Shown here: positions 1 through 64,000 of the stretch, piece after piece | How positions within the stretch are numbered: the stretch's first letter is position 1 | Layout: the number at the start of each line of letters is the position of its first letter | Assembly (NCBI GenBank): GCA_010093605.1 | Contig: MU004193.1 | Location: 813,520-877,519 of the forward strand | Source of the DNA: Lophium mytilinum | Lineage: Eukaryota | Length of the DNA stretch: 64,000 nucleotides | Direction of reading: 5' to 3' | Program-made: the position numbers and the translations under genes | The notes under the pieces: model-generated | Database searches by the model: none | What the model was told of the DNA's origin: nothing | The model's input: only the letters and a program-made list of their open reading frames with translations

Positions 1-1720
1 ATCAGCCCTTCGAACTACTGGAGCTGCACACACGTCCTCACAAGTGTACTCCGTACCTGGACCAACGGACAGGTTTACGTTCTGCACATGCTGGGGTGGA
101 TACTCGCAGTAACGATTTCTATGGACACAATAGTTGCCTGGTATAGTCAATACGAAATAGTCTCTATTCAGATGACGGTTAATGCCTACAGTAGGGATTC
201 TTTTCGCCACATTCAATTCTTTGTCGTTTGCAGGTTACGCAGCCCGTCTCTGAGCGAAAATACCAGGGCCCTTCTGTTTGAGCCTGCCCAGTTAGAAACT
301 CTTCATTTTGAGACCCCTCGTCCAAAGTGGTGGGAACTGTATGGGATCCGTTTGTCCATGAACGGGCTGAACTAGGCGGACGAGTCATAGACTCCTTGCC
401 CAGAGTGTGATCAGCTGGAGCCTGCTGGTTGATAGAGGTAAAAGCTGAAGACCGATCAACTGGTGGAACTTTCGAGGGCGAATGACTTGGAGTCATGAAG
501 CTTGGCCCTCGGTAATTCAATGATGAATATGTGCGTTGGTGCTCCACTGGAGGTCGATACATCCGATCAGGGAAGTGCTGAGATGTGGACATTGAAGGCG
601 GAAAATCAGGCGGAACGCTCACAGGCAATACTTGTGAGGCTGGAACGCTTGTTCGTGGAGACAAGGCTGATGGATGTGCTGCTAGGCGCTCTATTGTAGG
701 CTGAGATGCTTTCTGATCCTGGACTGACGACCGACCAATCGAACGCTCATTGAGCCACGGCGGGGCTTGTACAGGTGTAGAAATGGAAGGTCGGCGATGT
801 ATAAAATAGTAGGATGATGATAAAGGGCCCGAAAGGACTGATGGATCGTTTCGAGTGACGTTAGCTGTAGGTCCAGGGTTGATAGGTCTAAATTCCGAAG
901 GCGGACACTCCAGTGGACACGCTCGGGCCTGAGCAAAGTTGATAGGTAGCAAGTTCACAGCTGGATCACTATGGTATGGTATGATCGGAGTTGGTGGAGT
1001 CGCAGGTGGCGGAGTCGGTAATGGAATGGCAGGGACGCGCGTTGAAGTCTGCTTATTAGGAGGCTGAATAGTTGGATTCAGACAACTTACCTGTCTCAAA
1101 GTCGAATTCGGAGTATGTAGAATTGGAGGTAGATGCATAGACATAGGTTGCGTTTCAGATGAGTTGCCTTGGGCGACATGAGGTAGGTGAGGACGTGCTG
1201 AGGTCGTTGTGACTGCGTTCGAACTGCCTAAGATCGCTTCAACTCGATGTGAGATGTTACAGTGGTCTTTTAATAAGGCATTCGGCGTAGGAAGTTCCAA
1301 TCGCGACCGTGCAACGGGTGCAAGCGGTGAAGGTGGCACACCACTCGAATTATTTCTAAGTGGATGAGACACTGGAACAGGCGGCGGCCTAAGGGAGCTG
1401 GTTGCTGTGACGGAGTCCTGGCTAGTGGTTGGCCAGAAGTCAACTGTAGATGGCCTCTGAGGAAGTCTGCCATTATGATATCTCAGCAGCTTTTCCACCG
1501 GTTTCTTGTCTTCATCGATCAAGACCCATCTCTGAGCGGCTGCATCGACTAAGGTCCGTGTCTGAGAGGCTGGCTTGCCGTATAGTGTTGACATATTACG
1601 CCTCTTGAGCCCATGGTGTTCCACTCGCCCCAAGAGCTCAGTCTGGGGAGAGTTCCGCTCGCCGGCGGTAAGGATGCCCCGATCTTCCAGATAGCTGGCC
1701 ATGATACAATGCCGTACCAC
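1..1720 (-). CDS. Zn(II)2Cys6 fungal transcription-factor-like protein, Pro/Ser-rich N-terminal region; continues off the left edge; start uncertain
   Basis: The ORF ends at CVTCKRQRIECGEKNPY. Removing a 52-nt intron (189..138, GTAGGC...TTGAC...CAG) completes C-NY-C-VHRNRY-C-EY, giving Cx2Cx6Cx6Cx2Cx6C. The frame stays open to base 1. Confidence 0.7.
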
Positions 1721-1799
1721 AAATCTGTGTACAATGGTCTATCACTGCTGGGGGGTGCCCCTCTAGGCTTTCGAGTTTCAGACGCGATATGTTCATCAA

Positions 1800-2210
1800 G
1801 GCTGTGGGGATCGAATGGCCTTTTGGCTCCCTGCCCACTTGACCGCTAAGCTACTCCTGACGATGGTGTTGGGCGAGCAAGAGCCAGCTTCGAGCACTGC
1901 TATGTCGTGTACCCAGACCCGCTTTATCACTCCAGGCAGCCGGAAGGTATGTGGTTTTAACAGCTGTGGGGATTAAACGGCCTCTTGACTCCCTACCCAC
2001 TTGATAGCTAGGCTGCTCCTGACGATGGTGTTGGGCGAGCAAGAGCTAGCTTCGAGCACTGCTATATGGTGTACCCAGAACCGCCTTATCACTCCAGGCA
2101 GCCGGAAGGCATGTAGCTTTAACAGCTGTGGAAGTCGAACTTCCTCTTGACAAACTGTCTATCAGGCAGTTCGGCTCCTCCTGACGGCGATGTTGAGTGA
2201 GCAAGAGCGG
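1800..2210. repeat. Tandem repeat, 162-bp period, ~2.5 copies
   Basis: CTCCTGACG recurs at 1854, 2016 and 2178. GCTGTGG recurs at 1801, 1963 and 2125. Confidence 0.9.
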
Positions 2211-2637
2211 AATCCCAAGGCCTCGCACTGAATGCCGTATCGTGTAGGCATTCAGCACAACAATGATTCCTCACCACCGCGGGTATGCTCGTGTTGTGAC
2301 TCGGCGGAGTGTGCAAGGACCTGTATGCGGTTAGATGGTGATCATAGACGAGGGTTCTAATATGGAGCTAGGTAGGCAGGCTAGAGTAGATATCTGAAGG
2401 AGACGGTCCATAATACTTTCCGTCACCACGAACGCAATGTCTTGCTGGAAAACGCTGTACGCCAGAATTGAGGAGCACGATTCGTCAACTGATACGGATG
2501 GAAACATGTGTAGGAGATTCAGACTGAATAGAGGAAACGCGGGGGTTAAGTTTGAATGTTTGTGCCCACGGGCCACATGCTAGCGCTATCACACCGCGTT
2601 GTCACCTGCATATAGTCGCACAGTCCCGACGTCTGTG

Positions 2638-2922
2638 CAACATTTTCAAGTAGGTCTTTAGGGTCCCCCTAACAGCATTAAACACGTGGAAAGGCACGTT
2701 AATAGCGCGCAGCAAATTTGAAGGGTGATAAATATCACGTCCTTGCGCTACTACTAAGAAAGCCGCGTCTACTCTAGTCTATCGAAACTTCATATTATGC
2801 AACGTTTCCAAATAGGTCTTTAGGGGACTCCTAACGGCATCAAACAAGTGGAAATTCACGTTAATAGCTCACGGCCAATCTGAAGAGTGATGAACATCAC
2901 GTCCTTGCGCTACTATCACGAA
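2638..2922. repeat. Diverged non-coding direct duplication, 162-bp period
   Basis: TAGGTCTTTAGGG at 2651 and 2813. GTCCTTGCGCTACTA at 2739 and 2901. Confidence 0.85.
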
Positions 2923-3473
2923 CCCTCAGGAAGGGCTTCAGGTCCTTGCAAGCATGTGCAATGTTAAAAGCAAAAACAGGTAATTCAAACACTATGGAAG
3001 GACTGACTATGCCTCACTAGCCTCTGCGTAGTAGTATTTACCACTACACAAAAGCTAACAAGACCGGAAGAAGAAGAACAAACGAGTACACGCCCCCCAA
3101 TGTCTAAATGAAGCAAACCGTGGCCTTTTCCTTTGATCCCTCATGCACTTGGCGTGTTTCGCCTCTACTGTTCCGTCAATTAAAGAAATAGAAACTGGTT
3201 TTTGAGTCTTTTTTTTAGGTGTTCGCTGGTTTTGTCGTTTTTTTGTTCTTTCATCGTCTAGAAAACAGTAAGCCTTCGTATCTTTGGCGGTGCTTATTCT
3301 GCTTTTCGTGACCCAGACCTTCCTTTACTTCCCCTATTGAGCTCATTGTTGTTCTTGCGTCAGGAAAGGCATAGCTTGTTGTATTGATATCGTCTCCATT
3401 GTGGGGCCGTTGGGTATGGCCCTACGAGATATGTTGCGGTTCTCTGAGCCGAAGAGGGGCAATGCTCAAAGAC

Positions 3474-4571
3474 CTACTGTCCCAAATACTCAAGGTATTG
3501 CAATTGTGAACCCGGTTCCGACTCCCACAGCCTTATTGCGTCGTACGCCTCCCTCGCCTCCCTGTCGCCGTTGAAGTACCACGCAAAGCGGCCCGAGTGT
3601 GGATTCCAGTTCCACAGTAAATAAAGACTATGAGGGTATTCGTATCCGTCTGGAGGATGAGACAACAGGTCTCTGCCTTGATCAATTTCAGCCGCGGTGG
3701 GCACGTAGGGCGCGACTTTAAAGAGCTTGGGGTGTCGTATCTTGAAGCCCTTATCTGACTCCGACTGCACAAAGAAACAGCCGTCGTCCAAATGCGTCTT
3801 CTGCCACTCCCATTTGAGGCCTTTTTTGTTGAAGCCCCAAACCCAAGAACCACTCAAAGGGAGCCAGCGCTTCCTCTCCTCGTCTTGCCAGCTAGGGCTA
3901 GGTGTCGAGCCCCCAAAGAGCTGAGGAAACTGTCTTACGAAGCCCTGGTCTGACTCCCACTGCTCGATGAAGAAACTCTCGTTGTCTTGGACCCAATGAT
4001 GGACCCGAACCCACTCCCAACGAGTCACTTCGGCGTTAAACTCCCACTCCCAACCAAGCCCTCCGTCTGGAAGCAGTGAAAACCTATCTAATGCAGGTTC
4101 TGGGCGGCCTTCTTTGTGCATGGCCATCGCACTTGCCAGGCAACCCTTCATCCCGTATATAGTTGCTTGCAGTTGCACGTTCAAAAGCTGTTTCTCTACA
4201 CACTTAGCTCGAAGAACAGCGTTCACGCGACTATAGTTCTCAATCGAGGCATTCAACGCCGCTTTTTTCTGTTTTGCGAGAATGTTATTCCTTTCCCTAA
4301 CTTTGGCTTTGCCGTCATTAGGGTATTTCACCGGCCGACCAGGACCCCGCTTGGTCTTTCCCTTCGCGGGGGCTGGGGGATCGTCAGGCTGCGTGCTCTG
4401 ACTTGTACCCTCTTGCGCCTTTTCAAGGTTATCGTCCGGTTGTGGTTCATTGGGAGCCGGGCGAAGTGCGAGAACAGGGTGACTCTCGGTGCCGACAAGG
4501 TTGCCCTCCGCATGTTCGAAGTCGGGGGAGTTGCTATGAGGCATACTGGGGCCGGTTGTTTGGGGTCCCAT
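3474..4571 (-). CDS. Hypothetical protein, 365 aa: AT-hook-like motif, basic/coiled-coil (bZIP-like) segment, Trp-rich internal repeats
   Basis: Single long ATG ORF with KRGPGRP, then KAKVRERNNILAKQKKAALN followed by a heptad-like stretch. The C-terminal half has repeated WxWxFN...WEW blocks. Confidence 0.6.
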   Translation of the reverse strand: MGPQTTGPSMPHSNSPDFEHAEGNLVGTESHPVLALRPAPNEPQPDDNLEKAQEGTSQSTQPDDPPAPAKGKTKRGPGRPVKYPNDGKAKVRERNNILAKQKKAALNASIENYSRVNAVLRAKCVEKQLLNVQLQATIYGMKGCLASAMAMHKEGRPEPALDRFSLLPDGGLGWEWEFNAEVTRWEWVRVHHWVQDNESFFIEQWESDQGFVRQFPQLFGGSTPSPSWQDEERKRWLPLSGSWVWGFNKKGLKWEWQKTHLDDGCFFVQSESDKGFKIRHPKLFKVAPYVPTAAEIDQGRDLLSHPPDGYEYPHSLYLLWNWNPHSGRFAWYFNGDREAREAYDAIRLWESEPGSQLQYLEYLGQ

Positions 4572-6006
4572 TGCGGCTTTTGGGGGTTGGACCGGCGGTC
4601 GACGGTACTTCTTTTGACCGGAGGGGTGTTTTATTGAGGGTAAAGAAGAGGCGAGGGGTGTAGCCTGTCCGTTGCTTTGGCTGCTTAGGAGGCTGTAGAA
4701 GTAGGAGCTTGTCGGAGCAAAGTAGAGGTAAGAGAGGTTTTTGGTTAGTTGCTGTGGGTGTCAAAGAGGCTGTATTTATCCCAGTAAGTCGAAGTTGGTT
4801 ATATGATTGTGCGTGGTTTGTAGTAGAGGGAGCGTGGGATTTTATAGACATACAGGAGCGCTCTGATGAGCGTTACCGTGGAGCTTTGCTGCGCGTACCG
4901 TACTTCGAGGTGCCAAGGTTCTGCTATTGCGACGAAAGGGGAAAGAAATAGGGCGCCCAATCGTTCCAATGGCTCAGCGGATCAGAGCGCAGCGTCGTCC
5001 TTGGCTCTCCAATAGCCAGCATAGTCGTAACAGATTGGACATCTATTATCTAATGGCCACCTGACGTGCTTTTAGGGCAGTCAGCTTGACTGATAGTGCC
5101 ATTTTGAATCTAGTTCTCCTAAAAGAGTGTACCGACCGGAGTAAGCAAATGGCAACAAAAGCGGCGAAAAGACGCATGACAATGAATGAAGCTGCAAAGC
5201 GTATGCGACGACATGACTACGCCTGAAGGTATAGTGCTGAGCTGCACTACACCTTTAGCCTTAAACCGAAACCGGGTATGAAGCTTAAGAATCATTGGAC
5301 GCGGTTGAGGAGATTGGGAGCCTTCTTAACTACTTGAGCCACCCCCGAATGCACCACAGGATGAAGAACGGCCCCTCGATACTCCTAATAAATGGTCTCC
5401 CAGTGATAAGCCGGAGCTTGCACACACTAGTTGCCACTGTTTGAGGTACCTCAACTAGGCCTCAGAATTTTAGGAGCTATGTTAAGTTCCGTACAGCGGT
5501 TCCTAGGCTGTCTCTTGGCTGGTCGGCCTACCAGCAGTCAGGCCGCCCCTGACAATGGTGTCTAGCCTTCAATTAGGCGCTATATCAGCGCGGTATCCCT
5601 ATGCCCCGACTTACGGCCTAGTATTTAATCACCTGGGTATTCAAGCACGGGCATGCGGTAGAATAGCACCAAGTAATATTTATTACCATATTAGGCTTGT
5701 ATCACGCTTCGTAACAAATCCGCGTATACTTTACAGTGTTTCTTTTACATTTAGGGGAACCTTGGGAGTGCGATACTTCTGATTGGCTGAAACAGAGAGC
5801 GGAACGGCGACGGTTGTCAGTCTCGTGATTGGGATTAAATTTAAGAGATTGGGGACAGAACGAAAATTTGACAAATAAAAATGGTTGAGCCCCATACGCG
5901 TACGATTGCTTGTTCCGTGCTGTAACGGTTAGCAACGGCCTTAGTTGACGACCACGATGATAGGCCTGGAATCCAGGCGCGAATACTCCTTTCGGGGTAT
6001 ACTGTA

Positions 6007-6232
6007 CAGCGCCTGGATGCATCCGGTGGCTTAGCGCGGAAATCTAGCCACGAAAGTCAGTCGCCAAACTGAGATAATTCGATTTGTAACACCTCCTGGT
6101 ACCGTACTTTTAGCAGATCCAGCTCATCCTTGGTTAGGATATGTCCAGAAAAGGGCATCCTCCGCTCTGATTCTATCTATTCTAGCTGTGGCTTGATTTC
6201 CGCGCCAAGCCACCGGATGCATCCAGGCGCTG
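6007..6232. mobile_element. 226-bp MITE, Tc1/mariner-type
   Basis: 45-bp terminal inverted repeats (6007-6051 and 6188-6232, 2 mismatches) starting CAGCGCCTGG. Flanked by TA at 6005-6006 and 6233-6234. Confidence 0.85.
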
Positions 6233-7237
6233 TAGGATATTGAGAATCCAGGCGCCATGTCAAGTCCCATGCGGTGGAGTCTGAGCTATCATTTGATCCG
6301 AGGGTTTCCAAGCATCGGGACTGCTCGTGGCAGTGGCACATGGCTTCTACAATGGGCGCTCGAGCTGCGAAATCTCCGTGTACCTAGACTTCTGGCCTAG
6401 TACTCTGGCTCATGAGAGATGACCATTCTACTCAGGGGTTTCCGTCTACATGGTTCCGGCGAGGGTTGCGCTGATATCTTGTTGTGGGTTTTGGACTGCC
6501 AGCACTCATGGTCCACAGCGTCGACTTGGGTGACGGTAGTTTGGTGGCCTCTGGGTAAAATGTGATCCATCCACGCTTCAAGTGCACTTTCACTAAGCAC
6601 TGGCATGCAGTAGTCAAAAGAGGCACTAAGCAATCTTGTTCTATGGATTATGGAGCTGTAAGCATCCTTGATTACTCCATTAGGCTCTGCAAAGTGACCA
6701 TCCTATGTTCTTCTTTCCAGAGGTTTGGTGAGGCTCTCCTCATATTCTGCCGTACGGTCTGCACGGTCAGCCTCTATGGCTCACGTAGGACGAGCCGGGG
6801 AGGCTGTTTAGTATCCTAGAACACTTCGGTACTGCTCGGTGTACCGCTACTTGTATTTCATGCCGTTAGCATTCCGAAGCCTTCTGTATGTGTTGAAGCC
6901 AGCTCACCCATGGCTCTAGACCTTGTCTTGTAGCCTTTCAAACGATGCATTCTTAACCCTTGCCCAGGTCTTGCGAGACCTCGTAGACAAACACGCCTAT
7001 CTGCCTTGTCAGGCCAGAAGAACGCCCTGGTAAATTCCAGCTCGCTACCGGACTTGATCCGACCCTCGGAACCATATCATAACTCTTACTGGCATCCCTA
7101 CGATGGGATACCCCTCAATAGTCCCTTCTGACGTTTCGTGCTGGAAGGGCAACGTATCGCTTCCAGCTCGCTTCCATTTTCGCCCAAGCATTGGAACTAC
7201 AACGTATATCTTCAAGCAGCCCACAACAAAACACCCC

Positions 7238-7777
7238 TCACAAGTACTTCTTGGCCGCGCCCGCCACCCTTCCCCGAAAGACCGGGCTCGTGACTTTATC
7301 ATTGACCATGTAAAATGGGCTCATAATCGTCTTGACCCAAGCATCATACACATCCACGAAGAAATTCCGCACTGCCTCCTCCGTCGCCGGCGCCGTAGGG
7401 TTATAATTCGAACTACTCGGATACGCACTCGCGCGCGCCGAGCTCGCAAGCGCACTACTCCTCGACGCCGGTGCCGCTGCGGGCGCTGTCAGCAGTAGGA
7501 ACTTGACATTGCCGCCGGTGATGAAGCCCGATACGTAGAGGTTCTGGAACTTGTCGATGTGCTTGAGGTACATGGGCGCGCCGCCGGAGGTCGGGGTAGT
7601 CGGCGACCACTGGACCTCTTCCACGATGTCGATGCTGCTGTTGGAAACGAACTGGATGTGGTGGCGCGATTCAGTGGGGAAGCGGGCGATGCCGTCGCCG
7701 CCTTGCTTGGAGGTGCCGAATTCGTGCTCATAGAGGGCTTTGTCGTTTGTGCCAACGATCGAGAAGTAGTAAGACAT
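7238..7777 (-). CDS. TRS20: TRAPP complex subunit Trs20 / Sedlin (TRAPPC2)
   Basis: MSYYFSIVGTNDKALYEHEF...SSIDIVEEVQW...MYLKHIDKF...FFVDVYDAWVKTIMSPFY...F..RV...AKKYL is the Sedlin family pattern. Confidence 0.93.
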   Translation of the reverse strand: MSYYFSIVGTNDKALYEHEFGTSKQGGDGIARFPTESRHHIQFVSNSSIDIVEEVQWSPTTPTSGGAPMYLKHIDKFQNLYVSGFITGGNVKFLLLTAPAAAPASRSSALASSARASAYPSSSNYNPTAPATEEAVRNFFVDVYDAWVKTIMSPFYMVNDKVTSPVFRGRVAGAAKKYL

Positions 7778-8028
7778 GCTCGGTGGTGAGAGAGGGATGG
7801 CTTGATTTTATGCAATTTGGGAGTTAGCTTGAGCAATGAGAGTTCCTGGAAATGATTCTAAAAGAGCTGTAATATGGGACCAATGATTGACGTGGTGATA
7901 TCCAAGGTTCGAAATAGCTTTGACGTCGATGCTCCCCGAGGAACCGCCGCCTTGGCAAAACTTTCGACGTTGACTTTCCCGCGACGGCGACCTCGACCTC
8001 CGAGCAGCCTCAATTGCCCTCCATCACA

Positions 8029-8516
8029 ATGTTTGGTGCTTTCCGCCTAACGTCGCCCCTATCCGGGGGTCTATTATGGTATGAGATCCAACTTTGGCGT
8101 CCCCCAATGGAGTCCAGGTCCATCCTCACGTATTCACCTCCGCATCCCGCTAATACCACCCTCTCAGGAAAATGCCCTGGCGGCTGTCTCGACACCAAAA
8201 GTACCGCCACCGTGAGCGATTACGGCGCGTCGACGACATCATATCCACTCTCGATATCGCGTTAGCGAAGCAGGGGCTGTCTACGAAGAAGCTGGAGGTG
8301 TGGAAGAAGGACATGCCGACTGAGGCGGAGATGTTGCCAAGGGATAAATACACGATATTTGATCGCAAGGTGAAGAGGTATCGGAAGGGAATACACAGTG
8401 AGTTCGAGTCCCTGCTCGTTTTCAAGCTAGGAGAGCTAGGATGGATGACTGACTGTTCAATAGAGCTACCGAAGTGGACGAGGCTTTCACAGAGAATCAA
8501 CCCTCCTGGGTTCTAG
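8029..8516 (+). CDS. MRPL31: Mitochondrial large ribosomal subunit protein L31 (mL60); exons 8029-8078, 8168-8397, 8464-8516
   Basis: Spliced product MFGAFRLTSPLSGGLLWKMPWRLS...[35 protein letters not shown]. Canonical GT-AG introns. Divergent from TRS20 across ~250 bp. Confidence 0.93.
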
Positions 8517-8818
8517 GACTGTGGATGTCTGGGAGGAAAATAGGATGGAGTTCTGTGTATAATACTGTGAACAATACATGGATTAACCTTCCCCCGGGGT
8601 TTTCACTAAGACGACGCAACTTCACTTGCGCGCGCTGCTATTGTTCTTATTGTCACGATGATTGCTAATTGTGGTGCTCACAATGGCTCCTGAACTCATA
8701 TTTAACGCCCAAACCTTTCAATGGATTCAACACTCTTTCTTTTACAACCTTCTCATTCCGCGAGTCTCATATCGTCAGGTTTCATCTCTCTCGCAAATCT
8801 CGAAAAGCCCCAATCAAA

Positions 8819-9625
8819 ATGCCCACCGTCACTCGCCTTCAATCAACCCGCGCAACCAATGGCATCGCGAAACCCCAACTCAAAGACCCTCGAGAGCAGA
8901 AAGCACGAAAGCTTGCATAGTAAGTTCTCCTCTCAAACTAAAAGAGAGAATACTCACTAACCCGAAATAGCTTTGGCCGGACAATGGTGCAAGTCTGCGT
9001 CGGTGAAGACGATCGGCAGGAAAAGTTTGCTGTTCACGATACACCTCTCCGCTCCCATTCCAAATTCTTTGCCAATGCCATGAACGGATCTTGGAAGGAG
9101 TCAGACGAACGTATCATCAAGCTCCCAGACGATAGCCCGGAAACTTTCGAGCTCTACATCCACTACATCTACACCGGCAAACTCGCCATAGTCGCAGGCG
9201 AAGGCGTAGTCGACGACGACCGAGGCACGAGACAATTCGTCGCCCAACTCAAGGCCCTAGCCTATCTATATGTCTTTGTCGAAAAGATTCTGGACAGTGC
9301 CTGCAAGAACGACGTCGTCGACGCGATGGTAGCTTGCGTTAGAGACAATAGCAAGATACCACCACTTTTCGTCGTCGAAATTATATACAACGGAACGGCA
9401 GGACCATGCTCCGCGAGAAAATTTCTGGTCGACGTTTGCGCGCGCTGGTCGAACGCGAAGTACTTCAAGGATCGCCGAGAAAGATTCCCGGTGGACTTCA
9501 CGTTCGATGTTATCACCAAGATGCTCGAGTACAGAAAAGCTGGGCCTCACCTTCCCAAGAGCGCCCCTGATTTTGTGAATGGCGCTCAATACTACGACAC
9601 CGATGGCAGCAAGGATGCCGCCTAA
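8819..9625 (+). CDS. BTB/POZ-domain protein; exons 8819-8919, 8971-9625
   Basis: VQVCVG...FAVHDTPLRSHSKFFANAMNGSWKES...IKLPDDSPETFELYIHYIYTG is a fungal BTB signature. A GTAAGT...CTAAC...TAG intron joins the exons in frame. Confidence 0.88.
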
Positions 9626-9944
9626 GAAAGAGAGGCGTTGGCTCAAGGCTCCATGTATGCCCAGTTCAGTTCTATGAGTGTCTATCAAACCTCGAAAGCT
9701 ACATCCAATAGGGCTTCTCCTACAAATCGATTGATCAATATGTACATTTCTCCAAACTTTCTCACCAGAAATCTTCACTTCACTTTTTGCCTCCTAGCGA
9801 GCTCGCCGTCCACGTGTCCCTTCACTTCATCTTTACCGCCCGTCATGTTGCCCGCTAGCGCCCTCCAGCTTCACCTCTACAAAACCTTCTCCCTCCCCCA
9901 CCTCATCCTCCTCCACCCATTCACGACTCCACAAACCAGTAATC

Positions 9945-11378
9945 ATGGCCCCGGACCAGGGCCAACTTTCTCTTTGGCGCGAGTATAACGCTTTGGTAGC
10001 GCGGAACGAGGGCGCGGAACGCAAGCTGAAGGAAGCCAACCGCGCTGCAGAAGCGTTAGTGCGCGCTCAACTCACAGAAGCGTTTGGCGAGACGCCGGAG
10101 CCTGAGGTTGCAACGGCTATAGTATCTACGCCGCCTTTCACACCGCGTGATGTTCCTAAAGTCCAGGCTCCTCCAGCAGGCTTAGAAGCTCCATCAACCC
10201 CGCGGCATGTCACCAGCACCGCAGGCCCTCCCCCAGCTACACCTCCAGTCACGCCGTATCACATCTCCCGTGTCGGCCATGGATTCAGTAATGCACTCTC
10301 CGAGCGTGCTTCGACTGTCGCGCCGGACGAAACGGATGTTCTCGATATGGATGTGGACGCCGACCTCCAAAATCGCGAACGCGTCGAAGTTGCCCCTCAA
10401 AACCTAGCCAACCCAGGAGTCAACCTCAGCACAAGCCCTGCCGACGTCGTTAAGCCGGAAGAACTGTCCCCTATAACTGTTCAGGGTGGTGAGGTCGTCG
10501 ATCTCTGCGGCGCGTATACATCCGACGAAGCAGAGGACGAGGAGATGGTGGTCGTCGAAGAGCCCAAGACTCCTACCAAACCGCCTCCCAGTCTTGCGAG
10601 GCATTTCGGCTCTTTCAAAGGAGATCCCGTTTCCCCGACCTCTCCAACCTCTACCGCCGAGAAAACAGGCAGAAGTCAAGCTCAGAACGAGCAAAACGTA
10701 GCACCTCCAACGCAGTCTCAAACCCACACCGCGCGGCCAGTCCAAAAGGCAGCTCGAGGCGCCACGAGCATCATCACCAGCCCTAAGCCCGCTGCAACAG
10801 CCTCAGCGGCTGGAAGCCTGAGCACTACCAACCCGTCGACGCCCAAACCGGCCCTTAAACGCCCGGCTTCAATGCTCATCGTTCTCAGCGACGACGACTC
10901 CGATTACGCACCGCAAGACAGCCCTCCGCCTCCACCGAAACGGCAGCGTCCAGCTTCGTCCGCGAAAAAGAGCGTGACGATCGCCAGTCCGCCAGTCACC
11001 CCAACCAGCAGCAGCAGGAAATCCGGTCCCACCAATGCCAAGTCTGTGCTCTCGAAGAAGCCCGGCCCCAGTGTGGTAAAGCCAGCCGTCTCCCATGCAC
11101 GTATGGCATCCCACCCGCAGCTCCACCATCCGCTGAGCCCTGCGACTAACATGCGCATGCGACTAGCCCTGATGGCGCCGCCGCCGTCTCTGGGGGTTAG
11201 GGCACCTCGCGCCGCGGCGACAAAGGCTCGGGAGATGACCGGCATGGTGGTCAGAGAAGAGGCGAGGCTGCGGGAGATGAGTGACGATGCTTTGATGGTG
11301 GAAATTGAGAACGGGAGGCTAGCGAGGTTGAGCCTGGAGCCACCGGAGAGGAGGCAAAGGCCCGGAGCGAAGCCATGA
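9945..11378 (+). CDS. Hypothetical Pro/Ser/Thr-rich, largely disordered protein, 477 aa
   Basis: Long ATG ORF with an N-terminal coiled coil, many (S/T)P sites and an NLS-like PPKRQR. Confidence 0.7.
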   Translation: MAPDQGQLSLWREYNALVARNEGAERKLKEANRAAEALVRAQLTEAFGETPEPEVATAIVSTPPFTPRDVPKVQAPPAGLEAPSTPRHVTSTAGPPPATPPVTPYHISRVGHGFSNALSERASTVAPDETDVLDMDVDADLQNRERVEVAPQNLANPGVNLSTSPADVVKPEELSPITVQGGEVVDLCGAYTSDEAEDEEMVVVEEPKTPTKPPPSLARHFGSFKGDPVSPTSPTSTAEKTGRSQAQNEQNVAPPTQSQTHTARPVQKAARGATSIITSPKPAATASAAGSLSTTNPSTPKPALKRPASMLIVLSDDDSDYAPQDSPPPPPKRQRPASSAKKSVTIASPPVTPTSSSRKSGPTNAKSVLSKKPGPSVVKPAVSHARMASHPQLHHPLSPATNMRMRLALMAPPPSLGVRAPRAAATKAREMTGMVVREEARLREMSDDALMVEIENGRLARLSLEPPERRQRPGAKP

Positions 11379-11474
11379 GGGGATGGCGGTTCACGGGGTA
11401 AGGGATTGGCCTTGACTTAGGTCTTGACTGAGGCTCCTGTCGAACACTTTCAGGGTATGAGGTAGTGCGGGATG

Positions 11475-11526
11475 CGATGGCTGGAAACGATGGCTGGATA
11501 CGATGGCTGGATACAATGGCTGGATA
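11475..11526. repeat. 13-bp minisatellite, 4 copies (CGATGGCTGGATA)
   Basis: Four consecutive near-identical units read directly from the sequence. Confidence 0.85.
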
Positions 11527-12246
11527 TGCTCAGATGGCGACATATACTTCAGATGGCAACGCTACTGTGGTCGGTTGTGCGTAATGCTTGCGTGTTGTCT
11601 ACCGCACGATGCAAAGCGACGAATAGCGATTCTAGGCGATTTTGGCTGTCATTTCAAGGATTGGTGCTGGAATGGGATTGTCAGACACTAGTAGCATACT
11701 CAGTGGAGACATGGACGTCGAGAAACCGAGTTCGATATCCTCTAAACACAGAGAAAGGATAGTTCTACAACTCCATAGCCCAACTTATGAGCTCTATCAC
11801 AAGACCTCGAAACTAGTACACGATCCTCACTTTGTATAATAACCTGCCAAATCAGCTTACTCACGAATCGCAGGAATTGACCAGCCTGTCCGCACGCGAA
11901 TGGCTTCCATCTTTTCGTCTCAACCCCGCTAGAAGGTACCGTACTCCAGGGCCTAATTCTCATCCTACTTTAAAAACCGTACGTGCGGACGTCAGCTCTA
12001 GTCAGAGATCTTGCAAGTAAGCCTCAAGAAAAGCAGTGCAGGGAACGAGACAGCACCTATGCAGAAGAACACAGTTCCATATAACGTAGAACGCAGCCTC
12101 CAGCAACCATCCCTACATAACACCCGTATGCAAAACAAACTAGCCCCTTACCAGATACCCCACCCAAAACGCCGACCATATAAAACTCCCCAAACACCGC
12201 ACCATCACCCCGTAGCAAAGCTCTCTCCCACGGCCCCCACACCTCC

Positions 12247-15200
12247 CTACCGCTCAAACTCCAATACCTTACTCGCCTCACTCACACTCCTCTGCCGCCC
12301 CTGCACACCCTCTTCTTTCTTCCCTTCCACTGGAGGCCCGAGCAAATCCCCTACTACGCCCGCCCCCTTGCCGACGACTACATCCGCCGTCTCCGCCCCT
12401 TCGAGCAACTCGCCGTCCCTGCCCTCTTCCTCCCCTTCTTCTTCCACATGGCCCTTCCCCTCTTCTCCTTCCTCCCGCTGCGCCTCATCCATCCGCCGCC
12501 GCACCTCCGCCGCAACCCTCATCCCATCACTCACGATATTATCCAGCATCCCCCTCAGTCCCTTGCCCGGCGGGACAACCCCGACGCCCGCACCGCCGAC
12601 GGACGCGCCCGCGCCCGGCGCCAGCGCATTACGCGCAGCGGCGTTGGAGAAGGTAGTCAGATTCGAGGAGCTGGAAGTTTGAGACGGCAACGGCGCGTCG
12701 AGCAAGCGGAAGCTGGCCGAGAAACCAGACTCGAAGAACGTCTCGAGGACCTCGTCAGCGAGGATGACCATGCGGAAGGTGGGGAGAGTGATGTGGAGGG
12801 GGTTATTCGGGTCAAGGGCCAGGTTCGCGGCCGTCGCCTTCGCCTTAACGGGCGAGAGCGGGGTGGGCGTTGACGCTGATGGGGTAGGGGAGAGCGGAGT
12901 CTTGGGGAGCACCTCAGGTGAGCTGGAACTAGGTTTCGGGGACGCAGGGTCGGACAAGTCGACGAGGTCTTCCGAGTCGTTGTCTGAGCCGATGCTGAAG
13001 TTGTCGAGGTCGGCGGCGGCCTGGCGCACCTGGTTGGCGGCGTGGTCTGGGTCGGCGTACTCGAAGCAGCGGCGGATGAAGGCGGAGATGGAGCTGAGGA
13101 ATTGCTCGTCGCGGTTTTCGCGGCGCTCTGGGGAGGTGGCGAGGTCGTGCATCGAGGGGGATGGGGAGAGGGAGCCTTCGAAACCACGGCGGGAGAGGAA
13201 GAGGAGGGCTTCGGATATGCGCAGGATGCCTTCGCGGTCGACTCGGCCGTCGCCGTCGTCGTCGTAGAGCTCGAAGAAGTAGCTGATGTTGGACATGATG
13301 TCTTTGGTGCCCTTGACTTGGGCGAATCCGGTCACGACGTTTTGGAGGCTGAGCGTGTTGTTCATGTCAGTGTCCCATCGGCGGAAGAGTCGCTTCATGA
13401 ATTCGTGGTCGGCTGGCTCGGGCCCTGAGCCCCATGGAGATATGGTTGTGCTTCGACTTCTTGTGCTGCCGCCGAAGTATGAATGGTTTTGCTTCTCGCC
13501 ATTGAGCTCAGGTGGCGAACTAGGCGAGTCGGTAACAGCCCATTTTGCGATGCCTGAAACCACATTAGTAACGGTACAGTTTTTATAAAACAAGGGAGGA
13601 GCCTCAAGAGTGATGAGATCGTGGCAGTACGTCACGTGGAAAGTGGAAATATCATGCGGCAGTACGAAAGACATAATCTTACCAGCTAGAAATTCCCGGA
13701 ATCCATCATAATCCATCTGTGTAGGACTCGGCCCGAGAGCGACTCTTCCCACCTCAGGATTATTCCCAGAAAAGCCGCTCACAACCTCCGTAGCCCTCAT
13801 CCGCCCAGCTTTTGCTTTCCGTTCCGCCTCATGCTGCATGATCTCGTCCCTTTGCTGGCGCTCATATAGCACCTCGTAGAACCGATCATAGAGAAACCCG
13901 AGATCAACTACGCTCAATCGCTTGCTTTCCGGCCCCAAGTTCCGAATTGACGTGCGTTTCGCGAAGCTTTCAATGTTCTCTAGTACGGCGTCCTTATGCT
14001 TGGAACGTTGCTCCGAGATGGTGTTCTGCGTGATGCCAGCAAACTCCTTGAACGCCACGACCATGAGTTCTTGGAACCTTGTAACTGCCCGCAGTTTCGG
14101 GTTCTCCGATCTAGGATGGGCGGATTCATCCAGCCTGGCAAAGTAAGATTTAAGGACTGAGATAAAAGTGCCATCATCGGTAGCATCCAATAACTCCTCT
14201 CCATTGATTCTCAGGATGGCAAGACCAATTTGAAATAGAACCTTGGGGCCTTCTAGAAAGAAGACATCTAGAACGCGAAACGCGAATATGAGAGGCATAG
14301 AGTTGATGTAAAGCGAGAGAAACCAGGGAAGAGATACGACGGATAATTGCACATCGTTCTTCGCGAGATGGTCCCAGAGAATCGGCATTGTCTTTTCGAC
14401 GAGTGACTCAAATACCCTTTGGTCCAGTAGTGTCCCATACATGGTTTGCGAGTAGTATCCTGGCAGAAGGCGATCGCACAGTATCGATAATAGGAAGAAA
14501 GCCTGAGATTCCGACATGTATCTGTAACATTTAGCAAGGCAGTTAGTGAGAATCAGCAATACACATACATCAACAAGGCCGCGACAACGATATTCATCGC
14601 CTGGCAATATCCAACCTCTTCGTTAGTCCAGCTGTATGCCGTCAAAACTCGGCGTAATCGGCCAATGCCTTCTTCAGACTGAAAGCCGGGATACTCTGGT
14701 AGACTTCGATTGAGGTCCTTTTCAATCTCGTCTATTGCTAGAGATTCCTGGCCCGAGAATTTGGCGAGAGTCTGGACATATAATTTGGGATTTTGAAGAC
14801 GCAAAAAGAATGATCCGGAGGTCAATTCCCAGATCTCTCCTCGAAGACGATTGGGAAGACCGACTCGAATTAGCTTATGGAATGTAGGTTGCCGTATTAA
14901 TGTTGCACTCCGCCCGTTTTCTGTTCGTATTAGCCGCTTGAAGCCCCCGATCCTTGGAACATGGGTAGTATACCTCGCAGATATTCGCGCCATAACCGTA
15001 TCTTTGTCGCGTCTCGCAATTTACGAGCATTGCCAGGATATCTAAATACCATGCCAAGTCCAGTATCCGGGTGTTCCCTAGGTTTCCTGTCCTCGTTTCC
15101 ATGGCCCTTCTTATCGTCGCCATCCTCTGAGAGAAGATATTCAGAGTAGCATTCCGAAACGACCGCTCGAAGATTCTCCACCTCTCTTACGCCTTCCCTG

Positions 15201-15799
15201 AGACCCCTCTTGAGGCCGTCGCAGAATCGTTCGCATTGTATCCGGCTCCCGGCCAGCTGTATCGTCAGTTTTTGGCCGCTGACAGCACTACCCGGCTTCG
15301 CTTTGCCGTCAGACACCCCGTTCCAAGTCGTTATGGCCAACGCGAACATGTAGCTCTGACTGTGCAGTCTCTCAACCCTCCGGATAGCGCATAGCGGTAG
15401 TATAAAGCCATTGCCCGCAGGTCCCGCTCCGTGGGTCTGTCCCGTGAAAGCGCTAGAAGCACTCAAGCTCGCCGTATTCAAGAAGCTCGATCCCTGGGTA
15501 GAGAAACATAGATACTGCTCGCTCAAGTGTAGCTTCCCAACATAGTGGTTTCCCTGCGGCCGATCTCGTTCCTGCGCGTGCGAGGTACTGTCGCCGGAAC
15601 CGCCCCTCGTCGAGTGGTGGGGGGAGAGGGTAAGCTCGGCAGTGATTTCCTGGAGCGGAGATTGGGTCTCGGGGAGTCTGAACTGGTGTCGGAAGAGAGT
15701 GGCTTTGGAGGGTCTGCGGTCGGAGCTAGGACTGGTGATTGAGAGGGTTGGGTCGATGAACTGCTGCGCTTTCTGGACAAGGTTGGAGAGGTTGAACAT
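12247..15799 (-). CDS. MDR1: Rab GTPase-activating protein (GRAM + TBC + EF-hand), Gyp2/Mdr1 type; exons 15799-14974, 14920-14569, 14521-13683, 13553-12247
   Basis: [31 protein letters not shown] and GYCQAMN are TBC motifs. [12 protein letters not shown] is GRAM-like. [10 protein letters not shown] is an EF-hand. Introns restore the frame. Confidence 0.92.
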
Positions 15800-16700
15800 G
15801 GCGTTGGACTGGTTACGTAGCTGCGACGCGGTTAGTGGGACAGGCGACGGTGTTTGGAAAAGCCCGTACGCTTCATTCTAGGCCACGAGATCCTTGGGGG
15901 AGGTCGAGGAGGGTACTTTGGTTAGAGCTGCGGTTTGCGGATGACCGAGTCGTTTCGGTTGGGTTCAGCTCCAGGATAGAATACGCCCAATCAAAGGCGC
16001 GGAAATTTAATGCGATTTTCGGAAATATCTCTTGACGCGTTCTCGAACCACTTCATTTGGATTCGATACATATGATCTAGTCCATGCTATAAGTTTGCGT
16101 CGATCCTTCCAGACCTCAAGATTTCACAGCGCGGGGCTAATGTTTATTCAGTACAGTGTGTGAATGGAGTCCGTGCACCCACGCTCCTCCTACTGTCCGT
16201 CTTGCCCTAGTACACTATTGTAAAAATAAGTCAGATGTAAAGTCTGGAGAGGTCGAGTTCAAGCGCACATTAAATCTATCTAATCAGCCTACATTCCGTT
16301 CTCCGGGCCTTTCCAGGTATCAGAGTTCAGCAAAGGAATTCACAACGCGGGGCTAACATCATGATCTTTTTGAAGAACTTCATTGCAGGATCACAGAAAT
16401 CTATATGTTGAAGAACACGCCAGAATCGCAGGGACAAAGGTTCCATTGTGTGAAGCCATAAGAGGTCCTTGCAGGATCCGTAGGTAGAACCGAATTCCGA
16501 GCTAGCCATGCTGGAGAATAACACCTGCAGAATGTATCGCATGTCCCAAGTCGTTAGGCCCAACTCCCGTTCACCATTGCAGAACTTGCCATTGGCTTCC
16601 TGGCAAGTCCAGTACCATATTATGCATGCACCGCAGCGGAGCTGCCCGTATCTCTAATAAACACCGATTTTGGATCGTCAACCGAGACGCCCGTATGCCC

Positions 16701-18019
16701 TTAAGTCACGGTGTAGCCGCCATCGACACGGAGGTCGGCGCCCTGGGTATTGTTAGATATTATGAGAAATCAAGAGTTTGAGTGAAGCTTACGGTAACGT
16801 AGTTGCTAGCATCGCTAGCCAGGAAGGTGACAGCTCCCATGAGATCCTCTGGGCGACCCATCTTACCCTGGGGGATGAGGGAAGTCCACTGCTTCTGGAG
16901 ATCCTGGTTATCCTCAAGAATCTTCTTCGTTCTGCAAAAGGTCAGCACACATCTCCATCGAATGGTTCCTAAACACTCACAGCGCAGTAAGCATGTAGCC
17001 TGGGCTAATGCAGTTGACACGGATGCCCGCATGGGCCCATTCAACTGCCAAACTCGCGGCCAAATGCCGCACTGCCGCCTTGGCAGCGTTGTAGGGAGCC
17101 TGCGGCTGGGGAACATTGACAATGGCACCGGACATGCTGCCGATGAACACAATGCTTCCCGGGACTTCCCTCTCCATAAGGTGCTTCGCCACGGCAACAG
17201 CGAACAGGTATGTGCCGTCCACGTTCACACCCCAGAGCTTCTGCATACGGTCGTGTGGGTAAGAGATGGCATCATAGTTCTCAGTGAAGCCAGCAGAGGT
17301 GACGAGGTTGTCGATCTTGCCGTGCGTCTTGAGAATTTCTGCGACGGCCTGGTTGACGGATGTTGGGCTGGAGACGTCACAGAAATGTGCGGTGACCTTG
17401 GGTAGTCTAAAAAGAGGTTAGCTAAAAACACAAGGGTATGACGGAGTCACAGAGACTGACTTGTCTGCTCCTGGGTTTTCCTCCTTGAAGCCTTGAAGAA
17501 GGCCTTCTGCGGACCGCTGGGCTTCCTCTCCTACAAAAGGGATTAGTGGTGAGCTGGTTAAGAGAATCGGTGAGACTGACTGTTCATATCAACAATGGCG
17601 ACATCTGCTCCGCTGACGACCAGAGCCTGTGCCATGACCAGCCCCAGACCTCGGGCACCCCCAGTGACAACACCGACACGGCCTTCCAGAGAGAAGGAGG
17701 CCAGTGTGCGCTTGAAATGGAAGCCACCTCGCCCTTGCACGGGCTGCGAGGAGGGCAGATCTTTCTCCTCGGGATACTCTACACGCACTGACTTGTCGGT
17801 ACGGGCAAATTGGCCCTCGTGGTCACCAGATTCGCCAGGCTCACCAGCAGTGCTGGCAGAATCAAACTCATCGTCGCGGGGGGGCTCGTCGGCCCTGTAC
17901 GGGGTGTGCGAGAAGTTGCGCACCGATCTGAAGACGGGCACGGGGCGTCGAAACGGTGTCTGTGAGACGTGTGAATTGGCAGCACGAGCAACCTGGCGGA
18001 AGATTGTTGGCCTGAACAT
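16701..18019 (-). CDS. Short-chain dehydrogenase, D-arabinitol 2-dehydrogenase-like; exons 18019-17581, 17530-17461, 17406-16981, 16931-16793, 16742-16701
   Basis: VTGGARGLG, IGSMSGAIVNVPQPQAPYNAAK (YxxxK), RVNCISPGYM and GADLRVDGGYT. The Arg-rich N-terminus resembles a mitochondrial presequence. Confidence 0.88.
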
Positions 18020-18654
18020 GGTGGTAGGCAAATGTGTGAGGGAAAGAAGGGTCAATGGCTTGGAGGAAGTGAGGAGGAGGAGAGGCGGAGGGCGGTGGGA
18101 CGACGCAGAGAATTTAGATTTTCACGATAATTGCTGGGAGCGCTAATTTAAAGGACTAGACTGGGCGGAACAAGCCACGTCGGTGTACGGTGAGGGAAGA
18201 ATGAGGTGGATCGTGTGATCGTGAGTGAGCGGCGTGGGGTTTTTTGTGCAGAGAGGTGTTTTATTCACTGCACCGCACCCACCACCAAGAGCTCCCCACC
18301 TGTGACGTACAAGCGCGCCCAAGCGTGGCCAAGGGGGCATGAAAGGGCTATCAGAAATCGCGTACGGGGAGAGAGCGGATCCACCACCACGACGCCCCCA
18401 ACGTGCCCCAACTTTGGTGATCTTGCCACACCCAGCAGCGAAGACCCTACCCGACGTCTCCGTGGCGCTCCTCGAACTTTCAATTGGCCTACGCTGCTCC
18501 ACTCCGCGCCGTCCGGTGCCCGCGAGTTCTGTGTCGCCGATTGTCGTGGATGCTTGGCACGGACTGAGCTCCCTTGCTCCCAACAATCGAGTCGCTGACA
18601 CACGCCCGATCAGCATTACATAGGATTGTGCCAGCGACCAGCCCTTAAGCTCAA

Positions 18655-19911
18655 ATGCCATCCCTCGAGGCCTATCTGGTCACCTTCAATTGCGCTCGCG
18701 AACTTGTGAACCCCGATACCCTCGCCCCGCACCTCTTCGACGCCCTCCCCCCAGGTGCCGTACTGCCAGATGTCGTTGCCATTGCGCTGCAGGAGGTAGC
18801 TCCCATTGCCTACTCGTTCCTAGGAGGGTCGTATCTTAAGCCCTACTTCAACCAAGTAGCCGCGACGGTGCAATTGGCAGCCAAGCTCCACGGAGATGAC
18901 GCCCAGCCATATGACCATTTCACTACCCGGAGCCTAGGGATGACGGCTCTAATGCTTTTCTGGAAACCAGCAGTCGCCAGCAAGATCCAATGGGTGCAGT
19001 CTGCAGGTGCTGGAGTCGGCTTGTGGGACATGGGTAACAAAGGCGCTGTGGGAGTCCGAGTAGGACTAGCTCTCGACAGCAGTGATCAAACTTTCGATAT
19101 CACATTCGTTTCAGGACATCTCGCGCCGATGGAAGGCGAGGTTCCGAGAAGAAACCAAGACTGGGAAAACATTGTTCGTAATCTTGTGTTTATCAATGAC
19201 GAAACCCCAAAGTCTTCGGGCGAAGAGCAGCCACTTCTATCCTCCCCTTCCGCACTACCACGAGACAACACCGGTCTCTACCACCCTGGCAACCACATCT
19301 TCGTCGCCGGCGACCTCAATTACCGGACCCACGATACTCCCCCGGAACCTAGTTCCCATATCGACTATCCCCAGCCAACGCCCTCATCCAATTCCCCAAC
19401 TCACTTCTCTCATTTCCTCAAAACCGACCAGCTTGCCCGCGAACTCGACGCCAACCGCACTCTCCACGGCTTTTCCGAGGCCCCAATTACCTTCCCTCCA
19501 ACCTACAAGCACTCCCACAAGCCCAGCTCATCCTCCGACGCTGACGAGCAATGGCAATGGGCGAAGCACCGCTATCCCAGCTGGTGCGACCGCATCCTGT
19601 TTCTGCCGCCGCTTCAACCGCATATCTACACTTCGCTCGCGCTACAGAAGACTTCCGACCACCAACCTGTTGCTCTCTCTGTTTCTATCAGCCTCGACCC
19701 GCTTGATCGCGTACACGACGCCGAGCCACCGTTCCCGCTGAACAAGGATTGGCGGGCACGAGCAGACGCAGCGAGGAGGAAAGAGATTGCAGTCGGTGCC
19801 ATGTCATATCTCGCATTGACGAGGAGCGGAAACGCTGTGCTAGTAGGAGTGGTTGCGGTGGTCGTTGCAGGGGTGGTGATGGCAACCTGGATGAGTGCGG
19901 GAGACGGATGA
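18655..19911 (+). CDS. Inositol polyphosphate 5-phosphatase with C-terminal membrane anchor (Inp54-like)
   Basis: ALQE, NKGAV, GDLNYR, PPTYK, PSWCDRIL and SDHQPV motifs, with a hydrophobic C-terminal tail. Confidence 0.9.
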   Translation: MPSLEAYLVTFNCARELVNPDTLAPHLFDALPPGAVLPDVVAIALQEVAPIAYSFLGGSYLKPYFNQVAATVQLAAKLHGDDAQPYDHFTTRSLGMTALMLFWKPAVASKIQWVQSAGAGVGLWDMGNKGAVGVRVGLALDSSDQTFDITFVSGHLAPMEGEVPRRNQDWENIVRNLVFINDETPKSSGEEQPLLSSPSALPRDNTGLYHPGNHIFVAGDLNYRTHDTPPEPSSHIDYPQPTPSSNSPTHFSHFLKTDQLARELDANRTLHGFSEAPITFPPTYKHSHKPSSSSDADEQWQWAKHRYPSWCDRILFLPPLQPHIYTSLALQKTSDHQPVALSVSISLDPLDRVHDAEPPFPLNKDWRARADAARRKEIAVGAMSYLALTRSGNAVLVGVVAVVVAGVVMATWMSAGDG

Positions 19912-20920
19912 GGCTGGTACGAGGCCCTTTCATGCTTTTATAAACTTACGTAGACATAGCATTGACTTAAACACAGAATACGAATCCTAGTAATATCGAG
20001 TTGGAGTTGCGACAACAGAAGCATGTGAAAGAAAAAACGCGAAACACGTAATCCCGTGCCCAATGACAGGGCAACCCTTGAATGACAAGCTTTCGTCCCG
20101 ACACCACTTCCTCTCAACATCCGTGGATCTCTTCCGCAGGCCGTAACCAAGACTTGGATATATCGTAATGTAATCGATTACACGCAGCCTTATCAAGTCC
20201 GATCAATTAGACTTCCTAGGTTTCTGCCAATATTTCCATGCGTCCTGAAATTCTTCCATTTCATGGACACGGTCGTCTGCGCTCTTCTAAATTGGCCTTT
20301 CCAACCTCTCTACGAGCCCATTTCGCGAGTCCGCATTGTATCGAAGCCGCAAATTAGCCAGGGTCGGAAAACCATCACTTTCCATCGCGTGCACGTGCTC
20401 GCCAGCGAGTCTCTGTTCCAACAGCAGCTCCTGGTTACGGATCCCATCCACTACTATTCTAGTTGGCCAGATGAGACTCTTGAGATTAGGGTCCTAAATT
20501 ATACTCGAAAAAAAATCAACATTCGCGGGAATGGCCCCAGCTATCCCCGACAGTACCCCTGTAGTTTCAGAGCATACGACAAGTCAGCGGAGACTACCAA
20601 TCATACGCGCGAACCGAAATCGACCCCGTAGCCGCCATGTGCGAAACAACTCAAGGCTGCTCGTTGGCCGTACCCGTGAGGCATACTTCATCCAGTTGCC
20701 GCGCGCCAGCCACACAAACGGGACTGTGCCTACAAACATCCATATCTTTTCGCAGCAGGCTAGGCACCATCACCAGTCAACACTAACATCATCGGATCTC
20801 TCGTTCAACCTCTGTCACGGACCTCGACCCAAGGGCATGGACTTCTAGATTGAAGACCAAATTTCTAACTGCTGGTCTTCAACCTTCTCGCGAGGCTGGC
20901 TGCTCTTATAGCTCTCAAGG

Positions 20921-22708
20921 ATGGAGTGTCCCCCGTACACATATCGTCCGCTTGATCGATCTAGGAACGAGATCCGACTCCTCAAGTTCGAAAATTTCTA
21001 CCGATTGTCAAACTTCCAGTATACTATCAAACACGTCTCCCTACACGACGAGCCAGTCTACACAGCATTATCATACGTCTGGGGCGATGCAAAACACAAT
21101 AAACCCCTCTTGATATATCAAAATCACGAGACGTACTCGCTATCGATCACACAAAATTTGGCTTCAGCACTCCAGCACATTGACATATCCGGCTGGTTCT
21201 GGGTCGATGCTGTGTGTATAAATCAGTCTAACGACAACGAAAAGACGCGGCAGGTCCAGCAGATGTGGAACATCTTCCATGAAGCCGATCATACAGCTGC
21301 GTGGCTAGGCATGGCAGATCTCCCCGATACAGAGCTTATAAGAACTATGCAGCGTTCAGCTCAATCAAATGACACATTTGAATCCTTCTACGAGTATCAT
21401 AACTTATTCGACGTATCGAAATTTGGCGCACTAACACGACGACCGTACTGGCGACGTGTGTGGATTCAGCAAGAGCTACAAGCGTCAGAGACCGTGTGGT
21501 TTTGGTGTGGCGGGAACAGGTTCAGTCGGCGCGATGTCATTTTCCATTTGGATTTTCTTCATTGGGTTGAGGAAAGACGGTTGCAGAACCGGCTTATGGT
21601 GGGCCATCGAAATGATATATTCGACGACCGGGCGTCCGCCCTGCGGGAAGACGTGGATTTTCGGAATACCACTACTACGATAAAGGGCCATGCATCTCAT
21701 AGCCAGGACGCGTATTCTCCGCCTCTACGTTACGTGCTTGCCGCCGCTTACATCTGGCGGACAGGTCTACAAGCGTCAGACCCGCGCGATCTTGTTTTTG
21801 CTTTGCTGGGGCTGAGTTCAGACGCCAGCGAGATAGGTATAGCTGCTGACTACTCGAAGCCTCTAAAGCAAGTGTTCTTAGAGGTCGCTTTGGCTCTTAT
21901 TACACAGATTGGACTCCAAGTAATTACTTGGAAAAACTTCACTCGTACGTCTGGCACGCCGCTTAAGATCCGCTCATGGGTTCCAGACTGGAGCCAACCC
22001 TTCTTAAAGCCCCTGGCCAAGTTTGGACGCAATGACAGGCGGACTCGCTTCGAGGCTTGCGCCAAAACGACTTCTCAGTCTCGTTTCATCACTAGTGATG
22101 AAATTCACCCCATTTTCTGCGTTTCAGGCGCCATCGTAGACAAGATTATAGCTGTAGGAGCTCTGAACAATCTGATATTAGCCAAAAGCGACCTTCGCCA
22201 CATCCAGACAACGTATCGAACACAAGCAAGGTGGCTTGATGAACTCCAACGACTATCGACACTTTACGCCAGCACTCACAGAGGATTTGCCAATGATGAT
22301 GCAAGATGGCGTACCTCAGTCACAAACCTTGAACTCAACAAACAAGGGAAGTACACTCTCGCGAGCGACTCTATGCGGAGAGGCTACTATCTATTCGTTG
22401 CCGGTACCCTGAAACACTTAGCCAAGCTAAGTGACGACGTCATATTGGCTCTGAACTATTGGAAAATGCTAGTGGCACAATGCGCAGGTAGGAGGTTCTT
22501 CCTCGCCGAAAAGGGACATCTGGGTCTGGGACCTCCAGATGCGGTACCAGGACATGACGTCGTAATCCTGCTGGGGCTCAACATGCCGTTAGTGTTGAGC
22601 AAGAACGAAGACGGCACCTACAAGCTGGTCGGAGAGGCGTATATCCATGGGATTATGGATGGGGAAGCTATGCCAGGAGCAGAGGTGAAGGATTTGAGGA
22701 TTGTATGA
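20921..22708 (+). CDS. Heterokaryon incompatibility HET-domain protein (HET-6-like), 595 aa, intronless
   Basis: EIRLL, YTALSYVWG, WVDAVCINQ, QVQQMWNIF, YWRRVWIQQE, ASDPRDLVFALLG, SWVPDW and YKLVGEAYIHGIMDGE. Confidence 0.92.
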   Translation: MECPPYTYRPLDRSRNEIRLLKFENFYRLSNFQYTIKHVSLHDEPVYTALSYVWGDAKHNKPLLIYQNHETYSLSITQNLASALQHIDISGWFWVDAVCINQSNDNEKTRQVQQMWNIFHEADHTAAWLGMADLPDTELIRTMQRSAQSNDTFESFYEYHNLFDVSKFGALTRRPYWRRVWIQQELQASETVWFWCGGNRFSRRDVIFHLDFLHWVEERRLQNRLMVGHRNDIFDDRASALREDVDFRNTTTTIKGHASHSQDAYSPPLRYVLAAAYIWRTGLQASDPRDLVFALLGLSSDASEIGIAADYSKPLKQVFLEVALALITQIGLQVITWKNFTRTSGTPLKIRSWVPDWSQPFLKPLAKFGRNDRRTRFEACAKTTSQSRFITSDEIHPIFCVSGAIVDKIIAVGALNNLILAKSDLRHIQTTYRTQARWLDELQRLSTLYASTHRGFANDDARWRTSVTNLELNKQGKYTLASDSMRRGYYLFVAGTLKHLAKLSDDVILALNYWKMLVAQCAGRRFFLAEKGHLGLGPPDAVPGHDVVILLGLNMPLVLSKNEDGTYKLVGEAYIHGIMDGEAMPGAEVKDLRIV

Positions 22709-22797
22709 GGCTCTTTGCGCAGATTGAGCTCGAATAGGACATGACTTATCTTTGTATCTCTATTTTTGCTTCTCGATGAATATCTAGTATTTACCTA

Positions 22798-23340
22798 GGC
22801 CAGTGCTACGTGTACGACCCCTTTTTGCTACCTGCACGATGTCTTTTTGCTACAAGTACGAACCTCCTTTCACCGCGTTTTGATTGGCTCGCCCATCGGG
22901 CCGACCAGTCTGGAGCATAGAAAGATTCTAAATGCGTATTAAAATTGAACTTATTACCTATGCCTACACCTCCACCTCTATTATCGTAGAGGAACCGCTT
23001 GCCGACCTCCGCTTACTAACCTACACCTGCCTCCCGAAGCCTATTATAATAGTACTGAGGCCGCCGAGGACTCTCTTGGCGCAGTCGACAGCCGCAGCAT
23101 TATAAGGCGGCTCGTGAGGCGGCCGGTTAGGATTTTGATAAGTATACTCGTAACTAAAGTCTATAGATGAAACGGCAAGTTGCACGTGCAAATACATATT
23201 CAAGTGAATGGCCGGAGCTTCCTCCGACCCCTCCGAGCCAATCAAAACGTGGTGAAAGGGCTATTAGGGGGGCAGGTCGTACGTGTAGCAAAAGGACATC
23301 GTGCAGGTAGTAAAAAGGGGTCGTACACGTAGCACTGGCC
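22798..23340. mobile_element. 543-bp non-autonomous TIR DNA transposon, Mutator-like (alternatively Merlin/hAT)
   Basis: The TIR starts GGCCAGTGCTACGTGTACGACCCC and extends ~95-105 bp with one indel (22798-22891 and 23234-23340). 8-bp TSD TTTACCTA at 22790-22797 and 23341-23348. Confidence 0.9.
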
Positions 23341-24004
23341 TTTACCTAACTTGATAATAAATAGCGTCGAAATCGTAATGCTATACAAGACGCTGTGACT
23401 TGGCAGCTCTCTAGTATATAGAATAAGAAACTCCTTCTGTCAGTTTCCTACCTTGAAACTTCCTACGGATTGGCCGAGAAGATGATTCCTTGATGTTTAA
23501 TGATCATAACCGACGAGGTTCTCGTGATCACTAACCACAAGTTTAATATAAGACCAAGCTGTGTCTGTAGCAGTGGAACGGAATCTTGCTACCTTCAGCC
23601 TCCTGAGTACGTTCTCCCTTCTTCTGTTGAAAATTATTATGTACTCCGTGATATCGTGGCGGGACTTCTCTCGGCTGATCTCAACCAGCAGCATCCCAGT
23701 ACCACAGCCCCGCCTCACGACTCCTTCGAAGGCTGGAAGCTCCATCCCCAGCTGCTCCATAAGCAAGCTTCGAATTATGCCCTTTGAGGCCAATGCCCAT
23801 CAAGGTCTTCGTACCCTGGTATGCCTGGTACCATTCCGCCCGCTGCGGGCCTTAAGCAGATGGAGAAAAGCGTGACGTAGGGGATTTCTAAGCACAGCGG
23901 CACCAATGGAAGCTCCGTCGGAGTATTCGGGCTGCTCCATAAAGCATCCTGCAGTCTGGAGCTCCTATTAGTGTATAACTACCCCTCTTCTACAGCTTAT
24001 CCTC

Positions 24005-25046
24005 ATGTCCATCCGCTCACTGCGAGCTTTCTCACCGTGCTTCAAAGCAGCTCAAAGAACTCAATCGAAGAACATCTACCCGACCTTTATTCACCACTTC
24101 CATACCTCGCGACGGATCCAACAAGAAGATATGGCTGAAGCACCACGACCCACTGGCCTCATTGCCAACAAGGGCATTGAGCTTCTCACGGCCGGCACGC
24201 CTAATGGGTGGAAAGCTTCCATCCTCCTCGAGGAGCTGAAGGAGGCATATGGGAAGGACTATACGTTCCAGGCGATCAACATTGGACTCAACATCCAGAA
24301 GGAGCCGTGGTTCACCAAGCTAGGTCCTAATGGACGTATCCCGGTGATAGTCGACCACGATCAGGGCGGGTTCGCTGTGATGGAGGGTGCTGGTTGGTAG
24401 CACCAAGGAAGCTCTGTAAAGCTATTGCTAATCAATGTGCAGCTATCCTTGCCTACCTTACCCGACACTACGACCCCGAGCACAAGTTCAGCTTCACAGA
24501 CCCGCTAGACATCAGCCGGGCGGAACAATGGATCGCGTGGCAGACTGGTGGGCTGGGACCAATGCAGGGTCAGGCAAACCACTTCAACGTAGGATATCTC
24601 AGGTCTCAAAGCTCAATATACACGATTCTGACGTCTCACAATAGCGATTCACGAAGGAGAAGATCGCCTACGGCATGCAGCGCTACACGGGCGAGACGGA
24701 GCGGTTAGCCGGCGTGCTCGACATCCAACTCAAGAACCAAAAGTACCTCGTCGGCAACAAATACTCCATCGCCGACATCGCTTCCTACGGCTGGGTCAAC
24801 ATCCTTCAATTCTCCGGCGTCGACATCGACCAATTCCCCAACCTGAAGGCATGGTGGCAGCGCATCTCGGAGCGTCCCGCCGTGAAGAAAGGCGTGGAGA
24901 TCCCAACAAAGGGCGCAGGCTTTGACAACGCCACATACACTCAGCGACTGAAGGACGACCCGGAGTACGCGGCGAAGGAGAAGGAGCAGAAGGAGCTGAT
25001 CGATGCGGCGAAGAAGCAGTATGGCTACAAGTTCGCGTCGCCGTAG
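24005..25046 (+). CDS. Glutathione S-transferase (Ure2/YfcG-like); exons 24005(or 24131)-24392, 24443-24588, 24645-25046
   Basis: GTPNGWK, QKEPWF...PNGRIP, EGAAILAYL, WQTGGLGPMQGQANHF, YLVGNKYSIADIA and ERPAV. Confidence 0.92.
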
Positions 25047-26097
25047 ATAGAGTATACTGGCACGGTTCTATAGCTGCACTACATTGCATATTCGACCGGA
25101 AGCTTCAGCTCCGGAGACATCCATGTATTCTAGGCTCAAAAATATTCCAAAATTCCAAATGCACGCGAATATCACGCGTTGTCTTGCAACTCTGACAGTG
25201 AGTGGTTCGCAAGCCCGGACGCAGGAACGGTCTCACTTCCCCACACCGGCCAGAAATACTTAGAACACAGTACGCGCGCGCAGGTGGTCGGCGGCAGACG
25301 CATCTCTGACAGACCGCTTTGATGACCGTGAGAGATGAAACAGCACAGAAATAACACTCAGCGCGTTGCAGACCCTGAGATCCCAATAGCTCGATTGGCC
25401 CACAGCGGGCGGTTCGGGAGCCCTGCATAGCGCCACGACGGCCGGCGCCTCAACGTAGGCCAAGCTGTGAAGCGAGAGGTGAAGGCAGGGGGTGTGCTCC
25501 AGCGGCATGAAACAAATTTGGCCCGCGCACAACCTCACGCTTCAAGACAGTCACACGTCCTCCGTGGGTAGAGGGAAGAGGCAGTGTATATAATACTCCC
25601 AGCGCTACTTCTCACCACTCCAGCAACTACCAGCAGCGCCTTCCCTTCCCTAATACTCTCTCGAACCGGCTTCGAGCTTCCCCGTTTCTTTATCTTATTG
25701 TCTGTGTCTGTCCGTTTCTTTGTCAGTTCCAGCAGCCCGATAGACCGAAAGAAGCCATTGTTCTTTGTCGATCTTTATCTGCAAAGGTCACAAGGGAAGC
25801 CGACCACACCAACACCATTAATCCTAGCCCGCATCCCGCCGTCATTCGTCATAGGTCACCCACTTCACCTTGACACAATCACATTGTGCACCGAGCCCTG
25901 AACTTCTTCTACCGCACCTCTTCAACCTTGATCGATAAAGACCCACCGGCAGCCCCCTCGCGCAAGGACTCGAAGGAACTCTAATAAGACACACCATACA
26001 CTACTGCTCGATAATACCTCTTGTCCGGCACAAGAACCCCCCTCAAAACTCACCACCAACCCACTCTAAACCAACGAAACACGCCCTACCCACGAAA

Positions 26098-26668
26098 ATG
26101 AAGTTCTCCACCATGAAAGGAACCTCGGGCTCCGGCAGCGACTTCACCATCGGCGCCATCCTCCGCCTAATCGCCCGCCTCCTCCAATTCGTGCTCGCCC
26201 TCACCGTCGCCGGCCTCTACGGCGTCGACCTGCACAACGCCCACAAAGCGCACGTCTACGCCGACTCGAAATGGGTGTACGCCGAAGTCGTCGCCGGCAT
26301 CTCCGCCATCACCGCACTCGTATACACGCTGCCGATCCCGATGATAAAGCCGTGGTTCCTGTGGCCGCTCGACACGCTGATCTTGTACGTACTGATATCG
26401 TTAATATCTACCCCTCTCCCCTCTTGAAAAGATAGATTTGCTAACGTTTTTGTGTAGTATCCTGTACATGGCCCTCTTCGGCACCTTTGGCAAGATGTAC
26501 ATCAACGAGAACCCTGAAGGCGACGCTGGCATCACGCGCATGAAACACGCCGTCTGGGTCGATCTGGTTAATATGCTGCTGTGGTTCTTCACAGCCGTGT
26601 ATGGCGCCGTCATCTTTGTGATGCATAGGCGGGGACGGACTTTGCATACTGGGCGCGCGCAGGTTTGA
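26098..26668 (+). CDS. Four-TM MARVEL-like membrane protein; exons 26098-26384, 26458-26668
   Basis: RLLQFVLALTVAGLYG...W.YAEVVAGIS...AVWVDLVNMLLW, with four hydrophobic segments and a GTACGT...CTAAC...TAG intron. Confidence 0.82.
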
Positions 26669-27097
26669 TGCCCTGAAATGAGTCACGAGCATCGAGCCAT
26701 ATTTTCATTTGTTTTGATGAGATGATGCGGATGCTTATACCTTTACCTATACCCAGACCCTTTCTTTTGCTGGCGGTGTGTTGTTGGAGCGGATTGCATG
26801 GCTTGCACGGCGGCACTTTTCCTTTTTCTTTTCTTGCTCTTTTCTACATATATCCCATGTATTAGACCCCAGATCTTCCCCGCGTTAAGTTCCTAGTAGC
26901 ACGCGAACCCCCCCGCAGCGGAAGAATCAAAACCATTACCATCTACTCTGTACCTACCATATGCTGCTACTACCACTATCAAATTTATCACCCTCAAACT
27001 TTCCACCCCTCCCCCTCTGACCCCCGGTGCTCTCCCTCCCCTCTTCTCTCACCTATATCTGCCTCCTCCTAACCAACAACTCGCTAACGTCTCACAG

Positions 27098-27592
27098 TCC
27101 CCCCGGCCCCCCTCAACCTCGCCCACCCTCGAAAAACCCTTCCCCGACCTCCCCGCCAACTTCGGCTCCGCGTCTTACTCGCACCACCGCGATCCGTCAT
27201 CGAAATCTCTCTTCCCTGCCCACTCCCGCGTGCCCTCGCCGTCTTTAGAGAAAAATCTCGAGAAAACCCCCGTCGCCGACATCATCCGCAAACCCCTCCC
27301 CTCCCTCTCGCTGGCGGTCGCGAAACGCCCCTACCCCTCATCATGCGCGTGTAAGTACGACGGTGACTTCGACGGGTACGTAGGGTTTGATAGTGAGCCA
27401 GGCGTCGCGCAAGCAGGGCGCGATCTCGTCGACGCGGTGCTGGAGCTCGGGCTGGCGGTGGGGAAGTGGGCGGCGAAGGGGGTGGCGGCGGGAGACGAGT
27501 GGGGGCGCGAGGGGTGGTTTGAGGGGTGTGGGGAGGTGGTTAGGGGGGATGGGTGCGCAGGGGGGGAGATGGTTGGGTGGGAGGGGGTTTAG
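27098..27592 (+). CDS. Possible terminal exon of a hypothetical protein
   Basis: A GCTAAC...CAG acceptor at 27097 is followed by an open frame to 27592. No compatible upstream ATG exon was found. Confidence 0.3.
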   Translation, partial: SPRPPSTSPTLEKPFPDLPANFGSASYSHHRDPSSKSLFPAHSRVPSPSLEKNLEKTPVADIIRKPLPSLSLAVAKRPYPSSCACKYDGDFDGYVGFDSEPGVAQAGRDLVDAVLELGLAVGKWAAKGVAAGDEWGREGWFEGCGEVVRGDGCAGGEMVGWEGV

Positions 27593-27739
27593 GGGGTTGG
27601 CACCCAGAATACAGCTTATTGATATCTTTTTTGGAGTGCTATCTGAGCGAATGTTTTGGTGGCTTTTGCGAGCATAAGGCGTAACGGAGAGGCTACGTGA
27701 GACTTGGAGGCGAATGTGTGGTATGTCTTGGGGGGTTGT

Positions 27740-29520
27740 GTGAGAGAGAGCTTTAGATTAGGCTGTGGAGGTGGGTTTTGGAGGACGTTTGGTGGTACGT
27801 GGAGGACCGAAAGGTAAAAGGTGGAGGAAGGCTTTGGGCGCTCATGTGAGAAGAAGGCTTGGGTTGGACCGTTGTGAAGACTAGTTTGGAGACGCTGCGT
27901 AGGACGTGGAGGGGCACATGGAGGGTAGGCTTAGTGTGCTTTTGTGAGAACAAGTCTCGGGTCTAACCGTCTAGAGGGGGTTTCAGAGACTGTGGTAGGA
28001 CGTAGAGGGGGTAACACAGAGGTAGCAGTTATAAATAGGCTTCGTGTGCTTCTTTAAGAAGAAGAATCGAATCTAATCGTCTCAATGAGTTTTCGGAGAT
28101 AACGGGTAGAACGTAGAGAATAGAGTCGAAATTTAGAGGAAGGCTTTAAGTGCTTTTGCGAGAAGAAGTATCGGATTGGACCAAGTGGATGGTTTTGGAG
28201 CACGCACAGTGGTACGCGGAGGGGGACGTCGAGTCGAAAGGTGGAGGGAGGCATGAAGTGCTTTCGCGAGAAGAAGTATCGGTTTGAACTGTAGCGATGT
28301 TTCAAGTAACGCTGTGAAGGAGGTGGAGGGATACGCGAAGGTAAACATTATTCGCAGGCTTATCGTGCTTTTGCGCGAAGAACTATCGGATCGAACCGTC
28401 GTGGAAAGTGGTTAGGAGACGCTGCGCAGTACGTGGAGGGGCACAGAGAGGCTAGACTTAGTATAGTTTTGTGAGAAGAAGCATCAGATCTAACCGTCTA
28501 TATGTGTTTTTGAAGGCTATAGATAAGAGGTCGATTGCGTCGCGGAGATATAAAGCTTCCGCTGGTGTTGTGAGAAGAAGCGTCACATCGAACCGGAGAG
28601 ACTCTTTTTCAGCGTACGGGCCCTAGAAGCGGAGGGTCGCGTACAGACATCATATAGAAAGAGGCTTTTAGAGCTTTTGCAAGAAGAGGTCTCGGATTTT
28701 TAACAGCCTAGAACACTTTTCGGAGACTATGTGTAGGGCGTGGAATAGGTCGCGGAGATAGGAAGCTTTCGCTGCTTTTGTGCGAAGAAGTATGGCTTTG
28801 AACTGTGGGTGCTCCTTTTTACAGCATACTCGGCCTAGATGCGGTCGGCACGTACAGGCACCACTTAAATAGCGACTTTGGGAACATTTGTAAGAAGAAC
28901 TATCCGATTGGACCGTAAGCGGCTTCACTAAGGAGACGTTGTGTGGCACGCGGAGGCACACGTAGAGGGATAGGTCCCAGAGAGGCTTTCGTCGCTTTTG
29001 TAAGAAGTGTCGCAGTGCACCGTCGATTTTTTTTCGGGACACCCTGTATAGGAGGTACTTTTTAGGGAAGAAGCACTATATCGAATTGTAGACGACTTTG
29101 CGAAGGAGACTCTATGTGGCACGCGGAGGCACACGTAGAGGGATAGATCATAGAGAGACTTTGGTCGCTTTCATAAGAAGAAGTATCGCTTCTTACCGCA
29201 GAGAGTTTGATTTCCAGGATACGCGGTGTAGGACGCGGACAGGTACATATCGGTAAGACTCGTAAGGACGCTTTAGTTGCTTTTGTAAGAAGAATCGTCA
29301 GATCGAACCGTAAAAATTGAAGTTTTGGAGATGCCGTGTGAGCTTTATGCGGTCCCAGTGAAAGATTTGTTAACTCTAACTGCCCAGAAAGGGTTCGAAC
29401 AGATGGGGCGTTGGACACAGAGGTGCTGATGCTAAAGCAATGGGTGGCGGCTCCGAGTAAGTTTGCGAGGAGAAGTATGGAACCAACGGATCCACCTTAG
29501 GAGACGGCGCGTAAGACACG
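27740..29520. repeat. Degenerate tandem array, ~17 units of ~100-110 bp
   Basis: Core AGGCTTTnnGTGCTTTTGYGAGAAGAAGTATCGGATCGAACCGT at about 27829, 27927, 28037, 28141, 28249, 28357, 28454, 28553, 28662, 28763, 28873, 28983, 29051, 29156 and 29269, with weaker copies at both ends. Second box GGAGACGCTGCGTAGGACGTGGAGG. Confidence 0.88.
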
Positions 29521-29799
29521 AAGGAGCATTTTAATACCAATAGTAAGGGTCTGGCGCTGGTGGAGGGTGCTCATTCATCGTTGATGGATCCGTGGAGGCC
29601 GAAATTATATACCTTCAGGGTTACCCCACATGCAATACCACCTCAGATCGTAGACCAAATCACTTCACCGAATGACAGGTGTGATGGTTGATCTGTGTTA
29701 GAACTGTAGGCCCAAGAGAATCAGACTAGAGAAGACTTTACATTCTCTGGCATCTTTCAGAATGCTTACAGTTCAGTTTCTGGTGGTATCTAATCATAC

Positions 29800-30931
29800 T
29801 CACCCTTCCCTCCCCACCTCCCGCGCCGCCAACTCATGCTTGTTATCCCTCGTAGGCAACTCGGCTGCCGGAGCCGTCGGTTGCGTCCGCCAATATCCCC
29901 CTCTCTCGTCCCACTGACTGACTGGTAGCTCGGCAGGGGGGACGCCCTTGCCTTCTAGTTCATGCCGTGCTGTGTAACCCTCCTCGCCACTTGGTGCAGG
30001 TTTCGTGGTATTCCTCCGTCGTCCGAGAAAGAAGGCGCCTAGAGCAATAGCTATAACACCCAGGGGGACAGCGACGCCGATGCCGGCTTTTGCGCCAGTG
30101 GTGAGGCCGGTACTTGCAGCCTTCGAGGTGGCTGTGGAAGAACTCGTGGGTGTAGAAGATTGAGAGGGAGTCGAGGGCGCGGATGTCGAGGCTAGAGATG
30201 TCGAGGTTGATGATATCGACCCGGCGCTGGCAGACGAAGGGGTTGCAGTACTAATAGCGGACGAAGGTCTACTGGAAGATTCTGCGGGAGCTGAGGAGGG
30301 CGCGCTGCTGACTTGTGCGATTGACGATGGCGTTGGCGTCGATGAGGGTTCCGGAGTTGAAGAAGACGCAGCAACGGGGGTAGCGGAGCTTATCGCTATT
30401 ACAGTAGCAGCGGCAGACGACGCTGTACTAGCAGCGCTACTAGCTACCGTACCTCCTGTTATCGCGAATTGAGGACCATAATTGATAATGTTTGCTTGGG
30501 AAAGCTGAAGTACATAGTCTGTCCCGGCATCGAGCGACGAAGGCACTGTCCATGTATATACTGTATTACTGGTCTTTGCTGCAAGCTTGTTAGCAACCAG
30601 ATAGGCTGAGACTTGAAGACGAGATAACATACATATTATAGTCGTTATAGGGGTAAGATCGCTCGCAGGCCCCTTCAACAGTTCAATGGTTACGGGCTGT
30701 ACAGTCCGCGGGGTCAGCCATGCGTGCCATTAGGATGTTGGAATGGGGTATGCTCGCTCTTACATCACTTGAGCCGTCCGTTGTCCATTCCAGTACAGTG
30801 CTGCTTCCAGCAGCGATCGTCGATGGAGAGGACGTGAAAGCAAGGGTAGCGGTGCATGTAGTAGCATAGGACCAAATGAATAGGGAAATCAAGAAGTGCT
30901 TCGAAGCGAAAGATGGGCGGAAAAGAAGCAT
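29800..30931 (-). CDS. Type I membrane protein: signal peptide, small extracellular domain, Ser/Thr-rich stalk, TM, cytoplasmic tail (Mid2-like sensor architecture); exons 30931-30764, 30696-30633, 30578-29800
   Basis: Hydrophobic N-terminus, YTWTVPSSL...YVLQL...INYGPQF, S/T-rich linker, GAKAGIGVAVPLGVIAIALGAFFL-GRRR and repeated (A/H)EL motifs. Confidence 0.82.
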
Positions 30932-31810
30932 CTTGCTTAACGTGAGATATTTAGGGAAGATGGGCGTAGGAGAGAGAAGACAGTGGTACGCTGTCTTCGA
31001 GCAAGGCTCACATTTCGAGAGTCCAGGGCGAGTCGCGCCTTTTCAGAAAAGCGAGCTTCAGAAGTCGATCCCATCCTTCGACCAGGATATCAGGCTCGCA
31101 TACACCCCAATTGGCTTCAATAAACCAGGGTGCCGGTCAAAGACTGCATGAGGCCTATAGCAACACATCGTGGCGCTCGTGAAGCGGAGATACGAGCCGA
31201 GAAAGACCTCGGGAGACGAGGCTGAGAGTCCAGACGCCGCGAAACTTGGCGATCTGCACCCACCAAAGTGCGTTCCGGAAGGCTCTGGCGATGTTAACAT
31301 TCCGAAAACGAGACGTAGAGGTTTACGATGGAATGGTAATACACAAGGCATGGAGTGGAAATAGGCTCGTCGTCAAGACTCACGCGCTGACTCAGCAAAA
31401 GCATGAGCGACTCACACAACACGTCACACACGTAAACAATAGACAGCAACAAGAAGCCATATCATTAGCTATTCACACCTCCCTCACTTTTCAAACCAGC
31501 CAGTAACCTGGAACACCCCGCGCCAGCTATGCCCTCCAAGACGCTGAGATCAGAGGAACCATGATGCTTTACAGGCAACGTCAAGAAGAGAAAAGACCGA
31601 GCAAGAGCACCGAGGTACCGAGCCACACATATAACCAAGGGAAGGAAGGACTTATTGACACAATCTGATGGGGAATTGGGGCCGACCGGAAACAAAACTC
31701 CTAGATGCTCTCGTGACACATACAGAGTGTTTGACGACCTGAGATTATGTTAAATAGGTATCGATGGGGGTAGATAAGAGGAGACATACCATTGACGAAC
31801 GGAAGAACAT

Positions 31811-32551
31811 CTACAACCGGGATCCGTGGACGACCTTGTAGTCAACAGCCATCTCCAAGCCATCGTCGTTGATGACAAGGATGCGGACGCTGCCACGGCC
31901 GTTGTCGAAGGACTCGGCAAGGCGGGAAGAGAGGCCGCTCTGGTCAAGGACAGGAAGACCCTGCTTGACATCGCCAGTCTCGGTCATGGCGACGACGCGA
32001 CCATCCTCACGGATGTCGAGCACACGGTACTGCTTGAAGACAGGGCCGAGCATGTTCTGGACGACGACCGATGGGGCCGGGTTGGAGATGAAGCTTGACT
32101 CCTCGTGCAGCTGCTTGGTGAAGAGGTCAACACCAAGGTAGCGGTGCTGGCCAGTCTGCGACGAGGTGGTGATGCGGATCACCTGGCAAGGGCGACCCTG
32201 AAGGATCAGGAGATCGCCAATGCGGATGTGATGGCACGGGATGGTGATGGTGTTAGGGACAGCCATGTTGCGAGTAGGAGCGGGCGAGGCCGACGCGGAC
32301 GCGTAAGCAGGCTGGGGAGCGGCGTAGGAGAGAGACTCTTGGGGAATGCCGACGCTGACGCGAGAGGCAGGGGGAGCTTGAGCGGAGGTAGTGTAGGATT
32401 CCTTGACTACAACTTCCTCGCGGTCGTCGGACTGGGAAGAGTGGTGATGATGGTGCTTGGAGCCGTGGATGGGGTGTAGGACTCGGTCGGCAGCTTTGTG
32501 AAGACCGTGGCGGAACGAGTGGTATTGACCGTCTTCGTCGTAATATCCCAT
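31811..32551 (-). CDS. hex-1: Woronin body major protein HEX-1 (AUG-initiated form, 246 aa)
   Basis: MGYYDEDG, poly-His tract, TIPCHHIRIGDLLILQGRPCQVIRI...GVDLFTKQLHEESSFISNPAPSVVVQ, and a C-terminal PTS1 SRL. Confidence 0.96.
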   Translation of the reverse strand: MGYYDEDGQYHSFRHGLHKAADRVLHPIHGSKHHHHHSSQSDDREEVVVKESYTTSAQAPPASRVSVGIPQESLSYAAPQPAYASASASPAPTRNMAVPNTITIPCHHIRIGDLLILQGRPCQVIRITTSSQTGQHRYLGVDLFTKQLHEESSFISNPAPSVVVQNMLGPVFKQYRVLDIREDGRVVAMTETGDVKQGLPVLDQSGLSSRLAESFDNGRGSVRILVINDDGLEMAVDYKVVHGSRL

Positions 32552-33586
32552 ATCACGCTTGTACTTCTTAGGGGCGTCGACAGTAGCTCGAGTAGTTTGC
32601 TCTACTCGAACTTCTCCTCGTGCTTGAGAAGAGTAGCGGGAGTCGACAAGGTCGGCTTCGCGTTGACCGTAGCGAGGCTGCGAGTCTTGAGTTGCCTGGG
32701 ACGCGTAACGTTCCTGGACAAACTGGGATGGCTGATCGTAGCTGGGGCTAGACGAGATGTTCGTGTAACCGGCGACGATGGGACGGGTACGCTCACGGTA
32801 CTCGCGTTCAGTTACGTCGATCTGGGTAGGGGCGTAGTCGGTGGCAGGGCCGTGGACAGTGTTGAACTCTCTGTCGTAAGACCTGTCCTGGACGTCGAGC
32901 TGGGCTCCGACGTAACGTTGGTAGGGTTGTTGGTATCTGTTGTGAGGAAAGAAAGGTCAGCGGGAGCTTGAGGGAAAGACGGGAGGGAAAAGTGGAGCCC
33001 CGTCGCCTGGGTGACAACAAAATAAAAGAATCGGGCTAGCCGCACGGCGCTCGCCAAGAAAAAGGGGCTGATTTGCTGGCACTTACCGCTCGCGGGTCTG
33101 CTCACGGGGCTCACGGGTCTGTTGGCGGGAGAACTCGACCTCGGTGCGTTGCTGCTCTTGGGGATAGCGGCGCTGCTCCTCGTAGATGTGGACGTCCTCC
33201 TTGTATTGTTGTTGTTGCTGCTGAGGTTGCTGAGATTGCTGGGGCTGGCGAACTCGGTCCTGCTCGTACACGCGGAGCTCCTCGTGATACTGGCGGTCTG
33301 CTGGGACGGTACTCGAGAAGGATTCGATGCGAGTTTCGTGACCCTGCGCGAGTCAGTGGGCTGTCCATTGTTTTGATGGCAGTTTTGAAGGGGATGCACT
33401 CACTTCCCGTCCCGGAGCCTGAGGTAGCTTTTCTTCGGCCTCTACCTTGACGTGTGTTGTTTCTGCTGTGACAGCGTCACTCCGATACCTGCTGCTGTCA
33501 GCCTGAGCGCGCGCGGAGAGCTCTGAGTCGACGTACGCTGACGGGAAGACACTGAAGGGGATCGGGACGCGGGCGTCGAAATCCAG
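32552..33586 (-). CDS. hex-1: Putative CUG-initiated N-terminal extension of HEX-1; exons 33586-33404, 33343-33087, 32936-32552
   Basis: Two canonical introns (33403-33344, 33086-32937) join three stop-free segments in frame with the ATG at 32551. In-frame TAG at 33598-33596. No ATG in any frame of these exons. Confidence 0.7.
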
Positions 33587-35286
33587 CGTCAAGACCTAAA
33601 GGTTTCTCGCGTAGCCCCTCGAATCGTCGGGACAATTCGAAGGAAGACACGAGAAACTTCTCGGCTCCTTGGGGTGACAGTGATGTCGGGTAGGGGGGAA
33701 GAGGGTGCGAAGGAAGCCTTTAAAAAGCCAGCTTGCGGTGAAGACGGGGCTGTGATGGGGTTGGATGGGGTTGTTGGAGACGGTGAGTGCAATTGGTGAG
33801 GCGGGTGGGTTGGGGTGAGTTGTCTCTGAGCGTCGGTCGCTTCAAGTAGTGGAGGTCTGTGTTTGGGGGGGAGGCTGGGCCAACAGACGCGACCCCGGCC
33901 GATCAAAACAACGCAAGCGGCCTAGCGGGCCAGCCCCTTTCACGTGCGGGCCGAGAGCTATCTGTGCCATCAACAGCAACCTGCCCGAGCAGCCTCCCGA
34001 TTCAGAGCTGCCGTCCGACCTCTCTCCAAAATCCTCGCTGCTCTGCGGTCCTGGCTGCTCAGCGCGGCCTCAATTGCCAGACAGCCGCTCGATCTGCTGC
34101 GCGGTTGCGTGCAGCTGGCCGGGCTGCCGACGTGCGACTCGCAGTGGGTCTCACGGCCGCCCTCCTTCATCTCGTGGAGTGCCGCCATTGGCCGCTTGGG
34201 GCACTCTGGTGCAAACAAACGATAGTGGACACGCCCTCGGGGTCGGCAGCGTGCTTTTCAGCTGAGCAGCATGGAGTTTCCCAGCCTCTCTGCGGCTTCT
34301 GACGCCCCATTGGCCTGCGCGTGGGGCCGTCTTGCAGATGGCTTTCTGCATGCCAACGCCCCGGTGGCTGGTTTCCTGCCGCCGTGATCCACCTCCGAGC
34401 TCTCGCCCATGGCCATCGAGCACCGTCGAATGTGCCGCTGCGGCCATCGCCAGCTGCAGTCGAGCTTCTGCAGTCGGCCTGCGGGTTCGCTGCCCATTGA
34501 TAGCGCCGCCGAATCAGCATCGGCCTCTGCGGTTCCGTGGACGCGTCTCTCAAGTCTCCGCGCTCCAATCGCACGGCGCGTCATCCAACCACCACCACGC
34601 CGCTACGAGGCCTTGCAGCTCACTTGCAGAATGTCACCATCTGGAGCTTATCAGACTGCGGGGCAGGGAGCTTCCGTAGCTTCCGCCCTTCTGATGGCTG
34701 GGCTGGGGAAGGCTGGGACGGCCTCGATGGATGGGAGCTGTTCTCACTTTCTCACAACTCAGCGAATCAGAGCCATTGGATCTGCTCTTTTATAACTCAC
34801 CTTCTCCTGCATGTCCTTCTTCTTGAAACTCCAGCCATTTCCTTATTGCAAGCTCGCTGCCAGAGATATCTACCGTCAAAGATGAGCTCACGTGACAGGT
34901 CCGCAAAGTCCACATAGATGCTACCGACTTGCTGGCGAACATGGTCAAGGTGGCATTTCATGGTATAAACGTAGATAATCGGCTACTACACTTGTAGCGA
35001 CAGGCCTATGAACGCATCGGCACCAGTGAACCCAGCTGCTTTTGAGTTAGACGCAAGCAGGATTCACTTCTATCACGTCGTCTCTTCAGGATTGGAGGTG
35101 CTCACTAATTCAAACCCAGCAATGCTAACCAAACCTACTTCATACAAAGACTCAACGATCAAGCTACCCGACAAGTTCTCGAATCATGAATTCTTTGAGA
35201 AAAACACTCCCCAGCGTACCACACAACTCAAGTGTCTCCTAATTTCTCATAATCCTCCCACCAAATATGTCTTCCCGTCGCCAGCT

Positions 35287-37053
35287 TCATGCGATCGCCC
35301 GGAACTGTTTCCAATCTGCTTCTAGCGAAGCGATCACTCTATCATACACTGCCTGCCGAAACTCTTCGGCATCGAGATTGGTCACCCTTTGATCGAAGTC
35401 ACAATGGATACAGCGTCGGACTGCATCTCCATACCGTTCGCCAGCTTCTGTATAGATCCCGTCATCCTGCGCAATGCGAAGGGCTGTGAAGAACTCCGAG
35501 CTTGCAACCCCACCCTCACTACCTCCATCTTCTGAAGTTCCAAGATCTTCTATCGACATGCCATAGCACAGCTCAATGAGGAGGACACCGAGCGCGAAAA
35601 GCCATGGATTTCGGACCAGCTTGTTTCTTGCAACGTTTGTGCACCGCAAAGCATCGTCTCGCGTACCTTGAGGTGTCGAAAATTGTCGAGAAACGAACGG
35701 AGCAGGATCGACTTGGCCACCCGGCCGCTGCATGAACCAGATATCCTCCTTTCCCCAAGTCTCGTCCAGCCATGGAGTTCGATACAACTGCAACACGCTT
35801 GAGGCTACAATAAAGGCGATATTCAGTCTGTCGGAACGAGTGATACGCCGGAGCATGCTGGCCAACGAAACTACACTCCAAGGCTCTTGGTTGATACCCT
35901 TAGCTGGAAGGCTGTATATCGAACACCTCCGTTTCTTCTCAGCATCTATCAAGAACCCGAAACACCCAGTACGATTCTCCTCCTGAAGGTTACCTATTGA
36001 CTTGCACAAGTCTTGAATAGGCTTCATGGTAGGGTGGAAGATGGGCTCTTGCAATGCAATCATCTCCTTGGCTTCGGGGGTGAACCTCACACTCTTCTTG
36101 CTGCCCTTTTTTGATATAGGTTCCTGTAATACACTAGAGGCCTCTCCCTCGCTTTTGTCGCTTCGATCATGGTCTATGAGCTGGACGTCGGTTTCTTTCC
36201 AATGCCATGAAGATTTTTCATCCGGGGTCTCGCCATGGGTGTGTGAGAAGATGACTCTAAACTTGAGGGACTTCCGCAAATCATCATCATCATCAAATGA
36301 ATGATCATTTGTCCTGGCCTCAAGTCGAAGGCTAACAGTATGTGGAACTCGACAGTCATATTCCCAGCCTCGCTGTAGGATACTGTACACACCTTCGGCA
36401 CAATCTCGAACCACGCTGAACTCCGGACGGCGATACTTGCTTGCGAAGACGGCGGTTGTCTCCAGTTCAAGCGCTTGTTTAGAGAGCGTTATTAGTGACC
36501 TGACCGTTCTCTCTAGGTCTTCGAAGAGATCCCTGAGTTCGCCCCTTTTAAGAGCAAACTTGATCTTCTTCATCATCTTACTTTCCGCACCTGACAGCAC
36601 CTTATCAAGAGCTATGTCAGCATTACTAGTGCAGCGATATTCTGGGAAACACGTCGATTAGCTTACCTTTCCAGACATACTAACACCCAATATTTCCATA
36701 ATTGCTTTCATGAATCCGAACACCTCCTGGGCCATATCAACGAAGATAGCATAGTTTCCCTTGAGCCTCGTTCTTATAGCATGTCCAATATCTGGATTCT
36801 TCCACAGGTCTTCGATCCCTTCACTCTGACTTCTTATTCCAACAATTCCAGTAGAGCCGCTCGGTAGCAGCTGCAGCAACTGATTTTTGCAAACAGCTTG
36901 CTCCGTTCGAAACCGCGTAAATGCGCGTTTGGCTTGCTTATCATAATCGAAGATTCGCTTTGTCGTATACACTCCGTTCGCGTACTGTTCAACGGCTGAG
37001 ACGACCAGCGGAAGTGTTCCCAGGATCACTCCTACAATTTCTAGGCCGGACAT
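35287..37053 (-). CDS. Fungal hypothetical protein: helical N-terminal domain (MSGLEIVGVILG...) plus degenerate kinase-C-lobe-like domain; exons 37053-36667, 36600-35287
   Basis: Phase-0 GTAAGC...AAG intron. Motifs RLNIAFIVASSVLQLYRTPWL...DIWF, LFALGVLLIEL and YGDAVRRCIHCDF. Confidence 0.8.
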
Positions 37054-37464
37054 GAAGAACGATGTCGATCAATCAAAGGTTTAGGACGGCCGATTTGTAT
37101 CTTCGCCTGCGATCGATGAGTACAAAAGTGTCTGACCTCAGGGAAAGCCTGCTCGCACCTTGCTATGTAAACCTTCAATGGTTGTTCGACGTCGTGTGCG
37201 TCCGAGGTGCATCACAATCAAATTGCTCCATAACACAGCGTATTGCTACATTACACTAGCCCCGTCAGCTGAGATATCCGCGTAACGAAGGACAATGTCG
37301 TATTTCTAATTGGTCTGACAAAGTTGACGATTACTCTGTCGCAAGGAAGCCCACTTGAGGCCGATTGTTTGAAATGCAATACTACGACCCTCTTCTGTAG
37401 CTCGATCTTCTTCCCATATTCTTTCATCGACTCAACCGACGGTTTTATCTTCAGCTACTCCACG

Positions 37465-39727
37465 ATGGCTCTGCGTCCACCAGTCAACTTGCACATCTCA
37501 AATCACGTCAGTAGCTGCACTAAAGCATTCGAAAATGTATATCACGGAATTCGACTGACTACTGGAGCTCTTCTGGACACGTTGGACCCTCTCAGAGTGA
37601 GGGATGAATATGGGCGGTTTAAAGTCTGGTCCGGAAATATTGCAGCACATCATACTGGTAGGCGATCGCTTGAGTATAGGCTCCGCGATGCGTCTCATAT
37701 CAGAGAGCAAGTCGTTGTGCTCCTAGTTGACTTACAGGAGACCCTTGAAAGTAGTAAGTACTATAAAGGTTTCTCATCGTTTCAAGCCCTTATCTTTGAC
37801 GACCTGTTTCACTCAAATGATTGCCCGAACTGTTCGCGGCGAAACGATCACTCTTATCAAACGTTTCATAAATTGTCGAAGCGCTTGACTGATCATTTAC
37901 CTGGCAGTGCTTGAAATCTTCAACGGAACCCGCGTACCTCGCGAGGATCTCTCCGATATCTCAGACTCCGATGTCTCGGACAGCGATGACGAGCTTCCTC
38001 CCTTCGATAGCCAACCCCGTCGTGATGTGTCGCAAGCCAATGAGAAACCGGAATTGCAGGACCTTTTATTAGATACTGCTAATATAATTACCTGCCTCCT
38101 GCGACTGTCGATGGCAATCCGCAATCCAGCCCCGAGCGACCAGATCGTGGAATCTGACACGTTAGCAACGTCCTTCTACGAGAAGCATGACATTCAACAT
38201 GTGAGGGACAAGTTCCAGAATGCGAAAGATTATCTAGTTACGCGTCTTGGAAAGGCGAATTCCCGAAGACGACAATACTTTACGTATCGCAAGGACCATC
38301 ACGACAAGCTAGCTCAAGGTATCGAGCTATACTCAACCGAGACGGACGATATCCAGTCAGAGGAAGTCCAAACTTGTGAGGGCGACGTACAAAGTACGGT
38401 CGCCTCGACACTTCCTTCGGCTCTCAAATCAACTACTGCGCAGCTATGTCTCGATGACGATGCGTGTTCTGACGGTGGCCGATCGCAAACGACCTTCGGC
38501 ACATCTGCGACTGAAGACCCAAACACCTTTGAGCACAAGCTGAGATGTCCGCCAATACCGGAAGAGGGTCAAGACGGTCTTCCGTTTGAGTGTCCATTCT
38601 GCTTCTTGATCATTACTGTTAGGAGTAGGAGTTCATGGGAGTAAGCCTTTCAAGTGTCCTTAAAAGTTGCCCCCTCACTAAAACTATTTTAACCGGCTAT
38701 CAGGAAACACGTATACTCCGACCTCCGTCCTTACGTCTGCTCCTTCGAGGACTGCGAGACCCCAGACCGCCTGTTCGAATCCCGCCATCAGTGGTTCGAA
38801 CACGAAATACGATTCCACGGACGCGTTTGGCAGTGTATCGATGGCTGCGGCCAATCTTTTCCATCAAGCTCGGCTTTTCAGGATCATCTACGGGGCGCTC
38901 ATACCGGGCTCGTCGACGAAAATCATACGGCCGCTTTTACGAAAACATGCGAGCGGAAACAAGCAAGCAATGGCCCTGTGGAGTGTATGTTTTGCGGCAT
39001 CACCAAGTCTCGGAAACATGCTCAAAAGCACATTGGACGACATCATCAACAACTGGCGCTGTTTGTACTGCCGGATCTGAATGATGGTCAAGACGAAGAT
39101 CAAGATGAAGACAGCCTTGATCATAATGAGGAGGACCACGAAGCTGTCAGCAATGAATCTGCTGAGGACGAAGCAGAGATGTCCGTCAAAGATGGATTCA
39201 ACGCATCAACAACACTCTTAGTGGAGCTAAGCAGAGTTAGCAGTGAACTGACACTGGCACGGAGATACATCTACGCGTGTACGGCAGCATCTAATTCCAC
39301 TCTTACCAATCAGTTGGCACTAGAGCTTCGAAATCATTTAAAAGATATTGGAATACATGAGACTGCTACTCGATGCGAGCTTACCTCGGCAGCAAATGAT
39401 ATCATTTGCAAACACGAAAAGGAAGGACGGGACGAAATGAGCCAGAAACTTATAGACGAGTCAAGGAATGCATCAATAGCTCAGTTGGCTGAAATGCTCC
39501 CATCTGGTAGTCACCCACGCCTTTCAGGTGGTCGAGAGCAAGCTATAGCGCTATGTGTATCGGAGATGCACGATAGGTCTGAAATGAGCCGCCTCGAAAA
39601 GCTTGCCACGGATCAAGGCTTGACGGAGGACCAAAAGGCGCACCTAACAAAACTTCAAAAATGGAATTTAGAGGAGTTTGAGCCACGCCAACAAGAATTT
39701 GAAAAAAGAATGAACTCCCGGAAGTAA
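37465..39727 (+). CDS. Fungal hypothetical protein with helical N-domain and C2H2-type zinc fingers; exons 37465-37753, 37908-38640, 38704-39727 (3' end uncertain)
   Basis: RFKVWSGNIAAH..RRSLEYRLRDAS, RLGKANSRRRQYF, FECPFC...HVYSDLRPYVCSFEDC...WFEHE, WQCIDGC and CMFC...HIGRH. Introns restore the frame. Confidence 0.82.
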
Positions 39728-40742
39728 GTTTCTAGGGGATCGAAGGGGGGCGCCTATCAAGACCAAAAATGGGGCTCCGGGCGAAAGATCAAATGTGAAC
39801 GCGAGCTTCACTGTGGCTTCAAGCCATTCCTGACAGAGCGGTATGAGCAAAGCATGTCAAACGTTACAAAGCAAGAAGTATGTGTAGAAACTTTTTCAGC
39901 AGTTCTAAAGGATGATCAAGGAATACGGGAATACTCTAAGGTGAAACCGACTATGCCGGAAAACGCTACAAACTTGCACCGCGAGACGGAGATTACGGAG
40001 GGTCAAGCTGCTCGAGAACCAATCCTTGCGCCACGTTCACGGCGCCAAAATTCACGGCGCTGAGCAGCTTAGGGTGCTCATGAAGAGGATTCCTTGCCCG
40101 CCTTAGCTTGGGTGACGTTGGGGCTTCCCAAAGCTGCTATACCGACGCTTGATGGTAGGTCAGCGCCCACTGTTTTGCTACTTTGACTGGGGTACTGATC
40201 TAGATTCGTGATGTAGGACGAGGCTTCTGCGGGTAGACACCGCTTGGCTCAGGATCTGGGCAAACTCCTATCCCCCACAAGCTGTCCACGACTATCCTGC
40301 GACCAAGTTCCATGTATTAGTTAGCGGAGACAGGGAGCTAATCAGCATCTGGAATCCTGCTAGCCGTGTCACCCGTCCCTATCATGATTATGGAGTTTCT
40401 TTTGATTCAGACAACCTGGACAGTGGTAGCTCGGTGGTGCCTCTGGCGCGCATATCATGTCAACGCTGACGGAGAGGCCACGGTCAGACCTCCAGCGTGA
40501 CTCTCGCCGTTTCATAAACGGGCTTGGAGATCACATTCGGAATTTTGCGACGTATCCCTGCGTTCTTTTATATCGTAAACGCTAGAATGTTGCATCTATT
40601 CAGGCTTAATCGTTTTCTTCCCATCTATCATAGACCCTAGAGATGTGCAATCTGGCTCTTGTTAATTTGTTTAGAAGCTTGTTTCAACTACGCATAGAGC
40701 CCTCCGCATCCTATGTACCGCCTAGCAAATATCGGTCTCCGC

Positions 40743-40985
40743 GCGGTTCGATTTCATGGCTTTTCTTACTAAAGCACCCAAAGCCTCCTCCTCTTCCCCA
40801 CCTCTACGTCTAGCTCAGCATCCTCCAAAATGTCTCTTAACGGTTCGATCCGATAGATCTTCTTACAAGTCTACCTACAAAGTATGCACCGGGAGGCTAC
40901 TTGTACGTGCGACGCTGCGTCTCCCAAAATCATTATCTACGGTTGGAATGAATACCTTTTCTTACAGAAGCACCCAAAGCCTCCA
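40743..40985 (-). repeat. Three inverted copies of the 27.7-29.5 kb repeat unit
   Basis: The reverse complement of 40743-40786 is AGGCTTTGGGTGCTTTAGTAAGAAAAGCCATGAAATCGAACCGC. Further copies lie at 40840 and 40939 (~98-bp spacing). Confidence 0.8.
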
Positions 40986-41079
40986 CGTATTGCTTGCACC
41001 TCTACCTCTATCCTCCCGTCAACCTAAATCTGATCTCCAACCGCAAAGCCCCGTCGGCGGAGATGGGGATCACATGACT

Positions 41080-42900
41080 GTCACGCGCGGCCTACCTCCG
41101 CCCCACTTCTCGTGGGTATAAAAGATCTCCTTCCAATCTCTTTTTTCTGATTCATGGATGTGTCGAGGCGGAAGGGAGATCAACAAACTGAGCAAAACTC
41201 GCTGACAGAGGGGTGTTGGATCAGCAAAACATTCTGCCCCCACTGATGATGGAGTCTTGTGTTGGGCGGGCAAAAGATCTAAGGGCAGACGGCTTCATGG
41301 TAGATTAGCTGGTGGATTAACAGCAATCACGAACCAGTTGAATGGAGTTGTGGGTGTGGGTGGATTTATCAAAATGAAGGGAAAGAAAAGCCGGTGGGTG
41401 CGTGACGTGGCGGAATGTTAGGGGTGTTGATGATGCTCTCTGCCACGATGTTTTCATAATGTCCTTCTCACGATGTCGGATCAAGAGACCGGTGGCATTT
41501 TGTACGGAAATACGATCTACCACGAGGTTAAGAAGATAAGCAGCATCATCAACCAATTACAAAAACCCCACGCATGATGTGGTTCATCCTCCAAGTCTGC
41601 ACTCAGACCATTGTGTCCTGTAGAGTATTCTTTTGCACCCACCGCCCCGCACCATAAGCCGCTACCTGTGCTCATTTGCTGCCTCGATCCCTCCTCCATG
41701 CCAACAACAAAACCAGAGACGAGGGAAGGAGACGTTCTTATACTCCATCGAAGTCCGCGCTATGTAAGCCGCACGTGGTTTCCTTCGCCTTCCCTGCACT
41801 CCCGCTTCGCCGCTTCCCCTCTTTACTCCATCACCTCTTCCCGTGATTGCCAGGTGCTAGCGTCTCCTCATGGGTATAAAAGCTCCCTCCCGCGTTAGGT
41901 TTCTTTCTGCAGAACATCCGGAGGTGGTTTGAGGGTGGAAAAAAGAAGATCACAACGCTCCATGGAGTGGTGGATCAACATGCTGTCCATCAATCTCATG
42001 GGGCTGGGGGTTGGGTCGTGTGGTTGAGCAAAAGAATACGAACACCTACACTATGTGGGTTTTGGCGTTTTGGGACGTTGAGGGAATGGTGATGCGCTTC
42101 TCCATCTATTCCTAATAATCGCAGTAATAATCATAGCATAATCCTCACCACTAAACGACACTACAGATACCAGCAACTAGCAAAGAGACATGATAGAGAG
42201 AATCACTACTTTCTGAAGGTCGACGCACCTCCATGGAAGGTCACATTATCTCAGTTTTCAGGACACAGCCACCATCCCAGGACTGCTGTGGTTGTTTTGC
42301 ACACACCAGCCCGCACCATGATTTGCAAACGGGTTGCATTTTTGTTGCCTCCAACTCCCCCCTCCATACCGACAGAAAGAGCGCAGAGGCGAGGAGGTCT
42401 TATACCCAGTCGAAACCCGGGTCATGCGACAAACACGTGCCCATCCCCCGCATGATGTCCACGCACCGATATCTTTTCGCGGGCATAGAATACCCCTCGT
42501 CGAACACAGGGCACGTGTTCTCTCTCTACCCCTAAAACTATTGAAACATGACCTATAACCGCGTGACCTCCACGTGTCTGCCCTTAAACCCACCTCTTCT
42601 CGCGAATATAAAACCTCTTCTGCCCCGTTCATCTTCCTTTCCGTAAAGGACATCGGAGATGCGAGCTCAACAGAGGATCGGGAATTAAGCGATGGACTGG
42701 AGGGGGACTGAGATCAAAAATGATTGTTCACATTTGTGATGGACTAGACTGAGCGTTGGATTAGCTCCTGGCGACTTCCCGCTTGATGAAGTTGTGTTGC
42801 GGGCGAGTGGAGCAAACTAAGATATGAGGTGTTCCCATGGGTCTCTGGAGAGGTAGTGCACTGAGAGGGTGTTAAGTGGGAGTGATGGTGGTCGTTATAT
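41080..42900. other. Cluster of five TATA-driven, apparently non-coding repeat-array units (+41117, -41742, +41875, -42404, +42607)
   Basis: GTATAA(A/G)-type boxes followed by a CT-rich tract and ATGG..G-rich..CAAAA units. CACGTG at 41772, 42434, 42512 and 42571 lies between divergent TATAs. Confidence 0.6.
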
Positions 42901-43563
42901 TCTTCTCTAATGCTAGACATAAGTGTTCAGTAGATGTAGTTTGTATGATGTTTGGCGGAAGTTAGGGGAGTTTGGGGGGGTGATGGAGAACATCATTAGG
43001 TTAAAGAGTGGACGGACACGCCTCCATTCCTGTTCAAGTTCACTGGACTTGCACAGGCAGACACCATGACGCCCATGCCTACGTGAGTTTTCAAGACACC
43101 AACCCAGAACCATTATTCGTGCTAGATTACGATGTTCGATACCTATAACTCTCTCATCCACGCCCATGACAGAAACCGGGGCTCGTCGAGAAGACTTTCC
43201 ATAATATACCTTGTCGAAGCTTGGGACATGTGAGGGACACGTGATACTGACTTCCCCGAAACGACAACACCCATCTTTCTTGGACACTGGCCCGCACGAG
43301 ACATACGCCCATGTTTCGGCACAGTATAAGCTTACAAGTTTGATGAAAAGAGAACCAGCCATAGGCCAATCTGTTCCAACTACCTACGTAACCCCCACCC
43401 CTCTCAACCCCATCGCCGAACGCAAGAAAAACACAAAAGAACCACCAATGCAGCACCATGATGCCCCAAAAAATACCAGGCGCCATTCAGACCCCTACTA
43501 GAGATATCCATATCTTATCCATGCCCATTCCCATTTCCCCTTTCCTCCCTTCCATCCCAATCA

Positions 43564-46500
43564 TCAACCAGCACTCACAACCCCCGAATTCGCACCACCT
43601 CTCCTCTCCCCAAAATTATGCAACCGCTCCCCAATCAAATACACCTCATCCCGCACCACACCCCTCCACCTCCTTACCCACGTCACACACACCCTCGCGC
43701 CCCAAACCCCTCCTCCCGCGCCCGCAACAACCGGATAGCAAAAGCGCCACACAAGCCTCTTGACCTCTTCGCTCGCTCCCGCCCACAATGTCCGATTGAG
43801 TCCCCATGCCAGCGCACTCGGCACCGCAATCGCGATACCAAAGCCCACCAGCACCGGGACGATGAAGCAGCGCGTGGCCAACCTCGCGTTCGGATCCCCG
43901 TAGCCGTCGCGCACGACAGCGGCAAAGGCGCGGGCAGGGCGCGACTGGCGGTTCGCGAAGAGGAGGCGCGCAGCGAGGCGGGCGTAGAGGAAGCCCAAAG
44001 TCCAGTCCTGGATCAGATGGACAACGTGGGGTTCGTGGGGGCCGAGGTAGGCGTGGAGGGGGATGAGGATGTAGAGTTCGAGCAAAAGGGCGAAGAGGAT
44101 GGGTAGCAGGAGCACCAGGGACGCGTAGACATATGTGATGCGGGCGATTCTGAATGCGAAGCGTGACGCTGTGACGGTGAGGGTGCGGAGAGTGGATAAG
44201 GGAGAGCGGAGGGGTTGGTGGAGGTGGGCGAGCAGCGGGCGGATGTGCAGCGCGGCGTAGAGGAGACCGCCGAGGGTGTAGATGCCGAGGGAGAAGGCGT
44301 AGATGTCGTTCATGCGGACTGAGTTGGGGATGAAGAAGGAGAAGAGGTAGCGGCCGAAGAGGAGGGGGAGGATAGTGATGCCTACGCCCGTGGCGGCCGC
44401 GAAGAGCCAGATGGTGAGGACGAAGAGGGCGATGCGCACGCGGAACCAGGGGGGAACGTAGACCATGGTGATCATTTCGGAGGCGCGGGCATGTACGCCG
44501 CTTTCTTCGGGCTTGCCGTCGAGGCGGTGGTTGGATTGGTCGACTTCGACGAAGACGGGGTCGCCTTTGGGGATGCGGACTTGGTCGGAGGCGGGGGCTC
44601 GCACGTACTTGCCGTCGAAGAGAAAGTAGACTTCTGTGTTTCGATCTTCGACGAGAAGCTTGCGGTCGTCTCCAATTACGGGCTTGGTCACATCACCCTT
44701 GGAACCAAAGAACTGGTGTTTCCAGGTTCGGTGGACGTGGTGTCCCAGCTCATCCGCATTCTTCTCGGCGAACAGGAAATCGGACAGCCGAAGGAAGCGA
44801 GCGCAAGTGCGGAACCACCACTGGTATGTCGCATGGAGGCCATCGCTGGGTTTGGCAAGCTTGAGAACCAATGGCGTAAGGAAATTGTAGAAGAGCAGAT
44901 CCAATGGGAATTCTAGCGCCGGGGTGTGCGAGGACCAATGGATAGGAAGGACGCCAGTTGATGTGTAGTTCAGGCCCCAGACCACGCCGCCTAGGCATAT
45001 GATGACCAAAGCGCCATACACCAAGGCACTAAAGGCAATCTTGCGGAGCTGCGTAGTAACGCTCCTCTCCAATACGTCGCGAACTGGATGGAAGGTAGGG
45101 TCGTCGGGGTCGCGGATGAAGTATAGGACGCCAGTCCTCATGATCTTTCGACACATGGAGACGAATAAGGCGAAATGAAACATGTAGCAGGTGCCCACAA
45201 ACCAGTGCACGAATCCGGATGTCCAGGGCGACTTCATCGTGAACTGGTATCTTGACCACACTGTCGCGTTATCGAAAAGCGGTAGCATAGCGGCGTCCAA
45301 GAGCAAGCCACAGTACAACGGAAATGCAATCATCTCGATACTAATAATCAATATGACCTTTAGGACTCCTCCAGCCTGTTGTAGAACATCGGCTACAACG
45401 CCTTCAACCCTTCGCCCTTGTTGCGAGGAGGTGAACGGGGTGCTCTTCTTCAGATACAGGGCGCCAGCTACAGCAAAGAACATGTAACCAGCACAAACGG
45501 CAATCAGGCGGTCAGTCGCTGTCCACTGCTCTATAGCAGCATAGGTCGAGGTGACGTTCTGGCCGACATTGAAAGTGATCTTGTAGGATTTGGAGGTCCA
45601 CAAGAACAAGGCAATGTCCTGGGCTTTGTTGAGGGCAGCGGATGTAGCAACAAGTACGGTAGCAGGGACCTGACAAAGCATGTCAAGTACTGTGCCGTTT
45701 GAGTTCGCAGACGCAACCTTCTCATAGAGCAGGACAATCGCATTACCAGTGGTGTTCAAGGCCTCGGATGTCGTGTTTTGGATGGTCCGCAGGGCGATAT
45801 GCGAATTTGTGGACAACGCAAAGAAATCCGGACTGGATATTGTACCCGTCTGTACGAAAACTTTGGCGATGCGGTCCATAGCATTCTCAGCTACCGCTCG
45901 TGCAGGCTTTGCGATGAAGTCGGCCGGCGTAGTAAAACCGTTGGAGAGCAGACCGAGCACCCAGCGGATGAGCTGCACACTCCAGTAGACAACACCGGCA
46001 GCAACGCACAAAGCTGCGTCCACAATAAGATCCGCACCTAAGGCAATACCTTGAAGTGGGAACTTGACAAAAATGACGATCGGACTTCCCATAAGAAGGA
46101 GCACCAACTTGCCCCATATGTATGGGGCCCAGACAGCGAGAGCTATGGTTGCGGAAATTAGCAACGCGCTGAAAATGGCGTTCTGGAATAGTCCTGACAA
46201 AGGTCCTTGCATCCCAATCAGCTCCAGGATACCTTCCAAATCTTCGGCGTCGTCAATTGCGTCTTGGTCATTGAGGTCAATACCAGCTTGAGCGGCGGCT
46301 GCGGCTACCTCTGGGTCCTGTCTCGGTGCATTACCAGGCTCCCGGTGAGCGGCAGCTGCTTGGCCTGCAAAAGGCACGAAAGGGGCCTCATCTGCCAGGT
46401 TTTGCACTACATGTTCATCATTACCGGCGTCGTCTGCAGTTGGAGGCGCGGCCGGCGCGACATCTCCCCAAAGCCAGTCCATGATACGCTCTATCAAGTT

Positions 46501-48792
46501 AGGCTGACGAGGTATAGCTTCCCTTGCAGGCTCGGGTTCGGCAACAATTGGTGGTCCTACAGCCTCGCTATCGTCAAAGTCGGGGAAGATCAGCTCAGAT
46601 ACTGAAGAGTCCGAGAGATCAAGCGACTCAATATCTGCGGCTGTATCAGATGGATCTACAGCCTCGTCTGTAATGTTCGCTTCCAAACTGCCATTCTCGG
46701 ATGTTGCGGGGGTAACATGCACAGATGACTCCGCAGGGGATGAATTCAGTGTTGGTAGTCCGCCATCCTCTGGTTCAGTGGCTTTCTCCTTGCCTTTTGA
46801 AGAGCCTTGATTAGCATGGGCACCGCCGTCCTCGTCAACAACGACCGCAGCTACTTGTTGCCAGCTTTCACTGCTATGATCGCTCTCATGCTCTTCTGAT
46901 TCAGAGTCCGATTGTGACAGGTGGAATTGAGGCTGTGTGTCCGCCACATCGCCACTATTCCGACTCGGGTTTTGGAGCGAAACATCGTCTGTGTTCTGGG
47001 TTTCTTCATGAGGGCGATTGACGGCCGTGGACTTCGCTTGGTCTAAAGATGGGGGGTTCCATGTTTCCCCTTCTTCTAAGCTTCGACGGATCTCCGTAGC
47101 AAGAAACGAACGGTCTCTTGCTGGCATGTTTGGCCGTTGATGAGAGCTCGATCCTTCAGGACTGTCAGGGTGCAGCGCCTCCGAAGCGCTGACTGGGTCC
47201 TCTCTCAGCGCAGGCGTGCCAGCGGCCTCCACAGTAGCCAGATCTTCGGCCCGAGTTCGGCCTGGAGTGCGTTCTGATCTAGAACTACGCTTCCTCTTCC
47301 TGGAGCTTCGTGACTCCTCGTCTGATGATACAAAATCTTCACTGTGCATCTCTTTCGATAGTTTGACAAGGGTCTGGCGTACCCTAGTAGCCTCTTCTTG
47401 TGGCAAGTTGTCAACCAAGAAAGCGACATCCGCGGAAGTGCCCGTTCGCAAAACGTGTCGTATGGGCTCGGGGAGGTCTTCGCTGGTCTTCCAAGAACCC
47501 CAATCAGCGTCGCGCGTCCTTCCAGTCGACGATGATCGCCTAGAGTTGACGGGTGTTGTTGGCCCGGGTCGGTTGTGGCGTAAATGTGTTGCAAGTCGTG
47601 CCGCATCTCCAGCTTGATGCTCTGCCCTCAACCTGGCATTTTCATCTAGTAATGCTTGACGCTCTACTCCCAATCTAGCAATCTCATCTCTAGTAGCTTG
47701 CTCTTCGTCCACCTCAAGATCGTCCTGCTCTGGTTCGGCTAGTTCTGCAGCTTCAGCAGGCTCCATCTCTTCTTGCTGAACTTCTGCGACTTGCCCTGCG
47801 TGGTTTGCATCCATGGCAGCCATATTGATCACAGGCTGTTGTTGTACAACCCACTCTCGGATGAGAAAGATGAGGATGAAGGCAATGACAACTAGTAGCG
47901 TGATGATTTGTCCTTCTAGTACATCGAGAACAAATCGATTGAGCGCTGGCGAGTTGAACCATTCAAAGAATGTGATGTCGGAAAGGAGCGAAGGATTGCG
48001 GCTTCCAAGTATGATTTCAACCGTAGCGTTCGGCGTGAGAGTGTTCCCACCTGCGGCAGATGACCCATTGGAAGCAGCGTACATCCCCAGCACGTACTTC
48101 TTAACGACTTTCCACGCCGAGGGCTCCCCCGAACTCATGTTCAGGCTCTGCGAGAAAGGAGCCAAGAATGCCGGCAAGCTTCCAAATGATATGGTAGAAT
48201 TAGTGGCGCGAGCCGATGCGATGGTCGAACGTATAGATTCTATGGCATCTCCAGTCCAGGGCGTTGCGGAGGGCACGGGTTGGGGGGTTCTTCCTTGTGG
48301 TTCGTCATACGAATTGTGATTCCAGCCACCGTCTCCTACCCAGAACAAGCTTCGCCATGTGAACCGCATGCACCACGGCAGACAAAGAAGCCATACTGTG
48401 CCCACCAATAGAGCCCGACAGCATGATATGAAGTATGTGAGGATGTGAATGATGGCTCGGCGGAAGAAGATAGTGGTGGGCAGGCGGCGCGGCATGTGCG
48501 GGTGGTAGAGCTTAGTGAAGCGGAAGGGCGTCTTGCAGAGCTCGCAGTGCTTCTTCTGGGAGTGCGACAGCCATTCCATCAGGCACTCTTGGTGGACAAA
48601 CTTGATGCTGCCACTGCACTTGCATGGGTAGAACAAGGGCTCGTCAGATGTCCCTTCGCCGCGGCATATCCGGCATGTGTCGGCCTCGTCTGCATTCTTG
48701 TCCTGTGCCTTTGCATTTGTCGCATATGCGGGGTCGTTCATGAGGTCTGGGAAAGGATCCATGGCGGCGGCAGTACCAGGCTGGTCCTCCAT
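43564..48792 (-). CDS. DOA10: ERAD E3 ubiquitin ligase Doa10/Ssm4 (MARCH6), 1742 aa, intronless
   Basis: N-terminal RING-CH (CRIC...PCKCSGSIKFVHQECLMEW...CELC), TEB4-Doa10 motifs (FIRDPDDPTFHP, HWFVGTCYM), many TMs and C-terminal RDEVYLIGERLHN. Confidence 0.95.
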   Translation of the reverse strand: MEDQPGTAAAMDPFPDLMNDPAYATNAKAQDKNADEADTCRICRGEGTSDEPLFYPCKCSGSIKFVHQECLMEWLSHSQKKHCELCKTPFRFTKLYHPHMPRRLPTTIFFRRAIIHILTYFISCCRALLVGTVWLLCLPWCMRFTWRSLFWVGDGGWNHNSYDEPQGRTPQPVPSATPWTGDAIESIRSTIASARATNSTISFGSLPAFLAPFSQSLNMSSGEPSAWKVVKKYVLGMYAASNGSSAAGGNTLTPNATVEIILGSRNPSLLSDITFFEWFNSPALNRFVLDVLEGQIITLLVVIAFILIFLIREWVVQQQPVINMAAMDANHAGQVAEVQQEEMEPAEAAELAEPEQDDLEVDEEQATRDEIARLGVERQALLDENARLRAEHQAGDAARLATHLRHNRPGPTTPVNSRRSSSTGRTRDADWGSWKTSEDLPEPIRHVLRTGTSADVAFLVDNLPQEEATRVRQTLVKLSKEMHSEDFVSSDEESRSSRKRKRSSRSERTPGRTRAEDLATVEAAGTPALREDPVSASEALHPDSPEGSSSHQRPNMPARDRSFLATEIRRSLEEGETWNPPSLDQAKSTAVNRPHEETQNTDDVSLQNPSRNSGDVADTQPQFHLSQSDSESEEHESDHSSESWQQVAAVVVDEDGGAHANQGSSKGKEKATEPEDGGLPTLNSSPAESSVHVTPATSENGSLEANITDEAVDPSDTAADIESLDLSDSSVSELIFPDFDDSEAVGPPIVAEPEPAREAIPRQPNLIERIMDWLWGDVAPAAPPTADDAGNDEHVVQNLADEAPFVPFAGQAAAAHREPGNAPRQDPEVAAAAAQAGIDLNDQDAIDDAEDLEGILELIGMQGPLSGLFQNAIFSALLISATIALAVWAPYIWGKLVLLLMGSPIVIFVKFPLQGIALGADLIVDAALCVAAGVVYWSVQLIRWVLGLLSNGFTTPADFIAKPARAVAENAMDRIAKVFVQTGTISSPDFFALSTNSHIALRTIQNTTSEALNTTGNAIVLLYEKVASANSNGTVLDMLCQVPATVLVATSAALNKAQDIALFLWTSKSYKITFNVGQNVTSTYAAIEQWTATDRLIAVCAGYMFFAVAGALYLKKSTPFTSSQQGRRVEGVVADVLQQAGGVLKVILIISIEMIAFPLYCGLLLDAAMLPLFDNATVWSRYQFTMKSPWTSGFVHWFVGTCYMFHFALFVSMCRKIMRTGVLYFIRDPDDPTFHPVRDVLERSVTTQLRKIAFSALVYGALVIICLGGVVWGLNYTSTGVLPIHWSSHTPALEFPLDLLFYNFLTPLVLKLAKPSDGLHATYQWWFRTCARFLRLSDFLFAEKNADELGHHVHRTWKHQFFGSKGDVTKPVIGDDRKLLVEDRNTEVYFLFDGKYVRAPASDQVRIPKGDPVFVEVDQSNHRLDGKPEESGVHARASEMITMVYVPPWFRVRIALFVLTIWLFAAATGVGITILPLLFGRYLFSFFIPNSVRMNDIYAFSLGIYTLGGLLYAALHIRPLLAHLHQPLRSPLSTLRTLTVTASRFAFRIARITYVYASLVLLLPILFALLLELYILIPLHAYLGPHEPHVVHLIQDWTLGFLYARLAARLLFANRQSRPARAFAAVVRDGYGDPNARLATRCFIVPVLVGFGIAIAVPSALAWGLNRTLWAGASEEVKRLVWRFCYPVVAGAGGGVWGARVCVTWVRRWRGVVRDEVYLIGERLHNFGERRGGANSGVVSAG

Positions 48793-49865
48793 GGCGGATC
48801 GGGGATCGGAAGTGGTGGGGATGTATTTGACAGAGCTGGCGCAAGCCGTGAAGGCGGATATGGCTATGTTGCTGGCATCGGCTCGGAGTGAGAGAGCGAA
48901 GGTCCTCGAACCGGTGGTAGAAGGTGTCTAGGTACGCTGGTAGAGGTGGAGTTAATTGTGGAGGTAAAGTAGTCTAGACGTCGGGCACAGTGGTGGCAGC
49001 GGCGATTGGCGGGATTGCGATCAAAGGGTGGTAGACTGAGGGCGCAGACCAAAGGTGAGTCTATATGCAAAGGGTATCTAGGAAAGCAGTCTGCTGGAGC
49101 AAGCGAAGTGGTTCAAGCAACTGGGCAGGTTGAAGTCATCGAGCGTGGGCCAGTGCCGAATTGGGCGGAGAGCACGGCAAGTTCCGCCAGCACCACGACA
49201 ACGCGGTAGTGAATGTCTAGCAGGTTTCCAGCCTTGTTCGAGTCGCAAAGACTCCTCCGGCACAGTCTGGCTCGGTCTGCTCTATAGAACCTGTTGCGAA
49301 TCAGGCGCGTGGCAGGCGGCCGCCGAGTACAAAGAGCAGCACGCGCTTGGCAGCGCCTTGATACGCAAGCGATGCGCGGTTGTTTCCCGTCGAGCCCGTC
49401 CTGAAACCGTAGTGAATGTCTTGCACCGGGCTGCTGCAACTGTGGCCATCCGCTGCCTCTCGTTCCATAAACGTCCCATAGCACGTCTTGCAGTTGTCGC
49501 GCTGTCAAACGGTTGACCGTCTTTCACGAACCACGCGCCGAACTGTCCCCCAGTCCCGCCAGTGATGTAAATGACGTTACCTCGCTTCACCATCTAGCGC
49601 AAGAAGCCCTGAAACCAGGAAACCTGCCTGCTCTTGTCAACACCGCGACCTTCCTGATCCCATAATAATTCTCTGCACATATACGCTCTGAGGCAGGCCT
49701 CGTGAGTTCCACCCCCAGCTTTGCCGCCCCAGTCCTAACAGCGTTCGAGTTCAGAAGCATCCCGGACTCCCTCCAACCCGCCTAACTGCTCCACACCCGC
49801 ATCCCGGACCGAACACAGTCAGATAGCTCTGAATCGGTGCTCACGACACCTCCGCCTGTCCAGCA

Positions 49866-52800
49866 ATGGCGGCTCAGACGAACGGAAGGGCGAAGAAGGG
49901 CAAGAAGGCCGAGGCAAACGGCCATGCCAACGGCTACACCAACAGCTACACCAACGGCAATGCAGACCCCAAAGTGAGCGGGCAGCTCTCTCGACCCGCG
50001 AGGCCAGTCAAGCAGAGAGGAAGCTTCATAGGAAGCATTTTCAGCATGTCCGCAAGGTACGATTTAACGAGAGAATTTCATACCGTTGCATACGGCCGCT
50101 GCTACAGCAAATCCGATCGGTGATGTCAATGATCCTCCGATAACCCAATGCGGAGGCTTTTTGGCCGTCTGACAAGCCCTTCTCGTTGGCGATGACCCCA
50201 AAATTCATGAGATATATATATTTTTTAGGCGGAATGGGATGGGATGGATTATCAGCAGAGATTACTAGATGCACTCTTGCAGACGGTTAGAATTCGACTG
50301 ACACCTTTACAGGCTCCTCTCATGGTATCTTCTGATAACAGTGCTATTCCGGTGTCCTTCCACCATCTCCGAGCTATCGGATTCCTCCCCTCAAGTCTGC
50401 AAACCATACCTAGAAGCACGATTATACGCTTCTCCATACGTCGACCCATACTACGAAGCCTACCTTGCGCCACAGGTGGCCAAGATTCGACCCCATGTAG
50501 ACACATTCAACAAGAAAATCTACACGCCCGCCGCCGCATTCACGGTAGACAAGTATAACACGTACGGCGCTCATCGTGTGGAACAGACGCAAGTCTATGT
50601 CCAGAATGAGTGGAACAAAGCGATAAAGCCGCAGCTGGACATTGCTCAAGCCAAAGCTAAAGGGCAATATGACTTGTATCTTGCGCCTCGCATCAAGCAG
50701 GGCTCAGACGCAGTTACGCCATATTATGAAACCACTAAAGCCACAGCTCTGGAGAAATACCAAAAGGCTGTCCTTCCGGCTTACCTAGCCGCTGTGCCCT
50801 ATGCGCAGAAGGGATACGCTCAGGGCCACTACATTACCACCCAGATCGTCTTCCCATATGTGCGATTCGCTAAAGAGTCTTCTTTCACTTTCCTCTCTCG
50901 GACGGTATGGCCGCAGTTGAGGATACTTTACGGTGATAATGTTGAGCCTCAACTTCTTCGAATTAGCGAGAGGCTCGGCAGGTACAAGGACGGAAAGAAA
51001 ATGGAGGCTGCTGCAGACTCCGTAGATGTGTAGGTCACAAATCACTATCTTACTAGAGGTATACTAAAAGTCTCAGATCGGCTGCTCTCGAGTCCCTTTC
51101 CTCCAAGGTCTCAGCGGCATCATTATCTAGTGCTGCCACTGCTACTCAGGACATTGGAAGTACCACCGCAGCCGAATCCGCCAAGCCATCGGAGATCAAA
51201 CTGACCACAGAGGAGCTCCAAGAGAAGCTCACTAACGATCTCCGAACGTGGCAGAACAAATTCGCTGTGGCCGCCGATAAGGGCTCAGAGGACTTGGAAC
51301 AACGCGTCAAGGACATCACAGCACAACAGATCAAAAACCAGGCTCATGCAGTCGGCGGAGCGTTGCTTGTACAGTTGGAAGAAATTTCCAAAAGCACCAC
51401 CACCAGCCTCAAGTCGACTATCAAGAAACTTGTAAAGACGATCCCAGACGATGTGACAGAGGAACAGCTTGAGTCTATCTATGAACAGGTGTTGGGAGCT
51501 ACGCGAACCGCTGGCACTGCTATCAAGGAGAAGGCTCAGGCAGTGAGGACCTGGAGACTGGACTATGACTTGGAAACAGACAATCTGGTCAGAGCTGCGA
51601 CGGCATCCACTGTCAAGATTCTAGACAACATTCAAGACCTCGGCCTTCAGGAAATCGGTATGCGATGGGCATGGACCGATGGTGTCACCTATAACAACTG
51701 GCAAAAGTACCATGAGCTCAAGAACACCTTGGAAGAATGGCGCAACGAGGTTGAAGCAGTAGGCTCACGACACGAGGGTCTCCGCAAGGCCCACGAGGAA
51801 AGCATGAGTGTCGAAAACAAGGCCATGGGAATCGCCGAGGAGACAGCAAAGGAATTAGTCAGGCTCAAGGAAGTTGCCAGATGGAAGCTTTGGGCTGAAG
51901 ACTCAACCGACGATTTCAGCACTAAAAAGGTTCCCGCCCGAGTCTTCAAGGCTGCTCAACAAGTCCAAGAGCATGTCGAAGAGGCTGCATCTAAGGCGTC
52001 TGAGGCCATCATTGGCTCCGAGACACCTGCCGCTGAGAGCATTGCCTCTGCTGTCAAAGAAAATGTCGACTCGGCCACGTCCAAAGTTTCCGAAGCGGTC
52101 ATTGGCACTGAAGCTAATGTAGTAGAGCAAGCCACTGATTCCATCTCATCCGCTGCTGCTTCAGCAGCCAGTGGTGCCTCTGCCGCTGGCGAGAGCGTCG
52201 TTTCAGCAGCGAAGTTCAAAAAGGCGCAGGCCCAAGAAGCCATCATCGGCACTCCGGCACCACCACTTTCCCAAGCATCTTCCAGTGTCAAATCTGTTGC
52301 GTCTGTCGCTTCTGAAGCACCAAAGAAGGTCTGGGGCGGTGCCATGGCTCAACATGTGGAAGCTAGGAAGATCATCTACGAAGACATCATCGACGATTCC
52401 GACGACACGAGCTACTCCGAGAAGATTCAGAGCGCCGTAAGCGCAGCCGGTGATCGAGCAGCTGATTTGACAAAGGCCATTAGTGAAGCTCTACTTAAGC
52501 CAGCTCCTACGCAAGGGACCGTGGAATCAGTCACGTCTTTGGCAAGTGAGCAGTACGAGAAGGCGCTCGCTGCTGCCTCTAGTGTAATCTATGGCACCGA
52601 GCAAGGCGCAGTCGAGAGTGTCTCAAGCATCGCAGCAGATAAATATGCCCAAGCCGTTACAGCGTAAGTACCGAAAACCCTTCCGAAGATTTGAGAATTC
52701 AGCGCTAACCGTTATCCATCCAGTGCTTCGTATGCCATATATGGAACCCCTGCGCCAGTCTTGTCATCAGTTCAGTCCGAAGCAAGCTCTCGATACGCCA

Positions 52801-54860
52801 ACGCCGTTAGTGTTGCTCAAAACCAGTATTCCATTGCCAAAGCCCGAGTTTCGGAGCTGGTTTCGGGAACGCCGAAGCCTGTCCACGAGGAGATGCTCTC
52901 TTCTATCGAGAACGCCTACTCCGGGTCACTATCCGCTGCGAGTGAGAGGTGGCAAGCTGTTCTTCAGTACACCAACACAGTCAAGAGCTATGCTTCAGGC
53001 CCAACACAAGGCGCCATGGAATCCATATCGTCAGTTGCTGCGTCAAGACTGTCCGAAGGTCTCAGTCTCGCTTCTGCACAGTACACCAGTGCTAAGATTG
53101 CGGTGGGTGCTGAACCGACTCCTGCATCACAGAAATATGTGGCCGAAGCGCAACGTCGTTACTACGAAGGAATTGGCCTCGCGCACGCTCGCTACTCGGA
53201 ATTTGTGGAGGCTGCTTCAAGCGCAGTCTATGGGACACCGACACCAGCGTACCAAGGTGCAATTGCAGCCGCCCAGAGCCAATACTCAGCTGCCGTTGCC
53301 GCCGCTTCGTCCAACATGGATGGCGTCCTCAGTGCTGCCAGTTCTGTCGTTGGCAAGACCACCAAGTCTCCAGCCCAAAGTGTCATAGATTCCGCCTCTT
53401 CTCAGTACGACGCCGCTGTATCCGCAGCTGCTGCTTCGCTTTCAGCAGCTTCATCTAAGGCTAGTGAGGCTATCTACGGCACACCAGCACCAGCATACCA
53501 AGGCGCAATTGCAGCGGCACAAAGCCAATACTCAGCCGCCATTGCTGCCGCCTCTTCTAACATGGACGGTGTCCTCAGTGCTGCCAGCTCCGTCGTTGGA
53601 AAGACTACTAAGTCCCCAGCACAGAGTGTTATTGACTCCGCCTCTTCTCAATACGAAGCTGCAGCATCAGCCGCGGCGGCTTCTTTCTCGGCGGCTTCGT
53701 CCAAGGCTAGTGAAGCTATATACGGCACGCAGCAGGGTACCTTCGAGTCTGTTGGCTCTGTCATTTCGGAGTCAGCTGCTTCGATTGCATCCGAGGCCAG
53801 CTCTGGTATCATTGGAACCGAAACTCCCTGGACCGAATCAGTCGCAGCTCAAGCCAGCCAAAATTGGGATGCTTTGATCTCCAAAGCCAGTGAACAGATC
53901 TACGGTGCTCCTACCCCCTTCTCCGAATCCGTCTTTTCGCAAGCAGGTGCATATGGAGCTCAGGCGACCGATGCCGCTGCCTCGCAATATGCCGCCGTGC
54001 AGGCTCTAATCTCCGAGCTCGTCGTTGGCAAGGAGCCGGACTTCACCGATAGCGTTATGATCAAGTTCTCTTCTGCATACTACGTCGGCTACCCTGCAGT
54101 CGCATCATCCGCCAGCTCCCTAGCCAGCGAAAACTACGAGGCAGCTTCATCATATGCCGCCGATGCGTACGCCTCCGCTTCCTCTGTCGTAACCTCCGTC
54201 TTCACTCCCCCGCCCGCTCTCGAAGCCATCCTCGAATCCGCCACCGAGCAGATCAACGCCGTGGTCGAAGCGGCCTCTGTTCAAGTCTATGGCACCGAAA
54301 AGGGCACCATCGAGCAAGCAACCGAAGCCGCCGCGAGCGCCTACTCCTCTGTCCAGTCCCGCGCCAGCGAAGCCGTCTACGGAACGCAGCCTAGCTATGC
54401 CGAGGCCGCGCAAGCCAGCTTCGCCGACGTTGCGTCGAGCGCTCAGAACGCCATCAGCATCGCTATCTACGGCACCCCCACCGGCACCATCGAGTCGGCG
54501 ACTAGCGGCGCTGCGAGCGCGTACAGCTCCGTCGCCTCTGTAGTCGCTGAGAACGCTGCTGCTGCTGCGTCTGCGGCTGGGGGCACCTACGATGCGGCGA
54601 AGGCGAAGGTCAGCGAGGCGATCTATGGGCCGGAGCAGAGCGCTGTTGAGAGCGCCCAGTCACGCCTCTTGGCTGCGGTGGAAAGCGCTAAGGCGAAGCT
54701 CAGCGATCTATACGAGAATGGATTACCGGAGCAGGTCGAGGCTGCGAAGTCGAAGATCGAGGAACTCGCCAGCAACATCAACGGCGCTGCGAGCGGCGCT
54801 GCTAGCAGCGTTTCGAGCGCGGCGGCGAAGGCGACGGATAGAGTCAAGGATGAGTTGTAG
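49866..54860 (+). CDS. Large ER-type protein: N-terminal TM, coiled coil, Ala/Ser-rich YG repeats, C-terminal KDEL; exons 49866-50056, 50313-51029, 51077-52663, 52724-54860
   Basis: Three canonical introns join the ORFs in frame. RLLSWYLLITVLFRCP..C signal anchor, recurring (I/V)YGT motifs, and the protein ends RVKDEL. Confidence 0.88.
53229..53725 (+). repeat. Coding tandem duplication, 246 bp (82 aa) x2
   Basis: YGTPTPAYQGAIAAAQSQYS... at 53229 and YGTPAPAYQGAIAAAQSQYS... at 53475. Many of the differences are synonymous. Confidence 0.92.
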
Positions 54861-55679
54861 ATGAGCCTTAGCAATTGGAAAGAACGAACAAAGGAGGGAG
54901 GGAGAGGCGAGAAGACGCATATGGCGGCATCAGACTGATTTTGCATTTTTTGCACGAAATGAGGCATGGAACGTTTCTTCAAACTCCTTTTCGCTCGGAT
55001 CACACCGAATCACACACTTTTCCTCCCCACCACGTCAGATCGTTACGGTACGGAAATACGAACACTATGAGGCACGAAGAACGGACGACAACTGTATCAT
55101 GCTGCACCCCCTTACCCTACTTTTCTACTTCTTGGTCGCTTCGAGGCGGCGGCTTTCTACTTTGCGTGTTTGCTGTTTGTGCGGGACCCCTCTCCAGAGT
55201 GTATTTGTATTTCGGGTGCGGGTGTGGTGGGTTTGATTCCTTGGGCTGCGGGGTGCGGGGTGCGTGTTTCCTTTTTTGCTGCTTTGGAGGGAGGGATGGG
55301 GGCTAGGGGTAGATGAGGGGAGGGTGGTAATGATGTGTATGTAGTATGGGCACTTCCTCTTAGCGATTGCGAGAATTATACCCTTCGTTTAGTAGGCGTG
55401 TTGTGGGTGATGTCGTGTGAACGCAGCTTTGTGAAGTGTAAATACAGTAACAGCCTCAAAGTCTTGTATTCCCATTTCTTTCAAGATTCGCGGTCTTCGC
55501 CTTTCACAGCGCCTCAGATGGATTGTGCTATACTCCATCCTCGGTTATTCAATTTGTCACGCTCTCTTTTCGGCACTATCTCATGATACGTTTACGTTAC
55601 ACGTCCATCCAAGTCCGATGCCCATCAAATGATCACATGTCCCTTTCCCCTCTCTCTAGTCACAAGTCCTCTTCAAGTG

Positions 55680-56945
55680 CCACGTCAGTCCCTCGTGACC
55701 GCCAAGCGCCCCACCTTCTGAGCAGTATAAGAACTTCTCCCGCCCGCTAGCTCGCTTTCTTCTTCTTCAGGGAAACATTGAAGAAGGCAGGGAAGGGGGG
55801 GGGGGGGAATCAAAAAGCAACCAACCTCAAGGCGGATGGACTGGGTGGGAGGGGGATGAAAATACTATTGCTACTTGGAACTGGACGATGGCTGGGTGGG
55901 AGTGGGAGGTGTGGTCGTTCAAAAATCTCTTTCATGACTGGTCATGAGCGAGTGGGAGGTGTGGTCGTTCAAAAATCTCTTTCATGACTGGTCATGAGCG
56001 AGTGGGAGGTGTGGTCGTTCAAAAATCTCTTTCATGACTGGTCATGAGCGAGTGGGGTTGGGGATTGAAATCCCAGGCTCTCAGATCGCATGGCTTGGGT
56101 GGAGAAGTGGAAGACTGTCTAAAACCAAAAGGATGTGCTTCGCAAGCTAGACATGGGGCTGGGGAGGGTCGTGTGGGTTTTTCAAAAATCACAAAAACAC
56201 TCGATGGATGTTGTGGAGGTTGGGGATCAAAAACGGGAAATCGAATGCCTTATGAGTTTGGCGGAGGAGGAGTCTCAACTACAACTTTCCACCACAACTC
56301 CCGATGTGCGGAAGGGGTCGTACAAACCGGCTTCTGAAAAGAGTGTCATGGCTGGAGCTGGGCCGGTATGGATAATAATATTTTGCACGCCATTCGCATG
56401 GCTGGAGCTGGGATGGTCTGGAAATCAACATTCTCCAAAGCATTGGGTAATGTGTTGGTGGAAACGGGTGCGTCGTCAACCTCCCAAGGCTAAGGTTCCT
56501 ATGGTGGAGGATGTTTTGAACAAACCTCCCAGAATACGAGGGGGTATGGCTGGGCTGCGCTTGTCGAAAACTCAACGAAGATGCGATATATGGTTGGATT
56601 GTGGAAGCCGGGATGTCGACATCGTTATGACGTCCTCATAATGAGTTGAGTCAACAAAAACATTACGACACAATATTCATGGTCCGACTGCGGAGACTCG
56701 GATATCAATGCAATAATGGCTTCCTTGCGATGGGTGGATTCACAAGCGTTATACCACTGGATCCATGACCAGGCTGTGGAAGTCGGGATATCGACAGTCG
56801 ACGACATGTTCATTGATGGATTGAGGTGGAGTGGAGTGGCATTAATCAGATTAAGCCGCTCGTTTCATGTTGGTGGCTTCTGGGTGGTTCAATTGTAAAC
56901 ATCAAAGAGACGATGACTGGAGGTGGAAGAAGGGGAGTTACAGCT
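55680..56945 (+). other. TATA-driven long array (~20-25 units) of the ATGG-G-rich-CAAAA family
   Basis: TATAAG at 55726, CT tract, ACAT at 55775, then units at ~45-55 nt spacing. Confidence 0.6.
55900..56056 (+). repeat. Perfect 50-bp tandem repeat x3
   Basis: GAGTGGGAGGTGTGGTCGTTCAAAAATCTCTTTCATGACTGGTCATGAGC at 55900, 55950 and 56000. Confidence 0.95.
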
Positions 56946-57039
56946 ACACGGTGATCATCTTTCGGGAAGTCCGTGGTTTCAGTACCTCTCCCTCGGCGCT
57001 GCTCTATAGTTTCAGCACCTCCACCTCAGCACTACTCCG

Positions 57040-57312
57040 ATGGCCTCGTTCAACGAAAATTCCGACGAGCTCATACTCGCTATAGTCGCTGATGTGGCTC
57101 TCGAAGACATCGTCAGTCTTTCAAAGACATGTCGTCACCTCCGCGAGATCGCCCTCCCAGCGTTCTTTTACACCGTAGCGTTGACCTGGGCAACGACGCA
57201 AAGCAGGGATAGGATCCTCCCATATCCAGAAGCGGGCTTGATTCTGCGAACGGTTGTCCGGGACTCTTCCCTCGCCGCACTCGCAAAGGTGGTTAATCTT
57301 CGGATGCGATGA
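57040..57312 (+). pseudogene. Truncated F-box protein gene
   Basis: SDELILAIV...LEDIVSLSKTCRHLREIALP.FFYTV...LILRTV is an F-box-like N-terminus. The frame stops after 90 aa with no obvious continuation. Confidence 0.55.
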
Positions 57313-57399
57313 GTGTCTAAGATAGGGGCGAACCTTCATTCTTAGGTTATGGTAGGGATATGGGAGGAGATCGAGGAGAACGGTGATGGGCTTCTGTGA

Positions 57400-58430
57400 C
57401 ATGCTGGAATGGGGGGTACCATCATCGTTCACTGAAGCTACTATTCCGAGCACCAATAGCAACATCCCCGCCTCTTTCAAACCCCGGCAAACTCATAAAT
57501 CGGTCGAAGCCAATGTTTTGATCAGGCACTGGCTTCATGGGAACTCATGCTGGCGCATTTTTCGACCGCGGCTGTAAACCTTCTCCTTGAACAACTCTTC
57601 CCTCTCCTTACTTCTCTCTTTTATACAGTGAAAAAGATGAAGAGTCACATGATAGCAGACTTAAACCCCGTACCCAACTCCTATCATTCGCTCCAGGCCC
57701 TCTTTGGATATACCTACCTCCCACTATCGCCTCACATCAACCATCTCACGTGGCCCTCTTCCCTTCCACGTGATGCCTGTTAGTCCCCTCTTCCGGTGGG
57801 TATAAAAACCCCCTTCCCTTCCTCAACTTCTCTTCTTCAAGGTCGACATCAATGGTGGCGGCAAGGGAGCAAAACCATGGTATTAGAGACTACATGTGGC
57901 CGTTCGGTGGAGGGGCAACAGCTTGACCACCTCCTGCCATGTGGTGTTGTCTAGCTGGAGCAGTAAGAGGGAGATGTAGCGCAACATGGAGCGTTGGTTG
58001 GGGGAGCAAAAAGCCTCACTATTGGGATATAAGTGATGATGATTAGTAGGATTTCGGAAAGAAGCTAGATATCAACGTCACGATAGAGATCTAATATCGC
58101 CCATATAAAGCAATAGTATTGGTATGCAATAATGCTCTCCGTCAATCATGAAGAGAAGAGCTCTTCAACTATTATACGCAATGTCGAACATCCGCATTGA
58201 AAGCCACTTACAGCACGCCGGCCACACTCAACCATTTCTATGGTCTTGAAGCTCGCAGATCACCGAGCAGACCATGTTTAGTAGCGTATTCCTATTTTAT
58301 AGCTCCCATTTCTTCCTCCATTTTTCCTCTCTCCCCTCTCCCTTTTCTCCCTTGATTTCTTCCTCATCTCCCACTTGCCCACACTTTATACCTTAGCTGA
58401 CAGCACTCCACACTCCCCTCTCCCACGTGC
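57400..58430. other. Further TATA/CACGTG units of the same non-coding array family (-57625, +57801, -58389)
   Basis: CACGTG at 57747, 57767 and 58423. GGGTATAAAA at 57798, ACAT at 57846, and ATGG...GAGCAAAA units downstream. Confidence 0.5.
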
Positions 58431-60328
58431 CCCCCCTCACTCCCGTGACCTTTCCCGTGACTCTCCCGTTATCACACCCCCTCGACCTCCCCCCAACCAA
58501 TCACCCACCCCTGCGCCACCGTTGCCAAGCCCCCGTCTCCACCCACACCAAAGCGCAAATTCAACCCACCAGATCTTGACAGCTAACGGGCGGGGGCCCG
58601 TGCACCTAGCTAACACTCCCTCCTTCCCCAAGGAATGGTGGTCTGACATCCCTCCAAACCACCCTCTACCCTATGCACCCTCCCCCATCCAGCCACACTA
58701 CACCGGAACAACCCGTCTCTCACGTGTCTCACCCCAACAAACCATCACACCGTGAAAAGGGTGTGAGGCAGCTATGCAAAACACCTCAAAATCTGACTTG
58801 TCTCGCGGATAGCCACGGATACGCCAGCCAGCCCCAACGACTCATGCGCTTCCCACAGTCTCATTCCTCGAGTAAGGCCTTGGCGGGCTCGGAGATGGGA
58901 GTGCTTAGCCAATCTCTATACAGCAACACCTCATTAATATTTCCCTGCAGCTGGCATCCTGGCTCCCCTAACTCTCCCAACTCCTAATCCAATATTATGG
59001 AAACGAAAAAGTGGGATCATTGCGCTGCTAACCACCTGCCCGATTCACGCACGCACCTACCGATTTTGTTAAAGAATTTCGCAATTCGCAGAGTAGCTAG
59101 TGTGCTCGTACTATAGAAAGAGAGCGTGGTGTTGCGTATCCAGTCTATCCGAAATATAGAGTGGGTCTACACCATTCAATTCGTGCGGTCTCACACCACC
59201 ATCACCAGATGCGGAGCGAGGGGCTGGGGGGAGGGGTAAAGAAATGTGATAAGCAGTGCAGATGACCGCCAGAAGCACACACAGTTCACGTCGCATACAT
59301 ACACCCTCTCATGCATTGAAAAAACGGCTGTTGGGGGCCACGAATCTCGACTATACACGTGGACGGTTGGATTGGAGGATAGGTTTTATTGTTTATACTA
59401 CTAGGCTAGATTTTCGAACTACCATATGTTGTAAGTATGTAGGTATGTGTCCCCAATATCCCCGTTACCATACTTTCCGTCCTTCCTTCCATTTGCATTT
59501 GCCTTGACTTGCCCGTCGCATCGTACTCGCACTCGCTCGCTTCGAAACAAGACAAACATTACAGTTTTCTTTCTCCGCAAACCCCGCCAGCGCATATTCC
59601 CTTGAAAGTGCCCAGCACTTCCTCCCCACCAGCCGGTCCGCTCCACTCATCTAGCAGAAAAAACAGTCCATACTTTTCTCAGTCGTCTTTTAAGCACAAT
59701 CGTAATCCGCAGAAAAACAGAAGATACAGTTGCTGTATATCCGCACTCCATATCCGCAATAGAGGTTAAAGAAATTCGGCATAGAACACGGGATATATCG
59801 CACTCAGAAAACCACAAGCGCAAGAAAAGAAAAAGACATGAAGCATGAAAGTCTAGGACGGCCTAGTAGCCATCCATAATAGTACCCGTGAGAGACACCC
59901 ACGAATACCGCACCTCAAAGCTCCGGATTGATTGAAGCAGAAAAGGCAAGAGGAGAGAGACATGAAGCACTAGGGACAGCCAAGACCATCCCCGTCTCAC
60001 TCCATGCAGGTCCCGCAGCCGCACATTGAATAATGTTTCAACAAGCCAGCGGCGGCCGCCCACACCCAAAAAGCGCCTAGGCCGTACCAGGGAATGCCCG
60101 AAGAAAAGATACAGAGAAAATGGGGTGAGCGATCAGCATCTCCCAAAACTCGTCCGTGACAGATGGGGAAAGAGGCCCGCTAGCCGGGGTGCCATGCCTG
60201 TCGCTTCGGATGCGAACATGCAGGTTCGCAGTTTTATCCGGAGGCTTTGTGCATTTTCAGCGAGAATTTCGGTTCCCGCGCTCCGACTGCTGAGTCGAGC
60301 ACGGGTTGGCGCAGGGATTGCGACTTTC

Positions 60329-63300
60329 TTAAGGAGACGACTCGCGCCCTCGACCTCTCTTGCTGCGCTCCATCCACCGCCGCTTGCCAACCCGCGTCTC
60401 AAAGTGCGGGGCAACGTCGGTGACATCTTTGCCTGCTGCGACCATGGTGCTGCGCATCTTGTTGCGGTAGGCGTCCACTGGGGAGGTAAGTTAGCTTGAA
60501 CGTTCGAATTGAGGTCTTTGAGATTGTCACTTACGAGATTTCTGCAGAAAGAGCGTCCGATTCGCGAACACGCGGCTTTGGCTCCAGCTCATTCGGTAGC
60601 CTAAGTCATTGAGAGTAATCTCCTTGCGTCGCTTCTGCCTCGTCATCCGCGGTTTCGGGACTCTCGCTTCCGTTCCATCGAGCATTGGGACTGGAACAAG
60701 CGTGGAACCCGAAATTGGCGGAGCACCCTCCTCGTTCGGCTCAATCTCGTCGTTGAAGACGCGGCTCCCACGGGGAGAGGTGGGCGGAGAAGTCATCTGC
60801 ATGGGGAAATACGAGCGGGGGAATACCGAGTTCTTCTCGCGATAGGAATCTGGCATCTCTTCCATCTGAACTTGGTCGAGCATGACTCGGACGCGCACTC
60901 GCGTTCCTCGTTGCGCATCATCCACAAGGATGAACTTGCGGCGCTTGGAATCTGGTAGATCTCCAAATAACGCAATATTGCGCTCTTCCTCCTCTTGCTT
61001 GGTCACTGGCACGGCCGTCGCGTGTGACGGGGCGCGGCCGCTGGAATGCCCCATTCCATCGTGGATCGGCGGCATGGTTGATTCGCCCACCGATGAGCTC
61101 GTAGGGAAGGACGGATAAAAGTTCTGCGTTTGCCGGACGTCGTGTGGCGAAGACTGGCCGTTCGGGGCTTGGTGGTGGTGAGTGTGCGATTCAGGATACT
61201 CATTATCGGCTACATAAGACAAAGGAAATTAGCTCTCACATTTCAAATCCGATCCTCTGGTGCATAATATGTGGTGTGGTGTGTGGGGAAAAAAGTGTTA
61301 CATCAAGAAGGAGTGTGTAATGTACATGCGATACAGAACGACAGGATGGCTCTCATTTCAATATCCGTCAAGCATGCTTATTGCACGTATTGTCACATCT
61401 GGTGAAACATACCGCTAACGTCATCTTGCCCTCCGGGCCCGCCGCCTGGATGTTCATGGTGGTGGTGCAACTGCGGCCCTCCCATGCTCATGCTAGGCTG
61501 CCTTGGTCCTGGAGCGGCCAAGCCTGCCGAATTCGGACCCCCTGCAGACCCCGGCACAGGACCTGCCATGTGATTGTGGGGCTGCGGCTGCTGAACGGCC
61601 TTCCTATTGCTGATCTTGGCCATTCTCCTAACCCGCCTACTCCTTAGGCGCGGATCTTGGTTGCTGTTGCGCCAGCTGTCTACGGCACGCTGGATCAGAC
61701 CGCGCTTCCCTCTCAGGCAAGGGTTAAGCTGAGCGAGCGCCCAACCCACGGTGTTGCATTCGGTCTCGTAGTGAAGTCGGTTCCCTTTGTACTGGTCTTT
61801 GTGGCAGCACGCGCGGGGGTATACGCAATTCTCGGTTTTGAACTCCTGGGGAAGCTCGTCGACGTTGATAGACTCGACATCGCACCGAATCGTGTACTCC
61901 ATCTTGACGCGGTCTCGGGAGTACTCAAACGCAATCCATTGGACGCCGTTCTGGTCTTGTCGTACGACCAAAGGCGTGGTTGCTGGAATGGGACCGGGAG
62001 CTGCGTTGGGGTTTACGTTGGATCCCGGAGCGCCAGGATGCATGTTTGGCGGTCCAACTGGAGGTCCTTGAGGGGCTGCTTGAGGTGGTCCCAGTCCCGA
62101 GCCTGGTCGTTGAAGCGGAGTTTGAGACATTCGCGACTTCGGGCTGCCTAATCCAGGCGTGTGCGGGTGCGAGCCTTGGTGCTGCATTGGCTGACCTTGC
62201 TGATGGGACATCAAAAGTGAGTTAGAAGCCATCGGTTGATGCTGCTGGGACGACGGGTGCTGGGCGTAGGGCGATTGCTGTGCTACTGGGTACGGCGTGT
62301 AGTACATTCCCTGTGGTGGCATCTGGCTCGTCGGTTGCCCGTAGAGAGGTCGTCCATGTTGGTCGTGCTGCGGTGACTGCACTGAAGCGGGCGAGTTTGA
62401 CTGCGGTGTGTGGTAGATTGGTGGAAATGTGCGGTTCATGGTAGCGGTTGCCATGAGGTCTGGGTTCTCTGCAGATCCAGTCAGAAATCAATACATCTTG
62501 GGGCCCGCGGGTTCGACGGGGGTGAAGTTGCTTCGACGCGTCTTCTAGCAAAACATTCACCAAAACAACAGAAAACCTGGTAGACAGACGCGTCGAAGAA
62601 GAGAGAAGCTTTGAAACTGACCTGAGGACGTGTAGCTTCCGGAAGCACTGTTCGTGCTATACGGGCTCGGGTGGGCAGGATAGTAGGGGACTTCCTGCTG
62701 CTGACCTGGTGGACCTGGGATTGGATTTCCGTACGGCGACTGGTGCTGCTGCGGATTGGACGGGTGCGGCGACGCGTACGGGCCCTGAGCAGGCGACTGC
62801 GCGGGTTGAGACTGGTGAGGAGAGTCAGGATGATGCTGCTGGACTACTCCGGCGCGTGGATGTTGGAGGTGCTGTGGCGGTGGGAGGCCCTGCGCAGAGG
62901 GGTGGGGGTGATGCTAGCGCACGACACGTTAGCCACGACGTCCCAACGACGGATGAGTAATGTGCAGGCGAGTGGTGAGGTGTTGCAAAACAAAAGCCCT
63001 CGCGCACATCCACGTCCTGGCAAGAGAGCAGTAGTACCTCGGCGAGATCGGAGCAGACAGATCAGACCAAGGGTAGGAGGGCGGACAAGGAGAATAGACA
63101 GGCAGAAGAGACGGCAAACAAATGCAGGGTTTTTGAGAGGATGGATGGAGGTGGGTGATGGTTGGATGGGTGGCGGGGGTGAGGGGCATATGAAGGCGGT
63201 GTCTTGAGCGATGCGCAACAGGCCAACCGCGTTGGGACAGCTCTGGACAAGGGTAGGTGCAAGGCGGCGGTGACTGAAGGAGATATAGGAAGACAACGGG

Positions 63301-63544
63301 GTGTGGAGGAGTGCTCAGACGGCGACAGCAGCGCGCGCTGGTGAGTGGCCCGGGCAGGACGCACAGCGGAGGCCTGGGAGGAGGCACCAGGGTTCCGCTG
63401 CTGGCCCTCGGGCGCACTGCTTGGACATGACAGGGGGATGCCGGTGCAGCAGAGGCTGGAGCCGGACAGGTGCAAGACGACAGAGGGTGCAGGCTGGGGG
63501 AGAGTGAAGGTTGAGGCCGCTGCTTGGCGAGAAGGGCCTACCAT
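60329..63544 (-). CDS. Conserved-looking fungal Gln/Pro/His-rich protein (~724 aa) with two homologous globular domains; exons 63544-63542 (ATG only, tentative), 62913-62622, 62468-61413, 61209-60535, 60477-60329
   Basis: The summed exon length is 2175 nt (divisible by 3). Domain 1 (ENCVYPRA...NTVGWALA...RGLIQRAVDSWRN) parallels domain 2 (KNSVFPRS...NDLGYRMS...RTLFLQKSLDAYRN). Confidence 0.82.
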
Positions 63545-64000
63545 GTAGCCAGTGCAGCACTGGAGCTGGGGGTTGGGCGATAGCTCGGGATGCGGCGTCG
63601 TTGCAGCGCGGATGTGCAGCAGAGGGCTTGATGCATGCAATGGGCAAAGCCAACGGTCGGAGGGAGGGTGCGCGAGTGGTGGAGGTTGAGGAGCAGGGAG
63701 GCACTCACCAGCTGGGCCGCCACAGGAGCCGGCTCTTCCTTATACTTGCGGGGGCTGCCTGCCCTATCTCGCGACGACGCATGCGACATTGTTATTATTG
63801 CTGCTGGAGGTCTGGGGGGAGTCAGTGACTGAGTTGGGCGCGAGGGCAGGCCGTGCAGGCTAACAACGGCCGTCCGTGCAGCTGCAGTGCCGCGCTAGCT
63901 GCGTAATTTCAGCACACCACCGCAGACAGGGTGGGCCCCGGGCAGCGTGTAAAAGAGAAACGCCCTAACGCGCCGAGTCCAGCCACCGGCTTGGGCGGGC

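Follow-up and report, generated by a model that had tools for sequence, protein, structure and literature searches.

HEX-1 is the self-assembling protein of the Woronin body, which plugs wounded fungal hyphae. In the mRNAs of FGF-2 and c-Myc, a minor N-terminally extended isoform is initiated at a CUG and the main isoform at an AUG of the same mRNA; near-cognate starts insert Met. In the RNAs of the plant pararetroviruses RTBV and CaMV a stable leader hairpin directly precedes a non-AUG start, beyond which AUG is scarce for a long stretch, so that ribosomes can reach the downstream starts; ribosome shunting of this type requires a short AUG uORF before the hairpin. A 2020 paper cited in PMC11842775, going by its title, reportedly describes a peroxisome-related protein of fungi that has another isoform, started at a non-AUG codon, whose extension creates peroxisomal targeting. 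High- and low-molecular-weight isoforms of FGF-2 are named in the abstract of PMC7795026. Near-cognate-initiated N-terminal extensions are also described for cpc-1 (CPC1) in Pezizomycotina in passages of Ivanov et al. 2017 (PMC5487733), with several candidate near-cognate codons that are partly conserved (CUG in 73/100 species), AUG uORFs in the leader, and initiation demonstrated in extracts and by profiling. For Hex1 itself, alternative splicing of an intron near MGYYDD is described to give isoforms of 188 and 209 aa in V. dahliae, and the same excerpts state that only isoforms of ~20–25 kDa are detected in other fungi and that long N-termini are probable annotation errors (PMC7762394). According to passages of PMC7559983, 51% of 460 GenBank Hex1 entries have lengths of 405–534 aa. 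A literature search returned no report tying Hex1, HexA or Woronin to a non-AUG, near-cognate or CUG start or to a long isoform, and none containing the motif strings described below.

The window analysed here is a stretch of 64,000 nucleotides from Lophium mytilinum (contig MU004193.1), in which hex-1 lies on the minus strand. The short-form coding sequence is preceded by an ATG-free upstream reading frame, in frame with it, that opens at CTG 33586, four codons past a TAG (Table 1). From sequence and comparative data it is very likely that one hex-1 mRNA yields a CUG-started, predicted 505-aa long form plus the classical 246-aa short HEX-1. The identity of the core is clear from its eIF5A-like two-domain organization, with matches to PF21485 (E 2.9e-07) and PF01287 (E 1.8e-05), both above curated cut-offs, and from the C-terminus ..VVHGSRL (PTS1 SRL) and the short-form start MGYYDEDG, which correspond to the HEX-1 consensus of a C-terminal PTS1 S/A-R/S-L and an MGYYD start in the excerpted descriptions of PMC7559983 and PMC7762394. 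The codons TAG-GTC-TTG-ACG-CTG-GAT at 33598–33581, with A at –3 and G at +4 of the CTG at 33586–33584, are as given in the earlier note.

Table 1. Features of the hex-1 locus in the window
Feature	Position	Strand	Basis
TTTAAA (TATA-like) box	33719..33724	-	Sequence; CT-rich tract 33718-33688 next
Extended 5'-leader stem-loop, base 3 nt 5' of CUG	33590..33671	-	MFE and covariation
In-frame TAG, closes frame 4 codons 5' of CUG	33596..33598	-	Sequence
CUG, proposed long-isoform start, A-3/G+4	33584..33586	-	Sequence and conservation in relatives
Exon 1a coding part, 50 nt, LDFDARVPIPFSVFPS motif	33537..33586	-	RNA contigs; motif kept in 107 gene models
Intron, 48 nt, in frame, GTACGT...GCTGAC...CAG	33489..33536	-	Joint 33485/33534 (cut +3) in X1, X2, X5
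Exon 1b, 85 nt	33404..33488	-	RNA contigs
Intron, 60 nt	33344..33403	-	RNA-contig joint in X1, X2, X5
Exon 2, 257 nt, Gln/Arg/Glu-rich extension part	33087..33343	-	RNA contigs
Intron, 150 nt	32937..33086	-	RNA-contig joint in X1, X2
Exon 3 extension part, 385 nt, end ..KKYKRD	32552..32936	-	Sequence
Main AUG (MGYYDEDG), G-3/G+4, start of classical 246-aa HEX-1	32549..32551	-	Sequence
Short-form HEX-1 CDS incl. stop; eIF5A-like N and OB domains, C-terminal SRL	31811..32551	-	Pfam PF21485, PF01287
3' UTR intron, 51 nt, begins 21 nt past stop codon	31739..31789	-	Joint in 4/4 RNA runs

The two introns of 60 and 150 nt proposed in the earlier note are real, with joints in 3/4 and 2/4 RNA runs, respectively. 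Its 275-codon extension and protein of ~521 aa have to be corrected, since a third intron of 48 nt, spliced in 3/4 RNA runs, had been overlooked; with all three introns removed, 259 codons remain in the extension, and the long form has 505 aa, or 57.6 kDa. Removal of the 48-nt intron gives the N-terminus ..VFPSAYRSDAV.., in agreement with homologues. All three extension introns keep the reading frame, and the spliced extension is joined contiguously to the core CDS in RNA contigs of 3 runs, in which one abundant long hex-1 mRNA is seen. X5 and X6 cover parts of the stretch only, and the uncovered parts carry no evidential weight. The X5 contig ends at 33717, and the depth of X1 falls upstream of ~33661. 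The TTTAAA box at 33724–33719 and the adjoining CT tract are present as previously described, and the main transcription start is probably just downstream of them, a placement that is a hint only because RNA contigs cannot prove transcript starts.

It is highly improbable that the extension is translated from an ordinary AUG in a more distant 5' exon that is joined to a TTTAG acceptor at 33600–33596. This TTTAG does sit before the frame, and lower-depth RNA in X1 extends up to 34236 and holds upstream ATGs, including one in the same frame at 33970, but the ORF from this ATG ends at ~33842. An acceptor joint at TTTAG, which the earlier note had singled out as the outcome that would speak against its reading, was looked for in the RNA contigs and is seen in none of the 4 RNA runs. 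Instead, X2 and X5 yield contigs that follow the genomic sequence colinearly over 33600–33596 and continue unspliced and ATG-free to 33797 (X2) and 33717 (X5). RNA contigs lose rare variants, and transcript starts and minor forms are not visible in them; the contig data would thus also accommodate a minor mRNA whose upstream exon holds an AUG, or a shorter transcript that encodes the short form. Comparison with relatives also argues against an upstream AUG exon. The leaders (up to 334 nt) of 28/30 cDNA-like contigs are free of ATG, and an in-frame stop is located 5–55 codons 5' of the CTG in all 28 contigs with enough leader. The frame of the sequence 5' of the CTG is not conserved: different gene models read this conserved sequence in two frames (RHSRKDA.. 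versus AFEKGR..), indicating that it is noncoding.

The extension itself behaves as protein-coding sequence. Its dN/dS is 0.19–0.45 in 12/12 pairs, with an excess of third-position changes, and judged by these substitution patterns it is under purifying selection. The frame is uninterrupted by a stop over 210–363 codons (630–1089 nt) in 30/30 spliced, cDNA-like contigs. The 259 residues are largely disordered and rich in Gln, Arg, Glu and Tyr, with a highly conserved N-terminal motif, (M)DFDARVPIPFSVFPS; the composition is low-complexity. In an AF2 model of the long form of the close relative L012 the core is a confident beta-barrel and the extension has pLDDT <50 except for a short helix at 159–168. 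A Pfam search of the extension gave no match, and no PTS2 pattern was found by eye in the N-terminal motif. The motif was matched in 249 proteins at E ≤0.01 and is present in gene models of at least five classes of Pezizomycotina. Among the 149 gene models examined, 107 have an internal Leu at the start position and none a Met; 10 further cluster representatives likewise have Leu, and of 10 representatives with named clusters 7 are from Sordariomycetes genera. The expectation that gene callers mishandle the extension is borne out by heterogeneous predicted N-termini and by the many models flagged 'partial'. The combination is that of a near-cognate extension: a stop-closed open frame without in-frame AUG, a conserved near-cognate codon in favourable context, and conservation at the protein level. 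That the frame is an untranslated 5' leader merely resembling coding sequence, by chance or as the relic of an ancestral exon, would fit the missing AUG, the composition and the short forms that are the only ones found in the excerpted Hex1 work (PMC7762394). It is very hard to reconcile with the dN/dS values and third-position excess, with the stop-free frames, and with three frame-preserving introns and motifs conserved across classes, and is accordingly given very little weight.

The earlier note had reported no ATG in the exonic extension in any frame, nor further 5' until 33970, and both statements hold for the window, whose spliced extension has 777 nt. Its expectation of about a dozen ATGs stands at uniform composition only; 8.0 are expected at the real composition and 2.1 under a first-order Markov model. 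Shuffling of codons gives 1.99 expected out-of-frame ATGs with P(0)=0.089, and the ATG desert of this window by itself is weak evidence, only suggestive. The short-form CDS of the window contains 8 ATGs in 738 nt. In all 30 cDNA-like contigs the extension is ATG-free in all frames where codon shuffles expect 95.8 out-of-frame ATGs in total, and as a comparative observation the desert across relatives is compelling. The Met of MGYYD is invariant among relatives and in strong context, with a purine at –3 in 13/14 and G at +4 in 14/14 main AUG contexts. There is thus no AUG between the two starts, a weak first start and a strong second one (G-3/G+4), as in dual-start leaky scanning, and a lack of ATG in all frames is the pattern that leaky scanning to the MGYYD AUG would leave.

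A real CUG-started long protein could also coexist with a short form that comes from an internal-promoter transcript or from proteolysis. Transcript starts and minor forms would escape the RNA contigs, and Hex-1 cleavage in N. crassa is mentioned in a passage of PMC7559983. Neither source of the short form explains the three-frame selection against ATG over 630–1089 nt in every one of the contigs, or the invariant, strong-context Met at MGYYD. One lineage has an ATG as its first start, and this ATG is weakened by C at –3 and by an overlapping 5-codon uORF, as expected if most ribosomes must pass it. We therefore regard a separate transcript or proteolysis as unlikely, and leaky scanning past the CUG as the better reading.

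The start codon was compared across 65 different hex-1 start contexts from metagenomes, of which 59 have CTG with A-3/G+4 and 6, all of one lineage, have ATG. The contexts come from a scan of 112 loci, 20 of which were unused (19 match by chance and lack hex-1 marks, and L082 is too short) and two of which, L006 and L111, are unresolved. CTG, A-3 and G+4 are invariant in 59/59 CTG-type contexts; the Leu start codon is never TTG, CTC, CTA, CTT or TTA, whereas adjacent codons take all synonymous forms. By best hit the CTG contexts resemble those of Dothideomycetes (38), Eurotiomycetes (8), Lecanoromycetes (6), Leotiomycetes (5) and Arthoniomycetes (2), and counts such as 59/59 and 30/30 overstate independence because the metagenomic contigs are phylogenetically related. 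With this proviso, conservation of the CUG, the frame and the lack of AUG in relatives, named in the earlier note as one way to check its claim, is found, and its reading of AUG depletion plus CUG as a leaky-scanning dual start gains support from the contexts and the ATG-free contigs alike. In the ATG lineage the ATG occupies the very codon that is CTG elsewhere. This lineage has only a weak word-index match to P0006; a search of representatives gives 66–75% identity at best, and local BLAST gives 60–69% to all classes.

The window departs from the conserved start context at –6 and –4 and has TTG and ACG in frame immediately 5' of the CTG, and for Lophium mytilinum the exact start is therefore not fixed within 3 codons. 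TTG (33592), ACG (33589) and CTG are all near-cognate and all 3' of the TAG, and TTG has G at –3. Initiation at TTG or ACG rather than CTG is nevertheless most unlikely, since among the three only CTG is conserved in relatives. The –1 codon in the CTG-type contexts is AAT, AAA, AAC, AAG, ATC or ACG, with CTT in five ATG-lineage contexts only; ACG is flanked by T at –3 and C at +4, and A stands at +4 of TTG.

The leader of the window folds into an extended stem-loop abutting the CUG, with an MFE of –41.4 kcal/mol (z –5.07; 0/200 shuffles equally stable). In relatives, 86.8% of cells in its nested helices are paired compared with 39–58% when partners are slid, and the covariation score is 0.224 versus 0.173 when shuffled (0/500). 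An Rfam search of 33400–33900 gave sub-threshold chance matches only and no family. A downstream hairpin assisting the CUG was also considered and rejected: RNAalifold over +4..+41 yields an 8-bp helix without covariation that is no better than shuffles. The folding z over +1..+50 is –0.33 in the window and –0.50 in L012, and no stable structure ~14 nt 3' of the start, as in structure-assisted initiation, was found. The upstream stem-loop is absent from the ATG-start lineage; its loss in the sole lineage in which CUG became AUG is consistent with a role as cis-element for CUG initiation. It is a tentative proposal, less probable than not, that all major Pezizomycotina classes share an ancient hex-1 device consisting of a covarying stem-loop abutting the CUG and an AUG desert of ~1 kb, in which the stem-loop would set or regulate CUG initiation, the long:short ratio and Woronin-body assembly. 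If true, near-cognate initiation would here depend on an upstream structure, a mode that is so far undescribed.

In the mechanism we propose, hex-1 would give a single abundant spliced mRNA, the first ~1 kb of which is without AUG. Scanning 40S subunits would get past the stable leader stem-loop, and a fraction would initiate at CUG 33586, whose A-3/G+4 context is the best for a near-cognate codon, inserting Met and producing the 505-aa protein in which the 259-residue extension is fused to complete HEX-1. The other subunits, meeting no AUG in any frame, would reach the strong-context AUG 32551 and produce the 246-aa form. Both forms would end in the SRL peroxisomal signal. We infer ribosome initiation at the CUG, a minor share for the long form and a function for it; a particular long:short ratio and a role in crystal or condensate assembly may be suggested by extrapolation. 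A crystal lattice has no room for a disordered arm of 30 kDa; for this reason our guess is that long-form molecules sit on the Woronin-body core as surface or capping subunits, or act as a tether there. All functional HEX-1 work rests on the short form, and a conserved second product twice as large would, if true, be a new component to consider for the biogenesis, tethering or size control of Woronin bodies. A CUG start would likewise account for the wide length scatter of deposited Hex1 proteins that is now dismissed as probable misannotation, and would supply an annotation rule for hex-1, to start at the conserved CTG, for a long form so far missed or garbled. With its leader stem-loop, hex-1 may offer a tractable system for start-site selection in filamentous fungi.

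Compared with the splice isoforms of Hex1, whose difference of ~20 residues lies past the AUG, the CUG form would add 259 residues upstream of it. As in the reported peroxisomal protein of 2020, the second isoform would come from a non-AUG start, but HEX-1 already has a C-terminal PTS1. Like the RTBV and CaMV RNAs, hex-1 has a hairpin before a non-AUG start and then an AUG-poor stretch; a short AUG uORF before the hairpin, as needed for shunting, was not found in the hex-1 leaders, which are AUG-free. The extensions of FGF-2 and c-Myc are short, whereas that of hex-1 is longer than the core and lies inside an AUG desert of ~1 kb. The start of hex-1 is predicted from sequence, in contrast to that of cpc-1, which is shown experimentally in the passages on initiation of PMC5487733. 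In contrast to cpc-1, hex-1 has a single invariant CUG, ~1 kb of AUG-free leader plus extension and a stem-loop abutting the start, and with its invariant codon, natural ATG substitute and AUG desert it ranks among the cleanest comparative near-cognate cases.

The start codon proposed in the earlier note, a CTG at 33586 in an A-3/G+4 context, is present on the minus strand, as is its surrounding TAG-GTC-TTG-ACG-CTG-GAT (33598-33581), and its open frame reaches the hex-1 coding sequence through introns. Contigs of four public sequencing runs were placed on window 31500-34300; X1 and X2, which have spliced forms, are presumably RNA, and X5 and X6 are metatranscriptomes. The two introns proposed earlier (150 and 60 nt) are both splice joints in these contigs. 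A further intron of 48 nt is in frame and takes 16 codons out of the proposed exon 1; with it spliced out the product reads ..VFPSAYRSDAV.., matching homologues. The extension is in frame and free of ATG as claimed, but its length falls from 275 to 259 codons (777 nt), giving a long form of 505 aa (57.6 kDa) and a short form, classical HEX-1, of 246 aa (27.0 kDa). An intron in the 3' UTR begins 21 nt past the stop codon.

Features of hex-1 in the window
Feature	Position	Strand	Detail	Source
Proposed long-form start, CTG	33586	-
Main AUG (MGYYDEDG)	32549..32551	-
Stop codon, TAG	31813-31811	-
Splice joint	32936/33087	-	150 nt skipped	X1, X2
Splice joint	33342/33403	-	60 nt skipped	X1, X2, X5
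Splice joint	33485/33534	-	48 nt skipped; intron 33536-33489	X1, X2, X5
3' UTR intron	31739-31789	-	joint 31736/31788; 51 nt, GTATGT..CAG	all four runs
Leader stem-loop, paired region	33671-33590	-		folding

The TTTAG at 33600-33596, raised earlier as a possible splice acceptor, is unused in the X2 and X5 RNAs, since both contigs are colinear with the genome across it (33534 to 33797 in X2, up to 33717 in X5), and it is unlikely that an upstream AUG exon feeds the extension. A lower-depth X1 contig, with a depth ~13% that of the main hex-1 contig, spans 33650-34236, reaching far upstream of the TATA-like box, and holds ATGs. The one at 33970, for example, opens an ORF of 42 codons that ends at ~33842. 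The contig may represent a minor long transcript, or else unrelated or antisense RNA.

The mature mRNA is free of AUG over the 988 nt between 33797 and the main AUG. No ATG occurs in any frame of the window extension or in the 383 nt preceding the CTG, compared with eight in the short-form coding sequence (738 nt). This absence had been noted correctly; the dozen then expected applies to uniform composition, and the expectation is 8.0 from the actual base composition and 2.1 from a first-order Markov model. Codon shuffling of the window extension gave a mean of 1.99 out-of-frame ATGs and P(0)=0.089; in the window by itself the absence is no more than chance can give, and the case depends on relatives. 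In 30 of 30 cDNA-like contigs the extension has no ATG, where codon shuffles give 0.9-11.2 each and 95.8 summed, although these counts are not independent because the contigs are related to one another. The divergent contigs L001, L013, L018, L033, L060, and L075 are individually significant (P0 ≤ 0.004).

The frame is uninterrupted from CTG through MGYYD in the 30 contigs, with extensions of 210-363 codons, and all 28 contigs with enough leader have an in-frame stop 5-55 codons upstream of the CTG. Leaders of 4-334 nt lack ATG in 28 of the 30, the exceptions being L060 (ATG at -221) and L080 (1270 nt upstream, nearest ATG at -323). The extension has a dN/dS of 0.19-0.45 and a third-position excess in all 12 pairs compared (core dN/dS, 0.06-0.27), and an untranslated leader is an unlikely account of the extension. 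Across 14 distinct cDNA contexts the CUG has G-6 (14), C-4 (14), A-3 (14), A-2 (13), and G+4 (14), from which the window deviates with T-6 and G-4 while keeping A-3 and G+4. At the main AUG all 14 contexts have G+4, and 13 have a purine at -3. Comparison of the window with the X2 organism gives no differences across leader and exon 1 (347 nt within 33403-33797) and 13 substitutions plus one 3-nt insertion in the 660 nt of exons 2-3; the most constrained region of the mRNA is its 5' end.

A degenerate pattern for VPIPFSVFP matched at least 112 loci in metagenome contigs, with NTG-GAY-TTY-GAN immediately before the motif in 78. In 12 of 14 further loci a ~50-nt intron directly follows CTG GAT TTT GA(A/G) GCN (C/A)G(A/T), leaving a first coding exon of at most 18 nt; it lies immediately after the sixth codon in L002, L011, L023, L043, L045, L051, L058, L078, L096, and L112, and one or two nt before that boundary in L044 and L106. 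The start-codon tally, which leaves out L006 and L111 (unassigned), L082 (too short), and 19 chance matches without hex-1 marks, gives 59 distinct CTG contexts, all with A-3 and G+4, and six ATG contexts (C-3, G+4) when the codon is unrestricted. By best tblastn match, a rough assignment, the CTG contexts fall in Dothideomycetes (38), Eurotiomycetes (8), Lecanoromycetes (6), Leotiomycetes (5), and Arthoniomycetes (2). Codons beside the start vary synonymously (GAC/GAT, four GCN, CGN/AGA/AAA, three GTN, four CCN), no other Leu codon replaces CTG in the loci examined, and a neighbouring near-cognate codon is unlikely to be the real start. The tests suggested earlier, conservation of the CUG, the frame, and the absence of AUG, came out in favor of the proposal.

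Among proteins, the portion of the extension encoded in exon 3 matches 43 long Hex1 gene models (294-642 aa) from Dothideomycetes, which agree from ..VPIPFSVFPS(A/S)Y on and have heterogeneous N-termini before it. Some long models are flagged 'partial', and others begin with tiny predicted Met exons (MDK, MAH, MDQPQLK). The early ~50-nt intron type occurs in Alternaria-like and some other genomes, and its first coding exon, at most 18 nt long and starting with CTG, accounts for the invented Met mini-exons of deposited models. Residues 13-72 of one long model retrieved 249 proteins (E ≤ 0.01). By genus, the best 120 of these include Dothideomycetes, Lecanoromycetes, Eurotiomycetes, Leotiomycetes, Geoglossomycetes, Xylonomycetes, Arthoniomycetes, and Candelariomycetes. 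Among 149 proteins examined, an internal Leu is present in 107, within [N/T/K]-LDF[D/E]A[R/K]VPIPF, 18 have the VPIPF part only, 22 lack the motif, one has a different residue at the Leu position, and none has Met there. The same Leu occurs in ten further cluster representatives; among the ten representatives with named clusters, seven are from Sordariomycetes genera (Colletotrichum, Seiridium, Monosporascus, Mariannaea, Berkeleyomyces, Gaeumannomyces, Hirsutella); model lengths range from 377 to 553 aa within a single Colletotrichum cluster. Upstream of the Leu, predicted residues form two series, RHSRKDA.. and AFEKGR.., which are one conserved nucleotide element in two reading frames, indicating that this stretch is conserved as RNA or DNA sequence, not as protein.

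Folding of the 100 nt upstream of the CUG gives a long nested hairpin (window MFE -41.4 kcal/mol, z -5.07), with z ≤ -3 in 12 of 15 CTG-type leaders tested and -1.1 to -1.6 in L021, L049, and L103. When a three-helix structure was imposed on a 34-sequence alignment, 86.8% of cells were paired, versus 39-58% with partners slid; both-sided changes numbered 45 cells versus 20.1 in shuffles (0/500), and the covariation score was 0.224 versus 0.173 shuffled (0/500). The inner helices are 89% and 94% paired and the outer only 60%. The many G-U pairs fit pairing at the RNA level better than a palindrome in DNA, and no Rfam family matched the stem-loop. Among the loci examined, ATG is the long-form start in one lineage only (L042, L061, L072, L083, L102, L108; for example L061:3976-3993), which reads MDFDGRVPIPFSVFPSSY.. 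at the orthologous position, with C at -3. A conserved 5-codon uORF overlaps this start (ATG at -7, stop at +9..+11), the Hex1 core ends GASL with 60-69% identity to all classes, and the five leaders tested are pyrimidine-rich and unstructured (-0.7 to -7.6 kcal/mol), without the stem-loop. Because this is a single evolutionary event, coupling of stem-loop and CUG is a lead, not a result. The conserved stem-loop is an additional, unexplained element.

Taken on comparative grounds, the CUG-started HEX-1 long form is real and deeply conserved as a putative translation product. CUG 33586 would initiate a minor long isoform, and the remaining scanning would cross the AUG desert leakily to the main AUG, yielding the short form; comparative evidence and RNA structure make this the best reading, and a separate origin of the short form has only a small probability. 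The window extension is rich in Q (36), R (31), and E (27), has no Met, Cys, or Trp, and contains no Pfam domain. In an AF2 model (m6795a1e686da; 53-row alignment) of L012, the closest cDNA-like relative (581 aa), the core is modelled confidently and the extension has pLDDT below 50 nearly throughout, except for a short helix (159-168, pLDDT ~72) over the conserved QIDVTER..RERT, a candidate binding motif. Its window counterpart, ..TQIDVTEREYRERTRPI.., is nearly invariant across classes. Since the HEX-1 lattice has no room for a disordered arm of 30 kDa, the long form is expected on the crystal surface, where it may cap growth or bind envelope or tether. After MGYYD, the variable N-terminal region of the short form carries a His run (..HGSKHHHHHSS.., ~32440-32460, minus strand); according to PMC7762394, A. 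fumigatus HexA requires a polyhistidine motif in that region to be targeted to septa.

The published Hex1 work examined describes splice isoforms near MGYYDD only; it regards N-terminal extensions in gene predictions as probable annotation inaccuracies (PMC7762394) or notes no more than 'length variation' (PMC7559983). Searches of the main text of open-access articles tied Hex1 to neither a non-AUG start nor a long isoform nor the motif, and the long form is apparently unpublished. The mechanism is of an already known sort, with hex-1 as the new case; its closest precedent is cpc-1 (PMC5487733).

Follow-up and report, generated by a model that had tools for sequence, protein, structure and literature searches.

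A putative family of promoter-bearing, non-coding block-linker units in a 64-kb stretch of Lophium mytilinum DNA

Two convergent genes in this DNA are separated at their 3' ends by a gene-free gap, which is filled by TATA-type boxes that each head a string of short repeats. What are these units, and what, if anything, might they do? We analyzed them across the window (the whole 64-kb stretch of DNA) and searched for them in relatives.

Promoter-bearing units at two loci

The filled gap, locus 1 (41.08-43.25 kb), was found to comprise a convergent pair present in three diverged tandem copies, hence six units, with a tandem period of 758 and 732 nt, a pattern of local tandem and inverted duplication (Table 1). 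The five TATA-type boxes listed by the sequence-only reading were all present (TATAAA starting at 41117, 41875 and 42607 on the plus strand, GTATAAG read on the minus strand at 41742 and 42404), as were the repeat units it quoted and its two ACAT sites at 41914 and 42650, which lie 39 and 43 nt downstream of TATA. A sixth, degenerate box (GGTATATTAT, minus strand, 43208) completes the third convergent pair, and CACGTG occurs at 41772, 42434, 42512, 42571 and 43238. Unit A- converges on unit A+, and unit B+ stands back to back with unit A-. The RNA contig that covers the 3' end of Doa10 extends down to 43134 and encloses the promoter of unit C-.

A search of the window by nhmmer with a profile of the six locus-1 units identified two further units, at 55678 and 57758 (E-values in Table 1). 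The first of these, L2, has a body of ~1.2 kb with roughly 20 block-linker units, and the perfect 50-nt repeat inside it represents the youngest unit duplications. The original observation was real and, with the sixth unit and this locus at 55.7-58.1 kb added, is larger than first reported; unit alignments and nhmmer together upheld a multi-copy family with a shared promoter module and a constant-block/variable-linker body. Two weak candidates for decayed units were also noted. The one converging on L2 is based on an inverted match (56225-56264 with 57484-57523, 70%) plus an alignment, and it was not recovered by the nhmmer family profile. A 162-nt repeat at 1801-2208 contains a look-alike string without the promoter module and was set aside as unrelated to the family.

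Table 1. Coordinates of the family units and associated features in the window
Feature	Positions	Strand	Elements and remarks
Unit A+	41082..41481	+	E-box-like CACGCG 41082, TATA 41117
Unit A+ body		+	blocks 41154, 41249, 41297, 41342; 3' motif TTGATGATGCT at 41427
Unit A+ RNA	41029-41481		contig
Unit A-	41480..41777	-	CACGTG 41777-41772, TATA 41742, blocks 41699, 41655, 41611
Unit B+	41840..42130	+	CCCGTG 41840, TATA 41875, ACAT 41914, blocks 41962, 41998, 42086
Unit B-	42150..42439	-	CACGTG 42439-42434, TATA 42404, blocks 42367, 42319, 42275, 42234
Unit C+	42571..42990	+	CACGTG 42571, TATA 42607, ACAT 42650, blocks 42692, 42739, 42837, 42885
Unit C+ RNA	42571-42933		contig
Unit C-	42930..43243	-	most decayed; CACGTG 43243-43238, GGTATATTAT 43208, blocks 43113, 43067
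Unit L2	55680..56960	+	CTCGTG 55692, GTATAAG 55725, ACAT 55775; nhmmer E 3.7e-11
Perfect 50-nt tandem repeat within L2	55900..56056	+	3.1 copies; block + 18-nt linker
Candidate decayed unit converging on L2	57330..57660	-	weak; TATA-like CTGTATAAAAG ~57625
Unit L3	57749..58060	+	CACGTG 57749 and 57767, TATA 57801, ACAT 57846; nhmmer E 2.7e-09
Unit L3 body		+	blocks 57852, 57986; 3' motif GTGATGATGAT at 58033
Candidate decayed unit converging on L3	58100..58429	-	weak; CACGTG 58429-58424, GGTATAAAG ~58388; spacing off

Similarity among the units started at the E-box, and the promoter was the best-kept part in every unit. The E-box lay 34-36 nt before TATA in 8/8 units, ACAT followed 39-49 nt downstream of TATA in 4/8, and the tract downstream of TATA was 54-81% pyrimidine. 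In the portion of the genome-wide map of A. nidulans transcription start sites drawn on here, CACGTG peaks at -70 and TATA at -30 to -45, and the promoters are pyrimidine-rich from -50 to +25 with a CA start (PMC4046813). The module resembles this layout in the placing of its E-box, TATA box, pyrimidine tract and predicted CA start. Judged by these sequence elements (E-box, TATA, pyrimidine tract and ACAT, with start sites predicted), each unit has a complete, ordinary filamentous-ascomycete Pol II core promoter. Unlike the A. nidulans promoters, the module here drives no ORF, and at least 8 copies of it, arranged as convergent and divergent pairs, are present within 64 kb. Since CACGTG belongs to the general A. 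nidulans layout, as that portion of the map describes it (PMC4046813), the E-box is an ordinary promoter mark and not necessarily that of a regulon, and the special bHLH co-regulation proposed earlier was not established.

Blocks, linkers and their spacing

Each body contains from 3 to ~20 blocks of the form YCAUGG...G/U-rich...[C/G]AAAA, ~44-51 nt apart, and a UGAUGAUG-type motif common to the units stands downstream of the body together with a 3' region rich in A/T. No sharp block consensus was found beyond YCATGG and [C/G]AAAA. The linkers are mostly 18-21 nt long (13/22 parsed linkers; three odd 8-nt values are parsing artefacts caused by ATGA inside the perfect repeat, where the true linker is 18 nt).

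The regularity of ATGG and CAAAA seen in the sequence held up against dinucleotide shuffles, a check set beforehand. On both strands of 41080-42900, ATGG-N8-40-CAAAA occurred 9 times vs 0.79 in the shuffles; 0/500 shuffles reached 9, and elsewhere in the window no tile of 1820 nt attained that number. Likewise, 9/17 ATGG-to-ATGG gaps in the six bodies fell at 41-52 nt vs 0.89 expected (0/1000 shuffles), the six locus-1 units being paralogues and so not six independent events. A strict block motif (ATGG, then 8-35 nt with at least 70% G+T, then [CG]AAAA) gave 10 matches in the 128 kb of both window strands, and 10/10 were in the family loci, in sense orientation and below a TATA. TCATGG was present 8 times in the units vs 0.7 expected from the rest of the window, and CAAAA 20 times vs 3.2, while the plain ATGG count was accounted for by dinucleotide content (in A+, for example, 4 observed vs 4.0 expected).

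The bodies also have the marks of G-rich minisatellites, namely a perfect 50-nt unit repeated 3.1 times as a recent tandem array, periods of 44-51 nt and a G-rich strand bias, the GC skew of the non-template strand being +0.29 to +0.46. Unlike in G-rich minisatellites, the array here is tied to a conserved full promoter and 3' motif, and its blocks are kept between saturated paralogues. The minisatellite label covers the body alone and leaves the conservation of promoter and blocks unexplained.

A rather improbable alternative is that the units act as DNA, as a sink or platform for DNA-binding proteins, an R-loop- or recombination-prone tract, or a buffer between convergent genes, with RNA as a by-product. 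The placement of locus 1 between convergent 3' ends would suit such a cis element, as would the GC skew, the well-kept promoters and the richness of the blocks in SYGGRG/AGGGG-type strings (read by eye, uncounted). However, the skew is not exceptional, as the window peaks at 0.67 elsewhere, and the G-quadruplex idea was dropped when canonical G3x4 motifs showed no enrichment (the loci contain 2 of the window's 15). Moreover, the blocks are always sense to their own promoter and every unit closes with shared 3' motifs, which suggests that the transcript matters, although this orientation came down with the duplications.

Coding potential, folding and known RNA classes

Among the six-frame ORFs, 0/71 were above the Pfam cut-off. 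When the longest ORF (162 aa, in L2) was compared with 1.84 billion representative proteins, only itself and two repeat proteins were returned, the latter judged spurious as sums of many weak stretches. Successive ATGGs are 44 nt apart in A- but 48 nt apart in B-, one block falls into different frames at 41998 (B+) and at 56153 (L2), and 50 nt, the period of the repeat, is not divisible by 3. A protein-coding gene or repeat-peptide precursor (Kex2-processed, RiPP or pheromone) was rejected because periods of 44, 48, 50 and 51 nt occur and frames shift between paralogues. This was in agreement with the earlier statement that no ORF is shared, there being no conserved frame. It could still be proposed that each AUGG starts a tiny ORF, since most blocks start with ATG and G at +4, some CAAAA runs abut ATG, and L2 has a 172-codon open frame attained by 12/500 shuffles. 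We regard such micropeptide arrays as extremely improbable: the L2 frame is not significant across the 8 units tested, peptide length and sequence differ among paralogues with the conserved nucleotides in different frames, the period varies from 44 to 51 nt, being 50 nt in the perfect repeat, and no family or protein-library match was found.

Searches of both loci against Rfam gave chance-level matches only, far under the gathering scores; miRNA matches scored 18-21 bits vs gathering scores of 57-93, and the best snoRNA match, SNORD35, scored 16.6 bits vs 36. A milRNA hairpin precursor was rejected on the sense MFE z-scores relative to shuffles, which were -0.85 to +1.56 in 8/9 bodies; the exception, L2a (-2.96), is caused by the perfect repeats. 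The consensus fold of the 5' parts of A-, B- and C- reached -8.2 kcal/mol with almost no covariation. The shared TGATGATG motif prompted us to consider a box C/D snoRNA, but no RTGATGA was followed by CTGA 40-200 nt downstream, 4/15 relaxed C-like boxes were followed by a CTGA at all, and terminal stems reached 4/6 pairs at best. Short introns were dismissed on donors and branch sites that are poor by eye and on RNA contigs that are unspliced. A literature search for a similar element, in which not every wording was covered, found nothing, and with no Pfam, Rfam or literature match the family appears to match no described element, in line with the sequence-only reading.

The alternation of constant and variable segments recalls guide arrays. 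CRISPR and TIGR are repeat-spacer guide arrays, and the 21U-RNAs of C. elegans come from small-RNA minigenes with a promoter per gene. The likeness is one of analogy only, in that constant punctuation alternates with variable segments of near-constant length. Unlike CRISPR and TIGR, the units here are eukaryotic, their linkers drift as copies with one present three times, no nuclease is encoded in the window, and a comparison with the window and 409 kb of relatives turned up no targets. A repeat-spacer guide array of the CRISPR/TIGR kind was rejected because the blocks are 69-94% alike, the length is variable and one linker occurs three times.

Loci of disiRNAs are recognized by overlapping sense and antisense transcripts and ~22-nt Dicer-independent small RNAs; here, convergent promoter pairs are present. 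In the part of the Neurospora work used here, disiRNA loci show convergent transcription and are ordinary genes with antisense transcripts (PMC3764098). Our units resemble them in having facing promoter pairs in gene-rich DNA and differ from them in that those loci are ordinary genes and the arrays here need not overlap. The convergent pairs fit a small-RNA precursor array, in which blocks would be processing punctuation and linkers (~19 nt, or ~23-24 nt with the A-run) guide-size RNAs. The preponderance of 18-21-nt linkers is consistent with this, as is the retention of a 19-nt linker length between paralogues with unrelated linker sequence. Against it, there are no hairpins (z near 0 on both strands), one linker is found three times in the perfect repeat, the linkers look like drifting duplicates rather than acquired sequences, no 5'-base bias was evident (by eye, uncounted), and no candidate effector or RNAi gene was found in the 64-kb window. 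BLAST of the linkers against the window and 409 kb of relatives returned only chance 13-14-mers and no second match. Taken with these points, we consider small-RNA precursors a doubtful explanation.

Divergence, transcription and possible roles

Paralogue identity was 39-53%, and transitions were fewer than transversions in 6/6 pairs; the paralogues are therefore saturated and carry no RIP signature. A RIP-mutated duplicate was rejected on the same ratio and on a GC content of 50% in the family region vs 53% in the window. In all of the 6/6 paralogous unit pairs the blocks (69-94% identical) were better kept than the linkers (40-68%), and between A- and B- a linker length of 19 nt was kept at two positions where the sequence is near random. 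A growth series was visible in L2, from 3.1 copies at 100%, through a pair with 15/16 in the block and 23/34 in the rest, to older units in which the block only is shared. This evidence of constraint comes from a few paralogues in one genome. In 25 syntenic metagenome loci of relatives (~409 kb) we found 0 promoter modules and no nhmmer match at E <= 0.5, and because the family is absent from these loci there is no cross-species conservation to back a function. Locus 1 was placed exactly at a synteny break, and the relatives are without the 3-kb gap.

To assess transcription we used a single RNA run, whose RNA nature is a guess supported by its skipping of two GT..AG introns in a flanking gene. 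Unspliced contigs covered A+ and C+, with right ends ~20-30 nt past the A/T-rich 3' elements of these units and depths of 5.7 and 3.8 vs 14.6 and 142.6 for the flanking genes. The stretch from 41482 to 42570 (A-, B+ and B-) is an uncovered part of the run and is evidence neither way. The claim that transcription starts from the TATA boxes was only partly borne out: the unspliced contigs agree with it, but in these unstranded data their 5'-side ends lie 88 (A+) and 36 nt (C+) upstream of TATA, and they could be read-through from flanking genes. A TATA-driven start does not predict contig starts at those distances. In two DNA runs, the whole 8-kb stretch lay inside single contigs, and it is therefore not a high-copy near-identical repeat.

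These observations bear on the view that the family is selfish or neutral repeated DNA, a promoter-bearing satellite, minisatellite or set of mobile-element relics with no host function. Promoter and blocks would then owe their conservation to a conserved master copy or to gene conversion, and local tandem and inverted duplication would spread the family. The multiple copies with their 758- and 732-nt periods, the perfect threefold 50-nt repeat in L2, the minisatellite-typical strand bias, the position at a synteny break with relatives lacking the gap, and the low RNA depth all speak for it. However, the locus-1 pairs, which arose in place, retain E-box, TATA, blocks and linker length despite their saturation, and the sequence between the kept parts is near random, a pattern that neutral decay does not predict. 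Furthermore, no TIRs, LTR-type ends, conserved termini or transposase/RT ORFs were seen at the loci, similarity starts at the E-box rather than at a conserved element terminus, and the DNA contigs speak against a near-identical repeat of high copy number. We consider this view unlikely.

The explanation that we favor, at a probability of roughly 40%, is that these small Pol II non-coding units make up a multi-copy, lineage-specific family and that their blocks form a multivalent platform, a mechanism derived from the sequence. Whole block-plus-linker units would be duplicated in tandem to extend the arrays, after which blocks and spacing would be kept and linker sequence would drift, so that the blocks and not the linkers would be the working part. 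The unstructured transcript may serve as a multivalent sponge or scaffold for a putative block-recognizing factor, with a dosage that would be set by copy number and the shared promoter. Among the three candidates put forward earlier, the data lean to a protein-binding scaffold and away from hairpin small-RNA precursors (z near 0) and micropeptides (frame shifts). Known RNAs of this kind are meiRNA of fission yeast, with many DSR motifs for Mmi1, and human NORAD, with its Pumilio sites. The units are like such sponge or scaffold lncRNAs in being, as predicted here, unstructured Pol II transcripts in which many copies of a short motif are the sole conserved parts. They are unlike meiRNA and NORAD in forming a multigene family with its own promoters, in their fixed ~45-50 nt spacing and in a motif that resembles neither DSR nor Pumilio sites, the binder being putative. 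On the side against function, the perfect tandem copies show minisatellite-type dynamics, which need no function.

A bolder and very unlikely idea is that segments of ~19-24 nt, punctuated by the G-rich blocks, are excised as Argonaute-type guides from dozens of promoter-driven arrays. If true, eukaryotes would have a genome-encoded equivalent of the repeat-spacer guide systems of prokaryotes, its arrays being renewed from within as units duplicate and linkers diverge.

Were the units inert, the repeat class would still be an unusual one, joining a minisatellite to a complete Pol II promoter. It would multiply where synteny breaks and scatter promoters over gene-free gaps, a point of consequence for annotation and for spurious gene calls. 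At least one L2 ORF is already in a public protein collection. If instead the units work, they would be a large, fast-evolving ncRNA gene family of a design not described in eukaryotes, in which a standard promoter is followed by conserved G/U-rich blocks, set at a fixed distance from one another, and by drifting linkers between them. The family would then point to a putative block-binding factor and would offer a tractable case for the birth, expansion and selective keeping of a multivalent RNA or guide array.

Family members and promoter module

Locus 1 (41.08-43.25 kb) was found to be a convergent unit pair in three diverged tandem copies with periods of 758 and 732 nt, giving six units (A+, A-, B+, B-, C+ and the more decayed C-). 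The five TATA-type boxes, CACGTG sites, ACAT sites and repeat units quoted in a sequence-only reading were all at the positions it gave, and the C- box, GGTATATTAT at 43208, was absent from that reading. A profile search with the six units identified two further units, L2 and L3. L2 has the family promoter module and, after it, an array of about twenty block-linker units spanning ~1.2 kb, in which a 50-nt unit recurs as 3.1 perfect copies; L3 is short and resembles the locus 1 units. Two candidate minus-strand partners for convergent pairs at L2/L3 were weak.

Each block has a (Y)CATGG start, a G/T-rich middle of 12-30 nt and a [C/G]AAAA end. ATGG-N8-40-CAAAA occurred 9 times against 0.79 expected (0/500 dinucleotide shuffles reached 9, nor did any of the window's other 1820-nt tiles) and 9 of 17 ATGG-to-ATGG gaps were 41-52 nt against 0.89 expected (0/1000 shuffles), bearing out the claimed arrays, with the reservation that the units are paralogues and not independent events. 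The bare ATGG count showed no excess over dinucleotide content, so what departs from chance is the block as a composite, together with the way blocks are spaced. The units held 8 TCATGG and 20 CAAAA, against 0.7 and 3.2 expected from the rest of the window. A strict block motif had 10 matches on both window strands, all inside family units in the sense orientation. Linkers were 18-21 nt long in 13 of 22 parsed cases; three 8-nt values were parsing artefacts of the perfect repeat, where the real linker is 18 nt. Reading on past the 3' end of each array, we noted three features: a TGATGATG-like motif, CT-rich sequence, and A/T-rich strings resembling 3'-end signals. A GGCGGAA(T)GTTAGGGG string, containing the telomere-type hexamer TTAGGG, is conserved in A+ and C+ just before the 3' TGATG motif.

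An E-box (CACGTG, or this site with one or two bases changed) lay 34-36 nt before TATA in 8/8 units, with CTTC-N6-GTATAA between E-box and TATA. The tract after TATA was 54-81% pyrimidine, and ACAT followed TATA by 39-49 nt in four of the eight. This is the general core-promoter layout measured in Aspergillus nidulans (PMC4046813), with a CACGTG peak near -70, TATA 30-45 nt upstream, a pyrimidine-rich stretch from -50 to +25 and CA at the start. The match indicates that the module is a normal strong promoter; the E-box alone is insufficient to establish a special bHLH regulon.

Coordinates of family units and neighboring features in the window
Feature	Position	Strand	Basis or remark
Flanking gene	RNA contig end 40740	+	RNA contig
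Doa10/MARCH6-type E3 ligase	ORF 43564-48927	-	RINGv + MARCHF6_C domains
RNA contig over A+	41029-41481		unspliced, depth 5.7
RNA contig over C+	42571-42933		unspliced, depth 3.8
C-	42930-43243	-	decayed unit
L2	start 55678	+	profile E 3.7e-11
L3	start 57758	+	profile E 2.7e-09
L2 162-aa ORF	56153-56641		through block array
GGCGGAA(T) string, A+	41405-41425
GGCGGAA(T) string, C+	42950-42975
344-aa ORF	38693-39727
Intron past 344-aa ORF	40154-40215		GT..AG
97-99-nt repeat	40735-41040		three diverged copies
RNA contig over 97-99-nt repeat region	40810-40975		separate, low depth
162-nt tandem repeat	1801-2208		2.0-2.3 copies, 82-89% identical
246-nt tandem duplication	53227-53728		2 copies, 82% identical
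F-box-like short ORF	57032-57310		Pfam F-box-like E 7e-4, below cut-off

Coding potential, RNA classes and transcription

As the sequence-only reading had stated, the units share no common ORF: a conserved frame was not found, first-ATG peptides had nothing in common and frames shift between paralogues. Conserved ATGGs stand 44 nt apart in A- and 48 nt apart in B-, the perfect L2 repeat has a 50-nt period, and a block conserved between B+ (41998) and L2 (56153) changes frame from one to the other. All 71 six-frame ORFs of at least 30 aa fell short of the Pfam cut-off. Sense open frames were not longer than in shuffles except for a 172-codon L2 frame, matched in 12/500 shuffles and one of 8 tests. 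The 162-aa ORF of this L2 frame is a predicted protein in a public protein collection (100% self-match). Among 1.84 billion representative proteins it matched only itself and two long repeat proteins, with no true homologue; the latter matches sum many weak stretches and were regarded as spurious. The ORF is likely a spurious gene call. Frame shifts, the 50-nt period, unrelated peptides and the Pfam and library nulls indicate conservation at the nucleic-acid level, and we consider micropeptide arrays, even with the long L2 frame on their side, highly improbable.

Rfam gave only chance-level matches on both loci, and a C/D-box RNA reading was rejected as C/D-box pairs were not found in the units. 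Predicted folding was no better than in shuffles (sense z-scores -0.85 to +1.56 in 8/9 bodies, the perfect-repeat part of L2 being the exception), consensus folding of the minus-strand set gave almost no covariation, and canonical G-quadruplex motifs were not enriched. No counterpart of the units turned up in Rfam, Pfam, the protein library or the literature searched, in agreement with the view that they are not a described fungal element. Motif-repeat lncRNAs, G-rich minisatellites, disiRNA loci and repeat-spacer arrays each have one aspect in common with them and fail on the others. We put at roughly three in four the probability that the repeat family is real, non-coding, equipped with promoters and of an undescribed kind.

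One run skips two introns in the flanking gene and was treated as RNA on that ground; the GT..AG introns skipped were 62-63 nt long. Its unspliced, low-depth contigs over A+ and C+ have right ends shortly past the A/T-rich 3' elements. The proposed TATA-driven transcription was supported in part: RNA was present, but the contigs are unstranded and start 88 nt (A+) and 36 nt (C+) upstream of the boxes, which counts against a simple start driven by TATA. Since each of the two units lies next to an expressed gene, the RNA may be read-through. We regard a role at the level of DNA, for instance through R-loops or as a sink for factors, as quite unlikely.

Genomic setting and relatives

Locus 1 occupies a 3-kb gap without genes between two convergent genes; a HET-domain gene is among the window genes and, like the short introns, fits a fungus of the Pezizomycotina. 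The Doa10-type RNA contig runs down to 43134, ~430 nt beyond the stop codon, and its 43134-43564 part overlaps the C- promoter. Since an RNA contig skips an intron ~430 nt downstream of the 344-aa ORF, that gene carries either another exon or an intron in its 3' UTR. The 97-99-nt repeat, which lies after the transcript end of the upstream gene and before A+, bears pyrimidine tracts ending TTACAG/TACTAAAG. The 162-nt repeat includes a block-like string, GATGGTGTTGGGCGAGCAAGAG; it is without an E-box/TATA module and looks unrelated. The 246-nt duplication lies within the 721-aa ORF upstream of L2, and the F-box-like ORF, possibly a gene fragment, has the L2 array on one side and a candidate minus-strand unit on the other.

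For relatives, we used 25 metagenome loci (~409 kb) collected via the Doa10 C-terminus; the closest, L001 and L011, were 79% identical over that terminus and 64% over 1746 aa. These loci contained no promoter module, no profile match at E <= 0.5 and only 6 scattered strict blocks. Relative to L001/L011, the order Doa10 - 243-aa - 536-aa - 721-aa ORFs (43.5-55 kb) was kept 5' of Doa10 and order was not kept 3' of it, the side of locus 1; in L001 the next ORF starts ~650 nt after the Doa10 stop. This absence and the loss of synteny indicate that the family is lineage-specific at the locus 1 site, at a synteny break.

Divergence of the units and a possible role

Paralogue identity was only 39-53%, and transitions were fewer than transversions in 6/6 paralogue pairs, indicating saturation and no RIP signature. 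Upstream of the E-box the units did not align. Promoter core and blocks are still retained despite the saturation: blocks were 69-94% identical versus 40-68% for linkers in all six paralogous unit pairs, and A- and B- linkers kept 19 nt at two positions. L2 presents a series of identical units, a pair with 15/16 matches in the block and 23/34 in the rest, and old units alike only in the block. In the simplest model, arrays would grow by tandem duplication of whole units, after which linker sequence would drift with block and spacing constrained. Selfish or neutral promoter-bearing minisatellite DNA, to which the perfect L2 repeat might correspond, is an unlikely account beside the retained core and blocks. 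The model points to the blocks, not the linkers, as the likely working part, and makes acquired spacers a weaker analogy. Small-RNA guide precursors seem improbable. Unit anatomy, non-coding nature, lack of structure, the contrast between blocks and linkers and low-level RNA were shown, and the function is inferred. We tentatively favor, at somewhat below even odds with the family premise counted in, a set of non-coding minigenes transcribed by Pol II. Their unstructured transcripts would present conserved G/U-rich blocks, regularly spaced, and would act as a multivalent platform for a factor.

What the first reader, a model, noticed from the sequence alone, without database searches (positions are those of the whole stretch)
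55680..56945. Longest array of the family: ~20-25 units behind a single TATA
Seen: after TATAAG (55726), a CT tract and ACAT (55775), units repeat every ~45-55 nt. Examples are ATGGACTGGGTGGGAGGGGGATGAAAA, ATGAGCGAGTGGGAGGTGTGGTCGTTCAAAAA, ATGGGGCTGGGGAGGGTCGTGTGGGTTTTTCAAAAA, ATGGATGTTGTGGAGGTTGGGGATCAAAAA and ATGGCTGGGCTGCGCTTGTCGAAAA, each followed by a different A/C-richer 15-25 nt segment. The unit at ~56153 closely matches the unit at ~41998, 14 kb away (ATGGGGCTGGGG..GGGTCGTGTGG...CAAAA), which links the loci. Units decay with distance from the promoter. Inference: this polarity is reminiscent of leader-proximal growth in repeat-spacer arrays. That is an analogy only; there are no cas-like genes here.
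Basis: partly seen in the sequence, partly recalled or inferred. Interest (0 to 1): 0.8.

Follow-up and report, generated by a model that had tools for sequence, protein, structure and literature searches.

The report
Transcribed G-rich minisatellite RNA gene family
A fungal promoter drives a highly expressed, apparently non-coding RNA made of about 23 decaying copies of a 49-base G-rich unit; it is the largest of at least seven similar small genes nearby, and it grows by ordinary tandem duplication rather than CRISPR-like spacer capture.

Summary
From 55836 to 56959 there are 23 head-to-tail units of 48.9 +/- 6.1 nt. Each is an ATG-led G-rich block followed by an A/C-rich block. The ~50-nt G periodicity survives collapsing the perfect 3x50-bp core (0 of 300 shuffles) and is the strongest in the window. 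Unit quality falls with distance from the TATA (rho -0.67).

The array is the largest of at least seven paralogous modules. Each has an E-box 28-30 nt upstream of a TATA, a CT tract, then a body that is G-rich on the sense strand. An RNA run has a colinear, unspliced contig over 56034-58002 at depth 702, and 4464 summed depth in the promoter-proximal bin. The region is therefore neither silent nor the upstream gene's 3' UTR.

I found no conserved peptide, per-unit hairpin, Rfam match, consistent G-quadruplex, transposon or RNAi genes, or relatives. The "spacers" are duplicated together with the "repeats", so this is tandem duplication, not spacer acquisition.

Best reading: a lineage-specific, transcribed G-rich minisatellite that forms a non-coding RNA gene. 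Its function is unknown; I infer it lies in the promoter-proximal G-rich RNA. Strand and RNA ends are unproven.

The parts
55681..55699 (+). Imperfect E-box region of module L4 (CACGTC at 55681-55686, CTCGTGAC at 55692-55699). It lies 26 nt upstream of the TATA, at the position where sister modules carry CACGTG.
55726..55733 (+). TATA box (TATAAGAA) of module L4
55734..55778 (+). CT-rich tract and the ACAT start-like motif (55775-55778). The start site is predicted, not mapped.
   Evidence: RNA cover begins somewhere between 55525 and 56034.
55780..55835 (+). Purine-rich leader containing a 13-G run (55795-55807). The run is 3 G longer in the DNA-run contig.
   Evidence: (table 4)
55836..56959 (+). 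Array of 23 units of about 49 nt, each an ATG-led G-rich block followed by an A/C-rich block. Units 1-8 are well formed; later units are decayed.
55900..56056 (+). Perfect 50-nt x 3.1 tandem core, the youngest copies. The identical 17-residue mini-ORFs are tiled by ATGA overlaps.
   Evidence: DNA contig depths of 2x and 3x agree with three copies.
56090..56251 (+). Units 6-8, colinear with the three-unit body of sister module L2 (41962-42105)
56034..58002 (.). Stretch covered by one colinear, unspliced RNA-run contig (1969 nt, depth 701.6, 0 differences). Strand unknown.
   Evidence: table 8, record 13
56986..57302 (+). Partial copy of the 5' part of a gene whose paralogue lies elsewhere in the genome. 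It holds a 91-codon ORF (57040-57312) with no Pfam match and bounds the array on the right.
   Evidence: (record 7, loose ends at 56986 and 57302)
57747..58013 (+). Module L5: two CACGTG boxes (57747, 57767), TATAAAAA at 57801, a CT tract, and a body of 4-5 units. The RNA contig ends at 58002.
41075..41400 (+). Module L1 (TATA at 41117, body from 41150)
41470..41777 (-). Module LA (CACGTG at 41772-41777, TATA at 41742 on the minus strand), divergent partner of L2
41832..42120 (+). Module L2 (TATA at 41875; body homologous to L4 units 6-8)
42130..42439 (-). Module LB (CACGTG at 42434-42439, TATA at 42404 on the minus strand), divergent partner of L3
42571..42960 (+). Module L3 (CACGTG at 42571-42576, TATA at 42607)
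42990..43243 (-). Doubtful degenerate module LC (CACGTG at 43238, weak TATA near 43207, body GC skew -0.08)

Best explanation
The region is a transcribed, degenerate G-rich minisatellite. It forms the body of a lineage-specific, most likely non-coding RNA gene.

What the sequence and RNA data show: a TATA/CT-tract promoter at 55726 precedes 23 tandem units of about 49 nt, each a G block plus an A/C block. The locus is the largest of at least seven paralogous modules in two clusters (41.0-43.3 kb and 55.7-58.0 kb). All share an E-box, or a near-variant, 28-30 nt upstream of the TATA, and a body that is G-rich on the sense strand. The region lies in abundant, unspliced RNA.

How the array forms (inferred from its anatomy): it grows by tandem duplication of whole units at the promoter-proximal end, through slippage, unequal exchange or break repair. 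Older copies drift distally and decay. That produces the polarity.

Function (inferred, not shown): the active part is the promoter-proximal 250-450 nt. It would be a short, abundant G-rich RNA with repeated GGUGG / UGGAG / C-A4-5 modules. I think it most likely acts as a multivalent binding platform for a protein or for C/U-rich nucleic acid, or through R-loops on its own template, under a CACGTG-binding bHLH regulator. It is not a repeat-spacer memory array.
For: Periodicity and unit count.

Whole-unit duplication: the 3 x 50 bp core at 100% and the 56347/56397 pair at 75% over 48 nt.

Polarity: rho -0.67, p 5e-4.

Family:
- The unit motif scan gives 12 of 13 plus-strand hits and 3 of 3 minus-strand hits inside the two clusters.
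- The strict TATA/CT pattern gives 6 hits, all six of them family modules; the seventh module, L3, did not fit the pattern and was added from the repeat and alignment results.
- The E-box-N24-34-TATA composite gives 4 matches against 0.03 expected; 0 of 100 shuffles reach 4.
- 9 of the 17 CACGTG sites in the window lie in 41772-43243 or 57747-58726.
- Sense-strand GC skew of the bodies is +0.19 to +0.47 in 7 of 7 core modules.
- L2 is colinear with L4 units 6-8.

Expression:
- X3 is an RNA run. It shows 4 GT..AG joints in neighbouring genes that are absent from DNA run X1.
- Its 1969-nt contig covers 56034-58002 at depth 701.6, against 142.6 for the Doa10-like gene and 576 for the upstream gene.
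- Bin arithmetic shows no cover over 55202-55524.
- The bin 55525-56125 sums to 4464.5, against 701.6 downstream. The DNA run gives 191 against 155 for the same bins.

Non-coding:
- Mini-ORFs of the seven modules share no peptide, and their indels are not multiples of three.
- The 162-residue ORF has no relative among 5.8 billion proteins other than itself.
- Pfam finds nothing.
Against: - Contigs give no strand, no ends and no reliable local depth. The tool itself warns that depth cannot rank parts of a gene. An antisense transcript starting near 58002 with 3'-biased cover would fit the same table.
- Only one RNA run of one strain was available.
- The sister modules at 41-43 kb are nearly silent in that run (summed depth 0-7.4), so family-wide function is not shown.
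- L4, the expressed member, lacks a perfect CACGTG.
- No conservation outside this genome could be tested. RNA contigs of a related species did not lay on 55525-58500 at 80% likeness (recorded only as tried).
- Better preservation of G blocks than A/C blocks is clear in only 2 of 5 paralogous unit pairs (88 vs 63% and 88 vs 62%). The other three pairs gave 68/62, 73/62 and 70/71%.
- No binding partner is known.
- Canonical three-tetrad G4 motifs occur only twice in the array.
Confidence: 0.55

Rival explanations
1. Neutral by-product. A promoter fragment with a short downstream piece was duplicated locally several times in a fast-changing intergenic region. One copy acquired an expanding minisatellite. 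The RNA is transcriptional noise from a strong orphan promoter and has no function.
For: - There are no relatives of the ORF.
- No array is present downstream of the orthologous gene in syntenic but distant relatives L001, L002 and L007. Synteny ends exactly there.
- A truncated gene copy sits next to the array (record 7).
- The distal units decay.
- The sister modules are almost silent.
Against: - Depth is higher than that of the neighbouring housekeeping genes.
- The E-box-TATA spacing (28-30 nt) and the sense-strand G-richness are kept in seven modules, although most of the rest of their sequence no longer aligns well (mean column identity 46%).
- Some G blocks are kept at 88% while their A/C blocks are at 62-63%.
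Confidence: 0.17
2. Polycistronic micropeptide mRNA, analogous to tal/pri of insects (recalled). Each ATG-led unit would be translated into a short Trp/Gly-rich peptide by repeated re-initiation. Examples are MDWVGGG and three copies ending in ...EWEVWSFKNLFHDWS.
For: - ATG marks the start of the G block near 17 of 22 G-rise points.
- The first AUG (55836) has G at -3 and +4.
- In the perfect repeats each ORF fills its unit and ends in an ATGA overlap with the next.
- The RNA is abundant.
Against: - ATG is not enriched over dinucleotide shuffles (35 vs 32.5).
- Position -3 of the 22 unit ATGs is near uniform: A4, C6, G7, T5.
- There is no codon-position periodicity of G in the position table.
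- Unit lengths are not multiples of three, and sister modules differ by frame-breaking indels.
- No peptide is shared between modules.
- No homologue exists.
Confidence: 0.1
3. A long 5' leader loaded with upstream ORFs that controls translation of a downstream coding region (the ORF at 57040-57312).
For: One RNA contig runs without a break from the array through that ORF (record 13). One search lists 38 ATGs from 55836 to 56913, all upstream of the ATG at 57040.
Against: - The ORF has only 91 codons, has no Pfam match, and is a partial copy of a paralogue whose sequence departs at 56986 and 57302.
- The other modules (L1, L2, L3, LA, LB) have no downstream ORF at all.
- The same contig runs on through the L5 promoter, so contig continuity may simply reflect overlapping transcripts.
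Confidence: 0.08
4. Precursor of small RNAs. These would be either per-unit hairpins (miRNA-like) or siRNAs from convergent module pairs whose 3' ends abut (L1/LA, L2/LB, L3/LC, L5/L6).
For: Module pairs converge within tens of nucleotides. The region is abundantly transcribed.
Against: - There is no per-unit hairpin. The G block paired with its own A/C block gives -9.90 kcal/mol, against -9.97 for non-cognate pairs (2747 of 5000 permutations as good).
- The fold z-score is -2.37 for the proximal half and +0.08 for the distal half.
- There is no Rfam match at gathering score.
- L4 has no convergent partner over the array.
- No small-RNA data were available.
Confidence: 0.06
5. A CRISPR-like adaptive repeat-spacer array with leader-proximal acquisition.
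For: Only the polarity, and the fact that G blocks are somewhat better kept than A/C blocks in 2 of 5 pairs.
Against: - Units are duplicated whole.
- There is no constant repeat.
- Spacers have no matches elsewhere in the window.
- The host is eukaryotic, with spliced genes.
- There are no cas-like or nuclease neighbours.
Confidence: 0.01

Closest known systems
G-rich hypervariable minisatellites with polar turnover (human MS32 / CEB1 type; recalled, not tested here)
   Same: Tandem units of tens of nucleotides, strong G/C strand asymmetry, whole-unit duplication, and newest or most homogeneous copies at one end next to a flanking cis element.
   Different: This array lies inside an abundant transcript directly behind a TATA promoter. 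It belongs to a family of paralogous promoter-plus-body modules. Variation between isolates was not observed here.
Tandem-repeat-containing long non-coding RNAs that act as multivalent protein platforms (Xist A-repeat or FIRRE type; recalled)
   Same: Non-coding transcript built from repeated short modules separated by variable linkers. No conserved ORF.
   Different: No binding protein, structure or phenotype is known. The modules are unstructured by the fold tests. The family is restricted to one lineage as far as could be seen.
Immunoglobulin class-switch regions with sterile germline transcripts (recalled)
   Same: Repeats of about 50 nt that are G-rich on the non-template strand, immediately downstream of a dedicated promoter and transcribed without coding. 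This composition favours R-loops.
   Different: Fungal host, no deaminase system, array ten-fold shorter. R-loops were not tested.
tal/pri polycistronic small-ORF mRNA of insects (recalled)
   Same: One transcript carrying several tandem ATG-led mini-ORFs.
   Different: The tal peptides share a conserved motif. Here no peptide is conserved between units or modules, and frames are broken by indels.
CRISPR arrays
   Same: Periodic alternation of better-kept and poorly kept segments behind a leader-like promoter. Polarity.
   Different: No constant repeat, no foreign spacers, whole-unit duplication, eukaryotic host, no cas genes.

Membership tests
Minisatellite (tandem repeat, 10-100-nt unit) | Head-to-tail units of similar length, more than chance would give | tested here: met
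   23 units of 48.9 +/- 6.1 nt. G periodicity reached by 0 of 300 shuffles after collapsing the perfect core.
Minisatellite (tandem repeat, 10-100-nt unit) | Growth by duplication of whole units | tested here: met
   3 x 50 bp at 100%; the 56347/56397 pair at 75% over 48 nt; the 56600/56775 pair at 91% over 22 nt.
Minisatellite (tandem repeat, 10-100-nt unit) | Copy-number variation between individuals | not testable with these tools
   Only one strain was available in the DNA and RNA runs. DNA contig depths of 2x and 3x fit three copies of the core.
Non-coding RNA gene | Transcribed | tested here: met
   RNA-run contig over 56034-58002 at depth 701.6. The 55525-56125 bin sums to 4464.5. One run only; strand unknown.
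Non-coding RNA gene | No conserved or long ORF | tested here: met
   No shared peptide among modules. The 162-residue ORF is an orphan. No Pfam match.
Non-coding RNA gene | Membership of a described RNA family | tested here: not met
   Rfam gave 0 matches at gathering score over the whole window. Over 55500-58200 there were only 4 chance-level matches, E 0.69-3.7.
CRISPR-type repeat-spacer array | Constant direct repeat alternating with unique spacers of foreign origin | tested here: not met
   G blocks vary in sequence and length. A/C blocks are co-duplicated with them and match nothing else in the window beyond 14 nt.
CRISPR-type repeat-spacer array | Associated cas-like genes; prokaryotic host | tested here: not met
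   Pfam on 18 + 69 ORFs found none. GT..AG introns in neighbouring genes.
miRNA-like or hairpin small-RNA cluster | Each unit folds into a stable hairpin | tested here: not met
   Cis duplex -9.90 vs non-cognate -9.97 kcal/mol; 2747 of 5000 permutations as good. Distal half z = 0.08.
Polycistronic small-ORF mRNA (tal/pri-like) | Repeated ORFs encoding a conserved peptide motif | tested here: not met
   Peptides differ between units and modules. Indels break frames.
Polycistronic small-ORF mRNA (tal/pri-like) | Translation of the mini-ORFs | not testable with these tools
   Needs ribosome profiling or mass spectrometry.
Fungal peptide-pheromone precursor genes | C-terminal Cys-aliphatic-aliphatic-X ORF, or a secreted precursor with repeated peptides between dibasic sites (features recalled) | tested here: not met
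   No mini-ORF longer than 5 residues in the seven modules ends in such a motif. There is no continuous repeat-bearing frame, because the 50-nt unit shifts the frame.
G-quadruplex repeat array | Four runs of three or more G in every unit | tested here: not met
   Only 2 canonical motifs in the array (55790-55807, 56155-56177). Two-tetrad motifs occur in about 15 places but number 182 on this strand of the window.
Transposable element (LTR, TIR or MITE) | Terminal repeats, many dispersed copies, element-encoded proteins | tested here: inconclusive
   No terminal inverted repeats around the module pairs. No transposase or reverse-transcriptase domains. The DNA run laid no extra contigs at 80% likeness on 40500-58500 apart from one gene paralogue. 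More diverged copies elsewhere in the genome could not be searched because no genome is held.

The most novel reading that the evidence does not exclude
The seven or more modules are a previously undescribed class of fungal genes: short, abundant RNAs regulated through an E-box. Their working parts would be tandem 'AUG - G-rich block - C(A)4-5' modules, and their dosage would be tuned by promoter-proximal unit duplication. The modules could act as a multivalent sponge or scaffold for a G-rich-RNA-binding protein or for C/U-rich leaders. Alternatively they could be serially translated micropeptide cistrons, or nested polyadenylation sites giving a ladder of short RNAs. Better preservation of G blocks than linkers would then reflect selection on the RNA.
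Probability: 0.2. Interest if true: 0.75.

Novelty: new variant of a known kind. Interest (0 to 1): 0.5.

Why it matters
If the promoter-proximal G-rich RNA is functional, this would be an easily handled example of a young, lineage-specific non-coding RNA gene family. Its modular body expands and decays in place, so birth, amplification and death of RNA modules could be read from a single locus. The nine-module neighbourhood, seven firm and two doubtful, with a fixed E-box-TATA spacing, also offers a compact system for studying a bHLH-controlled bidirectional promoter. If the locus is neutral, it is still a clean fungal case of a polar, transcribed G-rich minisatellite. It also serves as a caution that periodic 'repeat-spacer' patterns in eukaryotes can arise from plain tandem duplication.

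Tried and rejected
- **Whole-genome search.** No genome is held for this window, so family size outside the window is unknown.
- **Earlier scan notes.** Nothing by place, sequence or words.
- **RNA holders.** The run search listed no holder on record as RNA. X3 was only guessed to be RNA; I took it as RNA because of its spliced joints.
- **Related species.** Organism C runs X4 and X6 (about 90-95% alike in neighbouring coding regions) laid nothing on 55525-58500 at 80% likeness. A part without cover is not evidence either way.
- **Sister modules in the RNA run.** The 41-43 kb modules had summed depth 0-7.4 in X3, and the one contig there (41029-41481) starts upstream of the predicted L1 start. 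This is reported only as low cover.
- **Metagenome relatives of the upstream gene.**
  - 16 loci were found, at 37-64% amino-acid identity. None has unit motifs, E-box-TATA composites or 40-60-nt G/C periodicity above 1.56.
  - Synteny (Doa10-like gene plus upstream gene) is kept in L001, L002 and L007 but stops at the array position.
  - These relatives are too distant to say when the family arose, and their records could not be searched further.
- **Rfam.** Nothing. No tRNA genes.
- **Hairpins.** Per-unit hairpins rejected. Global structure is weak.
- **G-quadruplex.** Rejected as a unit feature.
- **ATG enrichment.** Rejected.
- **Pheromone-precursor reading.** Rejected; no prenylation-type ORF ends and no continuous repeat frame.
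- **Protein homology.** The 162-residue ORF hits only itself.
- **Transposon reading.** No terminal repeats and no element proteins.
- **Spacer targets.** No matches within the window.
- **Literature.** Two full-text searches returned only general reviews in the listings and nothing on such a fungal family. The first was minisatellite / G-rich / filamentous fungi / non-coding RNA / tandem repeat. The second was polycistronic / small ORFs / micropeptide / Ascomycota / tandem. I read listings and abstract starts only, so this is not proof that the family is unpublished.
Full report
**1. Setting.** The window comes from a filamentous-ascomycete-like eukaryote. Long ORFs carry HET, DUF7580, RabGAP-TBC, Sedlin, GST, eIF-5A and a Doa10/MARCH6-type RING ligase. 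Neighbouring genes show GT..AG introns in an RNA run. No tRNA genes, Rfam families, transposase, reverse-transcriptase, RNAi or cas-like domains were found. No whole genome is held.

**2. The observation.** All landmarks are present: TATAAGAA at 55726-55733, a CT tract up to 55769, ACAT at 55775-55778, and a purine-rich leader with a 13-G run.
- Tandem Repeats Finder sees only the perfect 50-nt x 3.1 core at 55900-56056.
- The G content is nevertheless periodic at 46-52 nt across the whole stretch. With the core collapsed to one copy, the spectral peak (5.15) is reached by 0 of 300 dinucleotide shuffles, whose maxima average 1.27.
- In 500-nt sliding windows the array scores up to 9.83 against a window median of 0.48, and still 3.4-3.8 over 56301-57000.
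- Cutting at the ATG that opens each G block gives 23 units of 48.9 +/- 6.1 nt.
- Each unit is an ATG, about 22 nt of G/T-rich sequence, then about 25 nt of A/C-rich sequence. In the proximal units the second part begins with C/T followed by four or five A.
- ATG itself is not over-represented (35 vs 32.5 expected). It is in phase, though: an ATG lies within 6 nt of 17 of 22 objectively called G-rise points, and CAT and ATG are the two best trinucleotide markers of a G rise.

**3. Polarity and growth.**
- The G fraction of the block falls with unit index (Spearman -0.67, p 5e-4). The C/T-A4 motif occurs in 6 of 11 proximal units and 1 of 12 distal units.
- The youngest copies lie near the promoter. 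They are three identical 50-nt units, then a 75% pair at 56347/56397 and a 91% 22-nt pair at 56600/56775.
- In every case the G block and the A/C block are copied together.
- The A/C blocks match nothing else in the window beyond 12-14 nt.
- This is the signature of a minisatellite that duplicates whole units, most actively at one end. It is not a repeat-spacer array that takes up foreign DNA.

**4. A family.** The same architecture recurs.
- A motif scan for ATG + G-rich + NCAAAA found 13 plus-strand hits, 12 of them in 41.2-42.7 kb or 55.9-58.0 kb. It found 3 minus-strand hits, all in 41.6-42.4 kb.
- A strict TATA-plus-pyrimidine pattern found six sites, all of them family promoters. A seventh, L3, appears in the repeat and alignment results.
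- The seven firm modules are L1 (+41117), LA (-41742), L2 (+41875), LB (-42404), L3 (+42607), L4 (+55726, this finding) and L5 (+57801).
- LC (-43207) and L6 (-58396) are doubtful.
- LA|L2 and LB|L3 are divergent pairs about 130-200 bp apart, repeated roughly every 660-760 bp.
- All seven carry CACGTG, or a one- or two-base variant, 28-30 nt upstream of the TATA. The exact composite occurs 4 times against 0.03 expected (0 of 100 shuffles).
- 9 of the window's 17 CACGTG sites sit in the two clusters.
- In all seven the body is G-rich on the strand the promoter points along (GC skew +0.19 to +0.47).
L2's three units align colinearly with L4 units 6-8 over about 105 nt (score 32; best of 200 shuffles 21). 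Multi-unit bodies therefore predate the duplications.

**5. Expression.** One search found seven runs.
- X3, flagged only as possibly RNA, carries four GT..AG joints in neighbouring genes that DNA run X1 lacks. I therefore treat it as RNA of the same strain; it shows 0 differences over about 20 kb.
- Its contig for the upstream gene ends at 55201. By bin arithmetic nothing covers 55202-55524.
- A 1969-nt contig then covers 56034-58002 colinearly, unspliced, at depth 701.6. For comparison, the Doa10-like gene has 142.6 and the upstream gene 576.
- The bin 55525-56125 sums to 4464.5. In the DNA run the same two bins give 191 and 155.
- The array is therefore neither silent nor the upstream gene's 3' UTR. 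The promoter-proximal ~260 nt may be several-fold more abundant than the rest.
- Caveats stated by the tool: contigs give no strand, no ends and no reliable local depth. An antisense transcript with 3'-biased cover cannot be excluded.
- The contig also runs through a truncated gene copy (56986-57302) and the L5 promoter, and stops inside L5's last unit.
- The modules at 41-43 kb have summed depth 0-7.4 in this run.

**6. What it is not.**
- *Coding.* The mini-ORFs include MDWVGGG and three copies ending EWEVWSFKNLFHDWS tiled by ATGA overlaps. They share nothing with those of sister modules, whose alignments contain frame-breaking indels. Position -3 of the unit ATGs is unbiased, and G shows no codon periodicity. 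The 162-residue ORF has no relative in 5.8 billion proteins and no Pfam match.
- *Structured RNA.* G blocks pair no better with their own A/C block than with others (-9.90 vs -9.97 kcal/mol; 2747 of 5000 permutations). Fold z-scores are -2.37 (proximal) and 0.08 (distal).
- *G-quadruplex array.* There are only two canonical motifs.
- *Pheromone precursors.* There are no prenylation-type ORF ends and no continuous repeat frame.
- *Transposon.* There are no terminal repeats, no element proteins, and no extra DNA contigs at 80% likeness apart from one gene paralogue. Diverged copies elsewhere in the genome could not be sought.

**7. Relatives.** Sixteen metagenome loci encode relatives of the upstream gene at 37-64% identity. 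L001, L002 and L007 keep the Doa10-like gene and the upstream gene in the same order. They have nothing comparable downstream: no unit motifs, no E-box-TATA composite, and periodicity of at most 1.56. The family is therefore absent at this position in distant relatives. Nearer relatives could not be examined.

**8. Mechanism.**
- *Shown:* promoter architecture, unit anatomy, whole-unit duplication, polarity, paralogy and abundant RNA.
- *Inferred, evolution:* the array expands at its promoter-proximal end by slippage, unequal exchange or repair of breaks. Promoters are the usual sites of meiotic breaks in fungi (recalled). Older copies drift outward and decay.
- *Inferred, function:* the working part is a short, abundant, G-rich RNA from the first 250-450 nt, with repeated GGUGG/UGGAG blocks and C(A)n sites. 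These k-mers are 5-13-fold enriched and occur in 4-7 of the 7 modules.
- *Weak support for constraint on G blocks:* 88% vs 63% and 88% vs 62% identity in two paralogous pairs. Three other pairs show little or no difference.
- *Most likely modes of action:* a multivalent binding platform, or R-loop formation on its C-rich template, under a CACGTG-binding bHLH factor. The micropeptide, uORF-leader, small-RNA and neutral readings remain open, at the confidences given under the rival explanations.

**9. Comparison and verdict.**
- It behaves like a polar G-rich minisatellite, and membership is met on unit structure and on duplication mode. Variability between isolates was not testable.
- It is embedded in a repeat-built non-coding RNA. 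It resembles immunoglobulin switch regions only in composition and in having a sterile transcript.
- It fails every tested CRISPR criterion.
- Two literature searches turned up nothing on such a fungal family (listings only).
- I rate it a new variant of a known kind, with moderate interest. It is a real, expressed and unusual locus of unknown function, and the tests that would decide between readings are straightforward.

Noticed in passing
window 56986-57312: A 91-codon ORF (57040-57312, F-box-like by eye, no Pfam match) lies in a roughly 320-nt partial copy of a gene whose paralogue sits elsewhere in the genome. The paralogue is on a 3401-nt DNA contig with 31 + 11 differences and is itself expressed at depth 92 in the RNA run. 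Similarity ends at 56986 and 57302.
   Followed up: partly
window 55795-55807: The 13-G run in the leader is 3 G longer in the DNA-run contig (insertion behind 55794). This is either homopolymer length uncertainty or instability.
   Followed up: no
window 58300-58760: A strongly C-rich plus strand (GC skew -0.37) with CACGTG at 58424 and 58721 and a minus-strand TATAAAG near 58391-58397. This may be a further, degenerate minus-strand family module (L6) converging on L5. There was no RNA cover beyond 58002 in the one run.
   Followed up: partly
window 55240-55440: A G/T-rich stretch just upstream of the L4 promoter. It includes a GGGGTGC x 3 heptamer repeat (55243-55264) and a canonical G4 motif (55289-55324), and lies beyond the end of the upstream gene's RNA contig (55201).
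   Followed up: no
window 53227-53728: A 246-nt x 2.0 tandem repeat (82% match) inside the coding region of the upstream gene (about 50.3-54.9 kb, three introns seen, no Pfam domain). The gene is conserved next to the Doa10-like gene in metagenome relatives.
   Followed up: partly
window 1801-2208: A 162-nt tandem repeat, 2.0-2.3 copies, 82-89% match.
   Followed up: no
window 44333 / 51874: Contigs of the related organism C (runs X4, X6; depth 158-321) join 44333 to 51874 with five extra letters between. This may be a chimeric or low-likeness placement, or a rearrangement in that species.
   Followed up: no
window 41400-41470, about 42125, about 42975: Bodies of neighbouring modules converge almost end to end (L1/LA, L2/LB, L3/LC). 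Transcripts from opposite strands could overlap at their 3' ends.
   Followed up: no
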